From a virus (taxonomy: Duplodnaviria > Caudoviricetes): a DNA stretch of 64,000 bases. The notes below the pieces were generated by a model, which saw nothing but the letters and a program-made list of their open reading frames with translations, had not been told where the DNA came from and did no database searches. Position 1 is the first letter of the stretch; every line of letters begins with the position of its first letter. Where the stretch lies: the IMG/VR virus record IMGVR_UViG_3300021425_002620; one strand, written 5' to 3'. Shown one piece after another: positions 1-64,000 of this stretch. The position numbers were made by a program, and so were the translations under genes.

Positions 1-879
1 TATTGCACCTGTGTGCCAGCCTTTGCGATTTGGACGAGCAAAACTAAAGTCATGCTTAATTGTGCTTTGGATTTGCATACGAAGTAGCTCACGCCAATTC
101 ATTTTAGGTTCAGTAAGCTCTTTAATCATACGCATAACACCTGCTGGAGTATTTCCTGCACCAGCAGTTTGTGCCGCACTGATCATGTTTTCTTTGATCT
201 CATCACGTATCTTTTTTAAATCATCTTTGCTATACTTAGGCTTCTTTTTGCTAACGGCATTACCGTTTCCATCTTTACTGTCTTCGCCTTCGTTGCTTCC
301 TTCTCCGTCACCTTCGTTCCAGTCAAGGTGTTCGTCGAGCAATTCGCCTAATGCGTTTAACTGTTCTTCGTCATACTTTTCAAAAAGATCTTCATATACT
401 TCTTCCGAAGTCCAATTTTCATATTTAAAGTCTTGGTAGCACTCTACAATTTTAGGCTTAGTACCAATACGATCACGTACTAGTACATTGTTTACAATAT
501 AGTCTTGTGCAATGTTAGATAGCATAGCATCTAAGTTACGACCTTGCCAAGTTCTACGTTCTAAGTGATCAAATACACAGTGAAGAATTTCGTGTGCAAT
601 AACAAACTCAATTTCTTTATTATCCATAGCATTAAAGAATTGAGTATTATAGTATAAGTTACGACCGTCTACTGCGGCAGTAGGACACCAATCATCTGCT
701 GCCTTAATAGTAAGACGTGTTGCCATATTACCAAAAAATGGGTGACGTAGTAACAAACCTACTCGGGCAATAACAATGCGATCGTATACTTCTACTCGCA
801 TTTCATCTAGTTGTTCGGGGGTAATATTGGGGTCAGGTTGCCAATTCTTTTTGCCAATTTCTTGTGTACTAGTGCCCAT
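1..879 (-). CDS. vWA-associated HEXXH metallopeptidase-like protein (DUF2201 type), runs off the left edge
   Basis: Not in the ORF track. Manual translation from ATG at 879 gives MGTSTQEIGKK...LLLRHPFFGNMATRL...TAAVDGRNLYYN...FVIAHEILHCVFDH, with an acidic linker later. Lies directly downstream of a MoxR ATPase, the usual partner. Confidence 0.8.
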   Translation of the reverse strand, partial: MGTSTQEIGKKNWQPDPNITPEQLDEMRVEVYDRIVIARVGLLLRHPFFGNMATRLTIKAADDWCPTAAVDGRNLYYNTQFFNAMDNKEIEFVIAHEILHCVFDHLERRTWQGRNLDAMLSNIAQDYIVNNVLVRDRIGTKPKIVECYQDFKYENWTSEEVYEDLFEKYDEEQLNALGELLDEHLDWNEGDGEGSNEGEDSKDGNGNAVSKKKPKYSKDDLKKIRDEIKENMISAAQTAGAGNTPAGVMRMIKELTEPKMNWRELLRMQIQSTIKHDFSFARPNRKGWHTGAI

Positions 880-912
880 GTGCTATGTCCTCTTTTCTAA
901 CTTTATATGTAT

Positions 913-940
913 ATTATACATTATTTACAGAATTTGTCAA
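913..940 (-). promoter_or_regulatory. sigma70-type promoter
   Basis: TTGACA-16 nt-TATAAT upstream of the peptidase gene; AGAGGA SD follows. Confidence 0.7.
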
Positions 941-943
941 CCA

Positions 944-978
944 TAAAAATAAGGGCGAGCTCAAAAGAACCCGCCCTT
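944..978 (-). terminator. Rho-independent terminator after the MoxR gene
   Basis: AAGGGCGGGTTC-TTTT-GAGCTCGCCCTT hairpin (12 bp with G-U pairs) followed by ATTTTT, just after the stop at 986. Confidence 0.7.
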
Positions 979-985
979 ACCGTTC

Positions 986-2071
986 TTAGTTTTGAGCGGC
1001 TTTAATGTACTTTCCATATCGATCGTGGAACTCATCAAAACACTCAATTGCATCTGGATCAATTGGAAGACCGTATTGTGTAAGAGCAAGTTTAATACCC
1101 ATAACTACCAATTCAGTTTCAAAATTATCCATGCTAAAGCGTAAGAAATTGTTGACTTTATCGTCAAAGTTCTTATCTTTCTTAGCTTCTGCTTCTTGCA
1201 GTTCGTAGCAGAGAGACACTGTTAAGGAATACATAGCACTGATTTCTTTAGTATCCATCTCCTTAACCTTACCTGCAAGAATGTCAGTTGGGTTAGGCAT
1301 CTGCGACGCAACTTTACGGTGCGCCATAAACTTGACAGCCAGACCTTCACCAACCGAGCCACTTACTAAATCAGTAAGTGTGTTTTCGTCTAAGTCATCT
1401 TCAAGTAGTTCAGAAACAAACGACCAAGAACGAGGCGTTGCAAAAGAACGTGAAGGTGATTTAGGATCGAAATCGTATAGGTCCTTTTTAGCAAACTGTA
1501 AGTAACCTACAACATCTTTATGAATTTTATTTTCAGTAGCCCACTGGAACCAGTCATCAAAATTAACAGCAAGTTCTAAGTGAACAAAACGATTAGCAAG
1601 CGGAGCAGGCATACGATATGTAACACCCTTGTCGCTCTCACGGTTACCAGCCGCTACAATCATTACATTGTCGGGCAGTTTATACTGACCTACTCGACGA
1701 TTCAAAATCAACTGATACGCTGCCGCTTGTACAGCAGGTGCCGCCGAGTTCATTTCGTCAAAAAATACCACAATATTATCATATTGCGATGCAAACTCTT
1801 CGTCTGGAAGTTCGCTAGGCGCACCCCAAACCATTTTACCAATATTACTATCAAAATAAGGAATACCTTTAATATCGGTAGGTTCCCAAAGAGATAGTCG
1901 AATGTCAATCAAATGACTGTTAGGTAACATATTGGTAATTTGTGAAACAATATCCGACTTACCAATGCCGGGAGGTCCCCAAAGAAAAATAGGACGCTTC
2001 TTGCTAATAGCATGTCGAATGCTTGCTTTTGCGCCGTTAGGACCAACTGTACGTGTTGCTGTAGCTTCCAT
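986..2071 (-). CDS. MoxR-family AAA+ ATPase
   Basis: Walker A GPPGIGKS, Walker B VFFDEMN, AAGNR, PLANRF arginine finger, PRSW sensor. Confidence 0.9.
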   Translation of the reverse strand: MEATATRTVGPNGAKASIRHAISKKRPIFLWGPPGIGKSDIVSQITNMLPNSHLIDIRLSLWEPTDIKGIPYFDSNIGKMVWGAPSELPDEEFASQYDNIVVFFDEMNSAAPAVQAAAYQLILNRRVGQYKLPDNVMIVAAGNRESDKGVTYRMPAPLANRFVHLELAVNFDDWFQWATENKIHKDVVGYLQFAKKDLYDFDPKSPSRSFATPRSWSFVSELLEDDLDENTLTDLVSGSVGEGLAVKFMAHRKVASQMPNPTDILAGKVKEMDTKEISAMYSLTVSLCYELQEAEAKKDKNFDDKVNNFLRFSMDNFETELVVMGIKLALTQYGLPIDPDAIECFDEFHDRYGKYIKAAQN

Positions 2072-2119
2072 AGTGTATTCCCTCTTGTGAATCAGTGCTT
2101 AATTTCTAACTATGTATAC

Positions 2120-2147
2120 AGTATAGCATCATTGTATTAGATGTCAA
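2120..2147 (-). promoter_or_regulatory. sigma70-type promoter
   Basis: TTGACA-16 nt-TATACT with a TGn extended -10, upstream of the MoxR gene. Confidence 0.7.
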
Positions 2148-2164
2148 CCATTTTTTTAAAAAAA

Positions 2165-2548
2165 TTACAAATTTTTTGATCTAGTCATGGCTTTTGTTAA
2201 GCCGTATTTGCGTAAGTCACCGCTAAAAAGAGTAAGTTCAACAGCCTTCTTTTCGTTGGTTACTATGATACTGCGGTTAGTTAAGTAGTATGGACAATCA
2301 ATGAATTGATCTAAAAAAATAATAACTTGTGTAGTTAAAGGCATATCTTTAGGATATGGTACATCATAAGTTGCAAGTTCAATTTCTAATAAAACATCAT
2401 AACCTTCGTCAGTAAGACGTAAACCACCTGCACCTTTATTTCTAGTATTTTTCCACCAAAGTGGCATGTGTTCCTTTACAGACAACTCAGAAGAACTTTT
2501 ACCTAATTGTTTTAAGAAAATCTTAGTATAGGTTTCTTTCCAGTTCAT
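2165..2548 (-). CDS. hypothetical protein
   Basis: 127 aa ORF with ATGA overlap to the upstream gene. Confidence 0.75.
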   Translation of the reverse strand: MNWKETYTKIFLKQLGKSSSELSVKEHMPLWWKNTRNKGAGGLRLTDEGYDVLLEIELATYDVPYPKDMPLTTQVIIFLDQFIDCPYYLTNRSIIVTNEKKAVELTLFSGDLRKYGLTKAMTRSKNL

Positions 2549-2835
2549 TCTTCTGTTACTACCTCTCCTTGTGTAAGTCTTACTACAAGAAAGTCCTTAC
2601 AGTCGAATAAATCGTTTAATTTTTTTGCAAGATTGTGTGCGTGACCAGGATTAGAAAAACTTGTTTTCTTATACTTTGGTCCAGGATAGTTTGTCAGTGA
2701 ATTTGAACTTTTAAGATTAAAAGGTTTATCTTTGTAGAACACAGCCCAGATAGCATCCGCATCTAGTACTTGTTCTGATCTATAATTCTTTTTGTTAATG
2801 TGCTCTAATAGCACCGTTGGCTTTGGTCTGCTCAT
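2545..2835 (-). CDS. hypothetical protein
   Basis: 96 aa ORF with AAAGGA SD and an upstream late promoter. Confidence 0.8.
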   Translation of the reverse strand: MSRPKPTVLLEHINKKNYRSEQVLDADAIWAVFYKDKPFNLKSSNSLTNYPGPKYKKTSFSNPGHAHNLAKKLNDLFDCKDFLVVRLTQGEVVTEE

Positions 2836-2867
2836 AATATACGTAATCCTTTAATTAACTACGTATA

Positions 2868-2874
2868 TATTTAT
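2868..2874 (-). promoter_or_regulatory. T4-like late promoter (gATAAATA)
   Basis: Same motif recurs in at least 9 short intergenic gaps upstream of SD/ATG. Confidence 0.6.
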
Positions 2875-2899
2875 CTCTTTAAACAGTTATCTACGTGCT

Positions 2900-3115
2900 T
2901 TATAATTTGATCGCAAGTAAAAGTAGAATAGCAATCAGAACAATATTTGTAAAAAAGATACCTATTGCTAGAATAGTATGGTACCATATCCATCTAGTCT
3001 TGTATGCATTTTCAATAGATAAGACTTCAGGATCAACATCGTCTTTCATCATATCGATTACATATTTTGTTTCTTTTACCTCTTCTGGCTCCTTCCAAAA
3101 ATTATACCATGCCAT
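2900..3115 (-). CDS. small membrane protein
   Basis: C-terminal hydrophobic helix. Start moved to MAWYNF to remove the 44 nt overlap with the upstream gene. Confidence 0.6.
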   Translation of the reverse strand: MAWYNFWKEPEEVKETKYVIDMMKDDVDPEVLSIENAYKTRWIWYHTILAIGIFFTNIVLIAILLLLAIKL

Positions 3116-3128
3116 AATAAATTCCGTT

Positions 3129-3383
3129 TTATTCGTCGCCCCAACTGGAGCCTCCGTCCATTTGGACTTCAATTATTTCTTCTTGTTTTTCTTTATTTGC
3201 TTGCTTAACAAGCTCTTCAAGTTGTCCGTGTAATCTTGACATTACTATACCAAGAGTAAACGCTAGATTCTTAGCAGTTCCAATTTCTAAACGTATTTCT
3301 TTTTGCCTAGAATTTTCTGCACTTTTTACTTGTTGGATAAACTGTTGTAAAGGTGCAGTGTTAAGATCATCGTTTGTTTGCAC
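3129..3383 (-). CDS. hypothetical coiled-coil protein
   Basis: 84 aa ORF in operon order. Confidence 0.7.
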   Translation of the reverse strand: MQTNDDLNTAPLQQFIQQVKSAENSRQKEIRLEIGTAKNLAFTLGIVMSRLHGQLEELVKQANKEKQEEIIEVQMDGGSSWGDE

Positions 3384-3834
3384 GGCTTAACTCCTGTCTC
3401 ATTTCAAGTTCGGTATTCATAGGTCCTACAAACTCATAACGATCTAACGTAACTAGTTTAGGACAAAAACTTTTAACCCAACCTTTATCAAATTTAATAA
3501 TATAATAACCTGCACAATACAAACTTTTAGACTTTATACTTTTAGTAAACAGCGGCAGTTTACGTTTTACATCATACATTACGTTATAAGGTGATGTGCT
3601 AGTAGGATAGCCGTATACTTCTTTTTGTATTTCAGGTTTTGCACTTTTATCACGCTCGAAGATTGTTTTTCCGAGCTGCTTTTCTAAATCCTTTTTATTG
3701 TCATAAAATGTAATTGCTTCACCTGTAGACAACATAAAGCGATCGTCGTTCATGGATATTGTACCAACACGTTCTCCGTTGTTTTCAACAATCCAAAATT
3801 TATTTTTTAATATTGTTTTTGCTTTAATACTCAT
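3367..3834 (-). CDS. hypothetical protein
   Basis: 155 aa ORF with ATGA coupling to RNase H. Confidence 0.8.
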   Translation of the reverse strand: MSIKAKTILKNKFWIVENNGERVGTISMNDDRFMLSTGEAITFYDNKKDLEKQLGKTIFERDKSAKPEIQKEVYGYPTSTSPYNVMYDVKRKLPLFTKSIKSKSLYCAGYYIIKFDKGWVKSFCPKLVTLDRYEFVGPMNTELEMRQELSRANKR

Positions 3835-4814
3835 TTAGGATACCTCGCTTGTAAAGGTTGTGCATATTGTGCGGCATTGTCTGCAATACGTTGCATATCC
3901 CACTTAGCACAAAACTTCATTAAACGCATACCAACCTGCGAAATATCTTTAGGTTCAACACTTGAAATAGTACTGTCAATTATTTCTCTAATTTCAGCAG
4001 GTTGTGCTGACAAATCACAAAGAGTAACATTACGAGTGTAGTCGTCTAGCACTCGATGTTCTACACCTTCATGATCAGTCCAACGCTGTAACATCATGTT
4101 ATTCCAATTAAAGCCTTTATTGTCTTTATCTTCAAATGCTTCTATAAGACCAACCTTGTTTTTTGTACCTTTTTTACGTACACCTGGATATGCACTGAAT
4201 ACATTATCACTGGTGTCACCACGCATACATTTTTCAAATAGCATAAATTCAGGATTAGGTGCAGGTTTTACTTCTTTAGTTTTTTTATCTACAACAGGCT
4301 TACCTTTGTCATCAAAGTAGCCTTCGTGTGTAATAGTTGTATTAGATACACCATTATACTGTTTAACATTAGGTGCAATAAGTTGTGCAAAGTCACCATC
4401 GGTACTAATAATAACATGATTGTCATTAGGATGTGCTTGCACCCAACCTGCAATCAAATCATCTGCTTCTAGTTGCGGATGACGCATCATTGTACAGTTA
4501 GTCTTAGAGCCAATAAAGTCTTTAAACTCGTCAAAGATCTCCCAAAACACAGTATCTTCTTCTTGCTGTGCAGGAGTCATTGCATCACGAGTTTCTTGTC
4601 GATTGCGCTTGTATGGCTCATAATAGTCCTTGCGCCAACTACGACCTTCTAAACAAAACACAACATGATCTGCACTAAAGTCAGTCCATGCCTTTTTAAC
4701 ACTGTTTAGTGTGATATGTAGTGCCATACCAACTTTAGTATCAATGTCACCACGTACTACGTGACGAGCTCTAAAGAAAGTATTAGCAGTGTCTACAAGT
4801 ATATATGTACTCAT
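3831..4814 (-). CDS. rnh: T4 RNase H-like 5'-3' exonuclease (FEN family)
   Basis: ILVDTAN, EADDLIA, ISTDGDFAQL and GDTSDN acidic motifs. Confidence 0.88.
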   Translation of the reverse strand: MSTYILVDTANTFFRARHVVRGDIDTKVGMALHITLNSVKKAWTDFSADHVVFCLEGRSWRKDYYEPYKRNRQETRDAMTPAQQEEDTVFWEIFDEFKDFIGSKTNCTMMRHPQLEADDLIAGWVQAHPNDNHVIISTDGDFAQLIAPNVKQYNGVSNTTITHEGYFDDKGKPVVDKKTKEVKPAPNPEFMLFEKCMRGDTSDNVFSAYPGVRKKGTKNKVGLIEAFEDKDNKGFNWNNMMLQRWTDHEGVEHRVLDDYTRNVTLCDLSAQPAEIREIIDSTISSVEPKDISQVGMRLMKFCAKWDMQRIADNAAQYAQPLQARYPK

Positions 4815-4841
4815 TTGTACCTCTTATGTTTAACATAACTT

Positions 4842-4870
4842 ATTATAGTATAAAATTGTATAGATGTCAA
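4842..4870 (-). promoter_or_regulatory. sigma70-type promoter
   Basis: TTGACA-17-TATAAT; the -35 overlaps the cupin stop codon. Confidence 0.75.
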
Positions 4871-5202
4871 GAAGATCTTTTACCATCAAACACACAAATA
4901 AATTCTAACCAAAATGGACCTTCTTTATTATATACCTTATGGAATGCATTGTCTTCAATAAGTACAATGTCTCCTTCTTTAACATCAAAGATCTCATGGT
5001 TAACTTCCATTTGACCTTGGCCTTTTGTAAATATATAAACTTCTTCTTGTCCAGCGTGTCGATGGCCGTTTGTTTCTTGTCCTGCTCGTAATCTAGTCTT
5101 ACTTAAAACAAGATTGTTTAATAAGGTGTTATCAAATAGTTGATACTGATCGTTATCTTTAACTAATGTTCCACCTATGTCTTCTATAGAATATTTCTTC
5201 AC
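4867..5202 (-). CDS. cupin-domain protein (Cupin_2 / mannose-6-P-isomerase-like)
   Basis: GHRHAGQEEVYIF and AFHKVYN cupin motifs. Confidence 0.85.
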   Translation of the reverse strand: MKKYSIEDIGGTLVKDNDQYQLFDNTLLNNLVLSKTRLRAGQETNGHRHAGQEEVYIFTKGQGQMEVNHEIFDVKEGDIVLIEDNAFHKVYNKEGPFWLEFICVFDGKRSS

Positions 5203-5603
5203 GATACTGAACTTTTGTTTTTATCAATTGGTACAACATTAATATATCCTGCACCTCTGTCGGTATCTAATCCTTCTTCGCCTAGCATATTATAAACAAT
5301 ATCACGGAACCAACGATCTACAATTTCTTCTTCTGCATCGTTTTCAATTCCGTATCCTGCTTCAATTAACTGTGCGATAAAATACTTATTCCAGTCCATT
5401 TCAAAGAATCCGTTTCGAACGTTATCTTCATTTACTTTAACATCAAGTACACTTACCCAAGGCTCTTTGCGTCTTGTAGCATACTCTTTTGGATTCTTCT
5501 TTTTAAGAAGTTCCATTTCTTCTTCTTCAACACGGGCTTTTTCTTCAGCAATTCGCTGTTCTTCTTTATCTAATCCTGTTAGTTTTTTAAAGAACTCTTT
5601 CAT
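5199..5603 (-). CDS. hypothetical protein
   Basis: 134 aa ORF with ATGA overlaps. Confidence 0.75.
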   Translation of the reverse strand: MKEFFKKLTGLDKEEQRIAEEKARVEEEEMELLKKKNPKEYATRRKEPWVSVLDVKVNEDNVRNGFFEMDWNKYFIAQLIEAGYGIENDAEEEIVDRWFRDIVYNMLGEEGLDTDRGAGYINVVPIDKNKSSVS

Positions 5604-5719
5604 AGTCCTGCCTCCCTAGCTCTTGTTTCTAAAGTATCAACAACACGAGCTTGTTTAGATTTATTTTCTTGTCTTTCGAAGTCATCTGGATCGAAAGCAT
5701 TTTCAAGTCCCCCATGCAT
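5600..5719 (-). CDS. small hypothetical protein (39 aa)
   Basis: MHGGLENAFDPDDFERQ...EAGL. Tail of track ORF 5600..6121; starts inside the end of queE and fills the gap. Confidence 0.5.
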   Translation of the reverse strand: MHGGLENAFDPDDFERQENKSKQARVVDTLETRAREAGL

Positions 5720-6599
5720 TTCCGAATAAGGAGATGTGGAGTCTCGGGGTAAAACGCCATCCTTTTTCCATGCATAACTCTGCGACTTCTTGGACGTTGA
5801 GATTGTATTCTTCACTACGTCCGCCCAGCGGCATACAGTAGACCGGACATTCAATTCCGGCACTTTTATATTCGTCAACAGCTCTGCCAACTTCTGCAAC
5901 GTCAGTTGCATCAGCGACAACAAACTTAAGATAAATGTCACTACCATTAATGCCGAAATACTCACTAGCAATGTCAGGCTTAATAGCAGTATCCCAAGGT
6001 TCTCCGCTAACTGAAAGTTTTGGGGAACAACTCCAAGTGACTTCAAATCTGTCTTGATTGCTAAGATAATCTTTGAAATCTTCTCGTAACTTTTGAGTAG
6101 TATTTGTTTCAAATGTAACATTTTTCAAATCCTGCATCTTAGGATGCTCAAATAAATCGATGTAGAGTTTTTGCCAACCTAGCAAAGGCTCTCCACCTGT
6201 TAGTATTAAGTGAACATCTTGACCATTGTCCATTGTCCACTTGCCTTCTGGTGTAAGACTAAGTAAGTGTTCAACTACTTCGTCTACAGTTTTATCCATC
6301 ATAAACTTTTTAAATTCAGGATAGATACTTGCATAAGTATCACAACCTGTATGTATGATAGGTAAATCGTCAAACTTTTCAACAGTATTAATTATATTAC
6401 TATCGAGCAAATCTTTTACTTCAGGATTATGTTTGATACCTTGTTTTTGTTTCTCATCACGCATAGGCTCATCACGACCTAAACCAAAGTTCATGCAACG
6501 AAAGTTACAACCAAATGTTCTTAAGAACACACTAGGGACTCCAACAAACTTGCCTTCACCCTGTACACTATAAAATGCTTCTGAATAACGTAACTTCAT
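5703..6599 (-). CDS. queE: 7-carboxy-7-deazaguanine synthase (radical SAM)
   Basis: YSEAFYSVQGEG, FLRTFGC, LTGGEPLL, ETN, SPKL and PRLHI motifs. Start set at MKLRYS, 1 nt after the folE stop. Confidence 0.92.
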   Translation of the reverse strand: MKLRYSEAFYSVQGEGKFVGVPSVFLRTFGCNFRCMNFGLGRDEPMRDEKQKQGIKHNPEVKDLLDSNIINTVEKFDDLPIIHTGCDTYASIYPEFKKFMMDKTVDEVVEHLLSLTPEGKWTMDNGQDVHLILTGGEPLLGWQKLYIDLFEHPKMQDLKNVTFETNTTQKLREDFKDYLSNQDRFEVTWSCSPKLSVSGEPWDTAIKPDIASEYFGINGSDIYLKFVVADATDVAEVGRAVDEYKSAGIECPVYCMPLGGRSEEYNLNVQEVAELCMEKGWRFTPRLHISLFGNAWGT

Positions 6600-6600
6600 C

Positions 6601-7284
6601 TTAACACGCAAATTCCTGTTGTAATTTAATATTATCCATAAATTCTTTTTTAGTACCTGGATCAATCTTAAATGCACCTTTTAGCACAGTTGTCTGTGTA
6701 AGACTACTATGCGCCATAATACCGCGATTCTCACAACAACCGTGTGTTGCTTGAATGTATACACCTAAGTGATCTGCACCAGTTGCTCGTTGAATTTCAC
6801 GTGCAATATCATTTGCAAGTTCTTCTTGCAGTGTGCCACGTCTAGCACACCATTGTGCAATACGAGTATACTTTGAAAGACCAATTAATTTAGGACCTGC
6901 AATAATACCAATATATGCTACACCTGATACTGGTTGGTGATGATGTGAACACATACTCTTTAGTTCACTTCGAACTACAAGCATACCTTCATAGCGTTCG
7001 TCTGAATCATTTGGAAATGCTGTTGCACTTGGGATAGGGTCATAACGTCCTGCCATAATTTCATTAAAATACATTTTAGCAAGACGTTTTGCTGTACCTT
7101 TTGAATTAGGATCGTTATGTCGATCAATTAGTAATGTATCAAGAACTGTTTCAAATGCTGTTGTTGCTTCTTCAATTAGTTCTTCTTTATCACCTTTTTG
7201 TAGGACTTCTGAAATATTGTCGCCAGCCCAGTAGCGAATTTTTGCGTCTTCGAGACGTGCCTTAATTTGTTTGCTCTTACTCAT
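6601..7284 (-). CDS. folE: GTP cyclohydrolase I
   Basis: SMCSHH, GLSKYTRI, QEEL and HGCCENRG zinc/T-fold motifs. Confidence 0.95.
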   Translation of the reverse strand: MSKSKQIKARLEDAKIRYWAGDNISEVLQKGDKEELIEEATTAFETVLDTLLIDRHNDPNSKGTAKRLAKMYFNEIMAGRYDPIPSATAFPNDSDERYEGMLVVRSELKSMCSHHHQPVSGVAYIGIIAGPKLIGLSKYTRIAQWCARRGTLQEELANDIAREIQRATGADHLGVYIQATHGCCENRGIMAHSSLTQTTVLKGAFKIDPGTKKEFMDNIKLQQEFAC

Positions 7285-7345
7285 TTTTATCTCCGATGTT
7301 TAGGCAGTGGATTGCCGTGTATACTGCAAGCAATTCATTATATAC

Positions 7346-7374
7346 AGTATACACTTATTTAGGTTTTTTGTCAA
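7346..7374 (-). promoter_or_regulatory. sigma70-type promoter for folE-queE
   Basis: TTGACA-17-TATACT. Confidence 0.75.
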
Positions 7375-7376
7375 CC

Positions 7377-7535
7377 TTAAAGTTGTTTTCTTGCTGCTTT
7401 TTTGCGGGCTTCTTCTTTCTCCCACTTTTGGCGGTTTGTCCATTCAACTTTTTTCTTTTGATATTCTTCTTCGCTTAATGAATGCCAACCAATGCATTTA
7501 CCAGTTGGCGATCTTTTACAGCCACATAAAGCCAT
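7377..7535 (-). CDS. CDGSH-like iron-sulfur microprotein (52 aa)
   Basis: Not in the track. Manual translation MALCGCKRSPTGKCIGWHSLSEEEYQKKK...; TAGGAG SD; 3Cys-1His pattern CxC-x2-S-x4-C-x-G-x-H. Confidence 0.7.
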   Translation of the reverse strand: MALCGCKRSPTGKCIGWHSLSEEEYQKKKVEWTNRQKWEKEEARKKAARKQL

Positions 7536-7547
7536 GATGTTCTCCTA

Positions 7548-7754
7548 TTAACTAAAATATTTGTCTAGCATTTCTAGACGATCATTGGCCGCAGCCATAG
7601 AATCCAATTCTTTTTGAATTGTTTCAATGATATCAGAATGTTCACCAATACCGACAACTTTTTGCATATACACTTCGATATTAGTTTTGTGCAATTCAAT
7701 CTCCGCCTCTGCGTGTTTCCTTGCTGCTCCGATCATTTGTTCTCTCAAATCCAT
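7548..7754 (-). CDS. hypothetical protein (68 aa)
   Basis: MDLREQMIGAARKH...; AAGGAAAGG SD; start trimmed from the track. Confidence 0.75.
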   Translation of the reverse strand: MDLREQMIGAARKHAEAEIELHKTNIEVYMQKVVGIGEHSDIIETIQKELDSMAAANDRLEMLDKYFS

Positions 7755-7764
7755 TTTCCTTTCC

Positions 7765-8136
7765 TTAGTATTTTTGTTTAGATGGAATGACGCCCCTAAC
7801 GCCGCCTTTCGGATCTTCCATATCTCCATCACGACGGAAGATTAAATGTACATGGGGATACATGCATGTCTGTCCAGCACTTACTCCCATATTTATGCCT
7901 ATATTGTACCCGTCAACGTTGTTATCGGCTTCTATATTTTGTTGACCCATAGCAAGTGCAAATTTAAAACATTTAAGTATTTCGTCTTGTGTTGCTTCTT
8001 TTGGAACTACAAGTGTATGACCTTCTGTTACAGGGTAGATATCTTCATAAACAACAAAGTCACGAGTGTCTAACATAACATTAGTCCAAGGCGCACGACC
8101 TTCTTCTTGGGCTTTATCTAATGTATCAGTAGTCAT
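7765..8136 (-). CDS. HIT-family nucleotide hydrolase
   Basis: DIYPVTEGHTLVVPK, GYNIGIN and GQTCMYPHVHLI; the first triad His is replaced by Tyr. Confidence 0.85.
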   Translation of the reverse strand: MTTDTLDKAQEEGRAPWTNVMLDTRDFVVYEDIYPVTEGHTLVVPKEATQDEILKCFKFALAMGQQNIEADNNVDGYNIGINMGVSAGQTCMYPHVHLIFRRDGDMEDPKGGVRGVIPSKQKY

Positions 8137-8395
8137 AATCTGCATCGTCTTCAAAGTCTCCCATTTCAACTTTTGATGCTTCCCATAATTCTAATACAGT
8201 TCTTAGTCCATATTGCATAACGGAAAACTCGTTTAATTCTTCTTGAAATTTTCGAACTTCGTCAATTTGTTCTTTTGATAGATCGTCAATTAAATCAACA
8301 TTATAAAATTCACAAATATATTCTTCACAACTACGAAGGATATCGTCTTCAATATTAGTTTCCCATTTATGAATTCGATCCCAATTAAATGACAT
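8126..8395 (-). CDS. hypothetical acidic protein
   Basis: 89 aa ORF in operon order. Confidence 0.7.
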   Translation of the reverse strand: MSFNWDRIHKWETNIEDDILRSCEEYICEFYNVDLIDDLSKEQIDEVRKFQEELNEFSVMQYGLRTVLELWEASKVEMGDFEDDADYDY

Positions 8396-8595
8396 TATTT
8401 TACCTCCAACAACGGTTCAATAGTAGAAGTATCGTGCCAATCATAAATTGATTCATCTTGGTACTGATGTCTTCTACTATGTGTTTCTTTAACAAACATA
8501 CCGTCTCTTTTGCGATAAACAGTATATACTTCTTTTATAATTCCTTCTTTTTCTGCTTGTACAGCATCTTTAAAAGGTCCTTCTTTTTGTGTCAT
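8395..8595 (-). CDS. hypothetical protein (66 aa)
   Basis: Start MTQKEG with ATGA overlap on the PRTase stop. Confidence 0.65.
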   Translation of the reverse strand: MTQKEGPFKDAVQAEKEGIIKEVYTVYRKRDGMFVKETHSRRHQYQDESIYDWHDTSTIEPLLEVK

Positions 8596-9146
8596 TGTCC
8601 TACATTCTCCCATGGATATACAAGCCAAACATCCTCTTCGGCTTTATTTACTTCGTCAACACTATAGTCTATAGTGCCTTTGAATTCGCTTGATAAATTA
8701 TCAGTAAGAACAGCAAAGCGAACATTACGATGCCACACAGTGTCCCATGCACTTGTTTCTTGCGGCAGACAACTACTAGGCCAATCTTCTTTGATCCAAT
8801 TTAATGTTGCACCTGTGTCATTAATATCGTCTACAATAAGAATGTTTTTGCGTTTGTTTAGATCCCATCGGCTTTTATAAATTTCACGTTCTTCTTCGTC
8901 AACGTAACCAAACGCATCATCTGCCATCCAACAGTTAGTTTCACATTCGCTATCATCGTCACGCAAACTAATTTTTAATGCTTCGCAACGTACACCTAAC
9001 ATATGTGATAAAATTGTAGCAGGTACGTTACCACCACGTGTAATACCTACTATATAATCAGGCCGCCAATTATCATTATACATTTGAAGAGCAATATTTA
9101 AACATGCTCGTTCTACATCTTGCCAACTATAATATTTTTTATTCAC
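8592..9146 (-). CDS. type I phosphoribosyltransferase (xanthine/guanine PRTase-like)
   Basis: VGITRGG loop and PRPP motif ILIVDDINDTGATL; probable GTG start overlapping the upstream stop. Confidence 0.88.
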   Translation of the reverse strand: MNKKYYSWQDVERACLNIALQMYNDNWRPDYIVGITRGGNVPATILSHMLGVRCEALKISLRDDDSECETNCWMADDAFGYVDEEEREIYKSRWDLNKRKNILIVDDINDTGATLNWIKEDWPSSCLPQETSAWDTVWHRNVRFAVLTDNLSSEFKGTIDYSVDEVNKAEEDVWLVYPWENVGQ

Positions 9147-9654
9147 TTTTTGCACCTCTTGCTAAGTATTCTTCGTTATGTATCCAACGGTATCCTGCAT
9201 CAGTAATGTCTTCTACTTTTGATGCATGTACAAACCGCATAAAACCCCATTCCTTTTGTTTACGTCCCATAAAGAACAAACTCCAACAAGGAATTTCGTT
9301 ACCGTTAGAATCTTTTTGTAATTCTAACCAATGTAAATCATCTGGCTTACGAAAGCGAAAATGTCCAGGACCTCTCCAAACGCTAGTAGAACCTACAACA
9401 ATACCTTCTTTTGAAACAACAGGTACGTGTTCCCAATAACCGCCCTTAATAATAAAAGTAGCATAACTCCAAGGATGATCATGTAGTGTAGGTTCATCAC
9501 TCTTTAAAACTTTATGTAATGTGATATTAAACGGAAAATTTTTTCTATCTTTTAGAAATACATAAAACCTTATTAGATAAGGTTCTGTACTATCGCGTTC
9601 TGTAATTACTCGACGTCTGCCAAGTTTGTCCATAAGTTTAGAAAGGAATGTCAT
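9139..9654 (-). CDS. metal-binding cupin / putative dioxygenase
   Basis: LHDHPW...GGYWE...LHWLEL pattern of His-ligand cupins. Confidence 0.7.
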   Translation of the reverse strand: MTFLSKLMDKLGRRRVITERDSTEPYLIRFYVFLKDRKNFPFNITLHKVLKSDEPTLHDHPWSYATFIIKGGYWEHVPVVSKEGIVVGSTSVWRGPGHFRFRKPDDLHWLELQKDSNGNEIPCWSLFFMGRKQKEWGFMRFVHASKVEDITDAGYRWIHNEEYLARGAKSE

Positions 9655-9994
9655 CGTCTAAGCCTCTTTCTTTTTGTTTACCTTTATAGTCTTGTAATAC
9701 CATATCATACACGCTTTTAAAATTGCGCCATACTTTTTCTAGTGCTGGATACTCATTACACATATCTTCAACTTGATCTGGATTAATATTTTTAGTAGTA
9801 TTGATACTAAAAGTATAATCGGATGATCCAGTCCACAAACCATCGTCAATGATAAATGAACTATCAAATGATTTATCATCAACAGTGGTAATAGTAATAT
9901 TACTTAAATCAATATCGTCAGATGTAATATCAATAGCAGTACTTACAACACTGTCACCCATATCAAGCCATATATCTTTGTTGGATTTGCTCAT
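9638..9994 (-). CDS. hypothetical protein
   Basis: 118 aa ORF; acidic low-complexity N-half, helical C-half. Confidence 0.65.
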   Translation of the reverse strand: MSKSNKDIWLDMGDSVVSTAIDITSDDIDLSNITITTVDDKSFDSSFIIDDGLWTGSSDYTFSINTTKNINPDQVEDMCNEYPALEKVWRNFKSVYDMVLQDYKGKQKERGLDDDIPF

Positions 9995-11018
9995 ACAATG
10001 CCTTTCCGCTAAAAAATTCTTTGTTTAAAAGAGTACGTTGCTTATCCAAACTTACAAGATAATCATCATAGTTTTCTATATAGTCTCTAATTTTATTAAC
10101 AATCTCACCTCGATATTGTCTATAAGAGTTCCAATCTTCTGTCCACTTACTTGGATATTTAAATTCCGGTAATGCCATTTCACCGTAGCTCAATCTATCA
10201 GGTACTACAGGAATAGCATCTACTAGTGCGCCTTCGTACCAACTAATACCAAGTGTTTCTTGTAAGTTAGCACTAAAAACTATTTTTGCTTCGCCTAATA
10301 GATTGTGATATTCGTTTTTAGTAAGTTCACGTTCTTGACAAACTACAAATTCGTAGTCAGGTAATTGTTCTGCTAGATCACGAAAAATATCTACTTGCTT
10401 CTCAGGTGCGATGCGATGCGGAAAGAGTATAAGATTTCGCTTGTCCATGCCTTTGTATTGATCTAAACTATTGCGTAGATACTCCATAGGCCATCCTACA
10501 CGATGTGTTTTATCGTCATCGATGTCTAAACTTTCTGCAAACAAGTCTATATGAAAGTCTGTAGCATAAAAGTTATCGTCATAGCACTCATACATACTTT
10601 GTTCAGCATGACGTACCCAAGGTTTATCACCTATTAGTCTACCTAAAAAATCATGAGGATCATAACTGCCAGCATGCCATAGACCGCCCACTCCAATGTC
10701 AACGCCCAGTAGCTCAGCCATGTAGCGAAGTTGGATAACAGTCGGGTTCCATGCATCTGTATATAGGAAATAATCTCCATCTTTAATTTGTCCTTTGCAA
10801 AACATTTCGCCTATAGTTTCTAATTGTTTAGACTTATAAACATTTGTACCGCCGAAGTTAAGAAAAGCCCCAGGTGTTGTAGCCTGAGGCGTTTCTCCAC
10901 CACTGATGACAGTTACATCTTCATTCGTAGCTCGTTGCAATTGACGTGGAAGATGTTCTTTCCACTGTTTTGTGTAACGTGTGTCAACTGCTTCAATGTC
11001 TACAATGTAAATAGTCAT
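9963..11018 (-). CDS. GT-B fold glycosyltransferase (GT4-like)
   Basis: ILFPHRIAPEKQ, then AKIVFSANLQETLGISWYEGALVDAIPVVPDRLSY, matching the GT4 E-x7-E donor-binding segment. Confidence 0.82.
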   Translation of the reverse strand: MTIYIVDIEAVDTRYTKQWKEHLPRQLQRATNEDVTVISGGETPQATTPGAFLNFGGTNVYKSKQLETIGEMFCKGQIKDGDYFLYTDAWNPTVIQLRYMAELLGVDIGVGGLWHAGSYDPHDFLGRLIGDKPWVRHAEQSMYECYDDNFYATDFHIDLFAESLDIDDDKTHRVGWPMEYLRNSLDQYKGMDKRNLILFPHRIAPEKQVDIFRDLAEQLPDYEFVVCQERELTKNEYHNLLGEAKIVFSANLQETLGISWYEGALVDAIPVVPDRLSYGEMALPEFKYPSKWTEDWNSYRQYRGEIVNKIRDYIENYDDYLVSLDKQRTLLNKEFFSGKALYEQIQQRYMA

Positions 11019-11224
11019 TAGTTTCTCCGTGAATTTATATTCCTACCAGCATTACGTGCTTTAGCACGTAAGTAGTTTTGGTGTTTTTGATACGCCTGCC
11101 AAACAGGTGCATCTTTCTTATAAAGGTCTGCTTCATTGAAGACCTTACCTTCAAAGCGACAGTAGTCGCGAAACTTGTCCAAGTCGTCAAATACCTTATT
11201 GACAGGAGGGAAGTTATTAGCCAT
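11018..11224 (-). CDS. hypothetical protein
   Basis: 68 aa ORF with TAATG coupling. Confidence 0.7.
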   Translation of the reverse strand: MANNFPPVNKVFDDLDKFRDYCRFEGKVFNEADLYKKDAPVWQAYQKHQNYLRAKARNAGRNINSRRN

Positions 11225-11238
11225 TTTGAATTTCTCAC

Positions 11239-11691
11239 TTATGCCTTTGGATAAAAAATGGAACAGCCGTTTTCGTTGTCTTCAGCGACACTAATCTCTA
11301 CAAATCGGCCGGGGTACTTTGTAGAAATCTCTTGATACAAGTCATCTGCAATCATCTCACACGACTTGTGATTTAACTCTAGTACGCCTTCGACGTCATA
11401 GAGTCGTTGCATCCAGCGTTTAAACTGAATGAATTCAATATCGCGATCGTTATGAAATACTTCAATACGAACACGAAAGTGAAAGATATGACGATGCGGG
11501 ATACCAAGGAATGATACATCATCCCAATCGCCAGTTGCTAGTTTAGGATCAGTGTCAGCACCTGGGTACATATGTACACCTTCTTTGCTAAAGGTTACCC
11601 AAATACTACGTTCTGCGTTTTTCATTATGTCTTTCATACTTTCTTCTTTTAATCTACGACCCATATAGTTGTGATAGGATTCACGTTGCAT
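11239..11691 (-). CDS. dpdL: QueD-paralog T-fold protein, DpdL-like (predicted CDG decarboxylase)
   Basis: LGIPHRHIF (LxxxHRHxF, as recalled for DpdL) instead of the QueD CxxxHGH; SCEMIA and VAEDNENG align with QueD strands; sits in the deazaguanine cluster. Confidence 0.65.
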   Translation of the reverse strand: MQRESYHNYMGRRLKEESMKDIMKNAERSIWVTFSKEGVHMYPGADTDPKLATGDWDDVSFLGIPHRHIFHFRVRIEVFHNDRDIEFIQFKRWMQRLYDVEGVLELNHKSCEMIADDLYQEISTKYPGRFVEISVAEDNENGCSIFYPKA

Positions 11692-11698
11692 TGTTTAT

Positions 11699-11727
11699 AG
11701 TATACTTTCATTTAATAACTTTGTCAA
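11699..11727 (-). promoter_or_regulatory. sigma70-type promoter
   Basis: TTGACA-17-TATACT inside the 3' end of the upstream gene; ATG lies 7 nt after the -10. Confidence 0.7.
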
Positions 11728-12241
11728 GGCCATATTTCGTCCAATCTGTGAATTTTTCTCTATCCATTAGATCGTGCAAACTATGACACCAAACACCTGG
11801 GTTAGTTGCCTTAAAGTCTACATCGTCAATTTTGACCATTGCGTTGTAATTCCACAGTTTTGTGTAAGGCAATGGAACACGGATTTGTGGAATAAAGTTA
11901 TCTCGTTCGTTAAAACCACCGTCATGAAAAGTATCACAAGCATCAAGTGGAATATCAAGTGTACAAAGAACGTCTTTGTCTAGGAAGTAATAGATCATTT
12001 CTTCCCACTTCTTGTAATAATCGTATTCACTTTTATTTGATGCCTTAGGATTAAAACTGTGATTAGCACCAAAGAAGATGTGTTCACACTGTTCTTTTTC
12101 GTACCAAAATTCAATTTCATCTACAGGTTGTACATCTGTAACAAACAATGTACGCATACCGTAAGCAGGAGTCTTTTCAACTTCTATACCAGTAAAGAAG
12201 ATGATATTATCTGCTTCGCCTGTTTCGTAATCTCTTTTCAT
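11708..12241 (-). CDS. hypothetical protein between dpdA and dpdL-like genes
   Basis: 177 aa globular alpha/beta-looking ORF; no motif recognised. Confidence 0.8.
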   Translation of the reverse strand: MKRDYETGEADNIIFFTGIEVEKTPAYGMRTLFVTDVQPVDEIEFWYEKEQCEHIFFGANHSFNPKASNKSEYDYYKKWEEMIYYFLDKDVLCTLDIPLDACDTFHDGGFNERDNFIPQIRVPLPYTKLWNYNAMVKIDDVDFKATNPGVWCHSLHDLMDREKFTDWTKYGLDKVIK

Positions 12242-12242
12242 A

Positions 12243-12518
12243 TCACACCTTATCGTGCATGTCAGGATTTGCTTTTAATTGTTCTATTTGATCTAAAATA
12301 GATTCTTTATGTTTTTGATAGATAGGAATATGTCTAGGGTCAGCAGCTTCTCTTGCACCACTTAACACTTTTTCACATTCTTCAAGAGCATCATTCAAAC
12401 TATCCATGCGTATTTCATACGGTGATCTTTCTTCCTGCATTGGAGGAATTTTACTAAACTGATATTCTTTATATGTATCAGCATCTGAATGATATTTTCG
12501 ATTTTTAAAATCACTCAT
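12243..12518 (-). CDS. hypothetical protein
   Basis: 91 aa ORF with TAATG coupling. Confidence 0.7.
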   Translation of the reverse strand: MSDFKNRKYHSDADTYKEYQFSKIPPMQEERSPYEIRMDSLNDALEECEKVLSGAREAADPRHIPIYQKHKESILDQIEQLKANPDMHDKV

Positions 12519-12721
12519 TATCTTAACTCCTTTAGTTCACTTTCTAGCCTATGTATTTCATCTTTAAACCAAAGTTTTTTAGTTTTTAAGCGATTAATTT
12601 CTGAATCGCTTGCAAACTTATTATACAACTCTTTTACTTCGTCGTCAAGTTTTCTATGCTTTTGATAAAGCTCTTGTAGATAGTTTGCCAATTTATTGTG
12701 TTTCTCCGTAAAGTTGCTCAT
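12518..12721 (-). CDS. DUF465/YdcH-like coiled-coil protein
   Basis: HRKLDDEV...LKTKKLWFKDEI pattern. Confidence 0.7.
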   Translation of the reverse strand: MSNFTEKHNKLANYLQELYQKHRKLDDEVKELYNKFASDSEINRLKTKKLWFKDEIHRLESELKELR

Positions 12722-14252
12722 CTTCTAATACCTCTAGATTGTGTTCTTCTTCTTCGGTAAAGGTTCCATCTTCGTGTTCATCAGTTTCAGGCTCTGATAC
12801 TTCAAACAAAGCATTAAACTGTGTACTTGCATTAACAGTCTTTTTACCTACAGCACCCCTTGTACCGGGTATAGCCATCCAAAATTTGCTATATTGATCA
12901 ATAAGTGCTAGGGCTTCTTCTTTGTTGTCAATAGCAAATATTTCTTCCACAACATCTCTAAATAAAACCCGGTCAAAGCGTTCTTGGACAAGCATTGCTG
13001 GAATGACTCCATTGTCGTATTGTCTATTTGCTTCTTGTACTGCATTTACATGACTCCATACGTTATGACCCATTTGGATCGCATAAGAAAAACTATCCCA
13101 TGATGTTTTTCCTTCTTTACCAATTTTATTTAAGTCTCCTGGAGCATAAGTGCAAACGTCCGATACTTTGAGTTCGGCAGTGAGAGGACTGTCTTCAAAG
13201 TTTTTAAATATCCCATCTGATATAACAGCATCTCTAAAGAGACGGTTGTCTGTAGCATATTTTTTATCGTCAACACTCGGCACCATTCGATATGTCCATT
13301 TCGACCTATCCTCAGTTTCGTTTTGTATGTATATCTGTCCATTTGCGGTTGCGAGAAAAGGACTAGCACAATCAAAAGTAATAGTAAAGTTTTCATTATA
13401 ATTTTTTCGTACTGCACGTTGAATATCAGTAAGCAAACATGCCCACTCTAATTTACTTGTACCCAAGAAGTGCATAACATCATGTATGCCTTTTTGCAAC
13501 AAGTTATCAAAATGTAACGTAACAATGCGTTTAAGAACTAGATGTACATCGCACATGTTCTGTCCACCCATTGCCCAGCCATTAAAGTGATTGTCTGGAT
13601 ATTTTGCAGGATCGCAGTAATCTTTCATTTGTTCATACCAGTCATCTGCTTCTGCATGGTTTTCGCCTTGTAAAACATTTAAGAATTTACAAGCACCAGT
13701 TCTATGCTTCATCCAGTAATCATTATTAATACGTGTACCTTCTACAGCTTCTTGATAAGTGGTAATGCCAGTTGCTTCTTGTCCTGCAGGAGATCTACAA
13801 ACCCAAGCAGGAATATCAAGCACCATACCATAGTCCATGTATGCATCCATCCAGCGTAAAACTTGATCTCTCTTTTTTGCTGCTTTAGGACAGTTAGGAT
13901 TTTTCCAATCACCTTCCCAAACACCCTTACCAATCTGGAAACCACCTGAGTCTCCTAGTATCCAAGAGTTTTGTCTATCTCTATTACGCACCATATCTTC
14001 TTTGGGTGCGTGTTTGTTAATATCAAGTTCTGCATGTCCTGCAGAATACAATGTCCATTGATACTGGAATTGTCCTTCTTGCGTATTTAGATAGTTTAGA
14101 CTTTCAACACCATTTGTAAAGTTGCTAGGAATACGTGACTTATCTACATATTCGTCATAACGCTGTTTACCCACATAAGTTGCATAAAAGCCACTTAGTG
14201 CTGGTAAAAATCTAGCGTAATCATTTTGTGTTGCAGTTAAGTCTTTATTCAT
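12693..14252 (-). CDS. dpdA: TGT-superfamily guanine transglycosylase, DpdA-like
   Basis: GDSGGFQ, VLDIP, VLQG, AMGG, HFLG and FDCASP catalytic/pocket motifs. LDIP and HFLG resemble arcTGT/DpdA rather than bacterial tRNA-Q TGT; no CxCxxC zinc motif seen. Confidence 0.8.
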   Translation of the reverse strand: MNKDLTATQNDYARFLPALSGFYATYVGKQRYDEYVDKSRIPSNFTNGVESLNYLNTQEGQFQYQWTLYSAGHAELDINKHAPKEDMVRNRDRQNSWILGDSGGFQIGKGVWEGDWKNPNCPKAAKKRDQVLRWMDAYMDYGMVLDIPAWVCRSPAGQEATGITTYQEAVEGTRINNDYWMKHRTGACKFLNVLQGENHAEADDWYEQMKDYCDPAKYPDNHFNGWAMGGQNMCDVHLVLKRIVTLHFDNLLQKGIHDVMHFLGTSKLEWACLLTDIQRAVRKNYNENFTITFDCASPFLATANGQIYIQNETEDRSKWTYRMVPSVDDKKYATDNRLFRDAVISDGIFKNFEDSPLTAELKVSDVCTYAPGDLNKIGKEGKTSWDSFSYAIQMGHNVWSHVNAVQEANRQYDNGVIPAMLVQERFDRVLFRDVVEEIFAIDNKEEALALIDQYSKFWMAIPGTRGAVGKKTVNASTQFNALFEVSEPETDEHEDGTFTEEEEHNLEVLEDEQLYGETQ

Positions 14253-14335
14253 TTATTAATTTCCGATACTGCTATTATATAAAAGCCAATTATAATAACG
14301 GCTAATATGCTAATTGCTGTTGCAACTTCGCCCAT
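14249..14335 (-). CDS. single-pass membrane micropeptide (28 aa)
   Basis: MGEVATAISILAVIIIGFYIIAVSEINK; fills the clamp-dpdA gap exactly, with ATGA coupling. Confidence 0.55.
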   Translation of the reverse strand: MGEVATAISILAVIIIGFYIIAVSEINK

Positions 14336-14336
14336 A

Positions 14337-15059
14337 TTACTTACTCTGCGCTGGCAGGATATAGTCATACTTGGCCATACCGCTGTCTACACTAATCATC
14401 ATAGCACCTTGATCTGAAATACTCATAGTTAAATCGCCGTCTAACCCTAAGATTGCTTGTACTTGTGCAACTGGCCAACTCCAAGTATGTTGTAATGTAC
14501 CTTCAACGCCGTGTTGGAAAACAAATTCGCCTGCGTGTGTACTTGCATCACCAAAGCTGAATACTAAACTATTATCTTTAGTTGTTACATTAAATGTTGG
14601 CTCTTCTGAATGTGCCGCACTCATAAGTTTCATACGTCCAATACTAGCCATAGTTGGTGACACTGTAACATTCCATTGAGCACCTTTGAATTTAACAGTT
14701 TTTAATTTTTCATCAATAATTGCTTTGTTCATAAAGCGATAATCGTTTTGAAAGTCGCCTGCTGCGTTCTCAAAGTGAATGTGTGTTGGTACAACTTCGC
14801 CATTACGCTCTGCTGTAACAACTTCAATCTTTGCATTATCTTTGTATTCAGGATTTTTTAAATGTAATGCTAGTTTGTCTAAGTTAGGCATACCAAATGT
14901 AGCATTAGCAATAGTATGACTTGATGTAGCACTTAAAATTACACTGCGATCTTCTGCCATTGAGTCAATTTGAGTACCTTCGTCGTTAGATACTTTTACT
15001 AATGATAGGAAGCCTAGTGCGTGAGTATGTGCTACTACGTCTTGTAATATGTCTTTCAT
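14337..15059 (-). CDS. DNA polymerase sliding clamp (gp45-like)
   Basis: 240 aa, two-domain beta-rich pattern, near the B-family polymerase; clamp loader present at 41079. No diagnostic motif, so inferred partly from context. Confidence 0.6.
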   Translation of the reverse strand: MKDILQDVVAHTHALGFLSLVKVSNDEGTQIDSMAEDRSVILSATSSHTIANATFGMPNLDKLALHLKNPEYKDNAKIEVVTAERNGEVVPTHIHFENAAGDFQNDYRFMNKAIIDEKLKTVKFKGAQWNVTVSPTMASIGRMKLMSAAHSEEPTFNVTTKDNSLVFSFGDASTHAGEFVFQHGVEGTLQHTWSWPVAQVQAILGLDGDLTMSISDQGAMMISVDSGMAKYDYILPAQSK

Positions 15060-15826
15060 GATATAGTTTCTCCATTGAATAAGTTAATTATATTACTATT
15101 TTCTTCGTTTGTCAAGAACTTTTCTACTGTGTATTTAGGTTTAAAGCCTAAGGCCTTTAACTTTTCTGTATCGGCACATGTAAAGTTTCTCTCTCCTGGG
15201 GTATTTAGACGCACTGGAAGATCCGGTGCAAGGTCTTGGATTCGATGCGGAATCCCCGTTCCAATATCGATTGTACCTTTCAAGTAAGTTGCCTTAATTA
15301 AAAGTTCAACAGCATCTAATACATCTTGTAGATGAATAAAATCTCTGTAATGTTTGGTTGTATATTCTAGTGTACCGTCACGCAATCTCTTAAAAAACAT
15401 GTTATCTCTAGGACAGTTATCACTGTATACTGTATGAAATCTCATACCTAATGTATTAGGATAACGTTCTGCAAGTTCTTCTAAACAATACTTAGATGCC
15501 GCATAAGGATTTAAGTCAGGTTCGTATGCACTAGAACTACTAGCATACAATATACGTGTATCTTCGTAGGCTTCAAATAGTCTACGACTTGCTTCTATAT
15601 TATTCATCCAATATGATGCAGGATCTTTTAAACTTTCTCTTACTCCGCTTTTGCCTGCAAGATGGATTACAAGATCTATCTTTTTAGGCCAAGCAGTGTA
15701 GTGTAACAAATCACAGTCTGGACCATCTTTAATATCAATACCAAATACATTATGATTTGCTCTTAGCAATCTAAATTCTAAAGCACTTCCAATAAAGCCT
15801 TTGTGTCCTGTTAATAATATGTTCAT
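15056..15826 (-). CDS. NAD-dependent epimerase/dehydratase (extended SDR)
   Basis: TGHKGFIG, HLAG, SSS and YAASK motifs. Confidence 0.92.
   Translation of the reverse strand: MNILLTGHKGFIGSALEFRLLRANHNVFGIDIKDGPDCDLLHYTAWPKKIDLVIHLAGKSGVRESLKDPASYWMNNIEASRRLFEAYEDTRILYASSSSAYEPDLNPYAASKYCLEELAERYPNTLGMRFHTVYSDNCPRDNMFFKRLRDGTLEYTTKHYRDFIHLQDVLDAVELLIKATYLKGTIDIGTGIPHRIQDLAPDLPVRLNTPGERNFTCADTEKLKALGFKPKYTVEKFLTNEENSNIINLFNGETIS
15087..15115 (-). promoter_or_regulatory. sigma70-type promoter for the clamp-dpdA block
   Basis: TTGACA-17-TATAAT inside the epimerase 3' end. Confidence 0.7.
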
Positions 15827-16530
15827 ATTATATTCTTAAGTATATCCCATGTATCTTTATAATCTTTTACATGAAATAACTCGCCGCCTTTCTCTTTTAC
15901 AACTCTTGACAATGTATAATCATTGCCGTTTTCGTCCATTCTATCTCCAAAGAAGTAAATTTTTGCATCTTCATCGCTAAAATGGCTTATAATTTGTGCT
16001 TTATCTTTACCACGTTGGATAATGTCAATTCCTGTTTCACCACCAACTCTACATTCAATTTGAGGAAATAAATCATTAATAGCATTAGCAATTCGAATAC
16101 GTTCTTGATTTTCTCTATCCCATTTTACATATTCAGCTCTTTGATCTAAATTTGCATTTCTGCCAACTACACTAAAATTACAAAGTCCTGTTCTGTGTTC
16201 AAAGTGTAAGCCTGTTCTTAACGGGAATTTGCTTTCAGTTAATAGAAAAGATAGTGCTTCGTGTACAACTTCTGGCAATACCCAATTACTTTTGTAAATA
16301 TTATTATTACCTTGCCAAACATCATTACCTAAACAGTTATAAACTGTATGACAAGAATTATATATTTCAGGTGTTAGTTGTTCTACTGTTTTTTCTTTGT
16401 CACTTCCAGTAACCAAGTATACTAAATTATGTCGACAAAAAGGTAAAAAATATGAATAGAATCTTTCATCTATACGTTGTCTACTTGGTGTAAGTGTACC
16501 ATCTACATCAAATATAAAATACTGTTTCAT
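15823..16530 (-). CDS. HAD-IIB phosphomannomutase-like enzyme
   Basis: FDVDGTLT, LVTGSD, GGETGIDI and FFGDRMDENGND motifs. Confidence 0.88.
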   Translation of the reverse strand: MKQYFIFDVDGTLTPSRQRIDERFYSYFLPFCRHNLVYLVTGSDKEKTVEQLTPEIYNSCHTVYNCLGNDVWQGNNNIYKSNWVLPEVVHEALSFLLTESKFPLRTGLHFEHRTGLCNFSVVGRNANLDQRAEYVKWDRENQERIRIANAINDLFPQIECRVGGETGIDIIQRGKDKAQIISHFSDEDAKIYFFGDRMDENGNDYTLSRVVKEKGGELFHVKDYKDTWDILKNII

Positions 16531-16943
16531 TTTGTTTCTCTCTTTGTTACACGTGATCTTAAATCGCTTGAACTAAAACGATGATCTCTTTTATTAAAAA
16601 ACAATTCAATATCTCTTTGTCGGCATATATCCTTGCCTGTAAAATCCATATCTCTGTATTCCTCTCCTAGTATTCGTATATCAATATGATACATTTGTAG
16701 TATGTCTTCTAGGTCTTGTTCAGTGCCATATGGAATAATTTCATCTACGTATCCAACTGCTTTTAGTTGTGTATAACGTTCTACAATAGTTTGTATTGGA
16801 GGATTTTTTGACGGTCTATCTACACTAGGATCCATTTGCAATCCTACCATTAAATAGTCACATTGATCTTTTGCGTCACGCAACATTTGTACATGTCCTG
16901 CGTGTAGTAAATCAAAAGTTGAACAAGTAAACCCTACTTTCAT
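16527..16943 (-). CDS. TagD-like cytidylyltransferase (HxGH family)
   Basis: STFDLLHAGHV, VDEII, GEEY and RDHRFSSSDLR motifs. Confidence 0.9.
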   Translation of the reverse strand: MKVGFTCSTFDLLHAGHVQMLRDAKDQCDYLMVGLQMDPSVDRPSKNPPIQTIVERYTQLKAVGYVDEIIPYGTEQDLEDILQMYHIDIRILGEEYRDMDFTGKDICRQRDIELFFNKRDHRFSSSDLRSRVTKRETK

Positions 16944-17056
16944 TAGTCGTCCTCTTCGTCTTCCCTATTTCTAATAGCTTCTATTATATCCATAAGCGAT
17001 TGTAGCTCGTCAGCATCTCGAACAGTATCAAGTTCTAACTCAATCTTTATTTTCAT
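16943..17056 (-). CDS. small acidic protein (37 aa)
   Basis: MKIKIELELDTVRDADEL...; starts 1 nt after the polymerase stop, with TAATG coupling downstream. Confidence 0.6.
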   Translation of the reverse strand: MKIKIELELDTVRDADELQSLMDIIEAIRNREDEEDD

Positions 17057-17057
17057 A

Positions 17058-19730
17058 TCAATCTCCAAAGTCAAACAAACTACTAAATGTGTTGTGTTGT
17101 TTAGTATCTTCTAGATCATAATTCAACACACCAATCAAATTATCAAGTTTGTTATCAATAATTGTTTCTGCCATTGCTGCATCATCAAATGGCAATTCTT
17201 TAAACCACTCAGGTAATCTTAGCTCATCTGTTGGATAAGCAACACTTGTATAACCTAAGGGATTCTGTTTTAATTTACAAACAATAACTTTCATACCGTC
17301 AACGATTTCTTGTGAGTATTTGTCACCGTTCATACGTTTTAGTGTATTCCAATTAATGCTTGCCCGCACGTGGCCCGGCATATTTGCCTTGCCTTGTTTT
17401 TGTTCAAGACGCTGATAGTGTCCAATCTTGTTTGCACGTTTAGGCGAACCTTTTTCCCAACCTGGCATCTCTTGAAACTCTTTACGGAACTGTGTAATAC
17501 GTTCTAGTACTTCAGATTCTTCTGCATCTGTAAGCACCATTAAAAGTACTTCGCTTAAAAACTTTTGCATAAACACAGGAGTGTCTGACCTACGTAAGTC
17601 TAAGCCCATTGCCTTTACTTTACCAGGCTTACCGTCTTGATCTGTTCTAAAACCTTCATTGTCAACTACTAGTGCCGCATATCGCTTCTTAGTAATATAA
17701 AGACCACTCTGAGCAACAATTTCTCTACCTGCCGCAATAACGTCACTTCTGCTCTTTGGACAATGAAATGCTTGCAACATAAACTTTTCAAATGTTGTAT
17801 TTGCTTGTTCACAAACTTGATCATATAGTGCAATACATTTTTCAGTATTCCATTCAAGTTTACCAGTTCCTACGTCTTCCTGTAGTACAGGCCATGCACT
17901 AAAGTAAACAGAGTCAGTGTCGCCATATATTACTGCTTTACCGGTATGATCGTAATCACCTGTAATTACATTGTTAACTTCAGCACTCATATGTTTAACA
18001 ATTTGTCTACCAGTTAGTGTAGTTGACTGACCAATACGTTTATCGAAAAATCTACAGCCCGGATTCAAAATAGCACCATACAAGCTGTTCAAGTTAATCT
18101 TTTTAACTAACTGTCGCTTGTCCCAGTATTCTATTTCTGCATCAAGATTTGCGTCTTTTGCTTTTTTAAGTTTCTTTTGTAGTTCTTTACGTTCTGCGTA
18201 CCAGCGTTTAAGAATACCCGGAATAACACCTTCAAACTCTGTAGTAAAGATTGTACCATTTGCACTAAGCATCCAAGGCATCTGACTGTCAAATATAAGT
18301 TGATAAATCTCTGCACCACTTAGTACATCTGATCTACCATCCTCCCAATCAACAGTTAGCGCAACATCTTTACGTTGCTCCATTACTGCTTCATATTCTT
18401 CAGTTGAAAATCGTCCTTCCCAACTACCTGCGAAGCTCTTCTTCTTAAGAGTCATATCTTCGTGTACACGAGATTCAGTTATTTCAGGACGTATTTGTCC
18501 AACAATAGTTTCCGGTGCCATATTTAAAGCACGAATCACTGAAGGATATAGTGAGTTTAAGTCCATTGAACCAATCCACTTGTGCAGTCCTTTTTTTGGA
18601 AATGCAACATATGCTCCAGCAGCCTGTGTATTTTCTGTGTCGTCACGTTTGGGGCGATTAGGAACCTGTAGTCCTCTGTTATGTGCTTCGTTAATAATAC
18701 CTTGCTCTGTAACGGCAACAGCACCCATTGTTGTTTGAAGCATCACAGTATTTTCGTGTGCAATACTGTTACTAAGATCAATAAATCGTAGTTTCTTGTC
18801 TAGTTTGTCCAGTAGTGCAGTATCCTGAATGTTATATTCAATAAACTTACGGAAGTCGTTGTTATATAACTGATCCAGCGTACCTTCATATGGCACTTTG
18901 TTTTCGCCTACTTCAATCTCACCAATCGCATCTAATCGATATGAGTGACGTTCTTCATATGTATACTTACGATACAGTTCTAATGAGTCTAAGTGTACAC
19001 GACCTACTAAATCAAATGTAACTGCTTGCTTCCCATATTTTTCGTATTCACGCTTCTTAGGCAGTTGTCCCCATAGGCAAAACCGCCTTGTGTCATCTTT
19101 ACTGAGTACACGACTAGTTCTGTTTACAGTATACGGAATATCATAACCTTCACTGTTCCAACCACTTAGTATGTCAGCATCTTCAATTAGCGTTAAGAAG
19201 GTATCAATCATATCACCTTCACGTTCAAACAACATTACATTATCAATGCCTTCTAATTCTTTTTGTGCCTGATCCATAGTTAGTGTTTTAGGAGGAACAG
19301 CAAGACACACCATTGTTTCTAACCACTGCAAATACACAGAGATAGATGTAATTGGCATAAAAGGATCGCTTGGATCAGCAAAGCCACGCTCTGGATCAAA
19401 GTCAGTCTCAATATCGAAAAATGCAATATTTAGTTTAGGTGCATCTTGGTTAAGATAGTTTTCACTAAGACATTGAAAAAGTGGATTGATGTCGCTTTCG
19501 AATAAGTTCTTGCCTTTGTTAATAGCAACTTCTTTTCGAAAGTCTTTTGTGTTTTTACAAACAATACGTGATAGAGGATCTCCGTAAATACTTTTGTATT
19601 TGCCTCGAGGATCTTCGTAATAAAATGTATATTTGGCAGGATATTCTGTAAAGTGTCTTTTGCCATCGCGTCTTTCTACAACACGAATAATATCCTGATC
19701 GCGATCGAACATCGCATCTACGTATGGCAT
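17058..19730 (-). CDS. family B DNA polymerase (T4 gp43-like)
   Basis: Exo DIETD, NSEGYD and YNIQD; Pol DLNSLYPS, KINLNSLYG and YGDTDS. Confidence 0.97.
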   Translation of the reverse strand: MPYVDAMFDRDQDIIRVVERRDGKRHFTEYPAKYTFYYEDPRGKYKSIYGDPLSRIVCKNTKDFRKEVAINKGKNLFESDINPLFQCLSENYLNQDAPKLNIAFFDIETDFDPERGFADPSDPFMPITSISVYLQWLETMVCLAVPPKTLTMDQAQKELEGIDNVMLFEREGDMIDTFLTLIEDADILSGWNSEGYDIPYTVNRTSRVLSKDDTRRFCLWGQLPKKREYEKYGKQAVTFDLVGRVHLDSLELYRKYTYEERHSYRLDAIGEIEVGENKVPYEGTLDQLYNNDFRKFIEYNIQDTALLDKLDKKLRFIDLSNSIAHENTVMLQTTMGAVAVTEQGIINEAHNRGLQVPNRPKRDDTENTQAAGAYVAFPKKGLHKWIGSMDLNSLYPSVIRALNMAPETIVGQIRPEITESRVHEDMTLKKKSFAGSWEGRFSTEEYEAVMEQRKDVALTVDWEDGRSDVLSGAEIYQLIFDSQMPWMLSANGTIFTTEFEGVIPGILKRWYAERKELQKKLKKAKDANLDAEIEYWDKRQLVKKINLNSLYGAILNPGCRFFDKRIGQSTTLTGRQIVKHMSAEVNNVITGDYDHTGKAVIYGDTDSVYFSAWPVLQEDVGTGKLEWNTEKCIALYDQVCEQANTTFEKFMLQAFHCPKSRSDVIAAGREIVAQSGLYITKKRYAALVVDNEGFRTDQDGKPGKVKAMGLDLRRSDTPVFMQKFLSEVLLMVLTDAEESEVLERITQFRKEFQEMPGWEKGSPKRANKIGHYQRLEQKQGKANMPGHVRASINWNTLKRMNGDKYSQEIVDGMKVIVCKLKQNPLGYTSVAYPTDELRLPEWFKELPFDDAAMAETIIDNKLDNLIGVLNYDLEDTKQHNTFSSLFDFGD

Positions 19731-19803
19731 CTAATTTTCTCCTCGTTGCTTGTGGCCAACTTAACCTTCATTCTTGCTCGACAATCGTCTTTGAGCGTAA
19801 TAA

Positions 19804-19810
19804 TATTTAT
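19804..19810 (-). promoter_or_regulatory. late-type promoter upstream of the DNA polymerase
   Basis: ATAAATA overlapping the upstream stop. Confidence 0.45.
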
Positions 19811-20091
19811 TACCACCATTTCATAGCAACACCAAATCCGAGTACGTTAACAAATATAAACCAACCTGTTAACATCATTGGCCATGCTAGTTTGCGTCTG
19901 TAATATCCTAGTACTCCAAAAACACTACCTATAAAAAAGCCTGGATAAACTATACGCATATCAGGCGCATCTGCGGTAAGTGCTAATGAAGCACTGGCGG
20001 CTACTGTAAAAACAAAACTTAATAGTTCGTATCCAAATGCTATACGATCAGTCCGATAACTGTCGGCCCAAAACTCGTATATTTTTCTCAC
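19810..20091 (-). CDS. membrane protein
   Basis: Three hydrophobic segments; GTGA overlap with the upstream gene. Confidence 0.75.
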   Translation of the reverse strand: MRKIYEFWADSYRTDRIAFGYELLSFVFTVAASASLALTADAPDMRIVYPGFFIGSVFGVLGYYRRKLAWPMMLTGWFIFVNVLGFGVAMKWW

Positions 20092-20348
20092 TTGTCATAG
20101 CCTAATGTAGTAATAAGTGTTTCTAGATCGTCATATGCATCTGCATGACTTTCCCAATCACGTTTTTGTGCAATTTTAATTGCTTTATTAATTAGAGATG
20201 GTTTAATGTCCATTTCTTCTGCAACTGCTTTTACAGTTTCTTTTAATCCTGTATTAAGATCTTCAATCTCTTGTAATACAGTAACACCTTCTCTTACTAG
20301 TCTTTCTAATTTTTGCTTTTCGTCAGCACCGTAGGTACGAGATCCCAT
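20088..20348 (-). CDS. DsbA/GapR-like dsDNA-binding protein
   Basis: 86 aa helical; LKETVKAVAEEMDIKPSLINKAIK resembles T4 DsbA/DUF2312. Confidence 0.55.
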   Translation of the reverse strand: MGSRTYGADEKQKLERLVREGVTVLQEIEDLNTGLKETVKAVAEEMDIKPSLINKAIKIAQKRDWESHADAYDDLETLITTLGYDK

Positions 20349-20375
20349 AGTATTCTCCTGTTAATGTTATTATAT

Positions 20376-20404
20376 ATTATAGTATCTGATTAGATTAGTG
20401 TCAA
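20376..20404 (-). promoter_or_regulatory. sigma70-type promoter
   Basis: TTGACA-17-TATAAT; AGGAG SD downstream. Confidence 0.75.
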
Positions 20405-20407
20405 CCG

Positions 20408-21040
20408 TTAAATGACTTTTATGTTATCAAAGGCACGATGCCAGCCAAAATGCTGTGCTTTGTAGTCTGATTGATCGTCGGAAGATAGTTTTTCCCATTC
20501 TGCTCGTCTTGCATTAAGCTCGTGAGCACCTTTATACCAGTTGGTATTTTCAATGATATGTTCAAGTTGTTCTTTTGCCTTATTTGCTTCTTCAAGTGTA
20601 TCAAAGTCTTGTTCAATGTGTATAACTTCCATTACAATGCCATGATCGATATAATCTAAACTAAAATCTATACCGTATTTAGGCTTTACTGCTAGTAACT
20701 TCTGTAATATTGGACGTTTAAATACTGCATCTTCTAATTGTTTTCTTGCTTCTCCTGCAAAAGCAAATCTTTGCAACAACATACAATGATCAAGAACTGG
20801 ACCTACTTCTGCATCTTCTTTATCAATATACCAAGGTATAACTGGTGCTACATGATACTGTATATCGTAATTTAGTTTGATACCTTGTGCTTCGTAGTAT
20901 GCACGTTCTAGAGGTGCAGGAACTTCATAGCCGTCTTTATCAAAATCTTTAAGGCTATATGTATCTATAAAATGTTGGGGTATAGGGTTGGTAAGTAAAA
21001 GTGACTCATTAAAACTGGCGTTTTGTTTAATAAGTTGCAA
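20408..21040 (-). CDS. hypothetical protein
   Basis: 210 aa ORF. Confidence 0.8.
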   Translation of the reverse strand: MQLIKQNASFNESLLLTNPIPQHFIDTYSLKDFDKDGYEVPAPLERAYYEAQGIKLNYDIQYHVAPVIPWYIDKEDAEVGPVLDHCMLLQRFAFAGEARKQLEDAVFKRPILQKLLAVKPKYGIDFSLDYIDHGIVMEVIHIEQDFDTLEEANKAKEQLEHIIENTNWYKGAHELNARRAEWEKLSSDDQSDYKAQHFGWHRAFDNIKVI

Positions 21041-21054
21041 TATTGCACTTCCTT

Positions 21055-21969
21055 TTATTTTTTTGCATCTAAGAGTCTGTATAGTTCATCTTTGATAGAC
21101 TCGTATGGTTGTCCTTTATGCTTTACTTTACCTGCTTTAGCATCTTTTTTCTTATCTTTGTGTGCGCCCATTGCACCACTTTTACGTAAGTCAGTCATAT
21201 ACTGAGCATTTGGATCGCGTGGTTTTAGACTTGGAACTTTTTTACCTTCTACAAGTGTTTCTATAATACCTTCAAGGTATGCTACTCTTGCTTCTAGTGC
21301 TTCTAATTTACCTTTGCCTGCTGCTGGATCAGTGAGTGTAAATTTACGACCGTTAACAGCAATAATTTGATCTCTACTAATGGCAAATGTTGCACCATTT
21401 AGTTCTAACTGTATTACATTTTTACCGTTAGTATCAAGATTCTTTAACATTTTAACTGCTGGTGCAGTACGTCTTTGACCTTTTTTATTAACATACGTAA
21501 TATCATCGCCTGCTTTTAGTGTGTAACCTTCGTCACTTGTAGGCATAGCACTTGGTTGTGCTTGTGCTGGTTGTTGTGCTGGTTGTTGTGCTGTTGGTTT
21601 TTTATCTTTGCCTTTAATTAAATCTTTAATTTGATCAACATCTGATTTTGGCTTCTTACCGTCAACTTGTGTATTAAGAGCATCTAGTTTGTTGTAGTTT
21701 TTAAAACCGTGCTTTAGTGCATCTAATGGTGTTGCTTCGTTAGTTTTTACACCAGCAAGGGCAGCAAAGTCACTTACACTATAATCTCTATCCATTTTCA
21801 ACGAACCTTCTGTAACTTCAGCATTCTCACGTAAGTAATCTTTGGTTGGTTCAACTGTTCCGGATGCCACCGAACCACCTTGTGCTACTTGCTGTAATTT
21901 TGCTAAATCTTCTCTTGGATCTGTTGGATCCAATTCAAAAAGTTTTTGCTGAAGTCTATGAAAGTCCAT
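21055..21969 (-). CDS. modular basic protein, putative internal head protein
   Basis: N-terminal ...KLFE, AQQP linker, Lys-rich C-terminal module. Confidence 0.6.
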   Translation of the reverse strand: MDFHRLQQKLFELDPTDPREDLAKLQQVAQGGSVASGTVEPTKDYLRENAEVTEGSLKMDRDYSVSDFAALAGVKTNEATPLDALKHGFKNYNKLDALNTQVDGKKPKSDVDQIKDLIKGKDKKPTAQQPAQQPAQAQPSAMPTSDEGYTLKAGDDITYVNKKGQRRTAPAVKMLKNLDTNGKNVIQLELNGATFAISRDQIIAVNGRKFTLTDPAAGKGKLEALEARVAYLEGIIETLVEGKKVPSLKPRDPNAQYMTDLRKSGAMGAHKDKKKDAKAGKVKHKGQPYESIKDELYRLLDAKK

Positions 21970-21973
21970 TAAC

Positions 21974-22465
21974 TTAGTTTCCGCCTTTGTTTGGACTTAT
22001 ATTTTTTGCTTTAATATTTTTTGCTGAAATCTTCTTTGTAGTAACTGCTTGTTCAGTTGCTTTTTTCTCAGCTAGTTTAGCATGTAAAGTATCTTTATAT
22101 TCTGATTCAGTCTTGCGAAGTTTCTTTTTACCACGCTTGCCACTTGCTTTTGCAGCATGTACCGCCTTACGATGTGCATCAGATTTAAATTTTCCTTCTG
22201 CAACTTCTTCACCTAGCTCACCTGTTGCTTCTTCGTAGTCTAGATGATGATATACACTGCCGATATAATCTGCTGACTTAGTAATTTTTGATTGAACCCA
22301 ACCTTCTAAGCCTTGTTCTTCGGATACACCTTTAAGCATGTCATGTAGTTTGATTGCATATTTTGCAATTTTATAAAGGTCTGAACGAGCCATTTGTACT
22401 TCGTGATCACGCTCTGCACGATCAGCTAGTTCGCCTAAACCTTCTTGTATTTCTGTTTTGTTCAT
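21974..22465 (-). CDS. putative internal head protein
   Basis: MNKTEIQE N-terminus; CCGGAG SD; late promoter. Confidence 0.65.
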   Translation of the reverse strand: MNKTEIQEGLGELADRAERDHEVQMARSDLYKIAKYAIKLHDMLKGVSEEQGLEGWVQSKITKSADYIGSVYHHLDYEEATGELGEEVAEGKFKSDAHRKAVHAAKASGKRGKKKLRKTESEYKDTLHAKLAEKKATEQAVTTKKISAKNIKAKNISPNKGGN

Positions 22466-22489
22466 TTATAATCTCCGGATCTTATATAC

Positions 22490-22496
22490 TATTTAT
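22490..22496 (-). promoter_or_regulatory. late promoter gATAAATA
   Basis: In the intergenic gap before the SD. Confidence 0.6.
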
Positions 22497-22828
22497 CTTT
22501 TGATAGGTTTGCCGCCCATGATATTATTTTTAACATCTAATGCATTTTTAGCAGTACCATCTGTATTTTTAACTTGTGGTGCTTTCGGCGCTCCGTATTT
22601 GCCCTTCTTTGTAGATTTAGCATGTGCATATGTTGGATTAACAACTGCGGCTATATTACCTGATGATGTTGCTCCTGCTGTTGCATCTTCTTTAACGTCT
22701 TCTGCATTACAATTACAGTGAGGACAGTCTGGTGGACATTTACAATCTTCTCTTTTTACGTCTGCTCCACAACATTTATCTGAACAATGTGTATCTCTTT
22801 TTTGTTCTAGTAATTCGCTTATTTTCAT
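22493..22828 (-). CDS. putative internal head protein with a Cys-rich module
   Basis: MKISELLE N-terminus; HCSDKCC...CKCPPDCPHCNC. Confidence 0.65.
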   Translation of the reverse strand: MKISELLEQKRDTHCSDKCCGADVKREDCKCPPDCPHCNCNAEDVKEDATAGATSSGNIAAVVNPTYAHAKSTKKGKYGAPKAPQVKNTDGTAKNALDVKNNIMGGKPIKR

Positions 22829-22837
22829 TTTTCTTTC

Positions 22838-23074
22838 CTATCTCACAAATTGCTGTATTAGAAACATACAACTTAACATAAGTCCTAACAAACTAACTTG
22901 TAGTATAGAAAGACCTATAATAAGTTTTCCTTGTACATCTGCCCAATACTTTCCTTCTGTATTAATCCATTCCTTTTGTTCTTCCGGTGTGCAATCTCTA
23001 GGCTGCCAGATCATTCCAGGTTGTCTACCTGCTGTTTCATAAGGTGTGTAAAATTTCATTTCTGTTTGCTTCAT
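22838..23074 (-). CDS. small membrane protein
   Basis: C-terminal TM helix; ATGA coupling. Confidence 0.6.
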   Translation of the reverse strand: MKQTEMKFYTPYETAGRQPGMIWQPRDCTPEEQKEWINTEGKYWADVQGKLIIGLSILQVSLLGLMLSCMFLIQQFVR

Positions 23075-23238
23075 TTTAAGTATTCTTTATAAGTTTTCCA
23101 ATAGTTTTGGCGTTCATTTGTGCTTGCTCGTCGAGCTTCATGTTCTTTAAGTTTTTTAATATAGTGACTTATATCTGTGTTATCTCTTGGATAAAGTTCT
23201 ACTATTTTTTCTTCCGTCCCGACTTCATATTTGCGCAC
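23071..23238 (-). CDS. small hypothetical protein (55 aa, GTG start)
   Basis: Manual translation MRKYEVGTEEKIVELYPRDN...YKEYLK; fills the gap and ends in an ATGA overlap. Confidence 0.5.
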   Translation of the reverse strand: MRKYEVGTEEKIVELYPRDNTDISHYIKKLKEHEARRASTNERQNYWKTYKEYLK

Positions 23239-24773
23239 CAATGATACATCCTCGCTTTCTCACCTGAGTATTTTTTTGCTTTCTTACGTAAACTAGTTAC
23301 CGATCCTTTACAACTTGCACCAGCCTTTTTGACTCTACCAGGACGACTTTTGCCTTTTTTCTTTCCGTCAGCAAAATTTTCTGCAAGTTCAGCAACTTCA
23401 TCTGGCACTTCGAACTGCCATACAGTTGCTTTACTGTTCTGTGCCATCATTGCAGTAAGTCTTGTGTTACCACCTACAAGTTCTTTGTATCCGTCACTGT
23501 AAACAGCAACGATAGGCATTTCAACATCGCCACTTTTTAATTGTGCTAATGCTCTTGCTTGTTTGTTTTTATCTAAACTTTTAAATGAGTTAGGGTCTGC
23601 TGCATCTGTGTTATTAATATCTTTAGCACTTTTAATAGTTACTGCTTTGCCCTTCTTAGCAAGTTTAATCCATTCTTTTTTACCAAGTTTCTTAAACTCT
23701 GGATAGCGAGTTGCTTCTTCCCATTCTACATCAAACTTTGGTTTTACAAATTTTATACTGTTAGTAATATTTTCTTCTAGCCAACTTTCGTCTAACATAT
23801 CTTCTAATACAGCATCTGCCATGTGTACACGAGCATACTCTGCACCTGTTAAACGCAGTGCATCATATCTATGATGTCCGTTTACAATGCGTCCTTTTCG
23901 ATCAATTTGTAAAGGTGCATAATCGTCGTTTAAAACTTTTACTAACTGTCTGCCTAGTTTATGCCATTGACGTTCGCTTTGTACACTTTTTAATTTGTCT
24001 AATTTAATTTTTCCAAGAGGCCCGAACTTTTTAATTTGAGGAGGTGCTTCTCCACCTGTAGGTTTGTCATCAAAGTGTGCGTCTTTATAACCTTGTGCAT
24101 CTTGTACATCATATCCTATGCGTTTTAGTTGTTTCATAAGATACTTCATTTCTTTTTCACCAGCATATGGCGCAACCATTATATCTGGTTCATCAACATT
24201 ACCACCAGCTGGCACTGATTTTAAATTAGCCATATTAGTACCTAATTTAACAAAATCATATGCTGTATCTGATTTTGTTATGAAAGTATTGCTAGGATTT
24301 GGTATTAAAGAACCTTCGTTTGATACACTATCTATTGCTTTAGGACCGTCTGGATGTTTAGGATTTAAGACAACAGTTTCGCCATTCATTAGTTCTGAAA
24401 TGTTTGCTGCTTTACCTAAACTATCTAAAAGTCTATGTAATTTGTCTTTAGGATCGTAATTGCCGCTTTCGTAACCTTTTTTGCCACGAACTTCTACACG
24501 ATTCTTTCCTTTTTCTTTTATATGTAAAATATCGTAATCGTCCGTGCGTTCAAATTTTATAGCAACACTTTCAGTAAGTCCTAAATTAAACATAACGTTA
24601 GTTGACTTACCTTTGATTTTTTTGCTTAGTGTAGGAGGCCTTCCATCTTTGTCAACTTTGTTTCCAAACTTTGCAGCCTGTTTTTTGATCTCACCGGGAC
24701 CAACATCAGCAGTTTGATTTTGTTTAGTTATACGGCCAACGCCTGCTGCTTCTTTAATGTCGTCCCATCTCAT
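23202..24773 (-). CDS. multi-module protein with two ParB/Srx-like domains
   Basis: PLQID...IVNGHHRYDAL and MPIVAV...LVGGNTRLTAM; N-terminus MRWDDIKE. Confidence 0.7.
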   Translation of the reverse strand: MRWDDIKEAAGVGRITKQNQTADVGPGEIKKQAAKFGNKVDKDGRPPTLSKKIKGKSTNVMFNLGLTESVAIKFERTDDYDILHIKEKGKNRVEVRGKKGYESGNYDPKDKLHRLLDSLGKAANISELMNGETVVLNPKHPDGPKAIDSVSNEGSLIPNPSNTFITKSDTAYDFVKLGTNMANLKSVPAGGNVDEPDIMVAPYAGEKEMKYLMKQLKRIGYDVQDAQGYKDAHFDDKPTGGEAPPQIKKFGPLGKIKLDKLKSVQSERQWHKLGRQLVKVLNDDYAPLQIDRKGRIVNGHHRYDALRLTGAEYARVHMADAVLEDMLDESWLEENITNSIKFVKPKFDVEWEEATRYPEFKKLGKKEWIKLAKKGKAVTIKSAKDINNTDAADPNSFKSLDKNKQARALAQLKSGDVEMPIVAVYSDGYKELVGGNTRLTAMMAQNSKATVWQFEVPDEVAELAENFADGKKKGKSRPGRVKKAGASCKGSVTSLRKKAKKYSGEKARMYHWCANMKSGRKKK

Positions 24774-24991
24774 TTTTTACGACTCCTAAGTCCGGGTGGA
24801 TATTCTTGGCCCTTCCAGTAAGGTCTACTAAACCAAAGTTTAAACCAATCTTCGTCACCTGGACGTAAATTCTTTTCTCTTTCTATACGTTGCTTTTCAG
24901 TACCTGTAACAGATATATTTTCTTGATAAGGAGTATATCCTTTAAACTCGTTAACACCTGCTAGTTTTTTAATGTACTCAAGCTCGTCCAT
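24770..24991 (-). CDS. hypothetical protein
   Basis: 73 aa; MDELEYIKKLAGVNE. Confidence 0.75.
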   Translation of the reverse strand: MDELEYIKKLAGVNEFKGYTPYQENISVTGTEKQRIEREKNLRPGDEDWFKLWFSRPYWKGQEYPPGLRSRKK

Positions 24992-25929
24992 TATTTTTTA
25001 GCCATTTTAGTTGCTGTTGCATACATTACTGCTTCTGCATCTTTGCCATAACGCTTTTTAAAATCGCTTTTGTTTTTCTTCATGCCTTTAACATATTTTT
25101 CTTTATCTTTTTCTTCACCTTTAGAAAGTTCACGTTCAATAATTGCTAGTGCTTGTTTTATATCTTCTTTTGTTACAATATAACGTTTGCCTTTAGCTTT
25201 AATTTCTTTACCTGCAATATACTTTAGTAGTGCTGATAATTTTTCTACATCTTCTTCTCTGTTGACGTAGTCTTGAATCATATCTTTAATGTAGTTAATT
25301 AAACTACCTTTGTCTAGTATTAAGTCACCTTCTTCAACAGGTTCTACATCTTTTACACCCATGCCTTTGCGTACAGCATCATACATAGTTTGTGCTAGTT
25401 TCTTATCTGGTACACCTTGTGCAAATGTTTCTAATTCACCCGCAGCAGCCGCTGCTCTCATTTTGCTTGCACTCATGCCACTTACATCATCAGCATCTGG
25501 ATCACGTTCACCAGCACTTAGTACATTGATACTATCAAACTTAAACGGAACATTACCACTTTTATCAGGTTGACCGTTGTATGTATCAAATAATTTTTGG
25601 AATCCTGCTACACGATCACTTCCTGCTATAAAAATAACATCAGTATATCCTAAACCTTGTAACATTTCTAATGCTTGTACAGGTGTGCGTACACTTTCAT
25701 GACCAATGTTTATACCAGGAAAGAATTGTTTAGCAAACTTTAACTTCGTTGCAAAGTCTAGTGGATCTGTCTTAGGCTTTTGTGTTTGACTTAAGAATAG
25801 ATAATGATCGCCATCTTGCTTCTTGATAGCGTCTACTAATTTAGCATGACCTATTGTAGGTGGATTTAATCTACCAAATGCTAATACTGCTTGTTTTTTA
25901 GGTGCTTCGTATAACTCTCTTAATAACAT
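24991..25929 (-). CDS. HIGH-superfamily nucleotidyltransferase with extra C-terminal modules
   Basis: FGRLNPPTIGH, AGSDR and MSASKMR; start MLLRELYE just after the upstream stop. Confidence 0.85.
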   Translation of the reverse strand: MLLRELYEAPKKQAVLAFGRLNPPTIGHAKLVDAIKKQDGDHYLFLSQTQKPKTDPLDFATKLKFAKQFFPGINIGHESVRTPVQALEMLQGLGYTDVIFIAGSDRVAGFQKLFDTYNGQPDKSGNVPFKFDSINVLSAGERDPDADDVSGMSASKMRAAAAAGELETFAQGVPDKKLAQTMYDAVRKGMGVKDVEPVEEGDLILDKGSLINYIKDMIQDYVNREEDVEKLSALLKYIAGKEIKAKGKRYIVTKEDIKQALAIIERELSKGEEKDKEKYVKGMKKNKSDFKKRYGKDAEAVMYATATKMAKK

Positions 25930-25933
25930 TATC

Positions 25934-27034
25934 TTAATTAGGCTGCCAACGTGTTCTAGGTACAAGTTTAGTTTTGCTACCTAGTGCAACATATCCTTCA
26001 CCGCCTTTTTCTCCTCCTGTTGATGCTTTAACATCTGCATCAGCATTATCTAATTGATCTATAATACTATCTTTAGCAGTCATAACCTGCTTTATAAGAT
26101 CAAACATTTCTGGTAATGCTTTTGGATTAGCATCATTCATTGCTGCTAATTTTGCCTGTTGTCCTTGACTTACTTTACTAGTTTTTAACCAATCAAAAAA
26201 CCCTGTAGCAATCTTATCTAACTGCTGCGTACGAGTCATATGGTTCATATACGTATAAATTATTTGAGCTGGATTACTTAAACCTTGTGTACCTGCTAAA
26301 AATTGATCTATATCAGTTGCATACTTTTTAGCCTTTGCTCTTACAGCATCAACAACTTTAGTGTCTACATTTGGTTGATGTGTAACATATGTTTGTCCTA
26401 ATACTACTGCATCTTTTGAATTAAGTTCTGAAACATTTTCTATAGGGGTTCCTGATTTACTACCCCACTCTTCATACTTTTGATGTACTACTAAGCCTAC
26501 CTTAGACCCTGCTATACGCTTTCCTAAATCACTTGAAGGATCTACAGTATACTTTACTTTATTAGGTGTAAATTCTAAACCGTCGTTGCTTGATACAAAT
26601 GATTTACGTGGACTGTATAGTAAGTCACCGTATACGTAACCTCTAAAGTTAGGTGGTGTTGAATTTTTCATTACATCAAAAATTTCAGCCATTTCTTGAC
26701 CAAACTCTTTACGCCATGGTTCTTCTTCTACACCTTTACCTGAATTTTGAATAAAACGTGATAAATCCTGTGACGATGTTGATTTGTTTTTGCCCCAACC
26801 GTTTTTACCTACAAGTACAAATGTACCATCAGGTTCACGTCCCCAATAAATTGTTGGATTGCCGTCCCACTTAATAGCAACATCTCCGCTGTCGCTACCT
26901 AGTTTTTCTAGTATGTCTGCTGCTTCTAAAGCACCTTTAGATCCTTTAACAAATACCAAATCCTCAAGATGCTGATATTCGCGCCCAACTTTTGCTGCTT
27001 CGGTTAGAACGTGACGGAATTCAGCAAAGCGCAT
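25934..27034 (-). CDS. ATP-dependent ligase-like (covalent nucleotidyltransferase fold) protein
   Basis: KWDG (motif I), YVYGDLL (III-like), GGEGYV (IV) and KTKLV (V); N-terminus MRFAEFRHVLTE. Confidence 0.55.
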   Translation of the reverse strand: MRFAEFRHVLTEAAKVGREYQHLEDLVFVKGSKGALEAADILEKLGSDSGDVAIKWDGNPTIYWGREPDGTFVLVGKNGWGKNKSTSSQDLSRFIQNSGKGVEEEPWRKEFGQEMAEIFDVMKNSTPPNFRGYVYGDLLYSPRKSFVSSNDGLEFTPNKVKYTVDPSSDLGKRIAGSKVGLVVHQKYEEWGSKSGTPIENVSELNSKDAVVLGQTYVTHQPNVDTKVVDAVRAKAKKYATDIDQFLAGTQGLSNPAQIIYTYMNHMTRTQQLDKIATGFFDWLKTSKVSQGQQAKLAAMNDANPKALPEMFDLIKQVMTAKDSIIDQLDNADADVKASTGGEKGGEGYVALGSKTKLVPRTRWQPN

Positions 27035-27369
27035 TAGTACTCTCCTGACTCTAGTTTTGGCATTTCCTCGTCATAAAGTTTTTCAATGATAGCATCTTCA
27101 TCTTCTTTTGTAAAGACACTTTGCGGATTGGCTGCGACATTAAATTTAGCACAATAATCTTTAATTGCACTTTTTATCATAGGTCTTGTGTTTGCTACAA
27201 AGTTACAATCATTGCCTTTAATGCTTTCGTCTTGCATTTTAACCATACAAGGGTAATAAGACTTGCGATAAAAATTAGGATCGTTTTTCATAAAGACCAT
27301 TAGGTCGTCAGTAACACTAAATGGTAATTCTTTTTCAAACTTTTTGCTAGTAAATTCATCTATACGCAT
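27034..27369 (-). CDS. hypothetical protein
   Basis: Start trimmed to MRIDEF, 1 nt after the upstream stop. Confidence 0.7.
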   Translation of the reverse strand: MRIDEFTSKKFEKELPFSVTDDLMVFMKNDPNFYRKSYYPCMVKMQDESIKGNDCNFVANTRPMIKSAIKDYCAKFNVAANPQSVFTKEDEDAIIEKLYDEEMPKLESGEY

Positions 27370-27370
27370 A

Positions 27371-27940
27371 TTACCACTTCCTACATGACCAGTATCTTGC
27401 TTTTGTTCTTGGACCTGGATTATCACAGTTGTGTCTAGCACGGAATGAACGTCTACGTGCTGGGTTAGACTTTTTAATCTTCATGTTAGGATCGCCAAAG
27501 TTTACTTTTTTTACATTCTTAGTCTTTGGATCTCTAACATATACTTTAAATTTTTTAACATCTCCACGCATAGGTTTACCAAGTTTAACTTTACGTCCTT
27601 GATATTCTGCTTCGTCCATTTCGTCGTCATCATTGTACCACATTACACCATATTCTTCAAAGAAATCATCTCCGTCATATGTTTCTTCAATAATTTCTTC
27701 ATCAAGGTCTGTACTAATTTCTATATCAAAATCGTCAAATCCATTTTCAAACATATAGTTTGCTAGTCTTTCAGCATATTCTTCTGCTTCATCTTCTGAA
27801 AGCTCTCTCGCTAACGGTATTTGATAGGCGCTTGCACCTTGATCTGTTTCAAGTAATTCGTTACCTGGAAAGATAGATTCGTCTAAGTTTTCAGTTATGC
27901 TATCGTCTTTTTCAAATATTACTCTTACAAAATGTTCCAT
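27371..27940 (-). CDS. acidic N-half plus basic Cys/His C-terminal module
   Basis: EAEYQGRKVKLGKP...FRARHNC...ARYWSCRKW. Confidence 0.8.
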   Translation of the reverse strand: MEHFVRVIFEKDDSITENLDESIFPGNELLETDQGASAYQIPLARELSEDEAEEYAERLANYMFENGFDDFDIEISTDLDEEIIEETYDGDDFFEEYGVMWYNDDDEMDEAEYQGRKVKLGKPMRGDVKKFKVYVRDPKTKNVKKVNFGDPNMKIKKSNPARRRSFRARHNCDNPGPRTKARYWSCRKW

Positions 27941-27949
27941 GATATTTCC

Positions 27950-28738
27950 TTATAAGCCTTGGAGTTGTGTTACTAAATCATTTAGTGCATCTGATATACT
28001 TTGTGGATCTGTTTCGTCACCAATAGTTACGCTAAGGGTTGAAAAATCAACACCACTGCCGCCGCCACCTAGTAGTCCTGTATTATCTGTTAGTTCGCTT
28101 ATGTCTGTTGGTACTGTAGGCGCTGTATATTCAAATGTAAATACACCTGTAGTATTATCATATGATAAACTTGCACCAGCATCGGAAGTATCTGTTACAC
28201 TAAGATCAGTTAGTGCAATGCCACCTCCTGCACCAGTTTGATCTGCTACCCACTGGTAATCTGCCCCAGTCCAACTTAGTATTTGACCGCTAGTTGCAGT
28301 GCTTGTATTTAAGAGACTATTTACACTAGAATCTCCATAACTAGCAGCATCAGGATCAACATTTACAAATGAACCACTTGCATTATCAAACGCAAGTATT
28401 TGCCCGTCGCTTACACTAGTAATGTTTACATCTGCTAAATCTTCTAATTGACTAGGAACACTTGGAGCACCTGTTAAGTCTGCATATAGTCCACTAAACA
28501 ATGTAGGTCTATTAAGTAAATTATTATAATCGCCATTAAATGTATTTGCTGTAAGAGCATATACAGAAAGGTCTGGTTTGTTTGTTAGGCTGTTGTAGTC
28601 ACCATCAAAGGATTGAAGGCCACCTAGATTAACATAGACTTCATCAAAATTATCATTTACTTTACTAAATGCTGTGCGGAGACTTTCACCGTCGCCTGCA
28701 TAGTCTGTTGATCCTATATTAATTATTTTTTGTGCCAT
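27950..28738 (-). CDS. virion structural protein with a T4 gp9/gp10-like N-terminus
   Basis: IINIGSTDYAGDGESLRTAFSKVNDNF; three YNxLxNxP-type repeats. Confidence 0.7.
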   Translation of the reverse strand: MAQKIINIGSTDYAGDGESLRTAFSKVNDNFDEVYVNLGGLQSFDGDYNSLTNKPDLSVYALTANTFNGDYNNLLNRPTLFSGLYADLTGAPSVPSQLEDLADVNITSVSDGQILAFDNASGSFVNVDPDAASYGDSSVNSLLNTSTATSGQILSWTGADYQWVADQTGAGGGIALTDLSVTDTSDAGASLSYDNTTGVFTFEYTAPTVPTDISELTDNTGLLGGGGSGVDFSTLSVTIGDETDPQSISDALNDLVTQLQGL

Positions 28739-28749
28739 TCTTTACGTCC

Positions 28750-29172
28750 TTAATAGTTCAACATTATACTGTCAACTGTTCCGTTTGTCCAGTTTCCTAG
28801 TATTGCTCTAACCCAAACATAGTTTCCTACAAAATTATAGTTAGCATTTATATTACTACTAGAATACGAAAGATCAGTTAATGTAATACTTTCTCCTACC
28901 GATATAGCACCTGTTGTATCAACAGTTCCTTGTACACTTGTATTGGTTTGTAATGTAATATCAAACCAATCTCCTTCTGAAGGATCAACTTCTAATGACC
29001 CTTGCATCTTTATCTCTCCAGAAAATCCGTTTAAATTAATTTGGACAGTATGAAATCCGTCTGCACGGCCATAATATCCGTCAGCTTTAAACTTATCTCC
29101 AGTGTATGATTGTACTGTGCTATCATCTGGATGTGTTTGTGTTGGTACTATTGTTTTACTATTATTCGGCAT
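28750..29172 (-). CDS. beta-rich putative structural protein
   Basis: Start trimmed to MPNNSK, 5 nt downstream of a late promoter. Confidence 0.7.
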   Translation of the reverse strand: MPNNSKTIVPTQTHPDDSTVQSYTGDKFKADGYYGRADGFHTVQINLNGFSGEIKMQGSLEVDPSEGDWFDITLQTNTSVQGTVDTTGAISVGESITLTDLSYSSSNINANYNFVGNYVWVRAILGNWTNGTVDSIMLNY

Positions 29173-29176
29173 ACTA

Positions 29177-29845
29177 TTATTTATCAATATCTTGCTTACA
29201 TACTAATTTATCTATTCGCCGAATAGAAGGTGCAATCATTAATTTTATAAGATTTAAAACACGTTCGTCACGAGCATAAAAATAATAATTTGCACAGTGT
29301 AGAGATTCACGAATTGCATCTCTACATACAACACCCATTTTTACTTTATCTTCGTTTTTATCTAACCAAGTGTTAAATCCAGGATCAACATTATAGTCTC
29401 CAAATGTAATTTTATAGTCATAACCAGTATGTTCGTCAACTATAATTGTATTTGGCACAACATGTTTAACAAGTTCTTTAGGCGGCGCCGAAAAACTTAT
29501 AGGATCAGAAATTTTAGTTGCAAATAATAATAACCAAGATTTGTCATTGCTGTATACATGTACACTAGGGTGCTCGATCCTTATTTTATAATCAACATTT
29601 GTATTTTTAAGTTCGTGATATATTGCAACACATTCATAAAATATATGAGGTTCTATAGTAAACTGACGGTAGCCGGTAGATCTAACTAACGGCATACCTT
29701 TTTCTGATCTATGATAAAGTTCGTCTAATACTTCTTTAGCATAATTAAAATTTTTATCTCTAAAAATTGTTGCTAGAGAGTTACGAAAAACAAATTTGTA
29801 AAGATATTTGTTATAGAACAGTTTATTTGATTCAGATTGTAACAA
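29177..29845 (-). CDS. hypothetical protein
   Basis: 222 aa; TTG start overlapping the clpA end. Confidence 0.7.
   Translation of the reverse strand: MLQSESNKLFYNKYLYKFVFRNSLATIFRDKNFNYAKEVLDELYHRSEKGMPLVRSTGYRQFTIEPHIFYECVAIYHELKNTNVDYKIRIEHPSVHVYSNDKSWLLLFATKISDPISFSAPPKELVKHVVPNTIIVDEHTGYDYKITFGDYNVDPGFNTWLDKNEDKVKMGVVCRDAIRESLHCANYYFYARDERVLNLIKLMIAPSIRRIDKLVCKQDIDK
29178..29184 (-). promoter_or_regulatory. late promoter gATAAATA heading the 29172-22493 operon
   Basis: Motif match. Confidence 0.6.
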
Positions 29846-32081
29846 GGGATTCCTCTACACACTCTAGTAATAGACTGTCAGAATCCTCTGTAGTTGTAAC
29901 AGTTACAGTTCCGCCATTTTTCAAATTACCAAACAGTAGTTCTTTTGATAGCGGTCTTTTAATTTCGTTATCAATAACACGCTGTAAAGGTCTTGCACCC
30001 ATTTTAGGATCAAATCCTTTGTCTACTAAGTAGTCGAGTGCTTCATCTGAAACTTTAATATTAACTCCTTTGTCTGTAACCATTTTTCTAAGTTCGACAA
30101 GAAACTTACCAACAATTTTAAGCATAACTTCTTTGTTCAACTTACCAAATGTAATTACACCATCTAGTCTATTTCGAAATTCTGGACTGAAGAACTTTTT
30201 AAGTTCAGTATCTTCGTAGTCTTTTTCAACTTCTTCGTTAAAGCCAATAGCATTTTTGTCTGCATCTTTGGCTCCAAGATTAGTTGTAAGAATCAAAATA
30301 GCATTTCTTGCATCAGCTTCTTTACCATTTGATCCTGTAACTTTACCATTGTCCATAATTTGTAGCAAAATTTGAGAAACATCTGGATGTGCTTTTTCAA
30401 TCTCATCTAATAGCAATACACAATTAGGACTTTCTTGTAATTTTGTAATTAACTGGCCTGCATTGTCTTCAAAACCTACATAACCCGGAGGCGAACCAAT
30501 TAATTTAGCAACTGAATGCTTTTCTTGATATTCACTCATATCAAATCGAACTAATTTAACACCTAGTTGAGTTGATAGTTGCTTTGCAGTTTCTGTTTTA
30601 CCTACACCTGTTGGACCCATAAATACAAATGAACCTACAGGCTTGTCATCAGGTTTCAAACCTGCTTGTGCAACTAGAATTTTATCAACAATATTATCAA
30701 TTGCTTCATCTTGACCGTACACTTCTGCTTTAAGATTTACTTCAAGATTAGCAAGTCCTGAAGTTTCTTTTTCAGCAATGTTTTCAACAGGCATATTAAT
30801 CATTTTAGCCAGTTCGAACTGTACTTCTTCTTCAGTTACTAACTTTTCAACTTCGGGGTCTTTTAGTTTAAATCTTGCACATGCAACATCAATAAGGTCA
30901 ATTGCTTTATCTGGTAACTTTTTATCACTTTGATATTTAATTGATAGTTTGACTGCCGCTTCGATTGCTTGTTCGGTAATACCGGTGCTATGAAATTCTT
31001 CGTAATACTTTTTAATACCACGTAAGATGTCTTTAGTTACTTCCGGAGTTGGCTCGTCGACAGTTACACGTTGGAATCTACGCATCAATGCACGATCCTT
31101 TTCAAAAGTTTTGCGATATTCTTCCCAAGTTGTACTTGCTACAACTTTAATATCACCTTTTGATAGTGCAGGTTTTAGCATATTTGCTAAATCATTTGTT
31201 TTGTCGCCACCACCGGCTCCGGCACCGTTCATCATGTGTGCTTCATCAATGAACATTACAGTCTTGCCTTTTTTCTGTAATGCTTTAATGACAAGTTTTA
31301 AACGTTCTTCAAAATCACCTCTATACTTTGAACCTGCAAGCATTGCGCCGATGTCAAGATTGTATACTTCGTACTCTTGTAGGAACGGAGGAACATTATC
31401 ATTAACAATATTATAAGCAAGGCCTTCAGCAATAGCAGTTTTACCAACACCAGGATCGCCTACAAGGATAACATTGTTTTTATTACGGCGTCCTAATGCC
31501 AAGGCAATACTTTCTAATTCTTCAGCACGACCAATAATTGGATCAATCTTATCTTTATTTGCTTCTTCGTTTAAGTTAGTTGTAAATGCACGTAGAGCTT
31601 TTTGCATTGCTCCAGACATTTCTTCGTCTTCAATTTCGTTTTCAACTTCTGAACTAATATATTCACTAAATGTTTCTTTTGAAACACCTGCCTTTTCAAT
31701 CCAGTAAGTTGCAATAGATTTTTTCTCGTTAAGAACACTTAGAAAAACATCACTTAGTTCTATGTTATTTCTTCCAATAAACAAAACTTGTGTAAAGGCC
31801 CTGTTTAAAACACGCTCAACTGTTTGTGTTTTTTTAGGTTTCCATTTTTTAATCTCAGGATCCATTTTAATATCATCGCACTGAGTTTTTAGATAATTTT
31901 CAAGATTGCTTTTAATAAAAACAGGATCTGCACCATACCCTTTAATAATAGTTTCAAAAGATGAATGACACATTAGAGCAAACACAAGATGCTCTAGTGT
32001 AATATATTCATGATGCAATTTTTGTGCGTCTTTAATAGCCTTTTCAAAGACAAGTTGTAGTTCTTTACTAGGTTCAACCAT
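29832..32081 (-). CDS. clpA: ATP-dependent Clp protease ATP-binding subunit ClpA
   Basis: Clp-N repeat; two AAA modules (GDPGVGKT/FIDEAH and GPTGVGKT/LLDEIEK); no ClpB middle domain; IGF ClpP-docking loop. Confidence 0.95.
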   Translation of the reverse strand: MVEPSKELQLVFEKAIKDAQKLHHEYITLEHLVFALMCHSSFETIIKGYGADPVFIKSNLENYLKTQCDDIKMDPEIKKWKPKKTQTVERVLNRAFTQVLFIGRNNIELSDVFLSVLNEKKSIATYWIEKAGVSKETFSEYISSEVENEIEDEEMSGAMQKALRAFTTNLNEEANKDKIDPIIGRAEELESIALALGRRNKNNVILVGDPGVGKTAIAEGLAYNIVNDNVPPFLQEYEVYNLDIGAMLAGSKYRGDFEERLKLVIKALQKKGKTVMFIDEAHMMNGAGAGGGDKTNDLANMLKPALSKGDIKVVASTTWEEYRKTFEKDRALMRRFQRVTVDEPTPEVTKDILRGIKKYYEEFHSTGITEQAIEAAVKLSIKYQSDKKLPDKAIDLIDVACARFKLKDPEVEKLVTEEEVQFELAKMINMPVENIAEKETSGLANLEVNLKAEVYGQDEAIDNIVDKILVAQAGLKPDDKPVGSFVFMGPTGVGKTETAKQLSTQLGVKLVRFDMSEYQEKHSVAKLIGSPPGYVGFEDNAGQLITKLQESPNCVLLLDEIEKAHPDVSQILLQIMDNGKVTGSNGKEADARNAILILTTNLGAKDADKNAIGFNEEVEKDYEDTELKKFFSPEFRNRLDGVITFGKLNKEVMLKIVGKFLVELRKMVTDKGVNIKVSDEALDYLVDKGFDPKMGARPLQRVIDNEIKRPLSKELLFGNLKNGGTVTVTTTEDSDSLLLECVEESLVTI

Positions 32082-32121
32082 TTATATTTTATTCCTTGAT
32101 TGTAATTTTGTGCATTGTTAA

Positions 32122-32149
32122 ATTATAACACCACTGTATCAAAAGTCAA
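32122..32149 (-). promoter_or_regulatory. sigma70-type promoter for clpA
   Basis: TTGACT-16-TATAAT with TGn. Confidence 0.6.
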
Positions 32150-32990
32150 GATGTATTTTACTTTTTAACTTATTAACTTCGTCAAGTAATTCTCCCTTGT
32201 CGATTCGAGGAACAATCGCTTTCACAATAACAATAGCATTACCTTTTCTTCCGTTTCGCGGGTTTGGCATTCCTTTCCCACGTAGATTAAATTTCGCGCC
32301 TGGATTTGTGCCTGGTGGTATTTTAACATTAAGTGTTGCTCCGTCAAGCATTTTTACATTTACTTGACAGCCTGTCATTAAGTCAAATACACTAACGGAT
32401 TCTTCGCAATATAAGTCGTCGCCTTGTCTTAGCCATTTGTTGTGTTGTTTGATTCTTACTTTAACAAGTAGATCACCTCTAGGTAATCTGTTGTCTCTAT
32501 CATCTCCTAAGTTTGCATATCTAACAGTTTGTCCTGCTTGTACGCCTGCAGGTAATGTAACAGTTACTTGCTCGACCTTACTAGATCCAGTTTGATACTT
32601 TAATGGAACAGTGTGTCCACTAAACGCTTGTTCTAATGTAATGTCAGTAACAATCTGTATGTCTCTATTTGAACGTTGTCGCTGCTGTCCTCCAAATCCT
32701 TGTCCAAAAAATGATGAGAACATATCATTCATGTCAGCACCACCAAACCCAAAAGGATTTTGAGCAAAACCCTGAGGGCCCATCTGTTGTGGATCGTCAG
32801 TGCCATACTGATCGTACATTTGTTTGCGTTCAGAATTACTTAGTGTCTGATATGCTTGATTTATTTCTTTGAATTTAACTTCATCACCCCCACGATCAGG
32901 ATGATGTTTCATAGACATTTTTTTGTATGCCTTACGAATTTCGTCTTGAGACGCTGTTTTGTTGATTCCGAGTGTGTTGTAGTAGTCCAT
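32139..32990 (-). CDS. dnaJ: class II J-domain protein (DnaJ/CbpA-like)
   Basis: HPD motif, G/F-rich linker, DnaJ C-terminal domain; no zinc fingers. Confidence 0.93.
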   Translation of the reverse strand: MDYYNTLGINKTASQDEIRKAYKKMSMKHHPDRGGDEVKFKEINQAYQTLSNSERKQMYDQYGTDDPQQMGPQGFAQNPFGFGGADMNDMFSSFFGQGFGGQQRQRSNRDIQIVTDITLEQAFSGHTVPLKYQTGSSKVEQVTVTLPAGVQAGQTVRYANLGDDRDNRLPRGDLLVKVRIKQHNKWLRQGDDLYCEESVSVFDLMTGCQVNVKMLDGATLNVKIPPGTNPGAKFNLRGKGMPNPRNGRKGNAIVIVKAIVPRIDKGELLDEVNKLKSKIHLDF

Positions 32991-33022
32991 ACAATTACTT
33001 ATCGCATGGACTACTTAGTGTT

Positions 33023-33355
33023 TTATTTTTTGGCAAGAGCCTCTTTGCCATAAAATGCTGCTACAATCGCTGCTACTGATACAAAATATGTAGGAGCCAT
33101 ATCCCCTAAAATTTTACCAGCATTTTCTAATCCAATTAGACTTGCAACAACTACTGCAAACGGATACAGTAGCATACCAAAGAGTGCAAACCATGCCATG
33201 TTGCGTTGTGCATCACGCATTGCATCTTCGTCTTCCATACGCTTCCGCTTAAACTCTAAATCAAGTTCCATTTCTTCTTTAGAAATATGTCCGTCACCGT
33301 TAGTATCTTTTGCTAAAAGTTCTGCGTCAACTGTAACTGTTTTCTTTTCTGCCAT
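33023..33355 (-). CDS. two-TM holin candidate with an N-terminal EF-hand loop
   Basis: DTNGDGHISKEE plus two hydrophobic helices, at the end of the lysis cassette. Confidence 0.6.
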   Translation of the reverse strand: MAEKKTVTVDAELLAKDTNGDGHISKEEMELDLEFKRKRMEDEDAMRDAQRNMAWFALFGMLLYPFAVVVASLIGLENAGKILGDMAPTYFVSVAAIVAAFYGKEALAKK

Positions 33356-33356
33356 T

Positions 33357-33716
33357 TTACTTTTTCCCCTCTAGTTTTTTAATTCGAGCATCGAGCTCTG
33401 GCCATACATCAAACTCGTGAAGCTCTTTGCATGGATGGCTGTTCTTTTCAAGTGCAATAAGTCTTGCTTCGATTTCATCAATCTTTGCAGTTATTTTAGG
33501 ATACTTTACACGCCACGCATTTGGATCATTTTGGAACCAAGTCCACCCCCAACGTATTGCTAAGTATTCTAATGTTGCATCAAATTTTTGTACAGCCCAT
33601 GTAGCCATTCTTGTATCTTTAAACCAGAACAAAAATGCTGCTCCAAATAGCGAACCTGCTATAGCTGTATAAATCCATAGACGATCACTCGCCATTTGTT
33701 GTATCATGTCCCACAT
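33357..33716 (-). CDS. membrane protein (holin/antiholin candidate)
   Basis: N-terminal TM helix and coiled coil; late promoter TATAAATA upstream. Confidence 0.65.
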   Translation of the reverse strand: MWDMIQQMASDRLWIYTAIAGSLFGAAFLFWFKDTRMATWAVQKFDATLEYLAIRWGWTWFQNDPNAWRVKYPKITAKIDEIEARLIALEKNSHPCKELHEFDVWPELDARIKKLEGKK

Positions 33717-33742
33717 AAAAAGCCCTCACATTCTATATATTG

Positions 33743-33750
33743 TATTTATA
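33743..33750 (-). promoter_or_regulatory. perfect T4 late promoter TATAAATA
   Basis: Exact octamer overlapping the upstream stop. Confidence 0.65.
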
Positions 33751-34264
33751 TAATATGACGTCTTACGCCAATAGAATAACTAGCACGATACATAACTACA
33801 CTAACTTTATTACTTTGATTCCCTCCAAGAATCCACCAATGTTCTACACCATTAATTTCTTGTTTGCGTAAAAAGAATCCAACATGTCCTTGCCAAGGAA
33901 TATTACCTCGAGGAAATATAACTATATCTCCTGGTTTAATTTTAGATCGTTCTATTGCTGTACCCCAATCTAAAAAAGCTCTTGCTGTAAGGGGATATCT
34001 GTGCGATCTATTACTAGGTATATTACTTTCTTCTAGTACACTATTAACAAAGGCAGCACACCATTCGGTACGCACTGGATCAACGCCAGTAAAATCTCGT
34101 AATTCTGCTCTGTGAGTTTGTTCTGTGTAACCTAAATAGCTCGCTGCTTTAAAAGCAGGATTACTTGTAGGTAAAATGATTTGATTTGGTTTTATTTCTC
34201 TAGGGTTTTCTGCTTGACATGCAGAAATTAAAGTCGCTAGAATAGCTATGAATATTGCCCTCAT
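33746..34264 (-). CDS. TIGR02594-like CHAP/NlpC-type peptidoglycan hydrolase, lipoprotein
   Basis: Lipobox LISAC; WCAAFV, PGDIVIF, GHVGF and LGGNQ motifs. Confidence 0.8.
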   Translation of the reverse strand: MRAIFIAILATLISACQAENPREIKPNQIILPTSNPAFKAASYLGYTEQTHRAELRDFTGVDPVRTEWCAAFVNSVLEESNIPSNRSHRYPLTARAFLDWGTAIERSKIKPGDIVIFPRGNIPWQGHVGFFLRKQEINGVEHWWILGGNQSNKVSVVMYRASYSIGVRRHII

Positions 34265-34273
34265 TTTCTTTCC

Positions 34274-34729
34274 TTAATTTCTAAATGGATTTAGTGATTC
34301 TAATATTGAAGGCTCTTCTATATTCTGCTGTGCTTCTACTTGTTCTTTAGCACCTTCAATATTTGCATTTGCTTTATCTAATGCTTCTTCTGATTCTTGA
34401 TAGTAACGTTTGTATGCAGCAATAATTGCTTTTTGTTGTTGCAGTAGTGCCATTACGTCACTTAGATTCAAAGATAATGTTTCATAACCGTCGTCAGTTA
34501 ACCCAATAAGAACAGGATCTTTTCTTGACCTTTCTAATTCGGCAAAAACTTCTTCAGCGTTTTCTCTTGTAATAAGAACAAACTCAACATCTCTTAGATT
34601 TAATTTTTGTGCATCTGGCAAAATTAGTTGAGGTTTGTCAACTGGCTTTGCTGATACTTCAATACGTTGTGGCATAGAAGAACAACCACTTACTATCATA
34701 ATTGTGATTATGAGTGCTAGATATCTCAT
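34274..34729 (-). CDS. o-spanin-like lipoprotein
   Basis: Lipobox VSGC; ATGA overlap with the upstream i-spanin; coiled coil. Confidence 0.7.
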   Translation of the reverse strand: MRYLALIITIMIVSGCSSMPQRIEVSAKPVDKPQLILPDAQKLNLRDVEFVLITRENAEEVFAELERSRKDPVLIGLTDDGYETLSLNLSDVMALLQQQKAIIAAYKRYYQESEEALDKANANIEGAKEQVEAQQNIEEPSILESLNPFRN

Positions 34730-35223
34730 AGGTTTTTCCTCTTCCATGCTTCGGATTGAATATCCGGATTAAAGTTTGGATTAGCGTCTCTCCAACATTC
34801 TGGATTAATTTCGCTAGGTTTAGTTGCAGCTAATTCAGATTCTAATAATGGACTTCCACTTATTATTTCTAAACATCTTAGAACATTATTTGATGCGTTG
34901 TTAAGAACTTTTTGTGTTGCTTCAGTTCTTGAAACTGCTGCTGCTCCTATGTCGTGCCTTGATAATCTGTTTTCTAGTGCCTTATTTCTGTCATTAATTG
35001 CAGCAAAGTCATTTTGAAGTTTTTCGTTCTCAACTATCATTGCTGCAAAATCAGACTGCAAACTAGAAACAGTTTCTTCGCTTATAGCTACTGCCGTTTC
35101 TAGCTTTGCGTTGTTTTCATTAAGGATTTTCATACGTTCTTGTGTATCATTATAATACCAGCCAAACGCCGTCGCGGTTAGAAGTGTAACTATAAACATC
35201 ACCCCTGCCAATTTCATACCCAT
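34726..35223 (-). CDS. i-spanin-like protein
   Basis: N-terminal TM, long coiled coil and C-terminal Cys pair; follows the endolysin. Confidence 0.7.
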   Translation of the reverse strand: MGMKLAGVMFIVTLLTATAFGWYYNDTQERMKILNENNAKLETAVAISEETVSSLQSDFAAMIVENEKLQNDFAAINDRNKALENRLSRHDIGAAAVSRTEATQKVLNNASNNVLRCLEIISGSPLLESELAATKPSEINPECWRDANPNFNPDIQSEAWKRKNL

Positions 35224-35227
35224 AATG

Positions 35228-36103
35228 TTAGTCTCCTAAGAGAACTCCTAAAGTTGCTGGACCAGCAATACCGTCAGCAGTTAAGCCATTGGCTGCTTGC
35301 CACTCTTTAAGTGTTCTTTCAGTACCTGGACCAAATATACCATCAGCCCCAATACCAAGTGCTTCTTGCATTAGTTTAACACCTTCGCCTCTAGCACCTT
35401 TACGTAGTACTCCGATATCGTCAATGATATCTTCAATGTCATCATCGTCAGCTGCAAGTGCTTCAGCATCCATACCCAACACTTTGAGTGCATGTGTATA
35501 ACGCTTTTGACGATCTTCTAGTCCAATTGAACCACCATTAATAATCTTAGTCATACGTTTTACGTCATCGCCATCTGCAATGTCGTTTAAATTTTTATTG
35601 TCCCAGAACCAGCAAGCTGATTCAATAGCACCTGCTGGAGTTGCTACATATTCTGCTGCTTCTTCTGCTGTCATACCAATGCTTGCACCAAACCGTGTAT
35701 AGTTTTCGCGTCCTGTTAACTGCTTCAAACCACGACCACGGAATCTCCAACCGTCGCCTTCTTCTACGTTGCCCATTTTGTATTTACGAAACTCGTCCAT
35801 ATATACATAGTTTGCAATCATTTCTGGGTTACGTGCATATTCGGCTGCATCACGCTTAGGCGGTGCGCCAAAATATCTACCAAAAACTGCATTAAGTGCT
35901 TTTTCGCTATAGTTAAGATTTTCTTCTAGTCTTTTAAATCCGCCGCTTTCGTGGGCGCATTGGCTTAAGAAGTGTGCAACTCTGCGCTCTGTTGTAATAC
36001 CATATTTAGGTAGTAGTTCGCATAATGCATCATACCAATCGTCTGCGTCAGCAGAGATGATTTCTCCAAGATGTTCCTTGGTAAAGTCAAATTCAAAACT
36101 CAT
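35228..36103 (-). CDS. GH19 endolysin with a C-terminal peptidoglycan-binding domain
   Basis: FLSQCAHESG, FRGRGLKQLTGRENY, SACWFW and INGG; PG-binding ADGIFGPGT/ADGIAGPAT. Start set at MSFEF. Confidence 0.92.
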   Translation of the reverse strand: MSFEFDFTKEHLGEIISADADDWYDALCELLPKYGITTERRVAHFLSQCAHESGGFKRLEENLNYSEKALNAVFGRYFGAPPKRDAAEYARNPEMIANYVYMDEFRKYKMGNVEEGDGWRFRGRGLKQLTGRENYTRFGASIGMTAEEAAEYVATPAGAIESACWFWDNKNLNDIADGDDVKRMTKIINGGSIGLEDRQKRYTHALKVLGMDAEALAADDDDIEDIIDDIGVLRKGARGEGVKLMQEALGIGADGIFGPGTERTLKEWQAANGLTADGIAGPATLGVLLGD

Positions 36104-36113
36104 ATTTCTTCCT

Positions 36114-36821
36114 TTATATTGAAACTCTTTCAACAACAAGAGTACTATCTTTATTATCGAAAGTTAGTTTATGTCCATATTTAGTAATATTATAGTCGCC
36201 GATATACTTAGAAAGAAAAATAATTTCTGCAAAGTCATCAGCATTGAAAGATTCTTGAATAGACTCTATTGTTGCTACAGTTGGTCCAAAATCAAGCACT
36301 TTAAATTGTATTGGATCGGCATATTCTTTTTTGACCGTTAGGATATCATCTAACATATAGCTTTCGCTCAAGTAACTTTTATTAAAAAAGTCATTATAGT
36401 GATTTTCAGATACATATGATTCGTATGCATCATTATCTAAAGGGATCATTTTTTCTAAAACATCTTGATCTAAATCATAAGATGTAAAGTTTTTGTGATA
36501 TCTATATTTTAAATCTAAACCAGTTAGATTTTTTACGCCAGCTGCTATTTCCATAATTTGTTCTGGCACATGTCTATTGCGTTCTATTTCAACAAATACT
36601 TTAAATGTGCCATCTGACTGTTCACCTGGTGTAGCATCTGCATCTAAAACAAATTCGTAACCTGACTCTAAAAAGTTTTCTAAGTCTTTAGCGGCCGCAA
36701 GTTCTTTAACACTAAAACATAATGTAACAATGTCTTTATCATCGCCCATTTTAGATTTATATGAGTCAACTTCTAATACTTTATAAACTAGATCTTTAAG
36801 ATCGCCTTTTCTTAGTCCCAT
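36114..36821 (-). CDS. hypothetical protein
   Basis: 235 aa with TAATG coupling. Confidence 0.8.
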   Translation of the reverse strand: MGLRKGDLKDLVYKVLEVDSYKSKMGDDKDIVTLCFSVKELAAAKDLENFLESGYEFVLDADATPGEQSDGTFKVFVEIERNRHVPEQIMEIAAGVKNLTGLDLKYRYHKNFTSYDLDQDVLEKMIPLDNDAYESYVSENHYNDFFNKSYLSESYMLDDILTVKKEYADPIQFKVLDFGPTVATIESIQESFNADDFAEIIFLSKYIGDYNITKYGHKLTFDNKDSTLVVERVSI

Positions 36822-37339
36822 TACGCTACTGCTCCTGCTTCTGCTTCTGGTGCTGCAACTTCGTCTGCTGGCTGTGCTTCTTGTTGTGCTGTTATTTGGT
36901 TAGCAGGATCGAGTACAGTTTTTTCTAGTGCGCCACCATAAATTTCTGCTAGTAAACTTTTTGGTATTTGTATTTCAACCATCCAAATAGGCAAACGATC
37001 TAGTTTACCTTTCTTTGTTCCTGGACGATAGTCTTCTGGAGATTCAATTTTACGAGGAACAATTAGGTCTGATTTTTTATACTTAACTTTACAATCATAA
37101 TCTGTAAGACGTTTTCCGCCCATTGGATCAGGCATTTTGTCTCTTGGCCACATAAAACAACAGGTTACCCAATGTCTATCAATTTTAGGACCTTCACAGA
37201 GTTCACCTTCTTCCCAGTTGTCATAAACGTATAGATCTAAATCGTCTAATACACGTTCATAATCTTTTAAAACAGTAAATGCTGTGTCGCTGTTGTAAAT
37301 GCTTTCAACATTTTTTATTATATCTAAACTATCGTACAT
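36821..37339 (-). CDS. hypothetical protein
   Basis: Start trimmed to MYDSLD; CGGAG SD; late promoter at 37363-37369. Confidence 0.8.
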   Translation of the reverse strand: MYDSLDIIKNVESIYNSDTAFTVLKDYERVLDDLDLYVYDNWEEGELCEGPKIDRHWVTCCFMWPRDKMPDPMGGKRLTDYDCKVKYKKSDLIVPRKIESPEDYRPGTKKGKLDRLPIWMVEIQIPKSLLAEIYGGALEKTVLDPANQITAQQEAQPADEVAAPEAEAGAVA

Positions 37340-37493
37340 TTGTTCTTTTCTCCGACTATACTTATTTATCGTATTTACAATCAATACCACGTAGTTTTCT
37401 CTCATACTGAGATGGTAAATACTTTTGTAGGACAAGCATGTTCCTGCGAACGTGAACTAGCCTACTAATCCAAACTCATCATAGGAGGACTTA

Positions 37494-38222
37494 ATGGGTG
37501 CAAAAAGGAAACAGCGTTTACAAAACGCTAACTCAAACTCCAATTACAGTAATGTAATTAATTTCAAAACACATCAAAAAAAATTAAACGTAGAAATACT
37601 TCCAAGAAATAGACATCAAGAATCATATGTACTAAAACTGTTAGACCCGTCGAAAGACATAGTTTTTGGCATCGGGCCGGCAGGTACAGGTAAAACACTG
37701 TTAGCAGTACAAGTGGCTGTAAAGATGTTTAAAGAAGGAAAAGTTGATAAAATCATTGTTACAAGACCAGCAGTGTCAGTTGACGAAGATTTAGGGTTTC
37801 TGCCAGGCACATTAGAACAAAAAATGGCGCCTTGGACAAGACCGATATTCGACGTACTACGTGAGTATTTTGATGCTCGTCAAATCGAGGGCATGATCGA
37901 AGAAGGTATTATCGAGATTGCACCACTAGCATATATGAGAGGTCGTACATTTAAATCAGCATTTATTCTTGCTGATGAAATGCAAAATGCTACACCAAAT
38001 CAAATGAAAATGTTACTAACACGTTTAGGCGAATATTCAATGATGGCAGTAACGGGCGATTTAGCCCAAGCAGACCGTTTAAAAGATAACGGTTTAATCG
38101 ATTTTGTTACTTTGCTAGAAAAATCCAATTCAGAACGTTTGGACGTAGTCCATTTTGAGCAAGGAGATATTGAACGACATGATGCAGTTAAAGAAGTACT
38201 TCAAGTTTATGGAGACGAATAA
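37494..38222 (+). CDS. phoH: PhoH-family ATPase
   Basis: GPAGTGKT, RPAVS, LGFLPG, PLAYMRGRTF, DEMQN and GDLAQAD motifs. Confidence 0.95.
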   Translation: MGAKRKQRLQNANSNSNYSNVINFKTHQKKLNVEILPRNRHQESYVLKLLDPSKDIVFGIGPAGTGKTLLAVQVAVKMFKEGKVDKIIVTRPAVSVDEDLGFLPGTLEQKMAPWTRPIFDVLREYFDARQIEGMIEEGIIEIAPLAYMRGRTFKSAFILADEMQNATPNQMKMLLTRLGEYSMMAVTGDLAQADRLKDNGLIDFVTLLEKSNSERLDVVHFEQGDIERHDAVKEVLQVYGDE

Positions 38223-38669
38223 CTAAATTTTAACTACATTTAATTTAGATTTTTCCAAAAAATCAATACCCTGTGTACTACGATATTCATTTTTGTAGTA
38301 CACAGTGGTTATACCACTTTGGTAAATTAATTTTGCACATTCTATACAAGGCGAATGTGTAATAAAAATACTAGCGCCTTCACCGCTTTCTGCTGAACGT
38401 GCTAATTTAGCAATGGCGTTCGATTCGGCATGTAGAACTTCTGTCTTAGATTTTAGTTCGTATTTTGCATCACTAGATCTATTACCATAGTCAACTAATA
38501 CTTCTTCCTCGCATTCATTAGTCCAACCACTAGGCATACCATTATAACCTATACTTATAATACGGTCGTCCTTTACAACAATCGCACCTACCTGCAAACG
38601 CTTTGCCGAACTTAGTTGTGCGAAACGTTCTGCAACATCCATGTACGCATCGATAAATTTTTGCTTCAT
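38223..38669 (-). CDS. dCMP deaminase
   Basis: HAESNAI and PCIEC zinc motifs; IGYNG. Confidence 0.93.
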   Translation of the reverse strand: MKQKFIDAYMDVAERFAQLSSAKRLQVGAIVVKDDRIISIGYNGMPSGWTNECEEEVLVDYGNRSSDAKYELKSKTEVLHAESNAIAKLARSAESGEGASIFITHSPCIECAKLIYQSGITTVYYKNEYRSTQGIDFLEKSKLNVVKI

Positions 38670-38670
38670 T

Positions 38671-38961
38671 CTAATATCCACTTCCTTTTGAATAGGGGTT
38701 GCCTGTAAACTCTTGTGCAGTCAAAGTCTTTTTTTTTGAATCTTTTGTGAGCTCGTATACAAGATATTCATTTGGTGTGTATATACGATCCCATGACAAG
38801 TTGTGTATAGGCGGTCTTCCCATTGCATCAAAATATGTTTTAACTAGCACATATTTTTGTCCAGGGTGTATTAGTTTGCCACTACCTGTGCGCTTCCACC
38901 AATATGCTCTTTTGTAAAACGCTCGTTGTTGCGGATCTCCATATGCAGTTGCACCCATCAT
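38671..38961 (-). CDS. hypothetical protein
   Basis: 96 aa with ATGA coupling to thyA. Confidence 0.65.
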   Translation of the reverse strand: MMGATAYGDPQQRAFYKRAYWWKRTGSGKLIHPGQKYVLVKTYFDAMGRPPIHNLSWDRIYTPNEYLVYELTKDSKKKTLTAQEFTGNPYSKGSGY

Positions 38962-39818
38962 ACAGCCATTGGAGCCTTAATACTCGGCATAGGATCGTAA
39001 TCTAATAATTTATAATCACTGGTTTTTGTTGTTAGTAATTCTGCAATGTTATCAAACGCTGGCATTTCAAGTTTAGGGCCCGGCTTAGGCTTTCGCATAA
39101 TTTGATCTTTAACTTGTAAATAATGGTTTTTATAGATATGACAGTCGCCACCAGTCCAGATAAATTCTCCTACTTCTAGTTTACAAATCTGTGCTAACAT
39201 ATGCGTAAGTAGACTGTAACTAGCAATGTTAAAAGGTACACCTAAAAACATATCTGCTGAACGTTGATATAATTGACAACTTAGTTTTCCGTTAATAACT
39301 TTAAATTGTGATAATGTATGGCACGGTGGCAACGCCATTTCGTCTAGTTTGTTTGGATTCCATGCACTTAGTATAATACGTCTACTATTTGGATCTCTAG
39401 TAATTTGACGTATAATTTCTGCAATTTGGTCAACACCATCGCCGTTAAAGTTACGCCATTGTGAACCGTATACAGGTCCTAAATGTTTTGTATGTGTAGT
39501 ATTAATATACCCTAGGTCTTTACCTTGCTTATCAGCATTTGCAGTCCAAATAGTTGTTTTGTCTATTAAATCATTGCGTGGCTTTTCAAAAGTAATTTCA
39601 GCAAGTCTGCGCTCGTCTGTACTACCTTCTAAGAACCACAACAATTCTCCTACAACACTTTTCCATGCAAGTCGTTTAGTAGTTACTGCAGGAAAACTTT
39701 CTTGCAAGTTAAAACGCATTTGATGACCAAACAGTGTTCTAGTACCAACGCCTGTCCGGTCTTCTACGTCTTCTCCTTCAATAAGAATCTTTTCTATTGC
39801 GTTTATGTACTGTTTCAT
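38958..39818 (-). CDS. thyA: thymidylate synthase
   Basis: ELLWF, GPVYG, SRR, LPPCH and QRSADMFLGVPFNIASY motifs. Confidence 0.97.
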   Translation of the reverse strand: MKQYINAIEKILIEGEDVEDRTGVGTRTLFGHQMRFNLQESFPAVTTKRLAWKSVVGELLWFLEGSTDERRLAEITFEKPRNDLIDKTTIWTANADKQGKDLGYINTTHTKHLGPVYGSQWRNFNGDGVDQIAEIIRQITRDPNSRRIILSAWNPNKLDEMALPPCHTLSQFKVINGKLSCQLYQRSADMFLGVPFNIASYSLLTHMLAQICKLEVGEFIWTGGDCHIYKNHYLQVKDQIMRKPKPGPKLEMPAFDNIAELLTTKTSDYKLLDYDPMPSIKAPMAV

Positions 39819-39981
39819 CTTTATCCTTTTCTATCGGGTTATCGTAGTAGTCGTGTGTGCCTGCTCTGTAACGCTGTTTACGCTCGGCTATAATCATAGA
39901 AGAATGCCAAGCTACCGATCCCATAAAAACAAGCAACACTAAACTAACGGCTATTTCAACAATACTCATGTTCGTTTCCAA
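39778..39981 (-). CDS. small membrane protein
   Basis: N-terminal TM helix; between DHFR and thyA. Confidence 0.55.
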   Translation of the reverse strand: METNMSIVEIAVSLVLLVFMGSVAWHSSMIIAERKQRYRAGTHDYYDNPIEKDKDETVHKRNRKDSY

Positions 39982-40451
39982 ATTTGAAATTTAACAGACG
40001 GGTGTTTTTCTTCGAAAGAAAGTGAAAAATTATCTTCAATTGCTTTAAGATCTAAAAACGTATCACAGTTATAATCACCCGGAATACGACTTAGATAAAA
40101 TTCATCAATAATTCCTAGTGTTTGATTAATAATATTTGGACCGCCAATAATCCAAGTTATTATTCCTGGGTTATCGTCTGCGTACATTCCAATCTCGTGC
40201 TTTAGATCTCCATTAATATAATAATGGGCGCCGGGGTACTCGTTAGCTCGAGATGTTGCTAAAACGTTTATTCTTTTAGGTAATGGTCGAGGCATGTGAG
40301 GATCTTTCCAAGTAGTCGACCCCATTATAACAGTATGACCTGCTGTGTTATCTTTAAACCATTTTAAGTCTTTACTGTTATGAGGCCAAGGAAGTGTTCC
40401 TCCTTTGCTTACTCCACCTTTATTATCACATGCTAGGATTGCTTTGATCAT
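39966..40451 (-). CDS. folA: dihydrofolate reductase
   Basis: LPW...DLKWFK...VIMGSTT, PLPKRIN, IIGG and CDTF motifs; start MIKAIL. Confidence 0.92.
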   Translation of the reverse strand: MIKAILACDNKGGVSKGGTLPWPHNSKDLKWFKDNTAGHTVIMGSTTWKDPHMPRPLPKRINVLATSRANEYPGAHYYINGDLKHEIGMYADDNPGIITWIIGGPNIINQTLGIIDEFYLSRIPGDYNCDTFLDLKAIEDNFSLSFEEKHPSVKFQIWKRT

Positions 40452-40599
40452 GCTCTTCACCAAAATGTACTGCTCTATTACCATCAGTGGTATAGGGTAC
40501 AATTTTTTTCCTTTTGTTTTCTTTAAAGATCTTATCCCAGTTGCTATCAAATGTTTTCTTATCAACTGAACTAGGTCTTTGTTTGCTTCCTTTGCTCAT
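40426..40599 (-). CDS. small basic protein (57 aa)
   Basis: Manual translation MSKGSKQRP...FDSNWDKIF; starts immediately after the ferredoxin stop. Confidence 0.6.
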   Translation of the reverse strand: MSKGSKQRPSSVDKKTFDSNWDKIFKENKRKKIVPYTTDGNRAVHFGEEHDQSNPSM

Positions 40600-40947
40600 T
40601 TATTCAATCTCTACTATGGGTATAATTCCATATTTTTCATATTTGTTAGGTTCTCCGTCATACTTTTCAGCATCGGGCATTGGATCTTTTTGATCTGTAA
40701 TATTAGGCCATTCTAAAGATGCACGTTCATTTATTTTAAACCAAAATTCTCGTTGATCGTCTGGTAATTCACTGTCTTGTACAATAGCATCTGCAGGACA
40801 CTCTGGTACACAAACTCCACAATCAATACATTCTTCAGGATTAATTGCTAGAAAGTTTTCACCTTCGTAAAAACAATCAACTGGGCAAACTGCTACGCAA
40901 TCAGTGTGCTTGCATTTAATACAATTATCTGTTACTAGATAAGTCAT
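40600..40947 (-). CDS. fdxA: 7Fe-type ferredoxin (FdxA-like)
   Basis: [17 protein letters not shown] and [12 protein letters not shown]; WPNIT C-terminal extension. Confidence 0.92.
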
Positions 40948-41082
40948 CTAACCTCCTATTACAGAGTACAAAATAATCAAAACAAATAAAGCCCACATAA
41001 CAATGCCGACTTTAAACATTTGCTCGCTTTTCTTTTTACCTGCGATCAAACCCATCTTTTTTAATTCTTTCCTTAAATTCAC
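40948..41082 (-). CDS. small membrane protein (44 aa)
   Basis: GTG start overlapping the clamp-loader stop; one TM; ends adjacent to the fdxA ATG. Confidence 0.55.
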   Translation of the reverse strand: MNLRKELKKMGLIAGKKKSEQMFKVGIVMWALFVLIILYSVIGG

Positions 41083-41993
41083 AATCTCGCTAGTTTAATT
41101 AGCACAGCGGCTAAATTAATTTCAGGATCTACGACCAATGTATGATCTACCATCCCTTGCTTAATAATTATCACTGCTTGATCTTGCTGTTCCTCGTTTC
41201 CGAACAATTCAATGTTATCATAAAGCCAGCGATATACTTCTTCCATTTCTTCTGGGCGAATGGCACCACACAAAAGCCTTCGTGCTTCTTGAATCTTACC
41301 TGCTTTAAACAGCTCAACCATATCAAGTTTCCAGTCGCTTTCGCCTGTGTCACCTTCATTAGGTTTGTTTAACGCACCGTCTACACTGTTCATTTGTACA
41401 GTGTTAATACATTTACGTAAGTCTGGATAAGTTGCTTTTACATAGGTATCGAGCGTATCCAAATCAGGAGTAACACCTTCGGTAATAAGGATTTCAGCAA
41501 CTCTAGCCGTGAACTCAGTTTGGTCAATCCTAGCAATGTGGAAGCCCTGACACCTACTATGCAAAGCGGGTATAATACGATTTGGATAGTTACAAGTAAG
41601 AATGAAACGAGCAGTAGTATGATACTCTTCCATAACACCACGCAACGCTGCCTGAGCGTTTGGAGATAAGTAATCAGCCTCATCAAGTAGCACCACCTTA
41701 AAGTCCCCAAATGGGATCATCTGTACAAAGTTTACAATTTTATCGCGAACATCATCTACAGAGTTTGTTCGCGATGCGTTAATTTCTAAAATGTCTAACT
41801 CATTTATATCTAATTCATTAAACAACAATTTTGCAAGTGTAGTTTTACCAATACCTGCATTACCACTAAACAGTAAATGTGGAATAGTTTTGTCTTTAAT
41901 CCAAGTTTGTACTTGTTTACGTTGTGCTTCGTCACGAAACACATAGCCATCTACTGTTTTAGGACGATACTTTTCTACCCAGAGTTCTTTCAT
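41079..41993 (-). CDS. clamp loader AAA+ subunit (gp44/RFC-like)
   Basis: WVEKYRPKT, GNAGIGKT, INAS, LLDEAD and SRC motifs. Confidence 0.95.
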   Translation of the reverse strand: MKELWVEKYRPKTVDGYVFRDEAQRKQVQTWIKDKTIPHLLFSGNAGIGKTTLAKLLFNELDINELDILEINASRTNSVDDVRDKIVNFVQMIPFGDFKVVLLDEADYLSPNAQAALRGVMEEYHTTARFILTCNYPNRIIPALHSRCQGFHIARIDQTEFTARVAEILITEGVTPDLDTLDTYVKATYPDLRKCINTVQMNSVDGALNKPNEGDTGESDWKLDMVELFKAGKIQEARRLLCGAIRPEEMEEVYRWLYDNIELFGNEEQQDQAVIIIKQGMVDHTLVVDPEINLAAVLIKLARL

Positions 41994-42151
41994 CTACTTT
42001 CCTGTTCTAATCTAAATTGACAATAATAATTCATCCAAACTTCGTATGCTACATATGCTATTATAGCACCAAATACTGGTACTGTAAAGAAGTTTATCAA
42101 CATAAAATATGCAAACACAACTGCCGCTATATAATCATACCATCTAATCAA
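41990..42151 (-). CDS. small membrane protein (53 aa)
   Basis: TTG start; MIRWYDYIAAVVFAYF...; 4 nt overlaps at both ends. Confidence 0.55.
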   Translation of the reverse strand: MIRWYDYIAAVVFAYFMLINFFTVPVFGAIIAYVAYEVWMNYYCQFRLEQESR

Positions 42152-42687
42152 CGTGTTATACCTAGTTCTTTGTATGCAAGTTGTACACCTCTTGCCTGAA
42201 AATAAGCGTCAGCAAGAGCATTATGCAGGTCTGCTTGTCCTAGTACTTTACGTGGGTCTGTTTTACAACAACTAAAAAGTGTTCTGCTATCTTTTACTTG
42301 CCAAAATTGCCAAGGAATAGGTTTACCAGAACCTCTACACATATCTTCAAGTATTGTAAGATCAAAACCATAACCCTGACCCCAGATAGTATCTACACCA
42401 ACTACCCATTTTGATAGTTGTTTTAATGCTTCTTCGACACTGATCGAACCCGTTTGATCAAAGGCTTCATTTCTTGCTTTTTCGTCTTGTTTAGCCCACC
42501 ATTCAATAGTATCATCACTTATTGTTCGACCTAAACGATCCTGGTCATCTACACAAATTTTAAAGTATAGTTCTGAATGCGGTTCGCTTGCATCAAAAGG
42601 ATTAAATTTAATTGCACCTAAACTTAATACTACACAACTAGGTTTAGTGTCTAGTGTTTCAAGATCGATCATTGCATGTGTAGCCAT
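42148..42687 (-). CDS. DEDDh 3'-5' exonuclease (Rv2179c-like)
   Basis: MIDLETL, FDLTIL, DSRT and HNALADA motifs. Confidence 0.88.
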   Translation of the reverse strand: MATHAMIDLETLDTKPSCVVLSLGAIKFNPFDASEPHSELYFKICVDDQDRLGRTISDDTIEWWAKQDEKARNEAFDQTGSISVEEALKQLSKWVVGVDTIWGQGYGFDLTILEDMCRGSGKPIPWQFWQVKDSRTLFSCCKTDPRKVLGQADLHNALADAYFQARGVQLAYKELGITR

Positions 42688-42851
42688 TATTTCTTCCTAT
42701 TCTCTTGTCCAATACCAGATACAATTAAAAACACGTATAACAATGGCCAAGCCCAGCCAGATAAGTATCCTGTAATATGTAGTGCCATTAAAGTTATACC
42801 AGTTAAACCAGTAGTTCCAACGCCACTACTTTGCGGTGTAGGAAATTTCAT
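42687..42851 (-). CDS. small membrane protein (54 aa)
   Basis: MKFPTPQSSGVGTTG...; ATAA/TAATG couplings at both ends. Confidence 0.55.
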   Translation of the reverse strand: MKFPTPQSSGVGTTGLTGITLMALHITGYLSGWAWPLLYVFLIVSGIGQENRKK

Positions 42852-43432
42852 TTATTTTCTCCTGTAACTATATCGTAAATTTCACCCCAATTTTTAACTC
42901 TTGTAAAAGAGTCATCGTGCATGTTATATCCATGCTCCATTACCAAAGGACGTAAACCTACGTTAGCACCTGCTTGTGCATTTTCTACTTTATCTTCGAT
43001 CCACCAAAGATTGCTTCCTTCAAATTGTTCTAGTACTTTGTCTTTATCGGCACCAGTACCTAAACAAATTAATTCTTTAAATGTGCCTTCACCAAAAACT
43101 TTATCTAAATTCTTTTTACGTAACTTTTGTGCATATTTGTTTTTGCTAAGGCTTGTAATACAAATAAATTGCCAACCTTCGTCTGCTAGTTTAGTAACAT
43201 ATTCTACTGCATCACGTAAGGCCGGTAAAAAACCAATCATGGCACTTTCATTAAAATGCCTGATCATAGTATGTCCTTGATTATTAGAGATATTATAACG
43301 CTCGCCAATGTTGTACAACAATCTTGCACCCTTAACCTCTTTGAAACCATGCTCTTCCATGTATAGGTTGAATGCATATTCCCAATTAAATAAGACGCCA
43401 TCTGCGTCCACTAACATTGTTTTTTTCATCAT
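42848..43432 (-). CDS. HAD 5'(3')-deoxynucleotidase-like
   Basis: VDADGVL, ITS and WIEDK motifs. Confidence 0.8.
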   Translation of the reverse strand: MMKKTMLVDADGVLFNWEYAFNLYMEEHGFKEVKGARLLYNIGERYNISNNQGHTMIRHFNESAMIGFLPALRDAVEYVTKLADEGWQFICITSLSKNKYAQKLRKKNLDKVFGEGTFKELICLGTGADKDKVLEQFEGSNLWWIEDKVENAQAGANVGLRPLVMEHGYNMHDDSFTRVKNWGEIYDIVTGENK

Positions 43433-43469
43433 AAAGCCTCTCTTGCCTAATATTTTACTTACTGTATTA

Positions 43470-43497
43470 TATTAGCATCAGAGAGGCTTTTTGTCAA
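43470..43497 (-). promoter_or_regulatory. sigma70-type promoter
   Basis: TTGACA-17-TAATAT with TGn; the -10 hexamer spans about 43469-43474. Confidence 0.55.
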
Positions 43498-43512
43498 GTG
43501 TTTTTTAAAAAT

Positions 43513-43932
43513 TTATATGAAAGTTGCAAGTTTGGGGGCTTGCCAATTTTTAGGTTTTAGAACTTTGCCGTCTTCTCGTTTGATAACTTTACCAGTATTA
43601 GGGTCAATTTTAGCAAAGTTTGTACTCATAACTTCTTTCCACGCTGCTTCGCCGTTGAATCCACCTGAGTGTATGGCACCAATTGTAACCACTAAGATGT
43701 CAATTAGTGCATCTAATTGTTCAACACGATCGTGTCCTTGAAGAGCTACATCTAGTTCTTCTACTTCTTCTTTGATCAAATCTAGATACATATCATATTG
43801 ATCTGAATTATATTGATTAGTAGTTTGATCACACGCTTGCATAAATTTTTCTTGATCTGCAAAGGGTGTAACTTCTACATTTACGTTATTTTGTTCTCTA
43901 GTTTCTGCTGTTGGTCCGTAATGAACGCCCAT
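43513..43932 (-). CDS. MazG/PRA-PH-like all-alpha NTP pyrophosphohydrolase
   Basis: EEVEEL...DALID, SNFAK-like STNFAK, and DGKVLKP motifs. Confidence 0.85.
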   Translation of the reverse strand: MGVHYGPTAETREQNNVNVEVTPFADQEKFMQACDQTTNQYNSDQYDMYLDLIKEEVEELDVALQGHDRVEQLDALIDILVVTIGAIHSGGFNGEAAWKEVMSTNFAKIDPNTGKVIKREDGKVLKPKNWQAPKLATFI

Positions 43933-43942
43933 TGTTTACCTC

Positions 43943-44323
43943 TTATTGATTTATAAATGAACTAGGGTCGATAGTAGCATGTTCACCATCGCCGTATTCT
44001 GCTCCAATTTGAACAGAATTTGGTTTTTCGTTTGCCCAACCCAAAACAGATTCAGCTTCTGCCATTCTGAGTTCAACATCGTTTAATTTAAATGCTCGAG
44101 TCCAGCGACCATGTTCGATAAGAATCCAATCGTCTACTTGATACTCGTCATTATTTTCTGGTCCTTTAGAATGTACTTGTCCCCAACGTGGGTAGATACC
44201 ACGAGTTTTTCCATCATCGCTGCTGATAATTAGACCACTTGCGGTTTGTTGTTCTCCGAAGTACATATTTTTAATAAGGACACGATTGCCAATAGGCTCT
44301 GCTACTCCTTCGAAAGATTTCAT
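43943..44323 (-). CDS. groES: GroES-like co-chaperonin
   Basis: PIGNRVLI, TASGLII, G-x-V-x-x-x-GP and V-x-x-x-D-x-I pattern. Confidence 0.8.
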   Translation of the reverse strand: MKSFEGVAEPIGNRVLIKNMYFGEQQTASGLIISSDDGKTRGIYPRWGQVHSKGPENNDEYQVDDWILIEHGRWTRAFKLNDVELRMAEAESVLGWANEKPNSVQIGAEYGDGEHATIDPSSFINQ

Positions 44324-44326
44324 TTT

Positions 44327-44749
44327 TTAACTACCTTTTTTTACAAAATTGCCGTCGTTGTCTTCAACCCATTCGTCGTCCATATCTTCAAACATTTCTT
44401 GTTCATCTTTAGACAACTCAGCTTCTTCTACTTTTTGCTGGGCTTTAGAAGTTTTTTTAGTACTTGCCTTTGGCTTTTCTTTTGTTTCAACCTGTGCAGT
44501 ACTTACTGGCGCTGCTAAATGACTTGGTTCATCAGCAACTGGCATTGAAGAATTGTTATAATAGTCTTTAATAACATCTTCACGCTTTTTAATAATTTTA
44601 CCGCCAGGGCCTAATTCGTCGCCACGTGCATTTACACGCACATTGCCTACTGCCGGAGTAAGTTCATTTCTTTTGCGTAGTAAGTCCATATCAATTTGCT
44701 TACCTTGCATTGTTGTATAGGTCTTTTGACCTTTTTGTCTTTGTGCCAT
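44327..44749 (-). CDS. hypothetical protein
   Basis: 140 aa; AGGAG SD; late promoter at 44776-44782. Confidence 0.8.
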   Translation of the reverse strand: MAQRQKGQKTYTTMQGKQIDMDLLRKRNELTPAVGNVRVNARGDELGPGGKIIKKREDVIKDYYNNSSMPVADEPSHLAAPVSTAQVETKEKPKASTKKTSKAQQKVEEAELSKDEQEMFEDMDDEWVEDNDGNFVKKGS

Positions 44750-44778
44750 TTTAATTCTCCTGTGAATTATGTACGTAT

Positions 44779-45306
44779 TTATCTCAAGAACTCACGCCAG
44801 TCTAGGCCATATTGGATTGAATTTATCTTATGTACTCCTATCAAATATAACACATAACTAGCAACACTTGATCCACGTCCTACACCCCATACAATCCCAT
44901 TCTCACGCATAAAATCTACAAGATAGATCATATAGCGTAATAGTGGATACATATCACGTTGTTTATATGCTTCTAATTCTTCTAAGCACCTAGCCCACTC
45001 TGTTGTAAGTTTGCCGCCTATCTTACCTAATAAATGTGCTTCAACATCTAGCTCTTTATATTCATCAGGCATAAACCATTCACTTTGACATACATTGTCA
45101 AAAGTCTTTTGATCTACATCTAATGGAATGTACTTTTGTAGTTTGTCAAAGCCTTGCTCTTCCATAGCAGTATTGAACTTGTCTACATCGTCGTTTGCAT
45201 CGCACAATACCACATGGACTTTATCCGCATGACCACTATAGATCATATCGATCAAATCGCGATTAGAGAATCGTGGAATACCTAGTTCGTCTGTTTTCAT
45301 AAGCAT
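44779..45306 (-). CDS. short DnaE (Pol III alpha)-like protein lacking catalytic aspartates
   Basis: GVGRGSSVASYVLYLIGVHKINSIQYGLDWREFLR aligns with the DnaE GPGRGSxAGSLV...FERFL segment, then stops. Confidence 0.75.
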   Translation of the reverse strand: MLMKTDELGIPRFSNRDLIDMIYSGHADKVHVVLCDANDDVDKFNTAMEEQGFDKLQKYIPLDVDQKTFDNVCQSEWFMPDEYKELDVEAHLLGKIGGKLTTEWARCLEELEAYKQRDMYPLLRYMIYLVDFMRENGIVWGVGRGSSVASYVLYLIGVHKINSIQYGLDWREFLR

Positions 45307-45315
45307 ACAAGTATT

Positions 45316-45549
45316 TTAACTGATATTGATTAAATTGTCAAGATCAGAATCACTGTTTTCTTGTGATTTTTGGAAAGATTTTGCCCTACGAGAGCGCAAT
45401 TCTTCTTGATACATAAAAAGAATAGTATTAATTTGGCTTTGTACTTCTGGGTTTCTTGTCATCCAATATTTACGACTGAGCTCGATTGCTTTTTCTTCGA
45501 GCTCATTATCACTTAAATCTGATAAACTGTCAACAAGAGGATTGAACAT
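45316..45549 (-). CDS. hypothetical protein
   Basis: 77 aa ORF in operon order. Confidence 0.75.
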   Translation of the reverse strand: MFNPLVDSLSDLSDNELEEKAIELSRKYWMTRNPEVQSQINTILFMYQEELRSRRAKSFQKSQENSDSDLDNLINIS

Positions 45550-45551
45550 TA

Positions 45552-46166
45552 TTATTCAAACTGTCCTAATAGTTTGGCAAACACTTTTTGTCCATTATCT
45601 CTAGTCCAAAAATCAATAACAATTGGATCTGTATTGTTTGGAACATTAACAACTAATGAAGTTGCGGTGCTTGATGCGTCCCAGTTGTCAGAAGATAGTC
45701 TTTTAAATTCGCCTGAGTTTTCACTTAAAAAAGTAATTTCTCTTGTAGAAGCAGAATCGCTTAATAGTTCAACACGCATTTTTGCATAACCTTCATCTGG
45801 CCATTCTGAAAGTGTAAGCGTAATGTTTCCTGTTGACGATACTGCTTGATAGTGTCCGTTTTGAAAACTAAGGTTTTGATTAGCTGAAACACCATCACTA
45901 ACTAGTACTTGTTCTGTAGATTGATTTAAGTTCGCTCTAGTTAAAGTGCCGCCTGCTAGGTTGTTAATTTCTGCTAGTTCAGTGTCGTCGCCTGTTAGTG
46001 CAGATTTTAAAATAACTTTACTTTGTAGATCTTCTACTTCTGCTTTTGCTGCTGCTAAACTATCTTTAATAATTGTAAAATTATCACGAAATCCTTGGCT
46101 GTCGTTATCGACACCTGCTACTGGATATTCGTTATCTATTGTTAAACTTATAATGTTACTGGCCAT
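45552..46166 (-). CDS. putative virion structural protein
   Basis: N-terminal YPVAGVDNDSQGFRDNF plus coiled coil; beta-rich C-terminus; late-type CTAAATA upstream. Confidence 0.65.
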   Translation of the reverse strand: MASNIISLTIDNEYPVAGVDNDSQGFRDNFTIIKDSLAAAKAEVEDLQSKVILKSALTGDDTELAEINNLAGGTLTRANLNQSTEQVLVSDGVSANQNLSFQNGHYQAVSSTGNITLTLSEWPDEGYAKMRVELLSDSASTREITFLSENSGEFKRLSSDNWDASSTATSLVVNVPNNTDPIVIDFWTRDNGQKVFAKLLGQFE

Positions 46167-46200
46167 TTTATATCTTCTCCATATGTATTATTTAGCGTAG

Positions 46201-49200
46201 TTAAACATTAAAGATATAGTTTTGGAATACTATATAACGTTCTTCATTAATACCTTCTGCGCTATCTAGTACATATCTGTCAATGTCTAAGTTTAAATTT
46301 TTAAAGTCAAATTGTCCTTCTTTTAGTGCATTTAAAACATTAAGTCTAACTTGCTCTGCTTGTCCTTCTTTACAGTATGCTAACGGTATTGCTAATACAT
46401 ATCCTAGTTCTTGTATTGTATTTTCTTGTGGTGTTCGCATCCAAAGAGGTAGATACTTACTTTGACTCTTTCCTATTTCTTCTAATTTTTCTCTCATGTT
46501 AGAAATATTACTAATGTAATATCTTAACTCATTTGCTGAATTGATTACTACTGCGTTAGTGTCTGCTTTAATATTGTTTACTATTTTATCTCTAAATCTT
46601 TGACGTAGTGGTTCAGAGTCTGAAATGTCAATATCAATGTTTACTTCAGTTACACCATCTCTAAGTGTAATATCAATATCATTGTTGTCAAGCTCTTGCT
46701 GTAACGGTATGCCTTCTCTATTTCGAATAGTAAAACTATTCTCGCCGTCAATAACTACTTCTTGATCTCTAAATCTTCCATCGACTGGAACTGTGTTTAC
46801 ACCTGTATCTTGTGCTGTTGTATCATCTTTTGTTTCAATAGCAACACTATCAACAGTGATTGCTGGATCAGGTTTTGCTATAACAAAATCTGCTGTTTTT
46901 CCGCTAGTTGGCTCTTGCGGGTCAACTACTTCTAAATAAACAACTTCGTAAATTGTATCAGTTGTTCCTGGTTCTCTTGCTTTTGCTGTTTTAATTGCAC
47001 CTGTTCTGTATTGTTTACGTTTATGATTTTTGGCCGCAGCGGCTACAAACTCGTCTATTTTCTTAGTTTCAATGCCGGCATATGCTAGTATATTAATAGT
47101 TGGTTGTATACCAAAATTTGGATCGGCTGCCCTGTATATTGTATTTGGTGGAAATACTAAAGGATCGCTAATAAATCTTCTGTATTGATCTCTCATAGAT
47201 GGACTTAACATTGGACGCATATACAAATTACTGTACAATGTATCATCTTCATCATTGATAAGAACTGTAAATTCTTGTGTTATTGCACTATAACCAAACC
47301 TGTCTGCTGCTTTAATAGTAAACGTTTTTCTTCTATCAATACTTGTAGTACCTTCATCTAACGAAAAGTTTGCACCGTCAAATGTAGTTAAGCCTAAATT
47401 TTCTAGTGTACCAAACTGTGCTACTTTTCCAACAATTTCTCCATTGTATGCTAAACTTAGACCATTTGGTAAAGAACCGCTTTCAAGTGTATACACTAGT
47501 CTTGCATCTGGAACAGTTGTTGCTGCTACAACTCTAAGTGTGCTAATAAAGTTTGCTGTAATAGTTCCTAAATCTGATGGAGTGATCCATTGTATAGTAC
47601 TATCAACTTCTCCAAGAACTTTTAAACTAAATGTTTTAGATGTAGCAGGGTTTGTTATATCGCTGTTTGCTGTGCTAATAATAGACTTTTCAAAAAAGTC
47701 ATCTTCAAATAATGCTAGTCCATATCTTTCACCAATTGCCCATTCTCTGCCAGGCTGGAAGTTTTCGTTAAATTTAACAACACTAACATTATCGTTTATT
47801 AGCTCGTAAACTAAATCATCGTCGGTTCCTGCATCATAAAAAATTTGTCTTATTTTGTATTCTCGAGTATAGATACTTTTAGGAGCCTTAAATCTAACAA
47901 AATCTCTATCTGCTGATAGTATATTAACTGGCCAAGGTTTAGGATCAGAGCCATCATTTAGTCTAAAAATTCTTAAAATTTTATCAGCCATTGGTTCAAT
48001 GGCACCTCCAACAATAGGTTCTTGATCCCCTGCTGACAAATTAATTTCTATGCTGCTGCTTGGACTTCTAATCGTCCATTCTACATAGTCTATTATTTCT
48101 TTTACACTATAACTTTCAGTGTTAGTAAATTTTAAATTTTTACCTATAAAATTTTGTGCTGCTATAAAATTAATTCGTTCAACGTATAGGTAATAACTTT
48201 CAAGAGTTTGATTTTGCTGTATTATAAATTCTATCTTAGGTTCTAAAGGCGTAGTTAATGTTATAATATCAAAGTCGTCATTTGTTCCATCAACTGCTTC
48301 AACTAGGTAAGAACGTCCTTCAAGTGATAGTCGTAGTCCTCTTAGTACTGCAAGATCTTCAATACCGTCGTTGAGTGTCACACCGTCTTGTTCAGTTAGT
48401 GGTAGTTTATAAATTTTAAACGATCTATTACCAGACTGTGTATCTTCATATATTGTTCCTGTAACAATAGCATAATCAAGATCTAATGAAAAACGTGTTG
48501 CTGTTATTGTAAATTTATATTCTTTTGTTACTGCTGGCTGATATCCCAGTGTCCCTGCAATTTCTCCTGAGATAGTATCAAGTTTTGTTCCTGCTGGAAT
48601 AACACTTGGCGATCCGTCATCATTAAAATCTTCTAGATTATAAAGAACTTTACCATCAAGTGTGTCTGAATCGTATACATCTAAATAAACAATAACATTA
48701 TTGTTAGCACGTTTGTATCCTAAGTCTGCAGGCGTTAACCATATTGGCTGTCTAATATTAGTATTGTCAGCTCTAAATATACCTGTAGAAATTTTTAGTA
48801 TGGAATTATCAGCACGTAAGAAATCGTCACCAACTACATATATTCTAAATATACGTTGTGGAGGATTTTCAGTGTAACCGTCGTTTACTGTTACTCTAAA
48901 CTCATAGTATCTATTTAATTTTTTTGGTGTTTGTGATTCGTAAGCAAAGTCAAAGGTAAAAGTATCATAAAAGAAACTATCCCAACCGTTGTCACTGCGT
49001 ATAGCAAAATCTGATGGAAATATATCATAAGGTGATGTATCCCAGCCTCCTGATTCTGCACGTTTGTCTAGTGCAAGTAATGGTTCAACTACACCAACAA
49101 TTTTACCTTCGGGCGTAAGAGATATACCAGGAGGAAGTTCTCCGTCACCAGGTCTAATATAATATTCTAACGGCTGTCCTGCACTAACATCAGGATCTTG

Positions 49201-49578
49201 TGCTATAAGTTGATAATCAATAAATTCATTGTCAAGGATAAAGAAACTATCTCCGCGACCAACTGGAAGCAAGTCAGGATTTGTAACCCAAAACGGTTCG
49301 TCTTCGTCACCTACTAAAAATATAATAGTACGATCTTCAAATCCATCTGGACTAACTGCTCTAAAAACTACTTTATATTCTATAGTAGTCGGTAGTTCAA
49401 ATGGTGTTCCCCTAACTTCAAGTTCTTCTATTCTTACGCCATCAGGCAATTTACCTGCAATAACATGTATTTCAACTACATCACTTGATATAGGTAATGT
49501 TAGATCACCAGGATCTAACCTAACTCTTTCTGTAAGAGTAATAGTATGGTTGTTGGGTACATTCCAGAGATTTGCCAT
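46201..49578 (-). CDS. large baseplate wedge-like protein with putative Ig repeats
   Basis: Repeated G-x-LP-x-G-x-x-L-x-x-x-G-x-I-x-G units; late promoter at 49603-49609; in the structural region. Confidence 0.7.
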   Translation of the reverse strand: MANLWNVPNNHTITLTERVRLDPGDLTLPISSDVVEIHVIAGKLPDGVRIEELEVRGTPFELPTTIEYKVVFRAVSPDGFEDRTIIFLVGDEDEPFWVTNPDLLPVGRGDSFFILDNEFIDYQLIAQDPDVSAGQPLEYYIRPGDGELPPGISLTPEGKIVGVVEPLLALDKRAESGGWDTSPYDIFPSDFAIRSDNGWDSFFYDTFTFDFAYESQTPKKLNRYYEFRVTVNDGYTENPPQRIFRIYVVGDDFLRADNSILKISTGIFRADNTNIRQPIWLTPADLGYKRANNNVIVYLDVYDSDTLDGKVLYNLEDFNDDGSPSVIPAGTKLDTISGEIAGTLGYQPAVTKEYKFTITATRFSLDLDYAIVTGTIYEDTQSGNRSFKIYKLPLTEQDGVTLNDGIEDLAVLRGLRLSLEGRSYLVEAVDGTNDDFDIITLTTPLEPKIEFIIQQNQTLESYYLYVERINFIAAQNFIGKNLKFTNTESYSVKEIIDYVEWTIRSPSSSIEINLSAGDQEPIVGGAIEPMADKILRIFRLNDGSDPKPWPVNILSADRDFVRFKAPKSIYTREYKIRQIFYDAGTDDDLVYELINDNVSVVKFNENFQPGREWAIGERYGLALFEDDFFEKSIISTANSDITNPATSKTFSLKVLGEVDSTIQWITPSDLGTITANFISTLRVVAATTVPDARLVYTLESGSLPNGLSLAYNGEIVGKVAQFGTLENLGLTTFDGANFSLDEGTTSIDRRKTFTIKAADRFGYSAITQEFTVLINDEDDTLYSNLYMRPMLSPSMRDQYRRFISDPLVFPPNTIYRAADPNFGIQPTINILAYAGIETKKIDEFVAAAAKNHKRKQYRTGAIKTAKAREPGTTDTIYEVVYLEVVDPQEPTSGKTADFVIAKPDPAITVDSVAIETKDDTTAQDTGVNTVPVDGRFRDQEVVIDGENSFTIRNREGIPLQQELDNNDIDITLRDGVTEVNIDIDISDSEPLRQRFRDKIVNNIKADTNAVVINSANELRYYISNISNMREKLEEIGKSQSKYLPLWMRTPQENTIQELGYVLAIPLAYCKEGQAEQVRLNVLNALKEGQFDFKNLNLDIDRYVLDSAEGINEERYIVFQNYIFNV

Positions 49579-49621
49579 ATAAACTTTTTCCTTTTACATA
49601 GCTATTTATCGGAATTTGAGC

Positions 49622-50308
49622 TTAACTAAATTGACCAAAGTCTAAATCTAAGTCTGTTGGTGCGTCTACAGTTCCAAATTCAATATCAATGTAATATCTA
49701 AAATAGTCAAGAAAAGAATTAATTCCTGTTCCTTTTGGTTCTCCGAAATCAAAGTCATTAAAGAAACCGTTATGATCTCTAATATCTATTCCGTGAACAA
49801 GGGATTGAACATTTGCTGCTGTCATTAAATCGACATTTACAATATCATTTTGGTTTGCATTTAGTGTTGCATTTAATGAAGGATTTGTATCCGATGCTAA
49901 TGATGCATTACCTGAAATTTTAACAGCATTACTATTTTGATCAACAGTTGTAGTAATACCTTGTTCACCAACAACTCTTAATGCTTGTCTTGCTGGCACA
50001 GTCATTGCACCAGTATTGGCAATGATATCTCTATCAGCAAGAGTCGAATCAACAGCTATTGTAATAGAATTAGTGTTTTCTGTTACATTTACACTATCAC
50101 CACCTATAATAGATCTAAACTCTAAGTCGTAACCGTTTCTTATTTTGAAAATTCCTGCACCTGTTCCTAAGTTTAAACCTTCTGTTTTATCGTCAATACG
50201 TAAGTCTAGGTCTTCTAAACTACGATTTACCTTTATAAATGCTTCACGAAGATCGTCACCTGTGCCGTCGTTTGCTATTCTACCAATGTTAATTAATTCT
50301 ATTGCCAT
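49622..50308 (-). CDS. gp9/gp10-like baseplate-associated protein
   Basis: INIGRIANDGTGDDLREAFIKVN N-terminus. Confidence 0.75.
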   Translation of the reverse strand: MAIELINIGRIANDGTGDDLREAFIKVNRSLEDLDLRIDDKTEGLNLGTGAGIFKIRNGYDLEFRSIIGGDSVNVTENTNSITIAVDSTLADRDIIANTGAMTVPARQALRVVGEQGITTTVDQNSNAVKISGNASLASDTNPSLNATLNANQNDIVNVDLMTAANVQSLVHGIDIRDHNGFFNDFDFGEPKGTGINSFLDYFRYYIDIEFGTVDAPTDLDLDFGQFS

Positions 50309-50331
50309 GGATTCATCCTATCTGTTATATG

Positions 50332-50349
50332 TATTTATCAAGATAAATA
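50332..50349. promoter_or_regulatory. back-to-back late promoters
   Basis: TATTTATC-AA-GATAAATA palindrome between divergent genes, each followed by an SD. Confidence 0.7.
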
Positions 50350-50368
50350 GTTTATACAGGAGATATTA

Positions 50369-52678
50369 ATGGCACGACCATCATTCAATAATATTGGACT
50401 TAGACGAGATCTAAATCTAGCAGACGTAGATGACCCATCAGCAGCCTTAAACAACTTGCTTAATAACTTGGTTGTTACAGATGAAGGACAAACATTTAGT
50501 GGCGGCGATTTAGACGCTATTAAGGGCATATCAAATTCAACAGTTACTAATCGAGATATTGCTGCTATGGCAAACTTAGCAGTTAAAAACGCATATTTAG
50601 ACCCTGAAACAAACGAGATTGTAGAAGAAGTTGCTATACCTATTATTACAGTTAAAAACCAGTTAGATACAATTACTGCTACTACTAGTGATCCACCGTT
50701 TTTCAATGGCGGCGACGGCCTATTTTGTAGTTTTTACGAAACAGATCAAATTAATAACAATCTTAATATTAACTCAAGAGGTAGTGATGTTGTATTTGGC
50801 TCGCCTGTAGTTACTAAAAAGTTTTGGACCAACGGACTATTTGAATTTTCTAATAAACTTGACGATGCATTAAACGGTGCTAATGGTGCTATGCAATGGG
50901 AAGGTTATTATGTGCCTGACTCAAGCGGAACAACTACAATTAATATTGGTGCCACTGGTTATCTTATAGTTGAATTTGGCAACGAAAATGATGCATACGA
51001 AACCAAAAAAAATATATACACGCTTGAAAGGAGAGTATTTTCTACCTCAGGCACATCAGCAGATGAAAGAGTTAATATAACAGAGCAAGAAGCAAAAACT
51101 GTAGCAATTGGCGATAAAGTTACAGCAGCATTTGATAATAACGGCACTCCAATTTTAGCAACAGAAATTTCACAAGGACTAACAGTTGACGGTGTTGGAA
51201 CTACATCAATGGTTTTTAATCAACCTGTTACACTACCTGCAGGTTCTAGAATAGATCTTAGTTTAGAAGATCGTATCGGCGGGGACGAATACAGATTTAG
51301 TGTAATATTAACTAACTTAGAAAAATATGTTCCAAGATTGATTAGATTTACATTTTGGTTTCCAGGCGAAGAGATAAATTATTTTAACAAAGTCATAGAC
51401 GTCAACTTGTCAACTGCACAGCGACCAGGTAGTGGCAGTTTTCCTTATTGGTATTTGTACACTCAGGTAGGGGAAATTAATACCGAAGAAAGTTTTAAAG
51501 GATTTTATGATAAGCGTCTATTAATGGGTGGCGGAACTATTGGTCCTGAAGATCCTATTAATAGTACCCAATATAACGAATTTGCTAGTATATCACCTCT
51601 TGCTATGCGATATTCTCCGCCGCTAGTTTATAGTGATATATTACGAGCAGAATATAGATACAGTACACTAGAAGACAGTGAAGTGATTAGTGTGTCTACT
51701 ACTGATCCGTATACCGACGACATTGAAATTGGTAATATTATATTTGCAAATAGTTTACCAAACAGTGAATCTGAAGTTATTGAGGTTGCTAAAAATAGTA
51801 TTGTTATTGCAAAAGATGCAGCGTTATCAGATTCAACACTAGATATTTTATTCATAGATCATAGAGGATATGTTATGAGTGACTTCTGTACTAGTACAGG
51901 AGATATTGTTGCTGTAAACGATAACACAGGTATTAGAGTTGGTGACGTAGTTATTACACAATCTTATGCTGGATCAGTATATATTCGTGTAACAGAAATT
52001 GTTGGAAATTCCCAATTTAGAACTAGTGTTAATCTTGGAATTAGTTCTCTTGAAAGGATTTTTGTTTATAGAGATGCAGGCCTAAGTAATCATGCACTTG
52101 ATAACTATTGTATAGGGGTATTTGGTAAAGAAGTTGCAGTGTCAGCGGCTGCTGGAACAGAATACATTACCCTCGACGATATAACAGGTATTGGCATTGG
52201 CAACGTTATACAAAGTAGTCCGTTTATTGAAACTGTTGACCAATACGATCCTACTACACTTACATTTGTTACTGAAATAAATCCTAATGGTTATCCTGCA
52301 AATACTATACGAATAAGTGAACCAATATTAGGAACAGATCCTATGGTTGCTGGTACCACTGTAGTTATTTGTCCAAACAGTACTGTGCAGAATAAAGAAG
52401 CATGTGTTATACCGTTAAATACTGCTCCTCCGTTTATTGGTACTCCGGACGGATTAAGAACAACTGACGGGCAAGGCTCTGTTGTAGGATTAGAACTTGC
52501 TGGGTCAACAGATCCAAATGATGACGACCCAGTATTAAGAGTTATTAGTTTTACTGTTCAATCTTCTAGTAATATAGTAGAATTACCTGCAAGTGGAACT
52601 TTTAGTTTTGATAATAAAGTTCCTTTAAAAATACAGGGAAATCAGTATTATATATTATCTACTACAAATGGTAGTTAA
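50369..52678 (+). CDS. tail/baseplate accessory protein with a PA14-like domain
   Basis: GLFCSFY...QWEGYYVPDSSG...GYLIVEF pattern; AGGAG SD. Confidence 0.7.
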   Translation: MARPSFNNIGLRRDLNLADVDDPSAALNNLLNNLVVTDEGQTFSGGDLDAIKGISNSTVTNRDIAAMANLAVKNAYLDPETNEIVEEVAIPIITVKNQLDTITATTSDPPFFNGGDGLFCSFYETDQINNNLNINSRGSDVVFGSPVVTKKFWTNGLFEFSNKLDDALNGANGAMQWEGYYVPDSSGTTTINIGATGYLIVEFGNENDAYETKKNIYTLERRVFSTSGTSADERVNITEQEAKTVAIGDKVTAAFDNNGTPILATEISQGLTVDGVGTTSMVFNQPVTLPAGSRIDLSLEDRIGGDEYRFSVILTNLEKYVPRLIRFTFWFPGEEINYFNKVIDVNLSTAQRPGSGSFPYWYLYTQVGEINTEESFKGFYDKRLLMGGGTIGPEDPINSTQYNEFASISPLAMRYSPPLVYSDILRAEYRYSTLEDSEVISVSTTDPYTDDIEIGNIIFANSLPNSESEVIEVAKNSIVIAKDAALSDSTLDILFIDHRGYVMSDFCTSTGDIVAVNDNTGIRVGDVVITQSYAGSVYIRVTEIVGNSQFRTSVNLGISSLERIFVYRDAGLSNHALDNYCIGVFGKEVAVSAAAGTEYITLDDITGIGIGNVIQSSPFIETVDQYDPTTLTFVTEINPNGYPANTIRISEPILGTDPMVAGTTVVICPNSTVQNKEACVIPLNTAPPFIGTPDGLRTTDGQGSVVGLELAGSTDPNDDDPVLRVISFTVQSSSNIVELPASGTFSFDNKVPLKIQGNQYYILSTTNGS

Positions 52679-53679
52679 ACATTTGATAAACAGAGGAAGT
52701 AAGTTACTCCGTTAAGCACAAAAGGAACTTTGTGTGTAAAATTAGTGGCATCAACATTGCCACTAGAACTTATAGCAGTAATACCTTGCACATCAAATCC
52801 GTTATTTAATATCAAATCGCCAGCAGTTACACTTAATGAACGGGTTGTTAAGTAATCATTAGTGCCATCATTAGTTTGCTCCCAAGGATTAAACGTATCT
52901 GAAAATGCTAATATTTTTTGAATATTAGTTAATGGACTTTCGGGATTAGTAATATATAGACCTGGACTGTTTAGGTTTAATCCTTCTTCAACAATAGTAT
53001 TACCAGGATCTCTAATAGTAAACACGCCTTCTAATTCAAAGTTATCATCTGTAGCAACATCTTCGTCGTTTACAAATTTCTTTCGTGCTTGATATTTTGC
53101 AACATCAAGATATTGGTAAATTTCTTGAAACGCTTCTGCATAGTCTAAATCATCAATTACTCCAAATGTGTTGCTACTATCGTCGCCGTCACCTGCAGAT
53201 AGTCCTGAACTAAAACTTGCAGTATCTTGTTCAACACCTAAGTATGTAAGATTGTCTAATACAACTTTATCAGAACGTATAACTTTAAAGTCGCCATCGG
53301 GTCTAAAAGTAAATTCGTCATCTAATTGAACATTATTTGCAAAACCAAATGTAGTTTCGCCATCACTGTCTCTTACAAATCCTGCTTCTTTAATAACAGT
53401 GCCGTCCAAATATTCAATTGAAATAGGATCACCGTTTGTAAATACTGCGCTTCTTAATCTTGATAGTTCTGCTGTATTATTAACAATAGTAACAAGACCA
53501 CTAATTCTATCATATTCGCCTGCAAATATAGTTAATTCTGACGTGTTAGAATTGTTGTTAATAAAAAGAGAAATATCATCAGCAATTGGAGCAGTACCTA
53601 AGTTATTAAGTGCTGTTCTATCTTGTGTGTTCTCAATTAAGTTTCCGGATTTAACAAATCCTTGTAATGCACCTGCCAT
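52675..53679 (-). CDS. tail-associated protein
   Basis: Shares N- and C-terminal motifs with the neighbouring genes. Confidence 0.7.
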   Translation of the reverse strand: MAGALQGFVKSGNLIENTQDRTALNNLGTAPIADDISLFINNNSNTSELTIFAGEYDRISGLVTIVNNTAELSRLRSAVFTNGDPISIEYLDGTVIKEAGFVRDSDGETTFGFANNVQLDDEFTFRPDGDFKVIRSDKVVLDNLTYLGVEQDTASFSSGLSAGDGDDSSNTFGVIDDLDYAEAFQEIYQYLDVAKYQARKKFVNDEDVATDDNFELEGVFTIRDPGNTIVEEGLNLNSPGLYITNPESPLTNIQKILAFSDTFNPWEQTNDGTNDYLTTRSLSVTAGDLILNNGFDVQGITAISSSGNVDATNFTHKVPFVLNGVTYFLCLSNV

Positions 53680-53680
53680 A

Positions 53681-56575
53681 TTAGTTCCTCATATTCCAAC
53701 CAGCAGCTCTTAAGAACTCTAGTTGTTCTACTGCTTCGCCTGTTATTGTTGCAGTGTTTGCTAAGTTTACACTTACACCACTACGTGGATTTGCTTCATA
53801 GTTTGCAACACAATCGGCAATAATATCATTTACTGCTTGACCTGTAAGTGTTGGGTTATTACTTAAATCAAATCTTCTTAATGATCTCATACCAACAATA
53901 GCACCTACTGTATAGCCACTAAACAAGTTATTGTTTAGATATAAGTCATAACACAATTCTAAATTACTCATTGAAGGAACATTACCTGCAATTTGGTTGT
54001 AACTAAGGAATAGTCTTAAGATATTAGGTGTTGCAAGACCGTTAAACTCAGTTAGCTGATTTCTATGTAGGTACAGATATCTTAATCCTAAACTTTCAAT
54101 AATAGGAACAGCGCCTGATAACAAGTTTTGATATAGGTGTACATAGTAAACACTTGGATTATTAAATAAACTTGGTACTGTTCCTGTAAATTTATTTTGC
54201 AAAAATACAACATATCTTAAACGTTGCATCGATGCGAAACTTGGTATATTACCTGTTACACCTCTATTAAAACTACGTATTTCCAATCCACGCATGTTAG
54301 ATGATTTTGAAAACAAATCCGGATGAAGTGGTGCATTAAATAAACTACTACTGCTTATTCTAAAATACTGCATAGTTGTAAAACAATCATCAAATAAATC
54401 TTCATGTAATACATATTCTCTATCTACTACTCTAATATTAGAGTAGTTTATAGCATTTGTTGATAAGTCTGCTGTAAACACTGTATACTTTGTACTTGCA
54501 CCTGCACCAACTTGTGTAAAATCTACTCTAACTCTAGCATTTGTTGCGTTTGTAGCAGTAGTAGAAGTAGCCTGAAATACTGTTCCAACAGTATTGTTAG
54601 CAGCACCTAATGTAGTAAAGTCAAAATCACTACTATCTACAATTTGATAGTATTCGTCAAGAACAATATTATTTGTTGTTACATCAGGGTTATACCAAAT
54701 TTGATATTCTATGCCATCTTCCATATCAATAGCATCAATCATTTTACCACCCGATATTCTACTGTATCTTGATTCAAACTGATACAGTACATTATTACCT
54801 TGGAATTTACCAATTGGTCCGTAATATCTATTACTGTAGCAATAAATTCTTTGTAAAGAACTACAGTTTAAAAACTTATAATCTCCTGCTGGAGTATATA
54901 ATAGTCCGTCATCTGTGATACTGCCGCCTCGTTGATAATGATTATAAAAGTTTCTTAATGTAGTTTTTCCTGTTAGATTTGGATTGTTAATACCCTGATT
55001 ATTTCCAATATTGATGTAATCAATATCGTTACTATCAATTCTAAAATTAGGTTCAGTTATACTATTAGCATATAAATTAAGCACTCTTAGATTTGGTAAT
55101 GACATTAGACTATCTGGTATATTATCAAATTGATTACGATATGCATAATAATTTCTACAAGTTATATGTACTTCGGGTAAAAATCCATCTGGGTCTGCAC
55201 TATCTCTACCAAAAAAGTTTCTTGCTCCGCCTCTACTGTGACTGTTTAAATTAAGCGTAACTAGTTTAGGTAATCCTGTTGTTAAATCTGCGACAGTTCC
55301 TGTTCCACCTGCATCAGTGCCTGTTGCAGTAAATGTTTGGTATAGAGCATTTGTTCCAGCACCTACTGTTGCAAAGTTTGAAACTGCTCCACCTTGACCG
55401 TCGTCTAATGTCAATATTGTATACTGTCTTCCAATTACAAGATTTCCGTCTGTAATTGTATCTGGTTTAAAGTTCCCTGTGATAGAACCATTGTATGTGT
55501 TTCCAAAACGTATTTCAGTTACAGTTTTTGGTATTCTATCAACAACTGCTTGGTTAAAAGATCTAAGATTTGGATCACCACTTAACTCCATATTATTTTC
55601 ACGTATATCTAACAATAGTAGATTTGGTGCAAAAACAGTAAAGTCTGGCATTGTTTTAATTAAGTTCCTGTATATGTATATGTACTGTAAACTTTCCAAA
55701 GAAGCCAATGGTAGTTCTTCAATACCAACTGCATATAACGGAAGTGTTCGAATATTGTTTGGATTATGATATATTTCGATATTTTTACTTGCAGCCCTAG
55801 TGTCTCTATATCTTAAAAAACTTCGAGTAGTATCAGATCCACCAACGTTCTCATATTCTCTAGTTAAGTATTCAGCAGTATTGTTGACAATTCTCCAACT
55901 TACTGCACCTCTATTAACTAATCTTAGATCACTATCAAGATTTCTAAAGAAACCTTTAAACACCAAAGGAATACCTTTCATAGCATAAAAATATAAAGTA
56001 CTACCGTTTAGTTCTATTTCTATTTTGTGTGTCGGAACTTCAGAATCCCTAAAACGAACTGCGATTGGAGGATCTAATAATTCAATTTCAGGTGTTTTTA
56101 CAGGCCCATCAACTTCTACAGCACCACCATAAAAAATAGGACTTATTTCTGTAGAGTTTGGACTGTCTGGAGAACTCCAACTAGATATACGACTTGTTGA
56201 AATATCTGCATATTTTAGTGTTATATCGTCTGCTTTATCAATATATTGATACTTAATACTTGCAGCACCTAGCTGTCCATTAATAGTTAGGTTGCCTTTT
56301 AAAGGCTCTGTTGTTCCTGCTGTTTGATCAATAATACTTGCATATTGTTGTGTATCAGTATAAAGTTTAGTTAGATATGTTTGTACTGGAACATTAAGGC
56401 CACTAAGAGCTCTAACATCATCTGCTGTAATGCCTAAGTCGCCTGCTGCACCACGAATAACATCTAAGTCTTTTATGTCCACGCCTATGTTTGCTAGAGC
56501 TTGCGTATTGTTAACAATATCTGCTAGGTTTCGGTTTACATTAAGTCCAAACTTTAATTCGCCTTCAACTGCCAT
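53681..56575 (-). CDS. leucine-rich-repeat virion protein
   Basis: Many LxxLxLxxN units, including plant-type xNxFS/TGxVP repeats. Confidence 0.8.
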   Translation of the reverse strand: MAVEGELKFGLNVNRNLADIVNNTQALANIGVDIKDLDVIRGAAGDLGITADDVRALSGLNVPVQTYLTKLYTDTQQYASIIDQTAGTTEPLKGNLTINGQLGAASIKYQYIDKADDITLKYADISTSRISSWSSPDSPNSTEISPIFYGGAVEVDGPVKTPEIELLDPPIAVRFRDSEVPTHKIEIELNGSTLYFYAMKGIPLVFKGFFRNLDSDLRLVNRGAVSWRIVNNTAEYLTREYENVGGSDTTRSFLRYRDTRAASKNIEIYHNPNNIRTLPLYAVGIEELPLASLESLQYIYIYRNLIKTMPDFTVFAPNLLLLDIRENNMELSGDPNLRSFNQAVVDRIPKTVTEIRFGNTYNGSITGNFKPDTITDGNLVIGRQYTILTLDDGQGGAVSNFATVGAGTNALYQTFTATGTDAGGTGTVADLTTGLPKLVTLNLNSHSRGGARNFFGRDSADPDGFLPEVHITCRNYYAYRNQFDNIPDSLMSLPNLRVLNLYANSITEPNFRIDSNDIDYINIGNNQGINNPNLTGKTTLRNFYNHYQRGGSITDDGLLYTPAGDYKFLNCSSLQRIYCYSNRYYGPIGKFQGNNVLYQFESRYSRISGGKMIDAIDMEDGIEYQIWYNPDVTTNNIVLDEYYQIVDSSDFDFTTLGAANNTVGTVFQATSTTATNATNARVRVDFTQVGAGASTKYTVFTADLSTNAINYSNIRVVDREYVLHEDLFDDCFTTMQYFRISSSSLFNAPLHPDLFSKSSNMRGLEIRSFNRGVTGNIPSFASMQRLRYVVFLQNKFTGTVPSLFNNPSVYYVHLYQNLLSGAVPIIESLGLRYLYLHRNQLTEFNGLATPNILRLFLSYNQIAGNVPSMSNLELCYDLYLNNNLFSGYTVGAIVGMRSLRRFDLSNNPTLTGQAVNDIIADCVANYEANPRSGVSVNLANTATITGEAVEQLEFLRAAGWNMRN

Positions 56576-56579
56576 TTGT

Positions 56580-59500
56580 TTATGCTTCCTTAGTTGTAAT
56601 ACTTACGCTTACAAGATTTTCGTCATTGTTTTCTAAACTTCTTGCTGTTACGAAAGTTGCTGTTGTATTTAACACTCCCGGCGATATGGTTGTTCTATCT
56701 GGGCCATAAACACTATCTAGTTTAAATGAGTTACTTTTGTTTGGTGCAACATAAAGGGTATCTTTTAGTATACCTGGTCTTAAAGGTTGAACATTTTGTA
56801 CATCAACACTTGTACTTGCTAATCTTTCTTTTTCAAGATAGTTTGCAGCAGGAACATTAGTTAAAGAACTTCCGCTTGTAACAATTTCTATGCCGTCATT
56901 TGTAAGCCACTCTGGGCTAAATGCTCTTGTTGTTCCATTAATAAACTCAGTAATAGTAATATTATTTACTTCGGCATTGTCGCGCATCCATATAGTTGCA
57001 TACAATGGTTTTGGTTGGAAACTAAAGATTTTTGATTTTGAAATATATTTTCTATCGTCGCCAGTTAATGATTTATCTTCAATTCGAATTGGACTTAGTT
57101 TTAAGGTAAACGAAGCATTTTGAGGGTCGCCGCTTATTGGAGCATAATATGCAATAGCTTGACTTTGAGCATTTGCAATATAGTCGTCAATTTCGCCGGT
57201 AAAGAATAATCCACTTGAATTATCTCCTATACCAAACTCTCCTCCTGTTAGTAAAAAGTCGCCTAATAGTTCACTTGGCTCTGACTCCCAAATAATATAA
57301 TGTCCATCTTCTTGTTGTGTAACAGGATTAACAGTTTGATAGTTAACTTGGAATTCAAGCCTGTCATCTATAGTAATTGTTACGCCAGAACAAACTCCAG
57401 AATCTGCACCTGCTGGTCGAGGCAATCTATAATCAATATCTAATCTAACACCTGCTGGTGAATCGCCTTCATTTTCTTCATAGCCGTCTCTGTCTCTATA
57501 TATACTTGACTGTGTAAACTCTGCATATAGTACATCGCCTAATGCAGGATCATCATTTGTTATACCATCCTTGCGTTGAAATTTTAATTTTTCAACTGGT
57601 GTACCTTGTGGATTTAGTTCTGAAACTAGTACTGGTTTCTTTTCTGTTACTCCAACTATAAATTCACAAAAATGACCAAAAGACTCTCTTCTTACAGGAT
57701 TTAAAAAATTAATATCAAAAGCATTTCCTGTAATAGGATATGTTGCTCCTGCTACAGCATCATAATAACTTGTAAATCTAACTTGTGTTAGGTCTAATGT
57801 AGTAAGCTCTACAACACCGTCTATTCCTCCTGCTATACGCACTTCTTGTGGTAATACATCAGGAGCCTTAACGTAAAGGTCTTCTAAACCAATTCTTTGA
57901 AAAGTACCACCATCTTCGCCTGATGGATCTGCATATGTACTGAATACTCCATCAACAATCAATTTTGCATCATCATCAATAGTTCTTAATATAGGATACC
58001 CTGCGGCAGTACCTCCACTAACGTAATCACCATATAAACTACTGTCAACCGCGAGAGTTAAATTAGCATCTGTGTAAAGGCCAAATGTAGTATCACTGAA
58101 TACATAAACATAATACTCGTAAGTATTAACTTCAGTCATACCAACAACGTCTTCAATAGTAACTTTTTGTTTATCGTAGTATCCGTGTGCTGTTGCAGTA
58201 GTTACTGTTGCATACGAATCTTTAGTAATATTAGTTATAGCAATTGGATCTTGTGGATTAATAGTAAAGTTTTGTCCAGAAGCATCAACGTTAATACTTC
58301 TAATTTGTCCATTTTGAGTTGCATGTAAACTAGGACTATAATGATGTCCAAAGCCAGGACATCCGTCAATCTCTCTTACTTCTAGTTGTGTTAATTGATC
58401 TGCATCTACTTTTAAATCTACAGGGTACACGTTCTTTTTATTTGGCTTTGCAATACCGTCTTGGTTTCTAATAACTTGCTTAGGATATATTCCTAAAATA
58501 CTATTATCTCTTGCAGCATTTACTGGCTTGCTATCTGCAGAATAAGTGTAAAATTTACCTGCTGAATTATCACCACCGTCAATATAACACGAAGCACCAT
58601 ACTTATACAAGTATTGTGGAGTTCTAACACTTGAAGTATCATTAATATCTTGTAGATATAAGAATTTAAAATAAGGATCTTGCAAACATGGTTCGCCTAA
58701 TTGGTTTTCGATTGTTAATGTGTGTATTAACACCCATCGTGCATCTCCATTGTCTACAGGAACATATGCATAAAATTTTGCACCAATAGCACCGTACCAA
58801 CCAAATTCAATTTTATACATAGTAACTTTAGTTGGATCAAGTAAGTATCCACTACGTCCATTACCATTTAACGGATCACCATTAAAGAACTCTCTTTGAA
58901 TAACTAGTTCGTAAAATTCATCTTCGCTATACGGTTCTCTAGATTGAACAACTACTTGATCTTCAGGTTGGAAGCCCATATTATTTAATACTTCGTTTGG
59001 AAGTCTAACAGTACTACGTCTAACAATGTTAAATTGTGGACCTCTAATTTGAAACACATATTGATCAGTAGGATTACCTATTCCCCATTCTATAATATTT
59101 TCTAATGATGCTTCGTCACGTGAGCAACGGAAACCATATGTAAATCCTGAAATACGTCCTGGCTGATATCTGTATGCTTTTTTACTTGTTAATTGTCCGT
59201 AATATTTGTTAGTACTGCTTGCACCTGGACGAGTGTTTGTAGCGTCATATCCGTCTGGAAATTTAATAGGCTTACCTGTGCCAGGATGTAGCAATAAACT
59301 ATCACGCATATCCATCCATGCTTGACACCATACTTCTATTAGGTCATATCCGTATTGCTCGTCTTCAGGGTATATAATTTCATCATCTTGTTCGTAAACT
59401 AGAGCAGGATCTAAGAAATTATTTTTAGCAAAATCAGGATACACGCCAGTAAATTCTTGGAACATAATATTTCCAAGTTCTACAAATTTTGTATACCTTG

Positions 59501-60032
59501 CCCATTGCTGAACATTGTAGTTAGGATAGTTTGGGCCATTTGGTGCAGTAAATGCTACAGGAAAACTTTCAATTGTTAATGCTTGTTCATTAATATTTTC
59601 TACAAGGCGAGTATAATAATGGTCGCCATAAATTTTATTGTTGCGTCTATACCATCCGACCGGACGTCCAAATACGCCATTAAATTGATAAAACTCCCAT
59701 TCTTCAGGATTACGACCATATGTTGATACGTCTGAGAATAAACTTAACTGTACTTCGCCTCTAGGTATACCTAATAATGTTGTAGAAACTTCCGATGTTT
59801 CAGCAAATATTTCTTGTATACCTAAAGATGTATCAGGTGCTTCGTTGTTTACTACAACACTTAAAGAGTTTTCTGCTTTAGATAATGCTTCTACAGGACC
59901 TTCTTCTTCTGTTACAAGGATATTCCCATTACTATCACGTAGAGGAACACCTTGTACAATATCATAAAGCGGAACAAGGGTTTTAACTGTAGGTATGGGT
60001 ATAATATCATGACCTATCTTAATCTGAGGCAT
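56580..60032 (-). CDS. large tail-associated protein (lectin-like core, FCCH-like beta insert)
   Basis: YQPGRISGFTYG, IEFGWYGAIGA and KYGASCYIDGG motifs; TTATAHG insert. Confidence 0.7.
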   Translation of the reverse strand: MPQIKIGHDIIPIPTVKTLVPLYDIVQGVPLRDSNGNILVTEEEGPVEALSKAENSLSVVVNNEAPDTSLGIQEIFAETSEVSTTLLGIPRGEVQLSLFSDVSTYGRNPEEWEFYQFNGVFGRPVGWYRRNNKIYGDHYYTRLVENINEQALTIESFPVAFTAPNGPNYPNYNVQQWARYTKFVELGNIMFQEFTGVYPDFAKNNFLDPALVYEQDDEIIYPEDEQYGYDLIEVWCQAWMDMRDSLLLHPGTGKPIKFPDGYDATNTRPGASSTNKYYGQLTSKKAYRYQPGRISGFTYGFRCSRDEASLENIIEWGIGNPTDQYVFQIRGPQFNIVRRSTVRLPNEVLNNMGFQPEDQVVVQSREPYSEDEFYELVIQREFFNGDPLNGNGRSGYLLDPTKVTMYKIEFGWYGAIGAKFYAYVPVDNGDARWVLIHTLTIENQLGEPCLQDPYFKFLYLQDINDTSSVRTPQYLYKYGASCYIDGGDNSAGKFYTYSADSKPVNAARDNSILGIYPKQVIRNQDGIAKPNKKNVYPVDLKVDADQLTQLEVREIDGCPGFGHHYSPSLHATQNGQIRSINVDASGQNFTINPQDPIAITNITKDSYATVTTATAHGYYDKQKVTIEDVVGMTEVNTYEYYVYVFSDTTFGLYTDANLTLAVDSSLYGDYVSGGTAAGYPILRTIDDDAKLIVDGVFSTYADPSGEDGGTFQRIGLEDLYVKAPDVLPQEVRIAGGIDGVVELTTLDLTQVRFTSYYDAVAGATYPITGNAFDINFLNPVRRESFGHFCEFIVGVTEKKPVLVSELNPQGTPVEKLKFQRKDGITNDDPALGDVLYAEFTQSSIYRDRDGYEENEGDSPAGVRLDIDYRLPRPAGADSGVCSGVTITIDDRLEFQVNYQTVNPVTQQEDGHYIIWESEPSELLGDFLLTGGEFGIGDNSSGLFFTGEIDDYIANAQSQAIAYYAPISGDPQNASFTLKLSPIRIEDKSLTGDDRKYISKSKIFSFQPKPLYATIWMRDNAEVNNITITEFINGTTRAFSPEWLTNDGIEIVTSGSSLTNVPAANYLEKERLASTSVDVQNVQPLRPGILKDTLYVAPNKSNSFKLDSVYGPDRTTISPGVLNTTATFVTARSLENNDENLVSVSITTKEA

Positions 60033-60035
60033 GGA

Positions 60036-63000
60036 TTATTGCTCCTCCCATGTAAAGCTCGCACTTAACGAAACCTGTGTATCAGTTGTAGCTGTTTGGT
60101 TACTATATGCTGCTAACCAAAGTGTTGCGATCTCGTCAGTAAGTGGATAACTTATATACTCCTTATTATAATCAAAATATGTTGCTAAGTCAAATTCTTC
60201 TGCACCTGGTGCAATGTAGTAACTTGCTAAAGAAATACCTGTTCCTGGAATAGGTGCTTGCGCTCTTAGTGCTACTTCTACAGAACTTAAACGTTCTTTT
60301 TCAAATGTAGTTTCGCTTGGATTTAATTCATTTCCATTTGGATCAAAAACACCGTCTTTTAAGAAAGTTGCGCCCGATGCAAGAACTAGTGTACCGTTAT
60401 AAATTTCAGTTGGATAAAAATGATATGCATCACTTTCTTTTTCTAATCTACCCAATACATTAATTAATGTTTCACTGCCGTTTAGACTTGCTAAGAACCA
60501 ACCATAAGTAAAGTCACCGTTTTCTTTTAAATAAGTGATGTTATCTACAGGAATAGTATAACTTGCGTTTACATCAGATTCTGCTGTAACACTAAGTGTG
60601 CCAACTGTTTGTACATTATTTTGATATATTGGTGTTTTAAGTAATGTTAGTTTAGCATTAACATTACCTGAAGATCCTACACTTAAACGTGTTGGATAAA
60701 CCTGTACACGGTTACGCACATCATCACCGTCACCTGATACAATATTATCTTTAGTTTTTAAACCGTATACCAGTGCTGGTCTGTCAACAATAACACTTAA
60801 TGAACTAACTTGGCTAATTGGTTTGTTCAAATACAAGTAACCGTTTGCTGTATCAATCCAAACAACTTTTACGTTTTGGTCTTGTGAGTTACCAGTAATA
60901 ACTTGTGCGCCAATATAAAATGTACTTACTACTGGAGCTTCTCTGTTTCCACTATCAAATGGTCCACGGTTAGTAACTTGTATGTAAGGTGATACTGGAT
61001 CGTCAGCATTTGCACTGTCTACTCCTAGTGTATATCTCGATCCATTTATATCAGTTGGTGTGTCTGAACTATGATTAAACAATCTTACAGTACCACGGTC
61101 ACCACCATCAATATAGTATGAAGCACCATACTTAACAAGGAACTCTGAATATGTACCATATGGATTAGCAAGTCTTGAGCTATTTGCTATACCAAATCTA
61201 TTTTCACTACCACCGCCATAAACTAGATATGTAATTGGAAGTGTTGCGTTACCTAGCGAAGATATCTTCAACTGGTTTGAACAACGTAGATGGTGTACTC
61301 TTACCCAACGAGCATCACCGTTGTCTACAGGAACATATGCTAAGAATAGAGCACCAACCGCACCATACCAACTAAATTCAACTTTAAGCATAGTTACCTT
61401 ACTAAAGTCAAAGTCCCAAACTGATGTTTGCTCTGCTGCTACATCACCGTTTCTAAATACTTCACCTGCACGTTTGTCTAGTACATTATCTGAATAAACT
61501 GCTGTACGTGTTTGTCCATCTAGGGCATCACCACTAAATCTTGATCTACCTACTCTATATTCATATACGCTAAAGTAAGTTGGATCTACGTTATCTCTAA
61601 CCCATGTTTTATATTTAAAGTTAAGATCGTCAATTTGTGTTTTTAGTTGTGCTGCATTTTGTGCAGTATCAATAGCAGTATCAATAAATCCTGCTGTAAT
61701 TGAGTTTGCATCTGCAGGTAGTGTTCCTGTATCTGTGTACATATATGGGAACATACCGTCATAACGTCTTTGTCCTAGTGTCCACGCTGGATCAACATCT
61801 TCGTATACGTTAGGTACAATAAACGGAACAGGTGTTTCAATGTAGTGTGGCCCGTTGCCTGTTGCTGTTATATCAATTACAGCATCGTCTGGGTTAACGT
61901 CAAACTCATTAAATCCTGCTTCTGTTGGATCTCTTAACTGTATTACAGTACCTTTAGGTCCAGTTACATTTGCAACGAAGTATGTCTTACCATTTACTAA
62001 GTCTGGACAATCTCCATAATAGTTTACGTAAGAACCTATGATAACTGGTTCGCCTGCATAAGCAATAGCATTGTTGTCTACATCAAGTTTTGCTGGTGCC
62101 TTGTATTTCTTCTTAAGTAATGAAGGATCATAAACTGCTGCATGAACCATTATTAATCCATCACGTAAAATAACTAAATCGCCAAACTGTCCTGCTGAGC
62201 CAAATTCTACAGAACCTGTGTATTCGTTATTAAAGTTGTTTATAATAATTGTTGCTAGATCTGTTAATCTAACTTTTTGTGCATCGCTTAGTGCAAAGAA
62301 TGTGCAAACATCAGTATAACCTGATAGTGAAAACGTAGTTTGTGTTCCACTGAATACTTCACCCGGTTGTTGTCCTGTCAATAACCATAATAAGTATTTG
62401 TGTCTTTCAACTTCTGCAACAACACCATTTCCGTCAGTTTGTGAATAAACTTTTAGCTCGCCATCTGAGTAATATTTCTTAGCATTATACGCTGTGGCTG
62501 CATTGCCACCGTACTGTAAGTCACTAGCATAACCTCTAACAACATACTTAACATCTCTTAAACACTTAAATTTAAGAACATCTTCGTATGCTTGTGCATC
62601 TGCGTATGAAAATCCTTTTTCTGCATTTACAAATTGAGTAGCATCGTATGCTAAACTTTCACCAATTAAATAACCTAGGTACTTGTCATAAACGCTAAAG
62701 ATTGTATCAAGTTTTGGTTTTTGACCATATGTTGCTGCTGCAACCTGTGCTTGTGTGATAGCACCTGTAGTTCCATCAGGTCCTGGTACTGGAGGATACT
62801 TACTACCCGGAGTACCATTTTTAGTTACTGCTTGAAGCATATATGCTGCAAGGTCTGCTACTTTATCTCTAGCTTCTAATTCGCCTAATTTATATAATTC
62901 GTCTCTTAGCACATAACGGAAGTAGTAGTGTGTTTCGCCTTCACGTTCTGCATCTAATAATAATGCTGTTTGATACGTAGTAGCATTTGTAATTGTATGA

Positions 63001-63998
63001 CCATTACCGCCCCAACGCAAGTCAGCAATATATGCATCTAGTGCAAATTCTAAGTCACGTAAACATTTAACATCATCTGTACTGCTTAGATTAATTGGAG
63101 CAACTGTGTCTAATATTGTTTGCTTGTTTGCATCAATAGCATCTGCTGCGTCAGTTAATGAACCGGCACCTCTCCAACTTCTATCTGGTACATCTCTGTT
63201 ACCAGGCAAGCTCTTAATAATATCGCCTTCCTTGATAACACCTAAAATAATTGCCATCAAATCTGTTGCTTTTTTAGCTTCTGCAATAGTACCTACATTT
63301 GCAGTATTTTGTGATTGACTGTTTTGTGTGTAACCACTATAAGCTGTTGCACTTGCACTTGTTGCAATAGTGTTTGCATCTGTGTCAATTGCTGTTTTAG
63401 CATTTGTTAGTGAAGCAGCCGCCCATGATGTATCTGGAGTAACAACTGCTGGTAAACCTGTATCGTTTTCTGCATCAATTGCATCTACAACAATTTGCAC
63501 AAGAGCTTCTGTCGCTGCACCGTCTGCTATGTCTGCATCAGTACCTGAAGTAACCTGTGTTACTGTATTACCTGGTGAACGTGTAATAGTAGTTCCTTCA
63601 ACAACATCACCAATAATTGCTACTAGTCTTTCATATGCTGCAACTGTTTGGTTTTTATGCACATCTGAAGTTTGAGCAAAGTCTTCGTAGAAGAAGAACT
63701 CTGTTGCTTCTACAGTAGCAAAGTTACCACCGTAACACATATCGTGTGCAACTGCGTTTGCTACAAACAACACATCACGAGTACATTTTGCAACTGGGTG
63801 TTTTGAGTTAGGATACTGTTGTTCTACCCAAGCATTTATTTCTGCTGTTAAGAAATCATAGTTTGCTTGAATTTTATCTTTACATGCTAATTGACTTGCT
63901 GTACGTCCGCTTGATGGATTTGTAAATGTAATAGCTTTTAAGAAATCAATTTGTTTTTGCTGTGTTTCTGAATAGTATTCAACACGAGTATTTTGATC
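60036..63998 (-). CDS. large tail-associated protein, paralog of the 56580 gene; runs off the right edge
   Basis: Frame is open from 63773 to the window end (manual translation); shares VPVDNGDARWV; three KCxRD...GGN repeats. Confidence 0.8.
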   Translation of the reverse strand, partial: DQNTRVEYYSETQQKQIDFLKAITFTNPSSGRTASQLACKDKIQANYDFLTAEINAWVEQQYPNSKHPVAKCTRDVLFVANAVAHDMCYGGNFATVEATEFFFYEDFAQTSDVHKNQTVAAYERLVAIIGDVVEGTTITRSPGNTVTQVTSGTDADIADGAATEALVQIVVDAIDAENDTGLPAVVTPDTSWAAASLTNAKTAIDTDANTIATSASATAYSGYTQNSQSQNTANVGTIAEAKKATDLMAIILGVIKEGDIIKSLPGNRDVPDRSWRGAGSLTDAADAIDANKQTILDTVAPINLSSTDDVKCLRDLEFALDAYIADLRWGGNGHTITNATTYQTALLLDAEREGETHYYFRYVLRDELYKLGELEARDKVADLAAYMLQAVTKNGTPGSKYPPVPGPDGTTGAITQAQVAAATYGQKPKLDTIFSVYDKYLGYLIGESLAYDATQFVNAEKGFSYADAQAYEDVLKFKCLRDVKYVVRGYASDLQYGGNAATAYNAKKYYSDGELKVYSQTDGNGVVAEVERHKYLLWLLTGQQPGEVFSGTQTTFSLSGYTDVCTFFALSDAQKVRLTDLATIIINNFNNEYTGSVEFGSAGQFGDLVILRDGLIMVHAAVYDPSLLKKKYKAPAKLDVDNNAIAYAGEPVIIGSYVNYYGDCPDLVNGKTYFVANVTGPKGTVIQLRDPTEAGFNEFDVNPDDAVIDITATGNGPHYIETPVPFIVPNVYEDVDPAWTLGQRRYDGMFPYMYTDTGTLPADANSITAGFIDTAIDTAQNAAQLKTQIDDLNFKYKTWVRDNVDPTYFSVYEYRVGRSRFSGDALDGQTRTAVYSDNVLDKRAGEVFRNGDVAAEQTSVWDFDFSKVTMLKVEFSWYGAVGALFLAYVPVDNGDARWVRVHHLRCSNQLKISSLGNATLPITYLVYGGGSENRFGIANSSRLANPYGTYSEFLVKYGASYYIDGGDRGTVRLFNHSSDTPTDINGSRYTLGVDSANADDPVSPYIQVTNRGPFDSGNREAPVVSTFYIGAQVITGNSQDQNVKVVWIDTANGYLYLNKPISQVSSLSVIVDRPALVYGLKTKDNIVSGDGDDVRNRVQVYPTRLSVGSSGNVNAKLTLLKTPIYQNNVQTVGTLSVTAESDVNASYTIPVDNITYLKENGDFTYGWFLASLNGSETLINVLGRLEKESDAYHFYPTEIYNGTLVLASGATFLKDGVFDPNGNELNPSETTFEKERLSSVEVALRAQAPIPGTGISLASYYIAPGAEEFDLATYFDYNKEYISYPLTDEIATLWLAAYSNQTATTDTQVSLSASFTWEEQ
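62502..63789 (-). repeat. three helical KCxRD-x(14)-GGN protein repeats
   Basis: KCTRDVLFVANAVAHDMCYGGN (63723-63789), KCLRDLEFALDAYIADLRWGGN (63003-63068), KCLRDVKYVVRGYASDLQYGGN (62502-62567). Confidence 0.85.
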
Positions 63999-64000
63999 TG

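Follow-up and report, generated by a model that had tools for sequence, protein, structure and literature searches.

Introduction

Among the closest described systems is that of phiST (Cellulophaga phages), which comprises FolE, QueD, QueE, DpdL and DpdA3 and leaves plain dDG in the DNA (Hutinet et al. 2023, PMC10516641). DpdL has been proposed in the literature to be a decarboxylase of 7-carboxy-7-deazaguanine (CDG); the decarboxylation step itself has not been validated there. When dpdL and dpdA of Acidovorax phage ACP17 were expressed alone in E. coli, no dDG was obtained, a result that led the authors to suggest a possible need for additional enzymes. The DNA of the Pseudomonas jumbo phage PA5oct (Wroclawvirus) contains a modified G of undefined chemistry (END-nuclease preprint, PMC12191111), and the passages of that preprint on the phage's modification genes name only QueE and PTPS.

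In the T-even phages, 5-hydroxymethylcytosine is glucosylated or arabinosylated by the GT-B enzymes AGT and BGT. Eukaryotic tRNA queuosine carries mannosyl or galactosyl groups and is thus a 7-deazaguanine derivative that is glycosylated once in the nucleic acid; that nucleic acid is RNA, however, and the acceptor is a cyclopentenediol hydroxyl, via QueA/QueG-type chemistry absent from the window (the whole 64-kb stretch of viral DNA analyzed here). In the huimycin/dapiramicin pathways, a FolE/QueD/QueE-derived 7-deazaguanine scaffold is glycosylated from UDP-GlcNAc. HuiG, a glycosyltransferase (GT) with PF13439, places GlcNAc on the 2-amino group of the 7-deazapurine base (PMC7439116; bioRxiv 2026.04.15.718813), so N2 of such a base can accept a sugar. 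Unlike the product considered here, these compounds are soluble actinomycete metabolites built on preQ0, for which QueC is required, and their clusters lack dpdA by definition. We found no description of a sugar-bearing deazaguanine in DNA in the literature searched.

In the following, we describe a phage gene module that we interpret, with genomic support but no chemistry, as probably a GT-extended 7-deazaguanine DNA modification system. If this interpretation is correct, the product would be a sugar-carrying purine in DNA, of a kind not yet described.

Results

Layout of the locus

The features of the module are collected in Table 1. Its genes all lie on one strand and are closely packed, with many overlaps of 1-32 nt. 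The phage that carries it is a marine jumbo phage. An earlier note, made from the sequence alone, had placed co-oriented FolE, QueE, QueD-paralog and DpdA-like genes between the polymerase and RNase H, and this held. So did its assignments of a GT-B glycosyltransferase and of an interleaved cupin, phosphoribosyltransferase (PRTase) and HIT protein. The DNA polymerase adjoins the module in 91 related loci. The note had also put a clamp gene beside the polymerase; p240 could be that clamp, as its homolog in Phosso is annotated as sliding clamp beta. The PA5oct homolog, EST35_0314, bears the annotation “structural protein” from ESI-MS/MS, and the family (phrog_12062) is of unknown function.

Table 1. 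Genes of the module and of its two boundaries, with coordinates in the window
Feature	Position	Strand	Support
RNase H (downstream boundary)	3831..4814	-	50% identity to PA5oct RNaseH
QueE-like radical SAM CDG synthase	5703..6677	-	phrog_2076, 1.4e-50; alignment begins at residue 24
FolE, GTP cyclohydrolase I	6601..7284	-	PF01227, 2e-37
HIT-family protein, accessory	7765..8169	-	PF01230, 2.9e-9
Purine-type PRTase, accessory	8592..9155	-	PF00156, 5e-14
Metal cupin, accessory	9139..9654	-	phrog_4786, 1.2e-33; HDHPW motif
p118, small acidic protein, accessory	9638..9994	-	12/80 close loci (tblastn)
GT-B/GT4-type glycosyltransferase, 351 aa, key gene	9963..11018	-	AF2 fold
p68, small conserved ORF, dpdL-GT interval	11018..11224	-	59/80 close loci
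DpdL (QueD/T-fold paralog)	11239..11691	-	LGIPHRHIF matches published motif LxxxHRHxF
p177, function unknown; conserved alongside this DpdA subfamily	11708..12241	-	AF2 pLDDT 87
DUF465 small protein, accessory	12518..12721	-	PF04325, 9.5e-11
DpdA-like guanine transglycosylase, divergent TGT superfamily member, 519 aa	12693..14252	-	TGT/DpdA catalytic motifs
p240, conserved 240-aa protein, polymerase-DpdA interval	14337..15059	-	37% identity to PA5oct EST35_0314
Short SDR NDP-sugar epimerase/dehydratase	15056..15826	-	PF01370, 1e-24
HAD-IIB phosphomannomutase (PMM)-like enzyme	15823..16530	-	PF03332 PMM, 1e-23
Small HIGH-motif nucleotidyltransferase (cytidylyl/adenylyl-transferase-like)	16527..16943	-	PF01467, 4e-14
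DNA polymerase (upstream boundary)	17058..19730	-	52%/49% identity to split PA5oct DNA polymerase

The locus resembles that of phiST in having FolE, QueE and a DpdL with the LxxxHRHxF motif, in lacking QueC and QueF, and in its divergent TGT-like transglycosylase adjoining replication genes. phiST, in contrast, has no GT homolog and bears bare dDG; the GT, p177, PRTase, cupin, HIT and sugar-nucleotide genes of the window all go beyond it. Since phiST has DpdL, lacks the GT and contains plain dDG, the GT appears to be an add-on to a phiST-type pathway. PA5oct is syntenic with the window (Pol-p240-DpdA(36%)-GT(45%)-DpdL(57%)-...-QueE(30%)-RNaseH(50%), percentages being identities) and probably shares its modification chemistry. 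Its locus differs in lacking the sugar trio, PRTase, cupin and HIT, and about 55 kb separates it from the phage's FolE and two PTPS genes.

Genes assigned to deazaguanine synthesis and base exchange

The QueE-like protein is 30% identical to the PA5oct “7-carboxy-7-deazaguanine synthase”, and the true start of its gene is likely the ATG at 6599. An ORF at 5600-6121 was rejected as a separate gene; it is a shadow frame within queE. Neither a canonical QueD nor QueC was found within the 64 kb window. The DpdL family to which the window's protein belongs retains LxxxHRHxF in 162 of 165 members and the QueD motif CxxxHGH in none of the 165; the protein is 30.6% identical to phiST DpdL (CGPG_00067; E 4e-6, tblastn).

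Sequence searches of Pfam, PHROG and PDB with the 519-aa DpdA-like protein gave no match. It does contain motifs (DSGGFQ, LDIP, LQG, GWAMGG, HFLGT and FDCA) that can be aligned both to the ACP17 dpdA product and to IIQG/GYAVGG/MFDCV of E. coli Tgt, with invariant residues D101-S-G-G-x-Q106, D146, Q195-G196, G229-G230 and F293-D294. Profile comparison by hhalign relates it to the ACP17 dpdA product (E 2.4e-4) and to E. coli Tgt (E 0.003, spanning the FDCV nucleophile motif). Jackhmmer joins it with that ACP17 product and the “queuine tRNA-ribosyltransferase” of Xanthomonas phage BUDD, but it found no link to phiST DpdA3. A protein language model places TGT (0.94) and DpdA PF23859 (0.89) as its neighbors. 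Of its companions, p177 is encoded at most 6 kb from the GT in 65 of the 81 fully flanked loci defined below and is also present in ACP17, whereas the DUF465 protein is rarely conserved (6/80 close loci).

The glycosyltransferase

A Pfam search with the GT gave no match. Its AF2 model (pLDDT 96.3, pTM 0.93) has a GT-B/GT4 fold, and Foldseek matches it to BshA, MshA, GlgM, PglA and PimA (E 1e-11 to 1e-8). Its closest structural relatives also include 2-deoxystreptamine GTs and the tetrahydrobiopterin (pterin) glucosyltransferase 9v0l; the nearest of them act on small-molecule acceptors, not DNA, and T4 AGT and BGT are absent from the 50 listed matches. The donor-binding residues E254-x7-E262 (EX7E), R202 and K207 are kept across 50 diverse homologs (27-53% identity) of a family of 1209 clusters at 50% identity. 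From the predicted fold and these residues, without chemistry, we consider the GT genuine and apparently active. With acidic pI values (4.8-4.9) for both the GT and DpdA, neither protein has a charge that would point to DNA binding.

Linkage across phages

The GT's neighborhood was surveyed in IMG/VR viral contigs, and a locus was counted as fully flanked when its contig extended 6 kb or more beyond the GT homolog in both directions (n=81). All 81 have DpdL within 6 kb of the GT and a DpdA-type gene in the locus. GT and DpdL are separated by a median of 250 nt, and by at most 1.5 kb in 153 of 162 loci. FolE is found no more than 6 kb from the GT in 75/81 fully flanked loci, and QueE is present in 66/81. 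Many of the 81 come from related phages, so the count overstates the independent observations; independent gene orders number about 6-7. The linkage nevertheless extends to many unrelated phages of very different type, cultured PA5oct among them, and persists across two DpdA subfamilies and at least six arrangements of the genes. The order is DpdA-GT-DpdL in PA5oct, p177-DpdA-GT-DpdL-QueE in ACP17, GT-TGT-x-QueE in BUDD and Burkholderia phage BCSR5, and QueD-QueE-FolE-DpdL-rSAM-GT-DpdA in small phages of ~50-110 kb, whose DpdA is of the phrog_887 type (2e-41). Two further rearranged modules (L093, L094) retain the linkage; in Phosso, 172 kb separate DpdA from the GT. In the fully flanked viral loci surveyed, then, the GT family almost never occurs apart from dpdL and dpdA. 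Such a survey had been proposed in the earlier note as a check and proved positive. None of the outcomes the note had named as refuting its idea, among them GT homologs mostly without deazaguanine neighbors, was seen; these homologs do have such neighbors.

Sugar-nucleotide and accessory genes

Cytidylyltransferase, phosphomutase and epimerase genes do precede the block here, as the note had it, but only the closest relatives (L003-L005) share the complete trio, which is not a conserved component of the system. The nucleotidyltransferase has RfaE domain II (5e-19) and TagD (1e-16) as top NCBIfam matches, both far below cut-off, and homologs at varying positions within the module in 17/169 GT loci; it is a possible source of an NDP-sugar or CDP-polyol donor. 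The PMM-like gene is found in only 4 related loci. The SDR epimerase (top NCBIfam match ADP-heptose 6-epimerase, 1e-13, below cut-off) has homologs in 20-22 GT loci, located beside the polymerase or immediately following the GT. In other lineages the module holds different sugar-nucleotide genes, such as a dTDP-sugar isomerase and a UDP-GlcNAc 2-epimerase in L094. Taken together, sugar-nucleotide genes recur in the module in at least six combinations, with at least one present in 82 of 157 loci.

Neither p68 nor p118 gave a match in family searches (for p118, none that was significant). The cupin lies no farther than 6 kb from the GT in 35/81 loci and is absent from those of PA5oct and ACP17. 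The PRTase, whose top NCBIfam match is a xanthine PRTase (5.8e-14), occurs in 53/81 fully flanked loci and is fused to FolE in L106 and L113. The HIT-family protein, found in 28/81, has an HVHLIF motif without the third His.

Discussion

The note's central proposal, a deazaguanine decorated with a phage-made sugar or polyol, is supported by comparative genomics only, with no chemistry. In the pathway that we envision, FolE would convert GTP to H2NTP, a QueD encoded elsewhere by phage or host would make CPH4, and QueE would make CDG; these steps, like those of DpdL and DpdA that follow, are backed by family assignment. DpdL would act on CDG; its literature-proposed product, 7-deazaguanine, is the base of phiST DNA. 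The divergent DpdA-like enzyme, probably assisted by p177, would swap guanine in phage DNA for the deazapurine. The GT4-type enzyme is inferred to move a sugar from an NDP-sugar onto deazaguanine, either in DNA or while the base is still free; which atom accepts it, which sugar is donated and whether transfer precedes or follows base exchange are undetermined. Mature virion DNA would then bear glycosylated 7-deazaguanine, again an inference without chemical support. Besides the gene linkage and the conserved donor-binding residues, we count in favor of the scheme the recurrent sugar-nucleotide genes of the module, the undefined G modification of PA5oct, the chemical precedent of HuiG and the failure of ACP17 dpdL and dpdA alone to yield dDG.

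Such a scheme would parallel the T-even one, in which a base is first made non-canonical and a GT-B enzyme afterwards attaches a sugar to it on the DNA from an NDP-sugar, with the sugar differing among lineages under restriction pressure. The T-even base is, however, a pyrimidine with a hydroxyl acceptor, whereas the target here would be a hydroxyl-less purine analogue. Without a hydroxyl on 7-deazaguanine, the acceptor would need to be N2, O6 or a ring carbon; candidates are N2 (as in huimycin), C7, C8 and O6. Any of these would be unusual for a retaining GT4, which counts against our explanation. The phages measured by Hutinet et al. (2023) include none that bears the GT, and chemical data on GT-bearing phages are lacking. 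Also on the negative side are the small-molecule acceptors of the nearest structural relatives, the non-conserved sugar trio and the distant DpdA of Phosso.

An unlikely alternative is that the acceptor of the GT is a small molecule in free form: 7-deazaguanine, CDG or a pterin intermediate. The product would then be a transient intermediate or a soluble, huimycin-like glycoside, while the DNA keeps plain dDG or dCDG. The small-molecule GT4 enzymes among the GT's closest folds, the free 7-deazapurine substrate of HuiG and the predicted free-base activity of its tightest neighbor, DpdL, all favor this reading. Against it stand the DpdA-type DNA transglycosylase of every fully flanked locus and the invariable position of the module within replication genes. 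Further, a soluble glycoside is of no obvious use to a phage, and the GT-less phiST attains dDG without a glycosylation step.

We give still less credence to two other possibilities. ToyH and TubE convert a deazapurine base to its ribonucleotide in toyocamycin and tubercidin synthesis, and the PRTase might do likewise, with the GT and HIT acting on nucleotides and the polymerase inserting a modified dNTP. The purine-type PRTase and HIT within the block, and the former's frequency, speak for this very unlikely route. The clusters of PA5oct, ACP17, BUDD and BCSR5, however, lack PRTase, HIT and cupin yet retain GT, DpdL and DpdA; the PRTase-FolE fusions better suit guanine-to-GTP recycling; and Hutinet et al. 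(2023) found DpdA in every 7-deazaguanine virus and argued for post-replicative insertion. Equally improbable is a merely syntenic GT whose target is protein, envelope, hmC or hmU. Some homologs do carry the JGI label “glycosyltransferase involved in cell wall biosynthesis”, and PhiXhv-15 has a remote homolog (27% identity) whose neighbors are GlmS and a BshB-like deacetylase, the QueE and FolE of that phage being far away. Among members of the GT family closer than this outlier, none was found to lack DpdL, and the adjacency holds through the varied gene orders, DpdA subfamilies and phage types described above. No pyrimidine hydroxymethylase was noticed in the block's family searches or in cultured-phage annotations, although no dedicated search was made.

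If the GT does extend a 7-deazaguanine modification of DNA, as we prefer, its donor sugar would apparently depend on lineage. In this phage, its own nucleotidyltransferase/PMM/epimerase trio would supply it; elsewhere MocA/ADH/UGDH-type cassettes may do so, or the donor may be UDP-GlcNAc, as suggested by the LmbE-type deacetylase that BCSR5 encodes close to its GT. Most likely, the PRTase would recycle DpdA-excised guanine through GMP to GTP, feeding FolE. As for p177, none of its PDB matches is significant, but it resembles the partial barrel of QueE weakly and repeatedly (Z 5.6/5.5/4.9, TM 0.57-0.58), a similarity that we regard only as a lead.

Organization of the locus

From position 19730 down to 3831, all genes lie on the minus strand and are packed end to end. 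The earlier note, working from sequence alone, had listed here FolE, QueE, a QueD paralog, a DpdA-like transglycosylase, a GT-B glycosyltransferase (GT), a cupin, a PRTase, a HIT protein and three sugar-nucleotide genes (the "sugar trio": nucleotidyltransferase, PMM/HAD-IIB protein and SDR epimerase). Family searches and motifs bear out this inventory in full.

Genes of the block from the DNA polymerase to RNase H, from high to low coordinates (p240, p177, p118, p94 and p68 are proteins named by size)
Feature	Position	Strand	Support
DNA polymerase	17058-19730	-	
Cytidylyl/adenylyl-transferase-like protein	16527-16943	-	PF01467, 4e-14
PMM/HAD-IIB protein	15823-16530	-	1e-23
Short SDR epimerase	15056-15826	-	1e-24
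p240	14337-15059	-	
DpdA-like protein, 519 aa	12693-14252	-	catalytic motifs
DUF465 protein, then 91-aa ORF	between the DpdA-like gene and p177	-	
p177	11708-12241	-	
DpdL, 150 aa	11239-11691	-	LGIPHRHIF motif
p68	between DpdL and GT	-	
GT, 351 aa	9963-11018	-	fold and motifs
p118	between GT and cupin	-	
Cupin	9139-9654	-	phrog_4786, 1.2e-33
Purine-type PRTase	8592-9155	-	PF00156, 5e-14; top NCBIfam match xanthine PRTase
Small ORFs	between PRTase and HIT	-	
HIT protein	7765-8169	-	
p94	between HIT and FolE	-	
FolE	6601-7284	-	2e-37
QueE	5703-6677 (start probably 6599)	-	phrog_2076, 1.4e-50
RNase H (further downstream)	3831-4814	-	

A GTG start for queE at 6677 would give a 77-nt overlap with folE; the ATG at 6599 is likely the true start. 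An ORF of 173 aa (5600-6121), scored as lying entirely inside queE in another frame, is most probably a shadow frame, because it has no family match and is of low-complexity, Leu/Ser-rich sequence. The annotations of p240 homologs conflict: that of Pseudomonas phage PA5oct (Wroclawvirus) is annotated as a virion structural protein on the basis of mass spectrometry, and that of phage Phosso as a sliding clamp. The position of p240 after the polymerase favors a clamp, but this assignment is tentative. Megablast against 50,697 phage records returned no near-identical DNA for the block. A protein of the window was found on contigs of up to 253 kb.

Identities of the core proteins

The 150-aa protein is DpdL by motif, homology and context. 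Its LGIPHRHIF segment fits the LxxxHRHxF signature that separates DpdL, the proposed decarboxylase of 7-carboxy-7-deazaguanine (CDG), from QueD with its CxxxHGH motif (Hutinet et al. 2023, PMC10516641); the former motif occurs in 162 of the 165 family members collected, and the latter in none. The protein aligns with CGPG_00067 of Cellulophaga phage phiST at 30.6% identity (tblastn, E 4e-6). FolE, QueE and DpdA accompany it in the window, with no canonical QueD detected by phmmer using five phage QueD/PTPS queries, and no QueC using one PAPS-reductase-family protein of Xanthomonas phage BUDD, a possible QueC-like PP-loop enzyme, as the query. In PA5oct, some 55 kb separate FolE and two PTPS genes from the GT locus; for the window, a QueD supplied by the host or by a distant phage gene is therefore plausible. 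Pfam, PHROG, NCBIfam and PDB-sequence searches gave nothing useful for DpdL; for it, as for the DpdA-like protein, the GT and p177, information came only from structure, motifs and iterative searches. Further, CDG decarboxylase activity has only been proposed, and is unproven even for the DpdL proteins of phiST and Acidovorax phage ACP17.

The 519-aa protein is likely a divergent DpdA-type transglycosylase. It has no match to PF01702, PF23859 or phrog_887, nor any useful match in sequence databases, and the assignment rests on motifs, transitive jackhmmer links and language-model neighbors (TGT 0.94, DpdA 0.89). The motif set comprises DSGGxQ, LD(I)P, QG, GWAMGG, HFLGT and FDCA; within it, 26 homologs show no or almost no variation at D101-S-G-G, Q106, D146, Q195-G196, G229-G230 and F293-D294. 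Hhalign matches these motifs to the ACP17 dpdA product (E 2.4e-4, probability only 44%) and, across the MFDCV segment that holds the nucleophilic Asp, to E. coli Tgt (probability only 10%). Jackhmmer joins the protein, the ACP17 dpdA product and the "queuine tRNA-ribosyltransferase" of BUDD into one family; hhalign found no signal between its profile and either the BUDD protein or the phrog_887-type DpdA. There is no predicted fold, so that the TIM barrel and the exchange of G are inferences. Acidic proteins predominate in the family, with a median pI of 5.7 and a pI of 4.9 for the window protein, and pI is thus uninformative on DNA binding.

The GT belongs to the GT-B/GT4 enzymes at the level of fold and motif, not of sequence family models: Pfam (including the Glycos_transf_1 and Glyco_transf_4 models), PHROG, NCBIfam and PDB-sequence searches gave no match, and a distant homolog, P0268, matched PF00534 only faintly. 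The AF2 model, built with an alignment of 50 diverse homologs, has a pLDDT of 96.3 and the two Rossmann-like domains of the GT-B architecture; Foldseek retrieved BshA, MshA, GlgM, PglA, PimA and 2-deoxystreptamine GTs (E 1e-11 to 1e-8, TM 0.6-0.7). Among these 50 homologs, down to 27% identity, the GT4 EX7E motif (E254-x7-E262) keeps its spacing of exactly seven residues, with conservation of at least 90% at E254 and no variation at E262. R202 and K207, which we take to be equivalent to the diphosphate-binding R/K pair of PimA and MshA, are also at least 90% conserved. The pattern E[TS]xGx4E is present in 158 of 169 GT homologs of the compared loci. Given the conserved EX7E motif and R202/K207, the GT is expected to be an active NDP-sugar transferase; this activity is inferred from fold and residues. 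Clustering splits the family into 1209 groups at 50% identity and into 8000 or more at 90%. A predicted complex of GT with DpdL scored 0.00, which is evidence neither for nor against contact.

The GT accompanies DpdL and DpdA

The survey of GT neighborhoods that the earlier note had proposed as a check was carried out on 157 IMG/VR loci, fetched via two GT alignments (close and distant homologs), to which loci of cultured phages and three distant representatives were added; neighbors were classed by iterative profile search, and only viral loci were included. In 81 loci the GT is flanked by 6 kb or more of sequence on either side, and all 81 have DpdL within 6 kb of the GT and a DpdA-type gene in the locus. 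FolE (75/81), QueE (66/81) and p177 (65/81) are frequent in this set, as are, to a lesser extent, the PRTase (53/81), cupin (35/81) and HIT protein (28/81). The median gap between GT and DpdL is 250 nt. These 81 loci, many of which come from related phages, are not independent.

The link between the GT and the deazaguanine genes persists through reshuffled gene orders. PA5oct and a marine clade have DpdA-(p177)-DpdL-GT; ACP17 has QueD-FolE-p177-DpdA-GT-DpdL-QueE; BUDD and Burkholderia phage BCSR5 have GT-TGT-x-QueE; two further viral loci (L111, L168) have DpdL-GT-DpdA-p177; and Phosso has DpdL-GT-x-FolE, its DpdA being encoded at a distance of 172 kb. In one lineage, of smaller phages, the order is QueD-QueE-FolE-DpdL-radical SAM-GT-DpdA-clamp-Pol, with a DpdA of another subfamily (phrog_887, 2e-41). 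Some phages have DpdL but no GT, among them phiST with its relatives, RHph_I1_18 and Ahp1. Since the GT, apart from one remote match, keeps to DpdL and DpdL sometimes lacks the GT, the latter is an addition dedicated to the DpdL branch of the pathway, though not an obligatory one. This outcome supports the earlier note's reading of the locus as one for a glycosylated deazaguanine, without any chemistry. It also corrects that reading in one respect: the conserved unit is the GT-DpdL-DpdA triad, and the sugar trio is specific to a lineage.

The sole GT match away from dpdL is a remote one, in PhiXhv-type Xanthomonas phages, where it adjoins GlmS and a BshB-like deacetylase. We rejected PhiXhv-15 as a clean counter-example of a GT without deazaguanine genes; its homolog aligns with 61% of the query, at 27% identity, and the phage encodes QueE, FolE and PTPS elsewhere, with no DpdL.

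In 16 loci of the smaller lineage using the phrog_887-type DpdA, a second radical SAM protein of 430-460 aa, unrelated to QueE, is encoded between dpdL and the GT (e.g., L100:8634-10004, L101:8349-9647 and L109:8622-10004). Conceivably, it elaborates the base further ahead of glycosylation.

Sugar-supply genes vary between lineages

The earlier note's inclusion of the sugar trio in the system held only in part; the genes are real, but as a trio they occur only in the three closest loci (L003-L005) and are not core. Other sugar- or polyol-nucleotide genes often lie between Pol-p240 and QueE-RNase H: at least one is present in 82 of the 157 loci, in six or more combinations. They include a UDP-glucose/GDP-mannose dehydrogenase-like gene (41 loci), a GFO/IDH/MocA oxidoreductase with an ADH-like partner between DpdA and p177 (38 loci), the SDR epimerase (20 loci) and the nucleotidyltransferase (17 loci). 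The viral locus L094 has a dTDP-sugar isomerase with a UDP-GlcNAc 2-epimerase. Such a mosaic is the pattern expected if the donor sugar of a conserved transferase varies.

The pair of MocA oxidoreductase and zinc-ADH-like protein (e.g., L006:6274-7997) is often adjoined by a small nucleotidyltransferase. This set may represent a compact cassette for an oxidized/reduced NDP-sugar or a CDP-polyol. In BCSR5, a PIG-L/LmbE-type deacetylase is encoded two genes from the GT (L090:6812-7519), a pairing like those of BshA-BshB and MshA-MshB. A de-N-acetylase of this type also lies near the GT homolog of PhiXhv-15 (L087:7189-7797). By analogy, these neighbors hint at a UDP-GlcNAc donor with later deacetylation in the BCSR5 and PhiXhv-15 lineages.

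A proposed glycosylated 7-deazaguanine and its alternatives

The explanation that we favor, as somewhat more probable than not and on genomic evidence only, is a GT-extended 7-deazaguanine modification of DNA. FolE, QueD, QueE and DpdL would make 7-deazaguanine, the DpdA-like enzyme with p177 would install it in phage DNA, and the GT4 enzyme would then add a lineage-specific sugar. The gene identities, at the level of fold or motif, and the gene linkage are shown; that the sugar ends on a DNA base is inferred, and the acceptor atom, donor and order of steps are undetermined. The DpdA-like protein retains Asp146, which we take to be the counterpart of the residue by which TGT recognizes the N1/N2 edge; this speaks against a base glycosylated at N2 as a substrate of DpdA. 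Thus, N2 glycosylation would have to occur on DNA. A C7-linked sugar could possibly be attached prior to insertion.

The main competing explanation holds that the GT acts on a small molecule and that the DNA carries plain dDG, the 7-deazaguanine nucleoside of phiST DNA. A related chemistry exists: in huimycin/dapiramicin biosynthesis, HuiG, a PF13439-bearing GT, attaches GlcNAc to the free base at its 2-amino group (PMC7439116; bioRxiv 2026.04.15.718813), which is at the same time a precedent for glycosylating a 7-deazaguanine scaffold. Set beside the presence of a DpdA-type gene at every fully flanked GT locus, this rival seems unlikely to us. Weaker still are three others. A route at the nucleotide level could draw on the PRTase; guanine recycling is preferred, because PA5oct, ACP17, BUDD and BCSR5 lack the PRTase and still keep the GT, DpdL and DpdA. 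An acceptor unrelated to deazaguanine has for it the GlmS/deacetylase setting of the remote PhiXhv-type match, and against it the constancy of the triad. As for a different base, the top 50 PDB structure matches of the GT include neither of the T4-type hmC glucosyltransferases, AGT and BGT, and no hydroxymethylase was noticed among the genes covered by the block's family searches, which included no dedicated search for one.

Relation to known systems

The closest cultured relative at the protein level, PA5oct, shares with the window Pol, p240, DpdA (36%), GT (45%), DpdL (57%), QueE (30%) and RNase H (50%). Its DNA is attacked by END nucleases, which target only hypermodified phage genomes; a modified G was inferred by the authors from its QueE and PTPS genes, with the chemistry undetermined (PMC12191111). 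In phiST, which has DpdL and DpdA3, all G is replaced by dDG (PMC10516641); phiST lacks the GT, whereas the window adds it. No GT-bearing phages were among those analyzed in that study, in which expression of ACP17 dpdL and dpdA in E. coli gave no dDG and the authors suspected missing enzymes (PMC10516641). We found no paper describing a sugar on deazaguanine in DNA in the literature searched. To our knowledge, sugar-bearing DNA bases do not extend beyond pyrimidines (glucosyl- and arabinosyl-hmC, base J and glycosylated hmU derivatives). On balance, we lean toward regarding the GT-DpdL-DpdA system as a previously undescribed variant of the 7-deazaguanine DNA-modification systems.

The favored explanation, if correct, would extend DNA glycosylation to purines and open a new branch of the 7-deazaguanine series. 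It would account for the undefined G modification of PA5oct, with its resistance to several restriction enzymes and its targeting by END nucleases, and for the failure of dpdL and dpdA alone to reconstitute dDG. It would also bear on the phage-therapy candidates PA5oct and Paride, on how viral DNA from the environment behaves in restriction and sequencing, and on tools for glyco-labeling DNA enzymatically. Members of the GT family occur in phages that are in culture and amenable to experiment, with hosts in P. aeruginosa, Acidovorax, Xanthomonas and Burkholderia, making the prediction directly testable. A bolder reading, which we consider as apt to fail as to hold, is that guanine is swapped for a sugar-decorated 7-deazaguanine in a large group of phages that abound worldwide. 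To this group would belong the PA5oct-like jumbo phages, ACP17, the jumbo phages of Xanthomonas and Burkholderia, and viral contigs from marine and fresh waters in their thousands. A glycosylated base of purine type would then be known from DNA for the first time. Swappable sugar-nucleotide cassettes would have diversified the donor between lineages, in an arms race that, by analogy, would be the purine-side counterpart of T-even hmC glycosylation.

Accessory proteins

The PRTase resembles xanthine/guanine PRTases. In two viral loci (L113:7298-8296 and L106:4767-5678), an N-terminal PRTase-like domain (PF00156, weak) is fused to a C-terminal GTP cyclohydrolase I domain (PF01227, ~1e-69), which suggests that the PRTase feeds FolE via guanine salvage to GMP/GTP. 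The enzyme would return the guanine released by DpdA to GMP, and GTP is the FolE substrate.

The p177 protein goes with the window-type DpdA subfamily and is modeled with confidence by AF2 (pLDDT 87). It has no convincing known fold in PDB Foldseek, VIA wide, AFDB clusters or the ESM Atlas, no hhalign signal between its profile and phiST CGPG_00066, and nothing useful from Pfam, PHROG, NCBIfam or PDB-sequence searches. In two libraries, the QueE half-barrel came up repeatedly as a weak match (Z 4.9-5.6, TM ~0.57); p177 has no obvious radical SAM cysteine triad, and we treat this likeness as no more than a lead.

A short HhH-GPD protein of the EndoIII/Ogg type is encoded inside the module at L059:12514-12945 and in 15 other loci (e.g., L132, between Pol and the epimerase). 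END nucleases detect hypermodified DNA via an inactive EndoIII domain. The phage copy could be a decoy or anti-defense protein, or a helper in base exchange.
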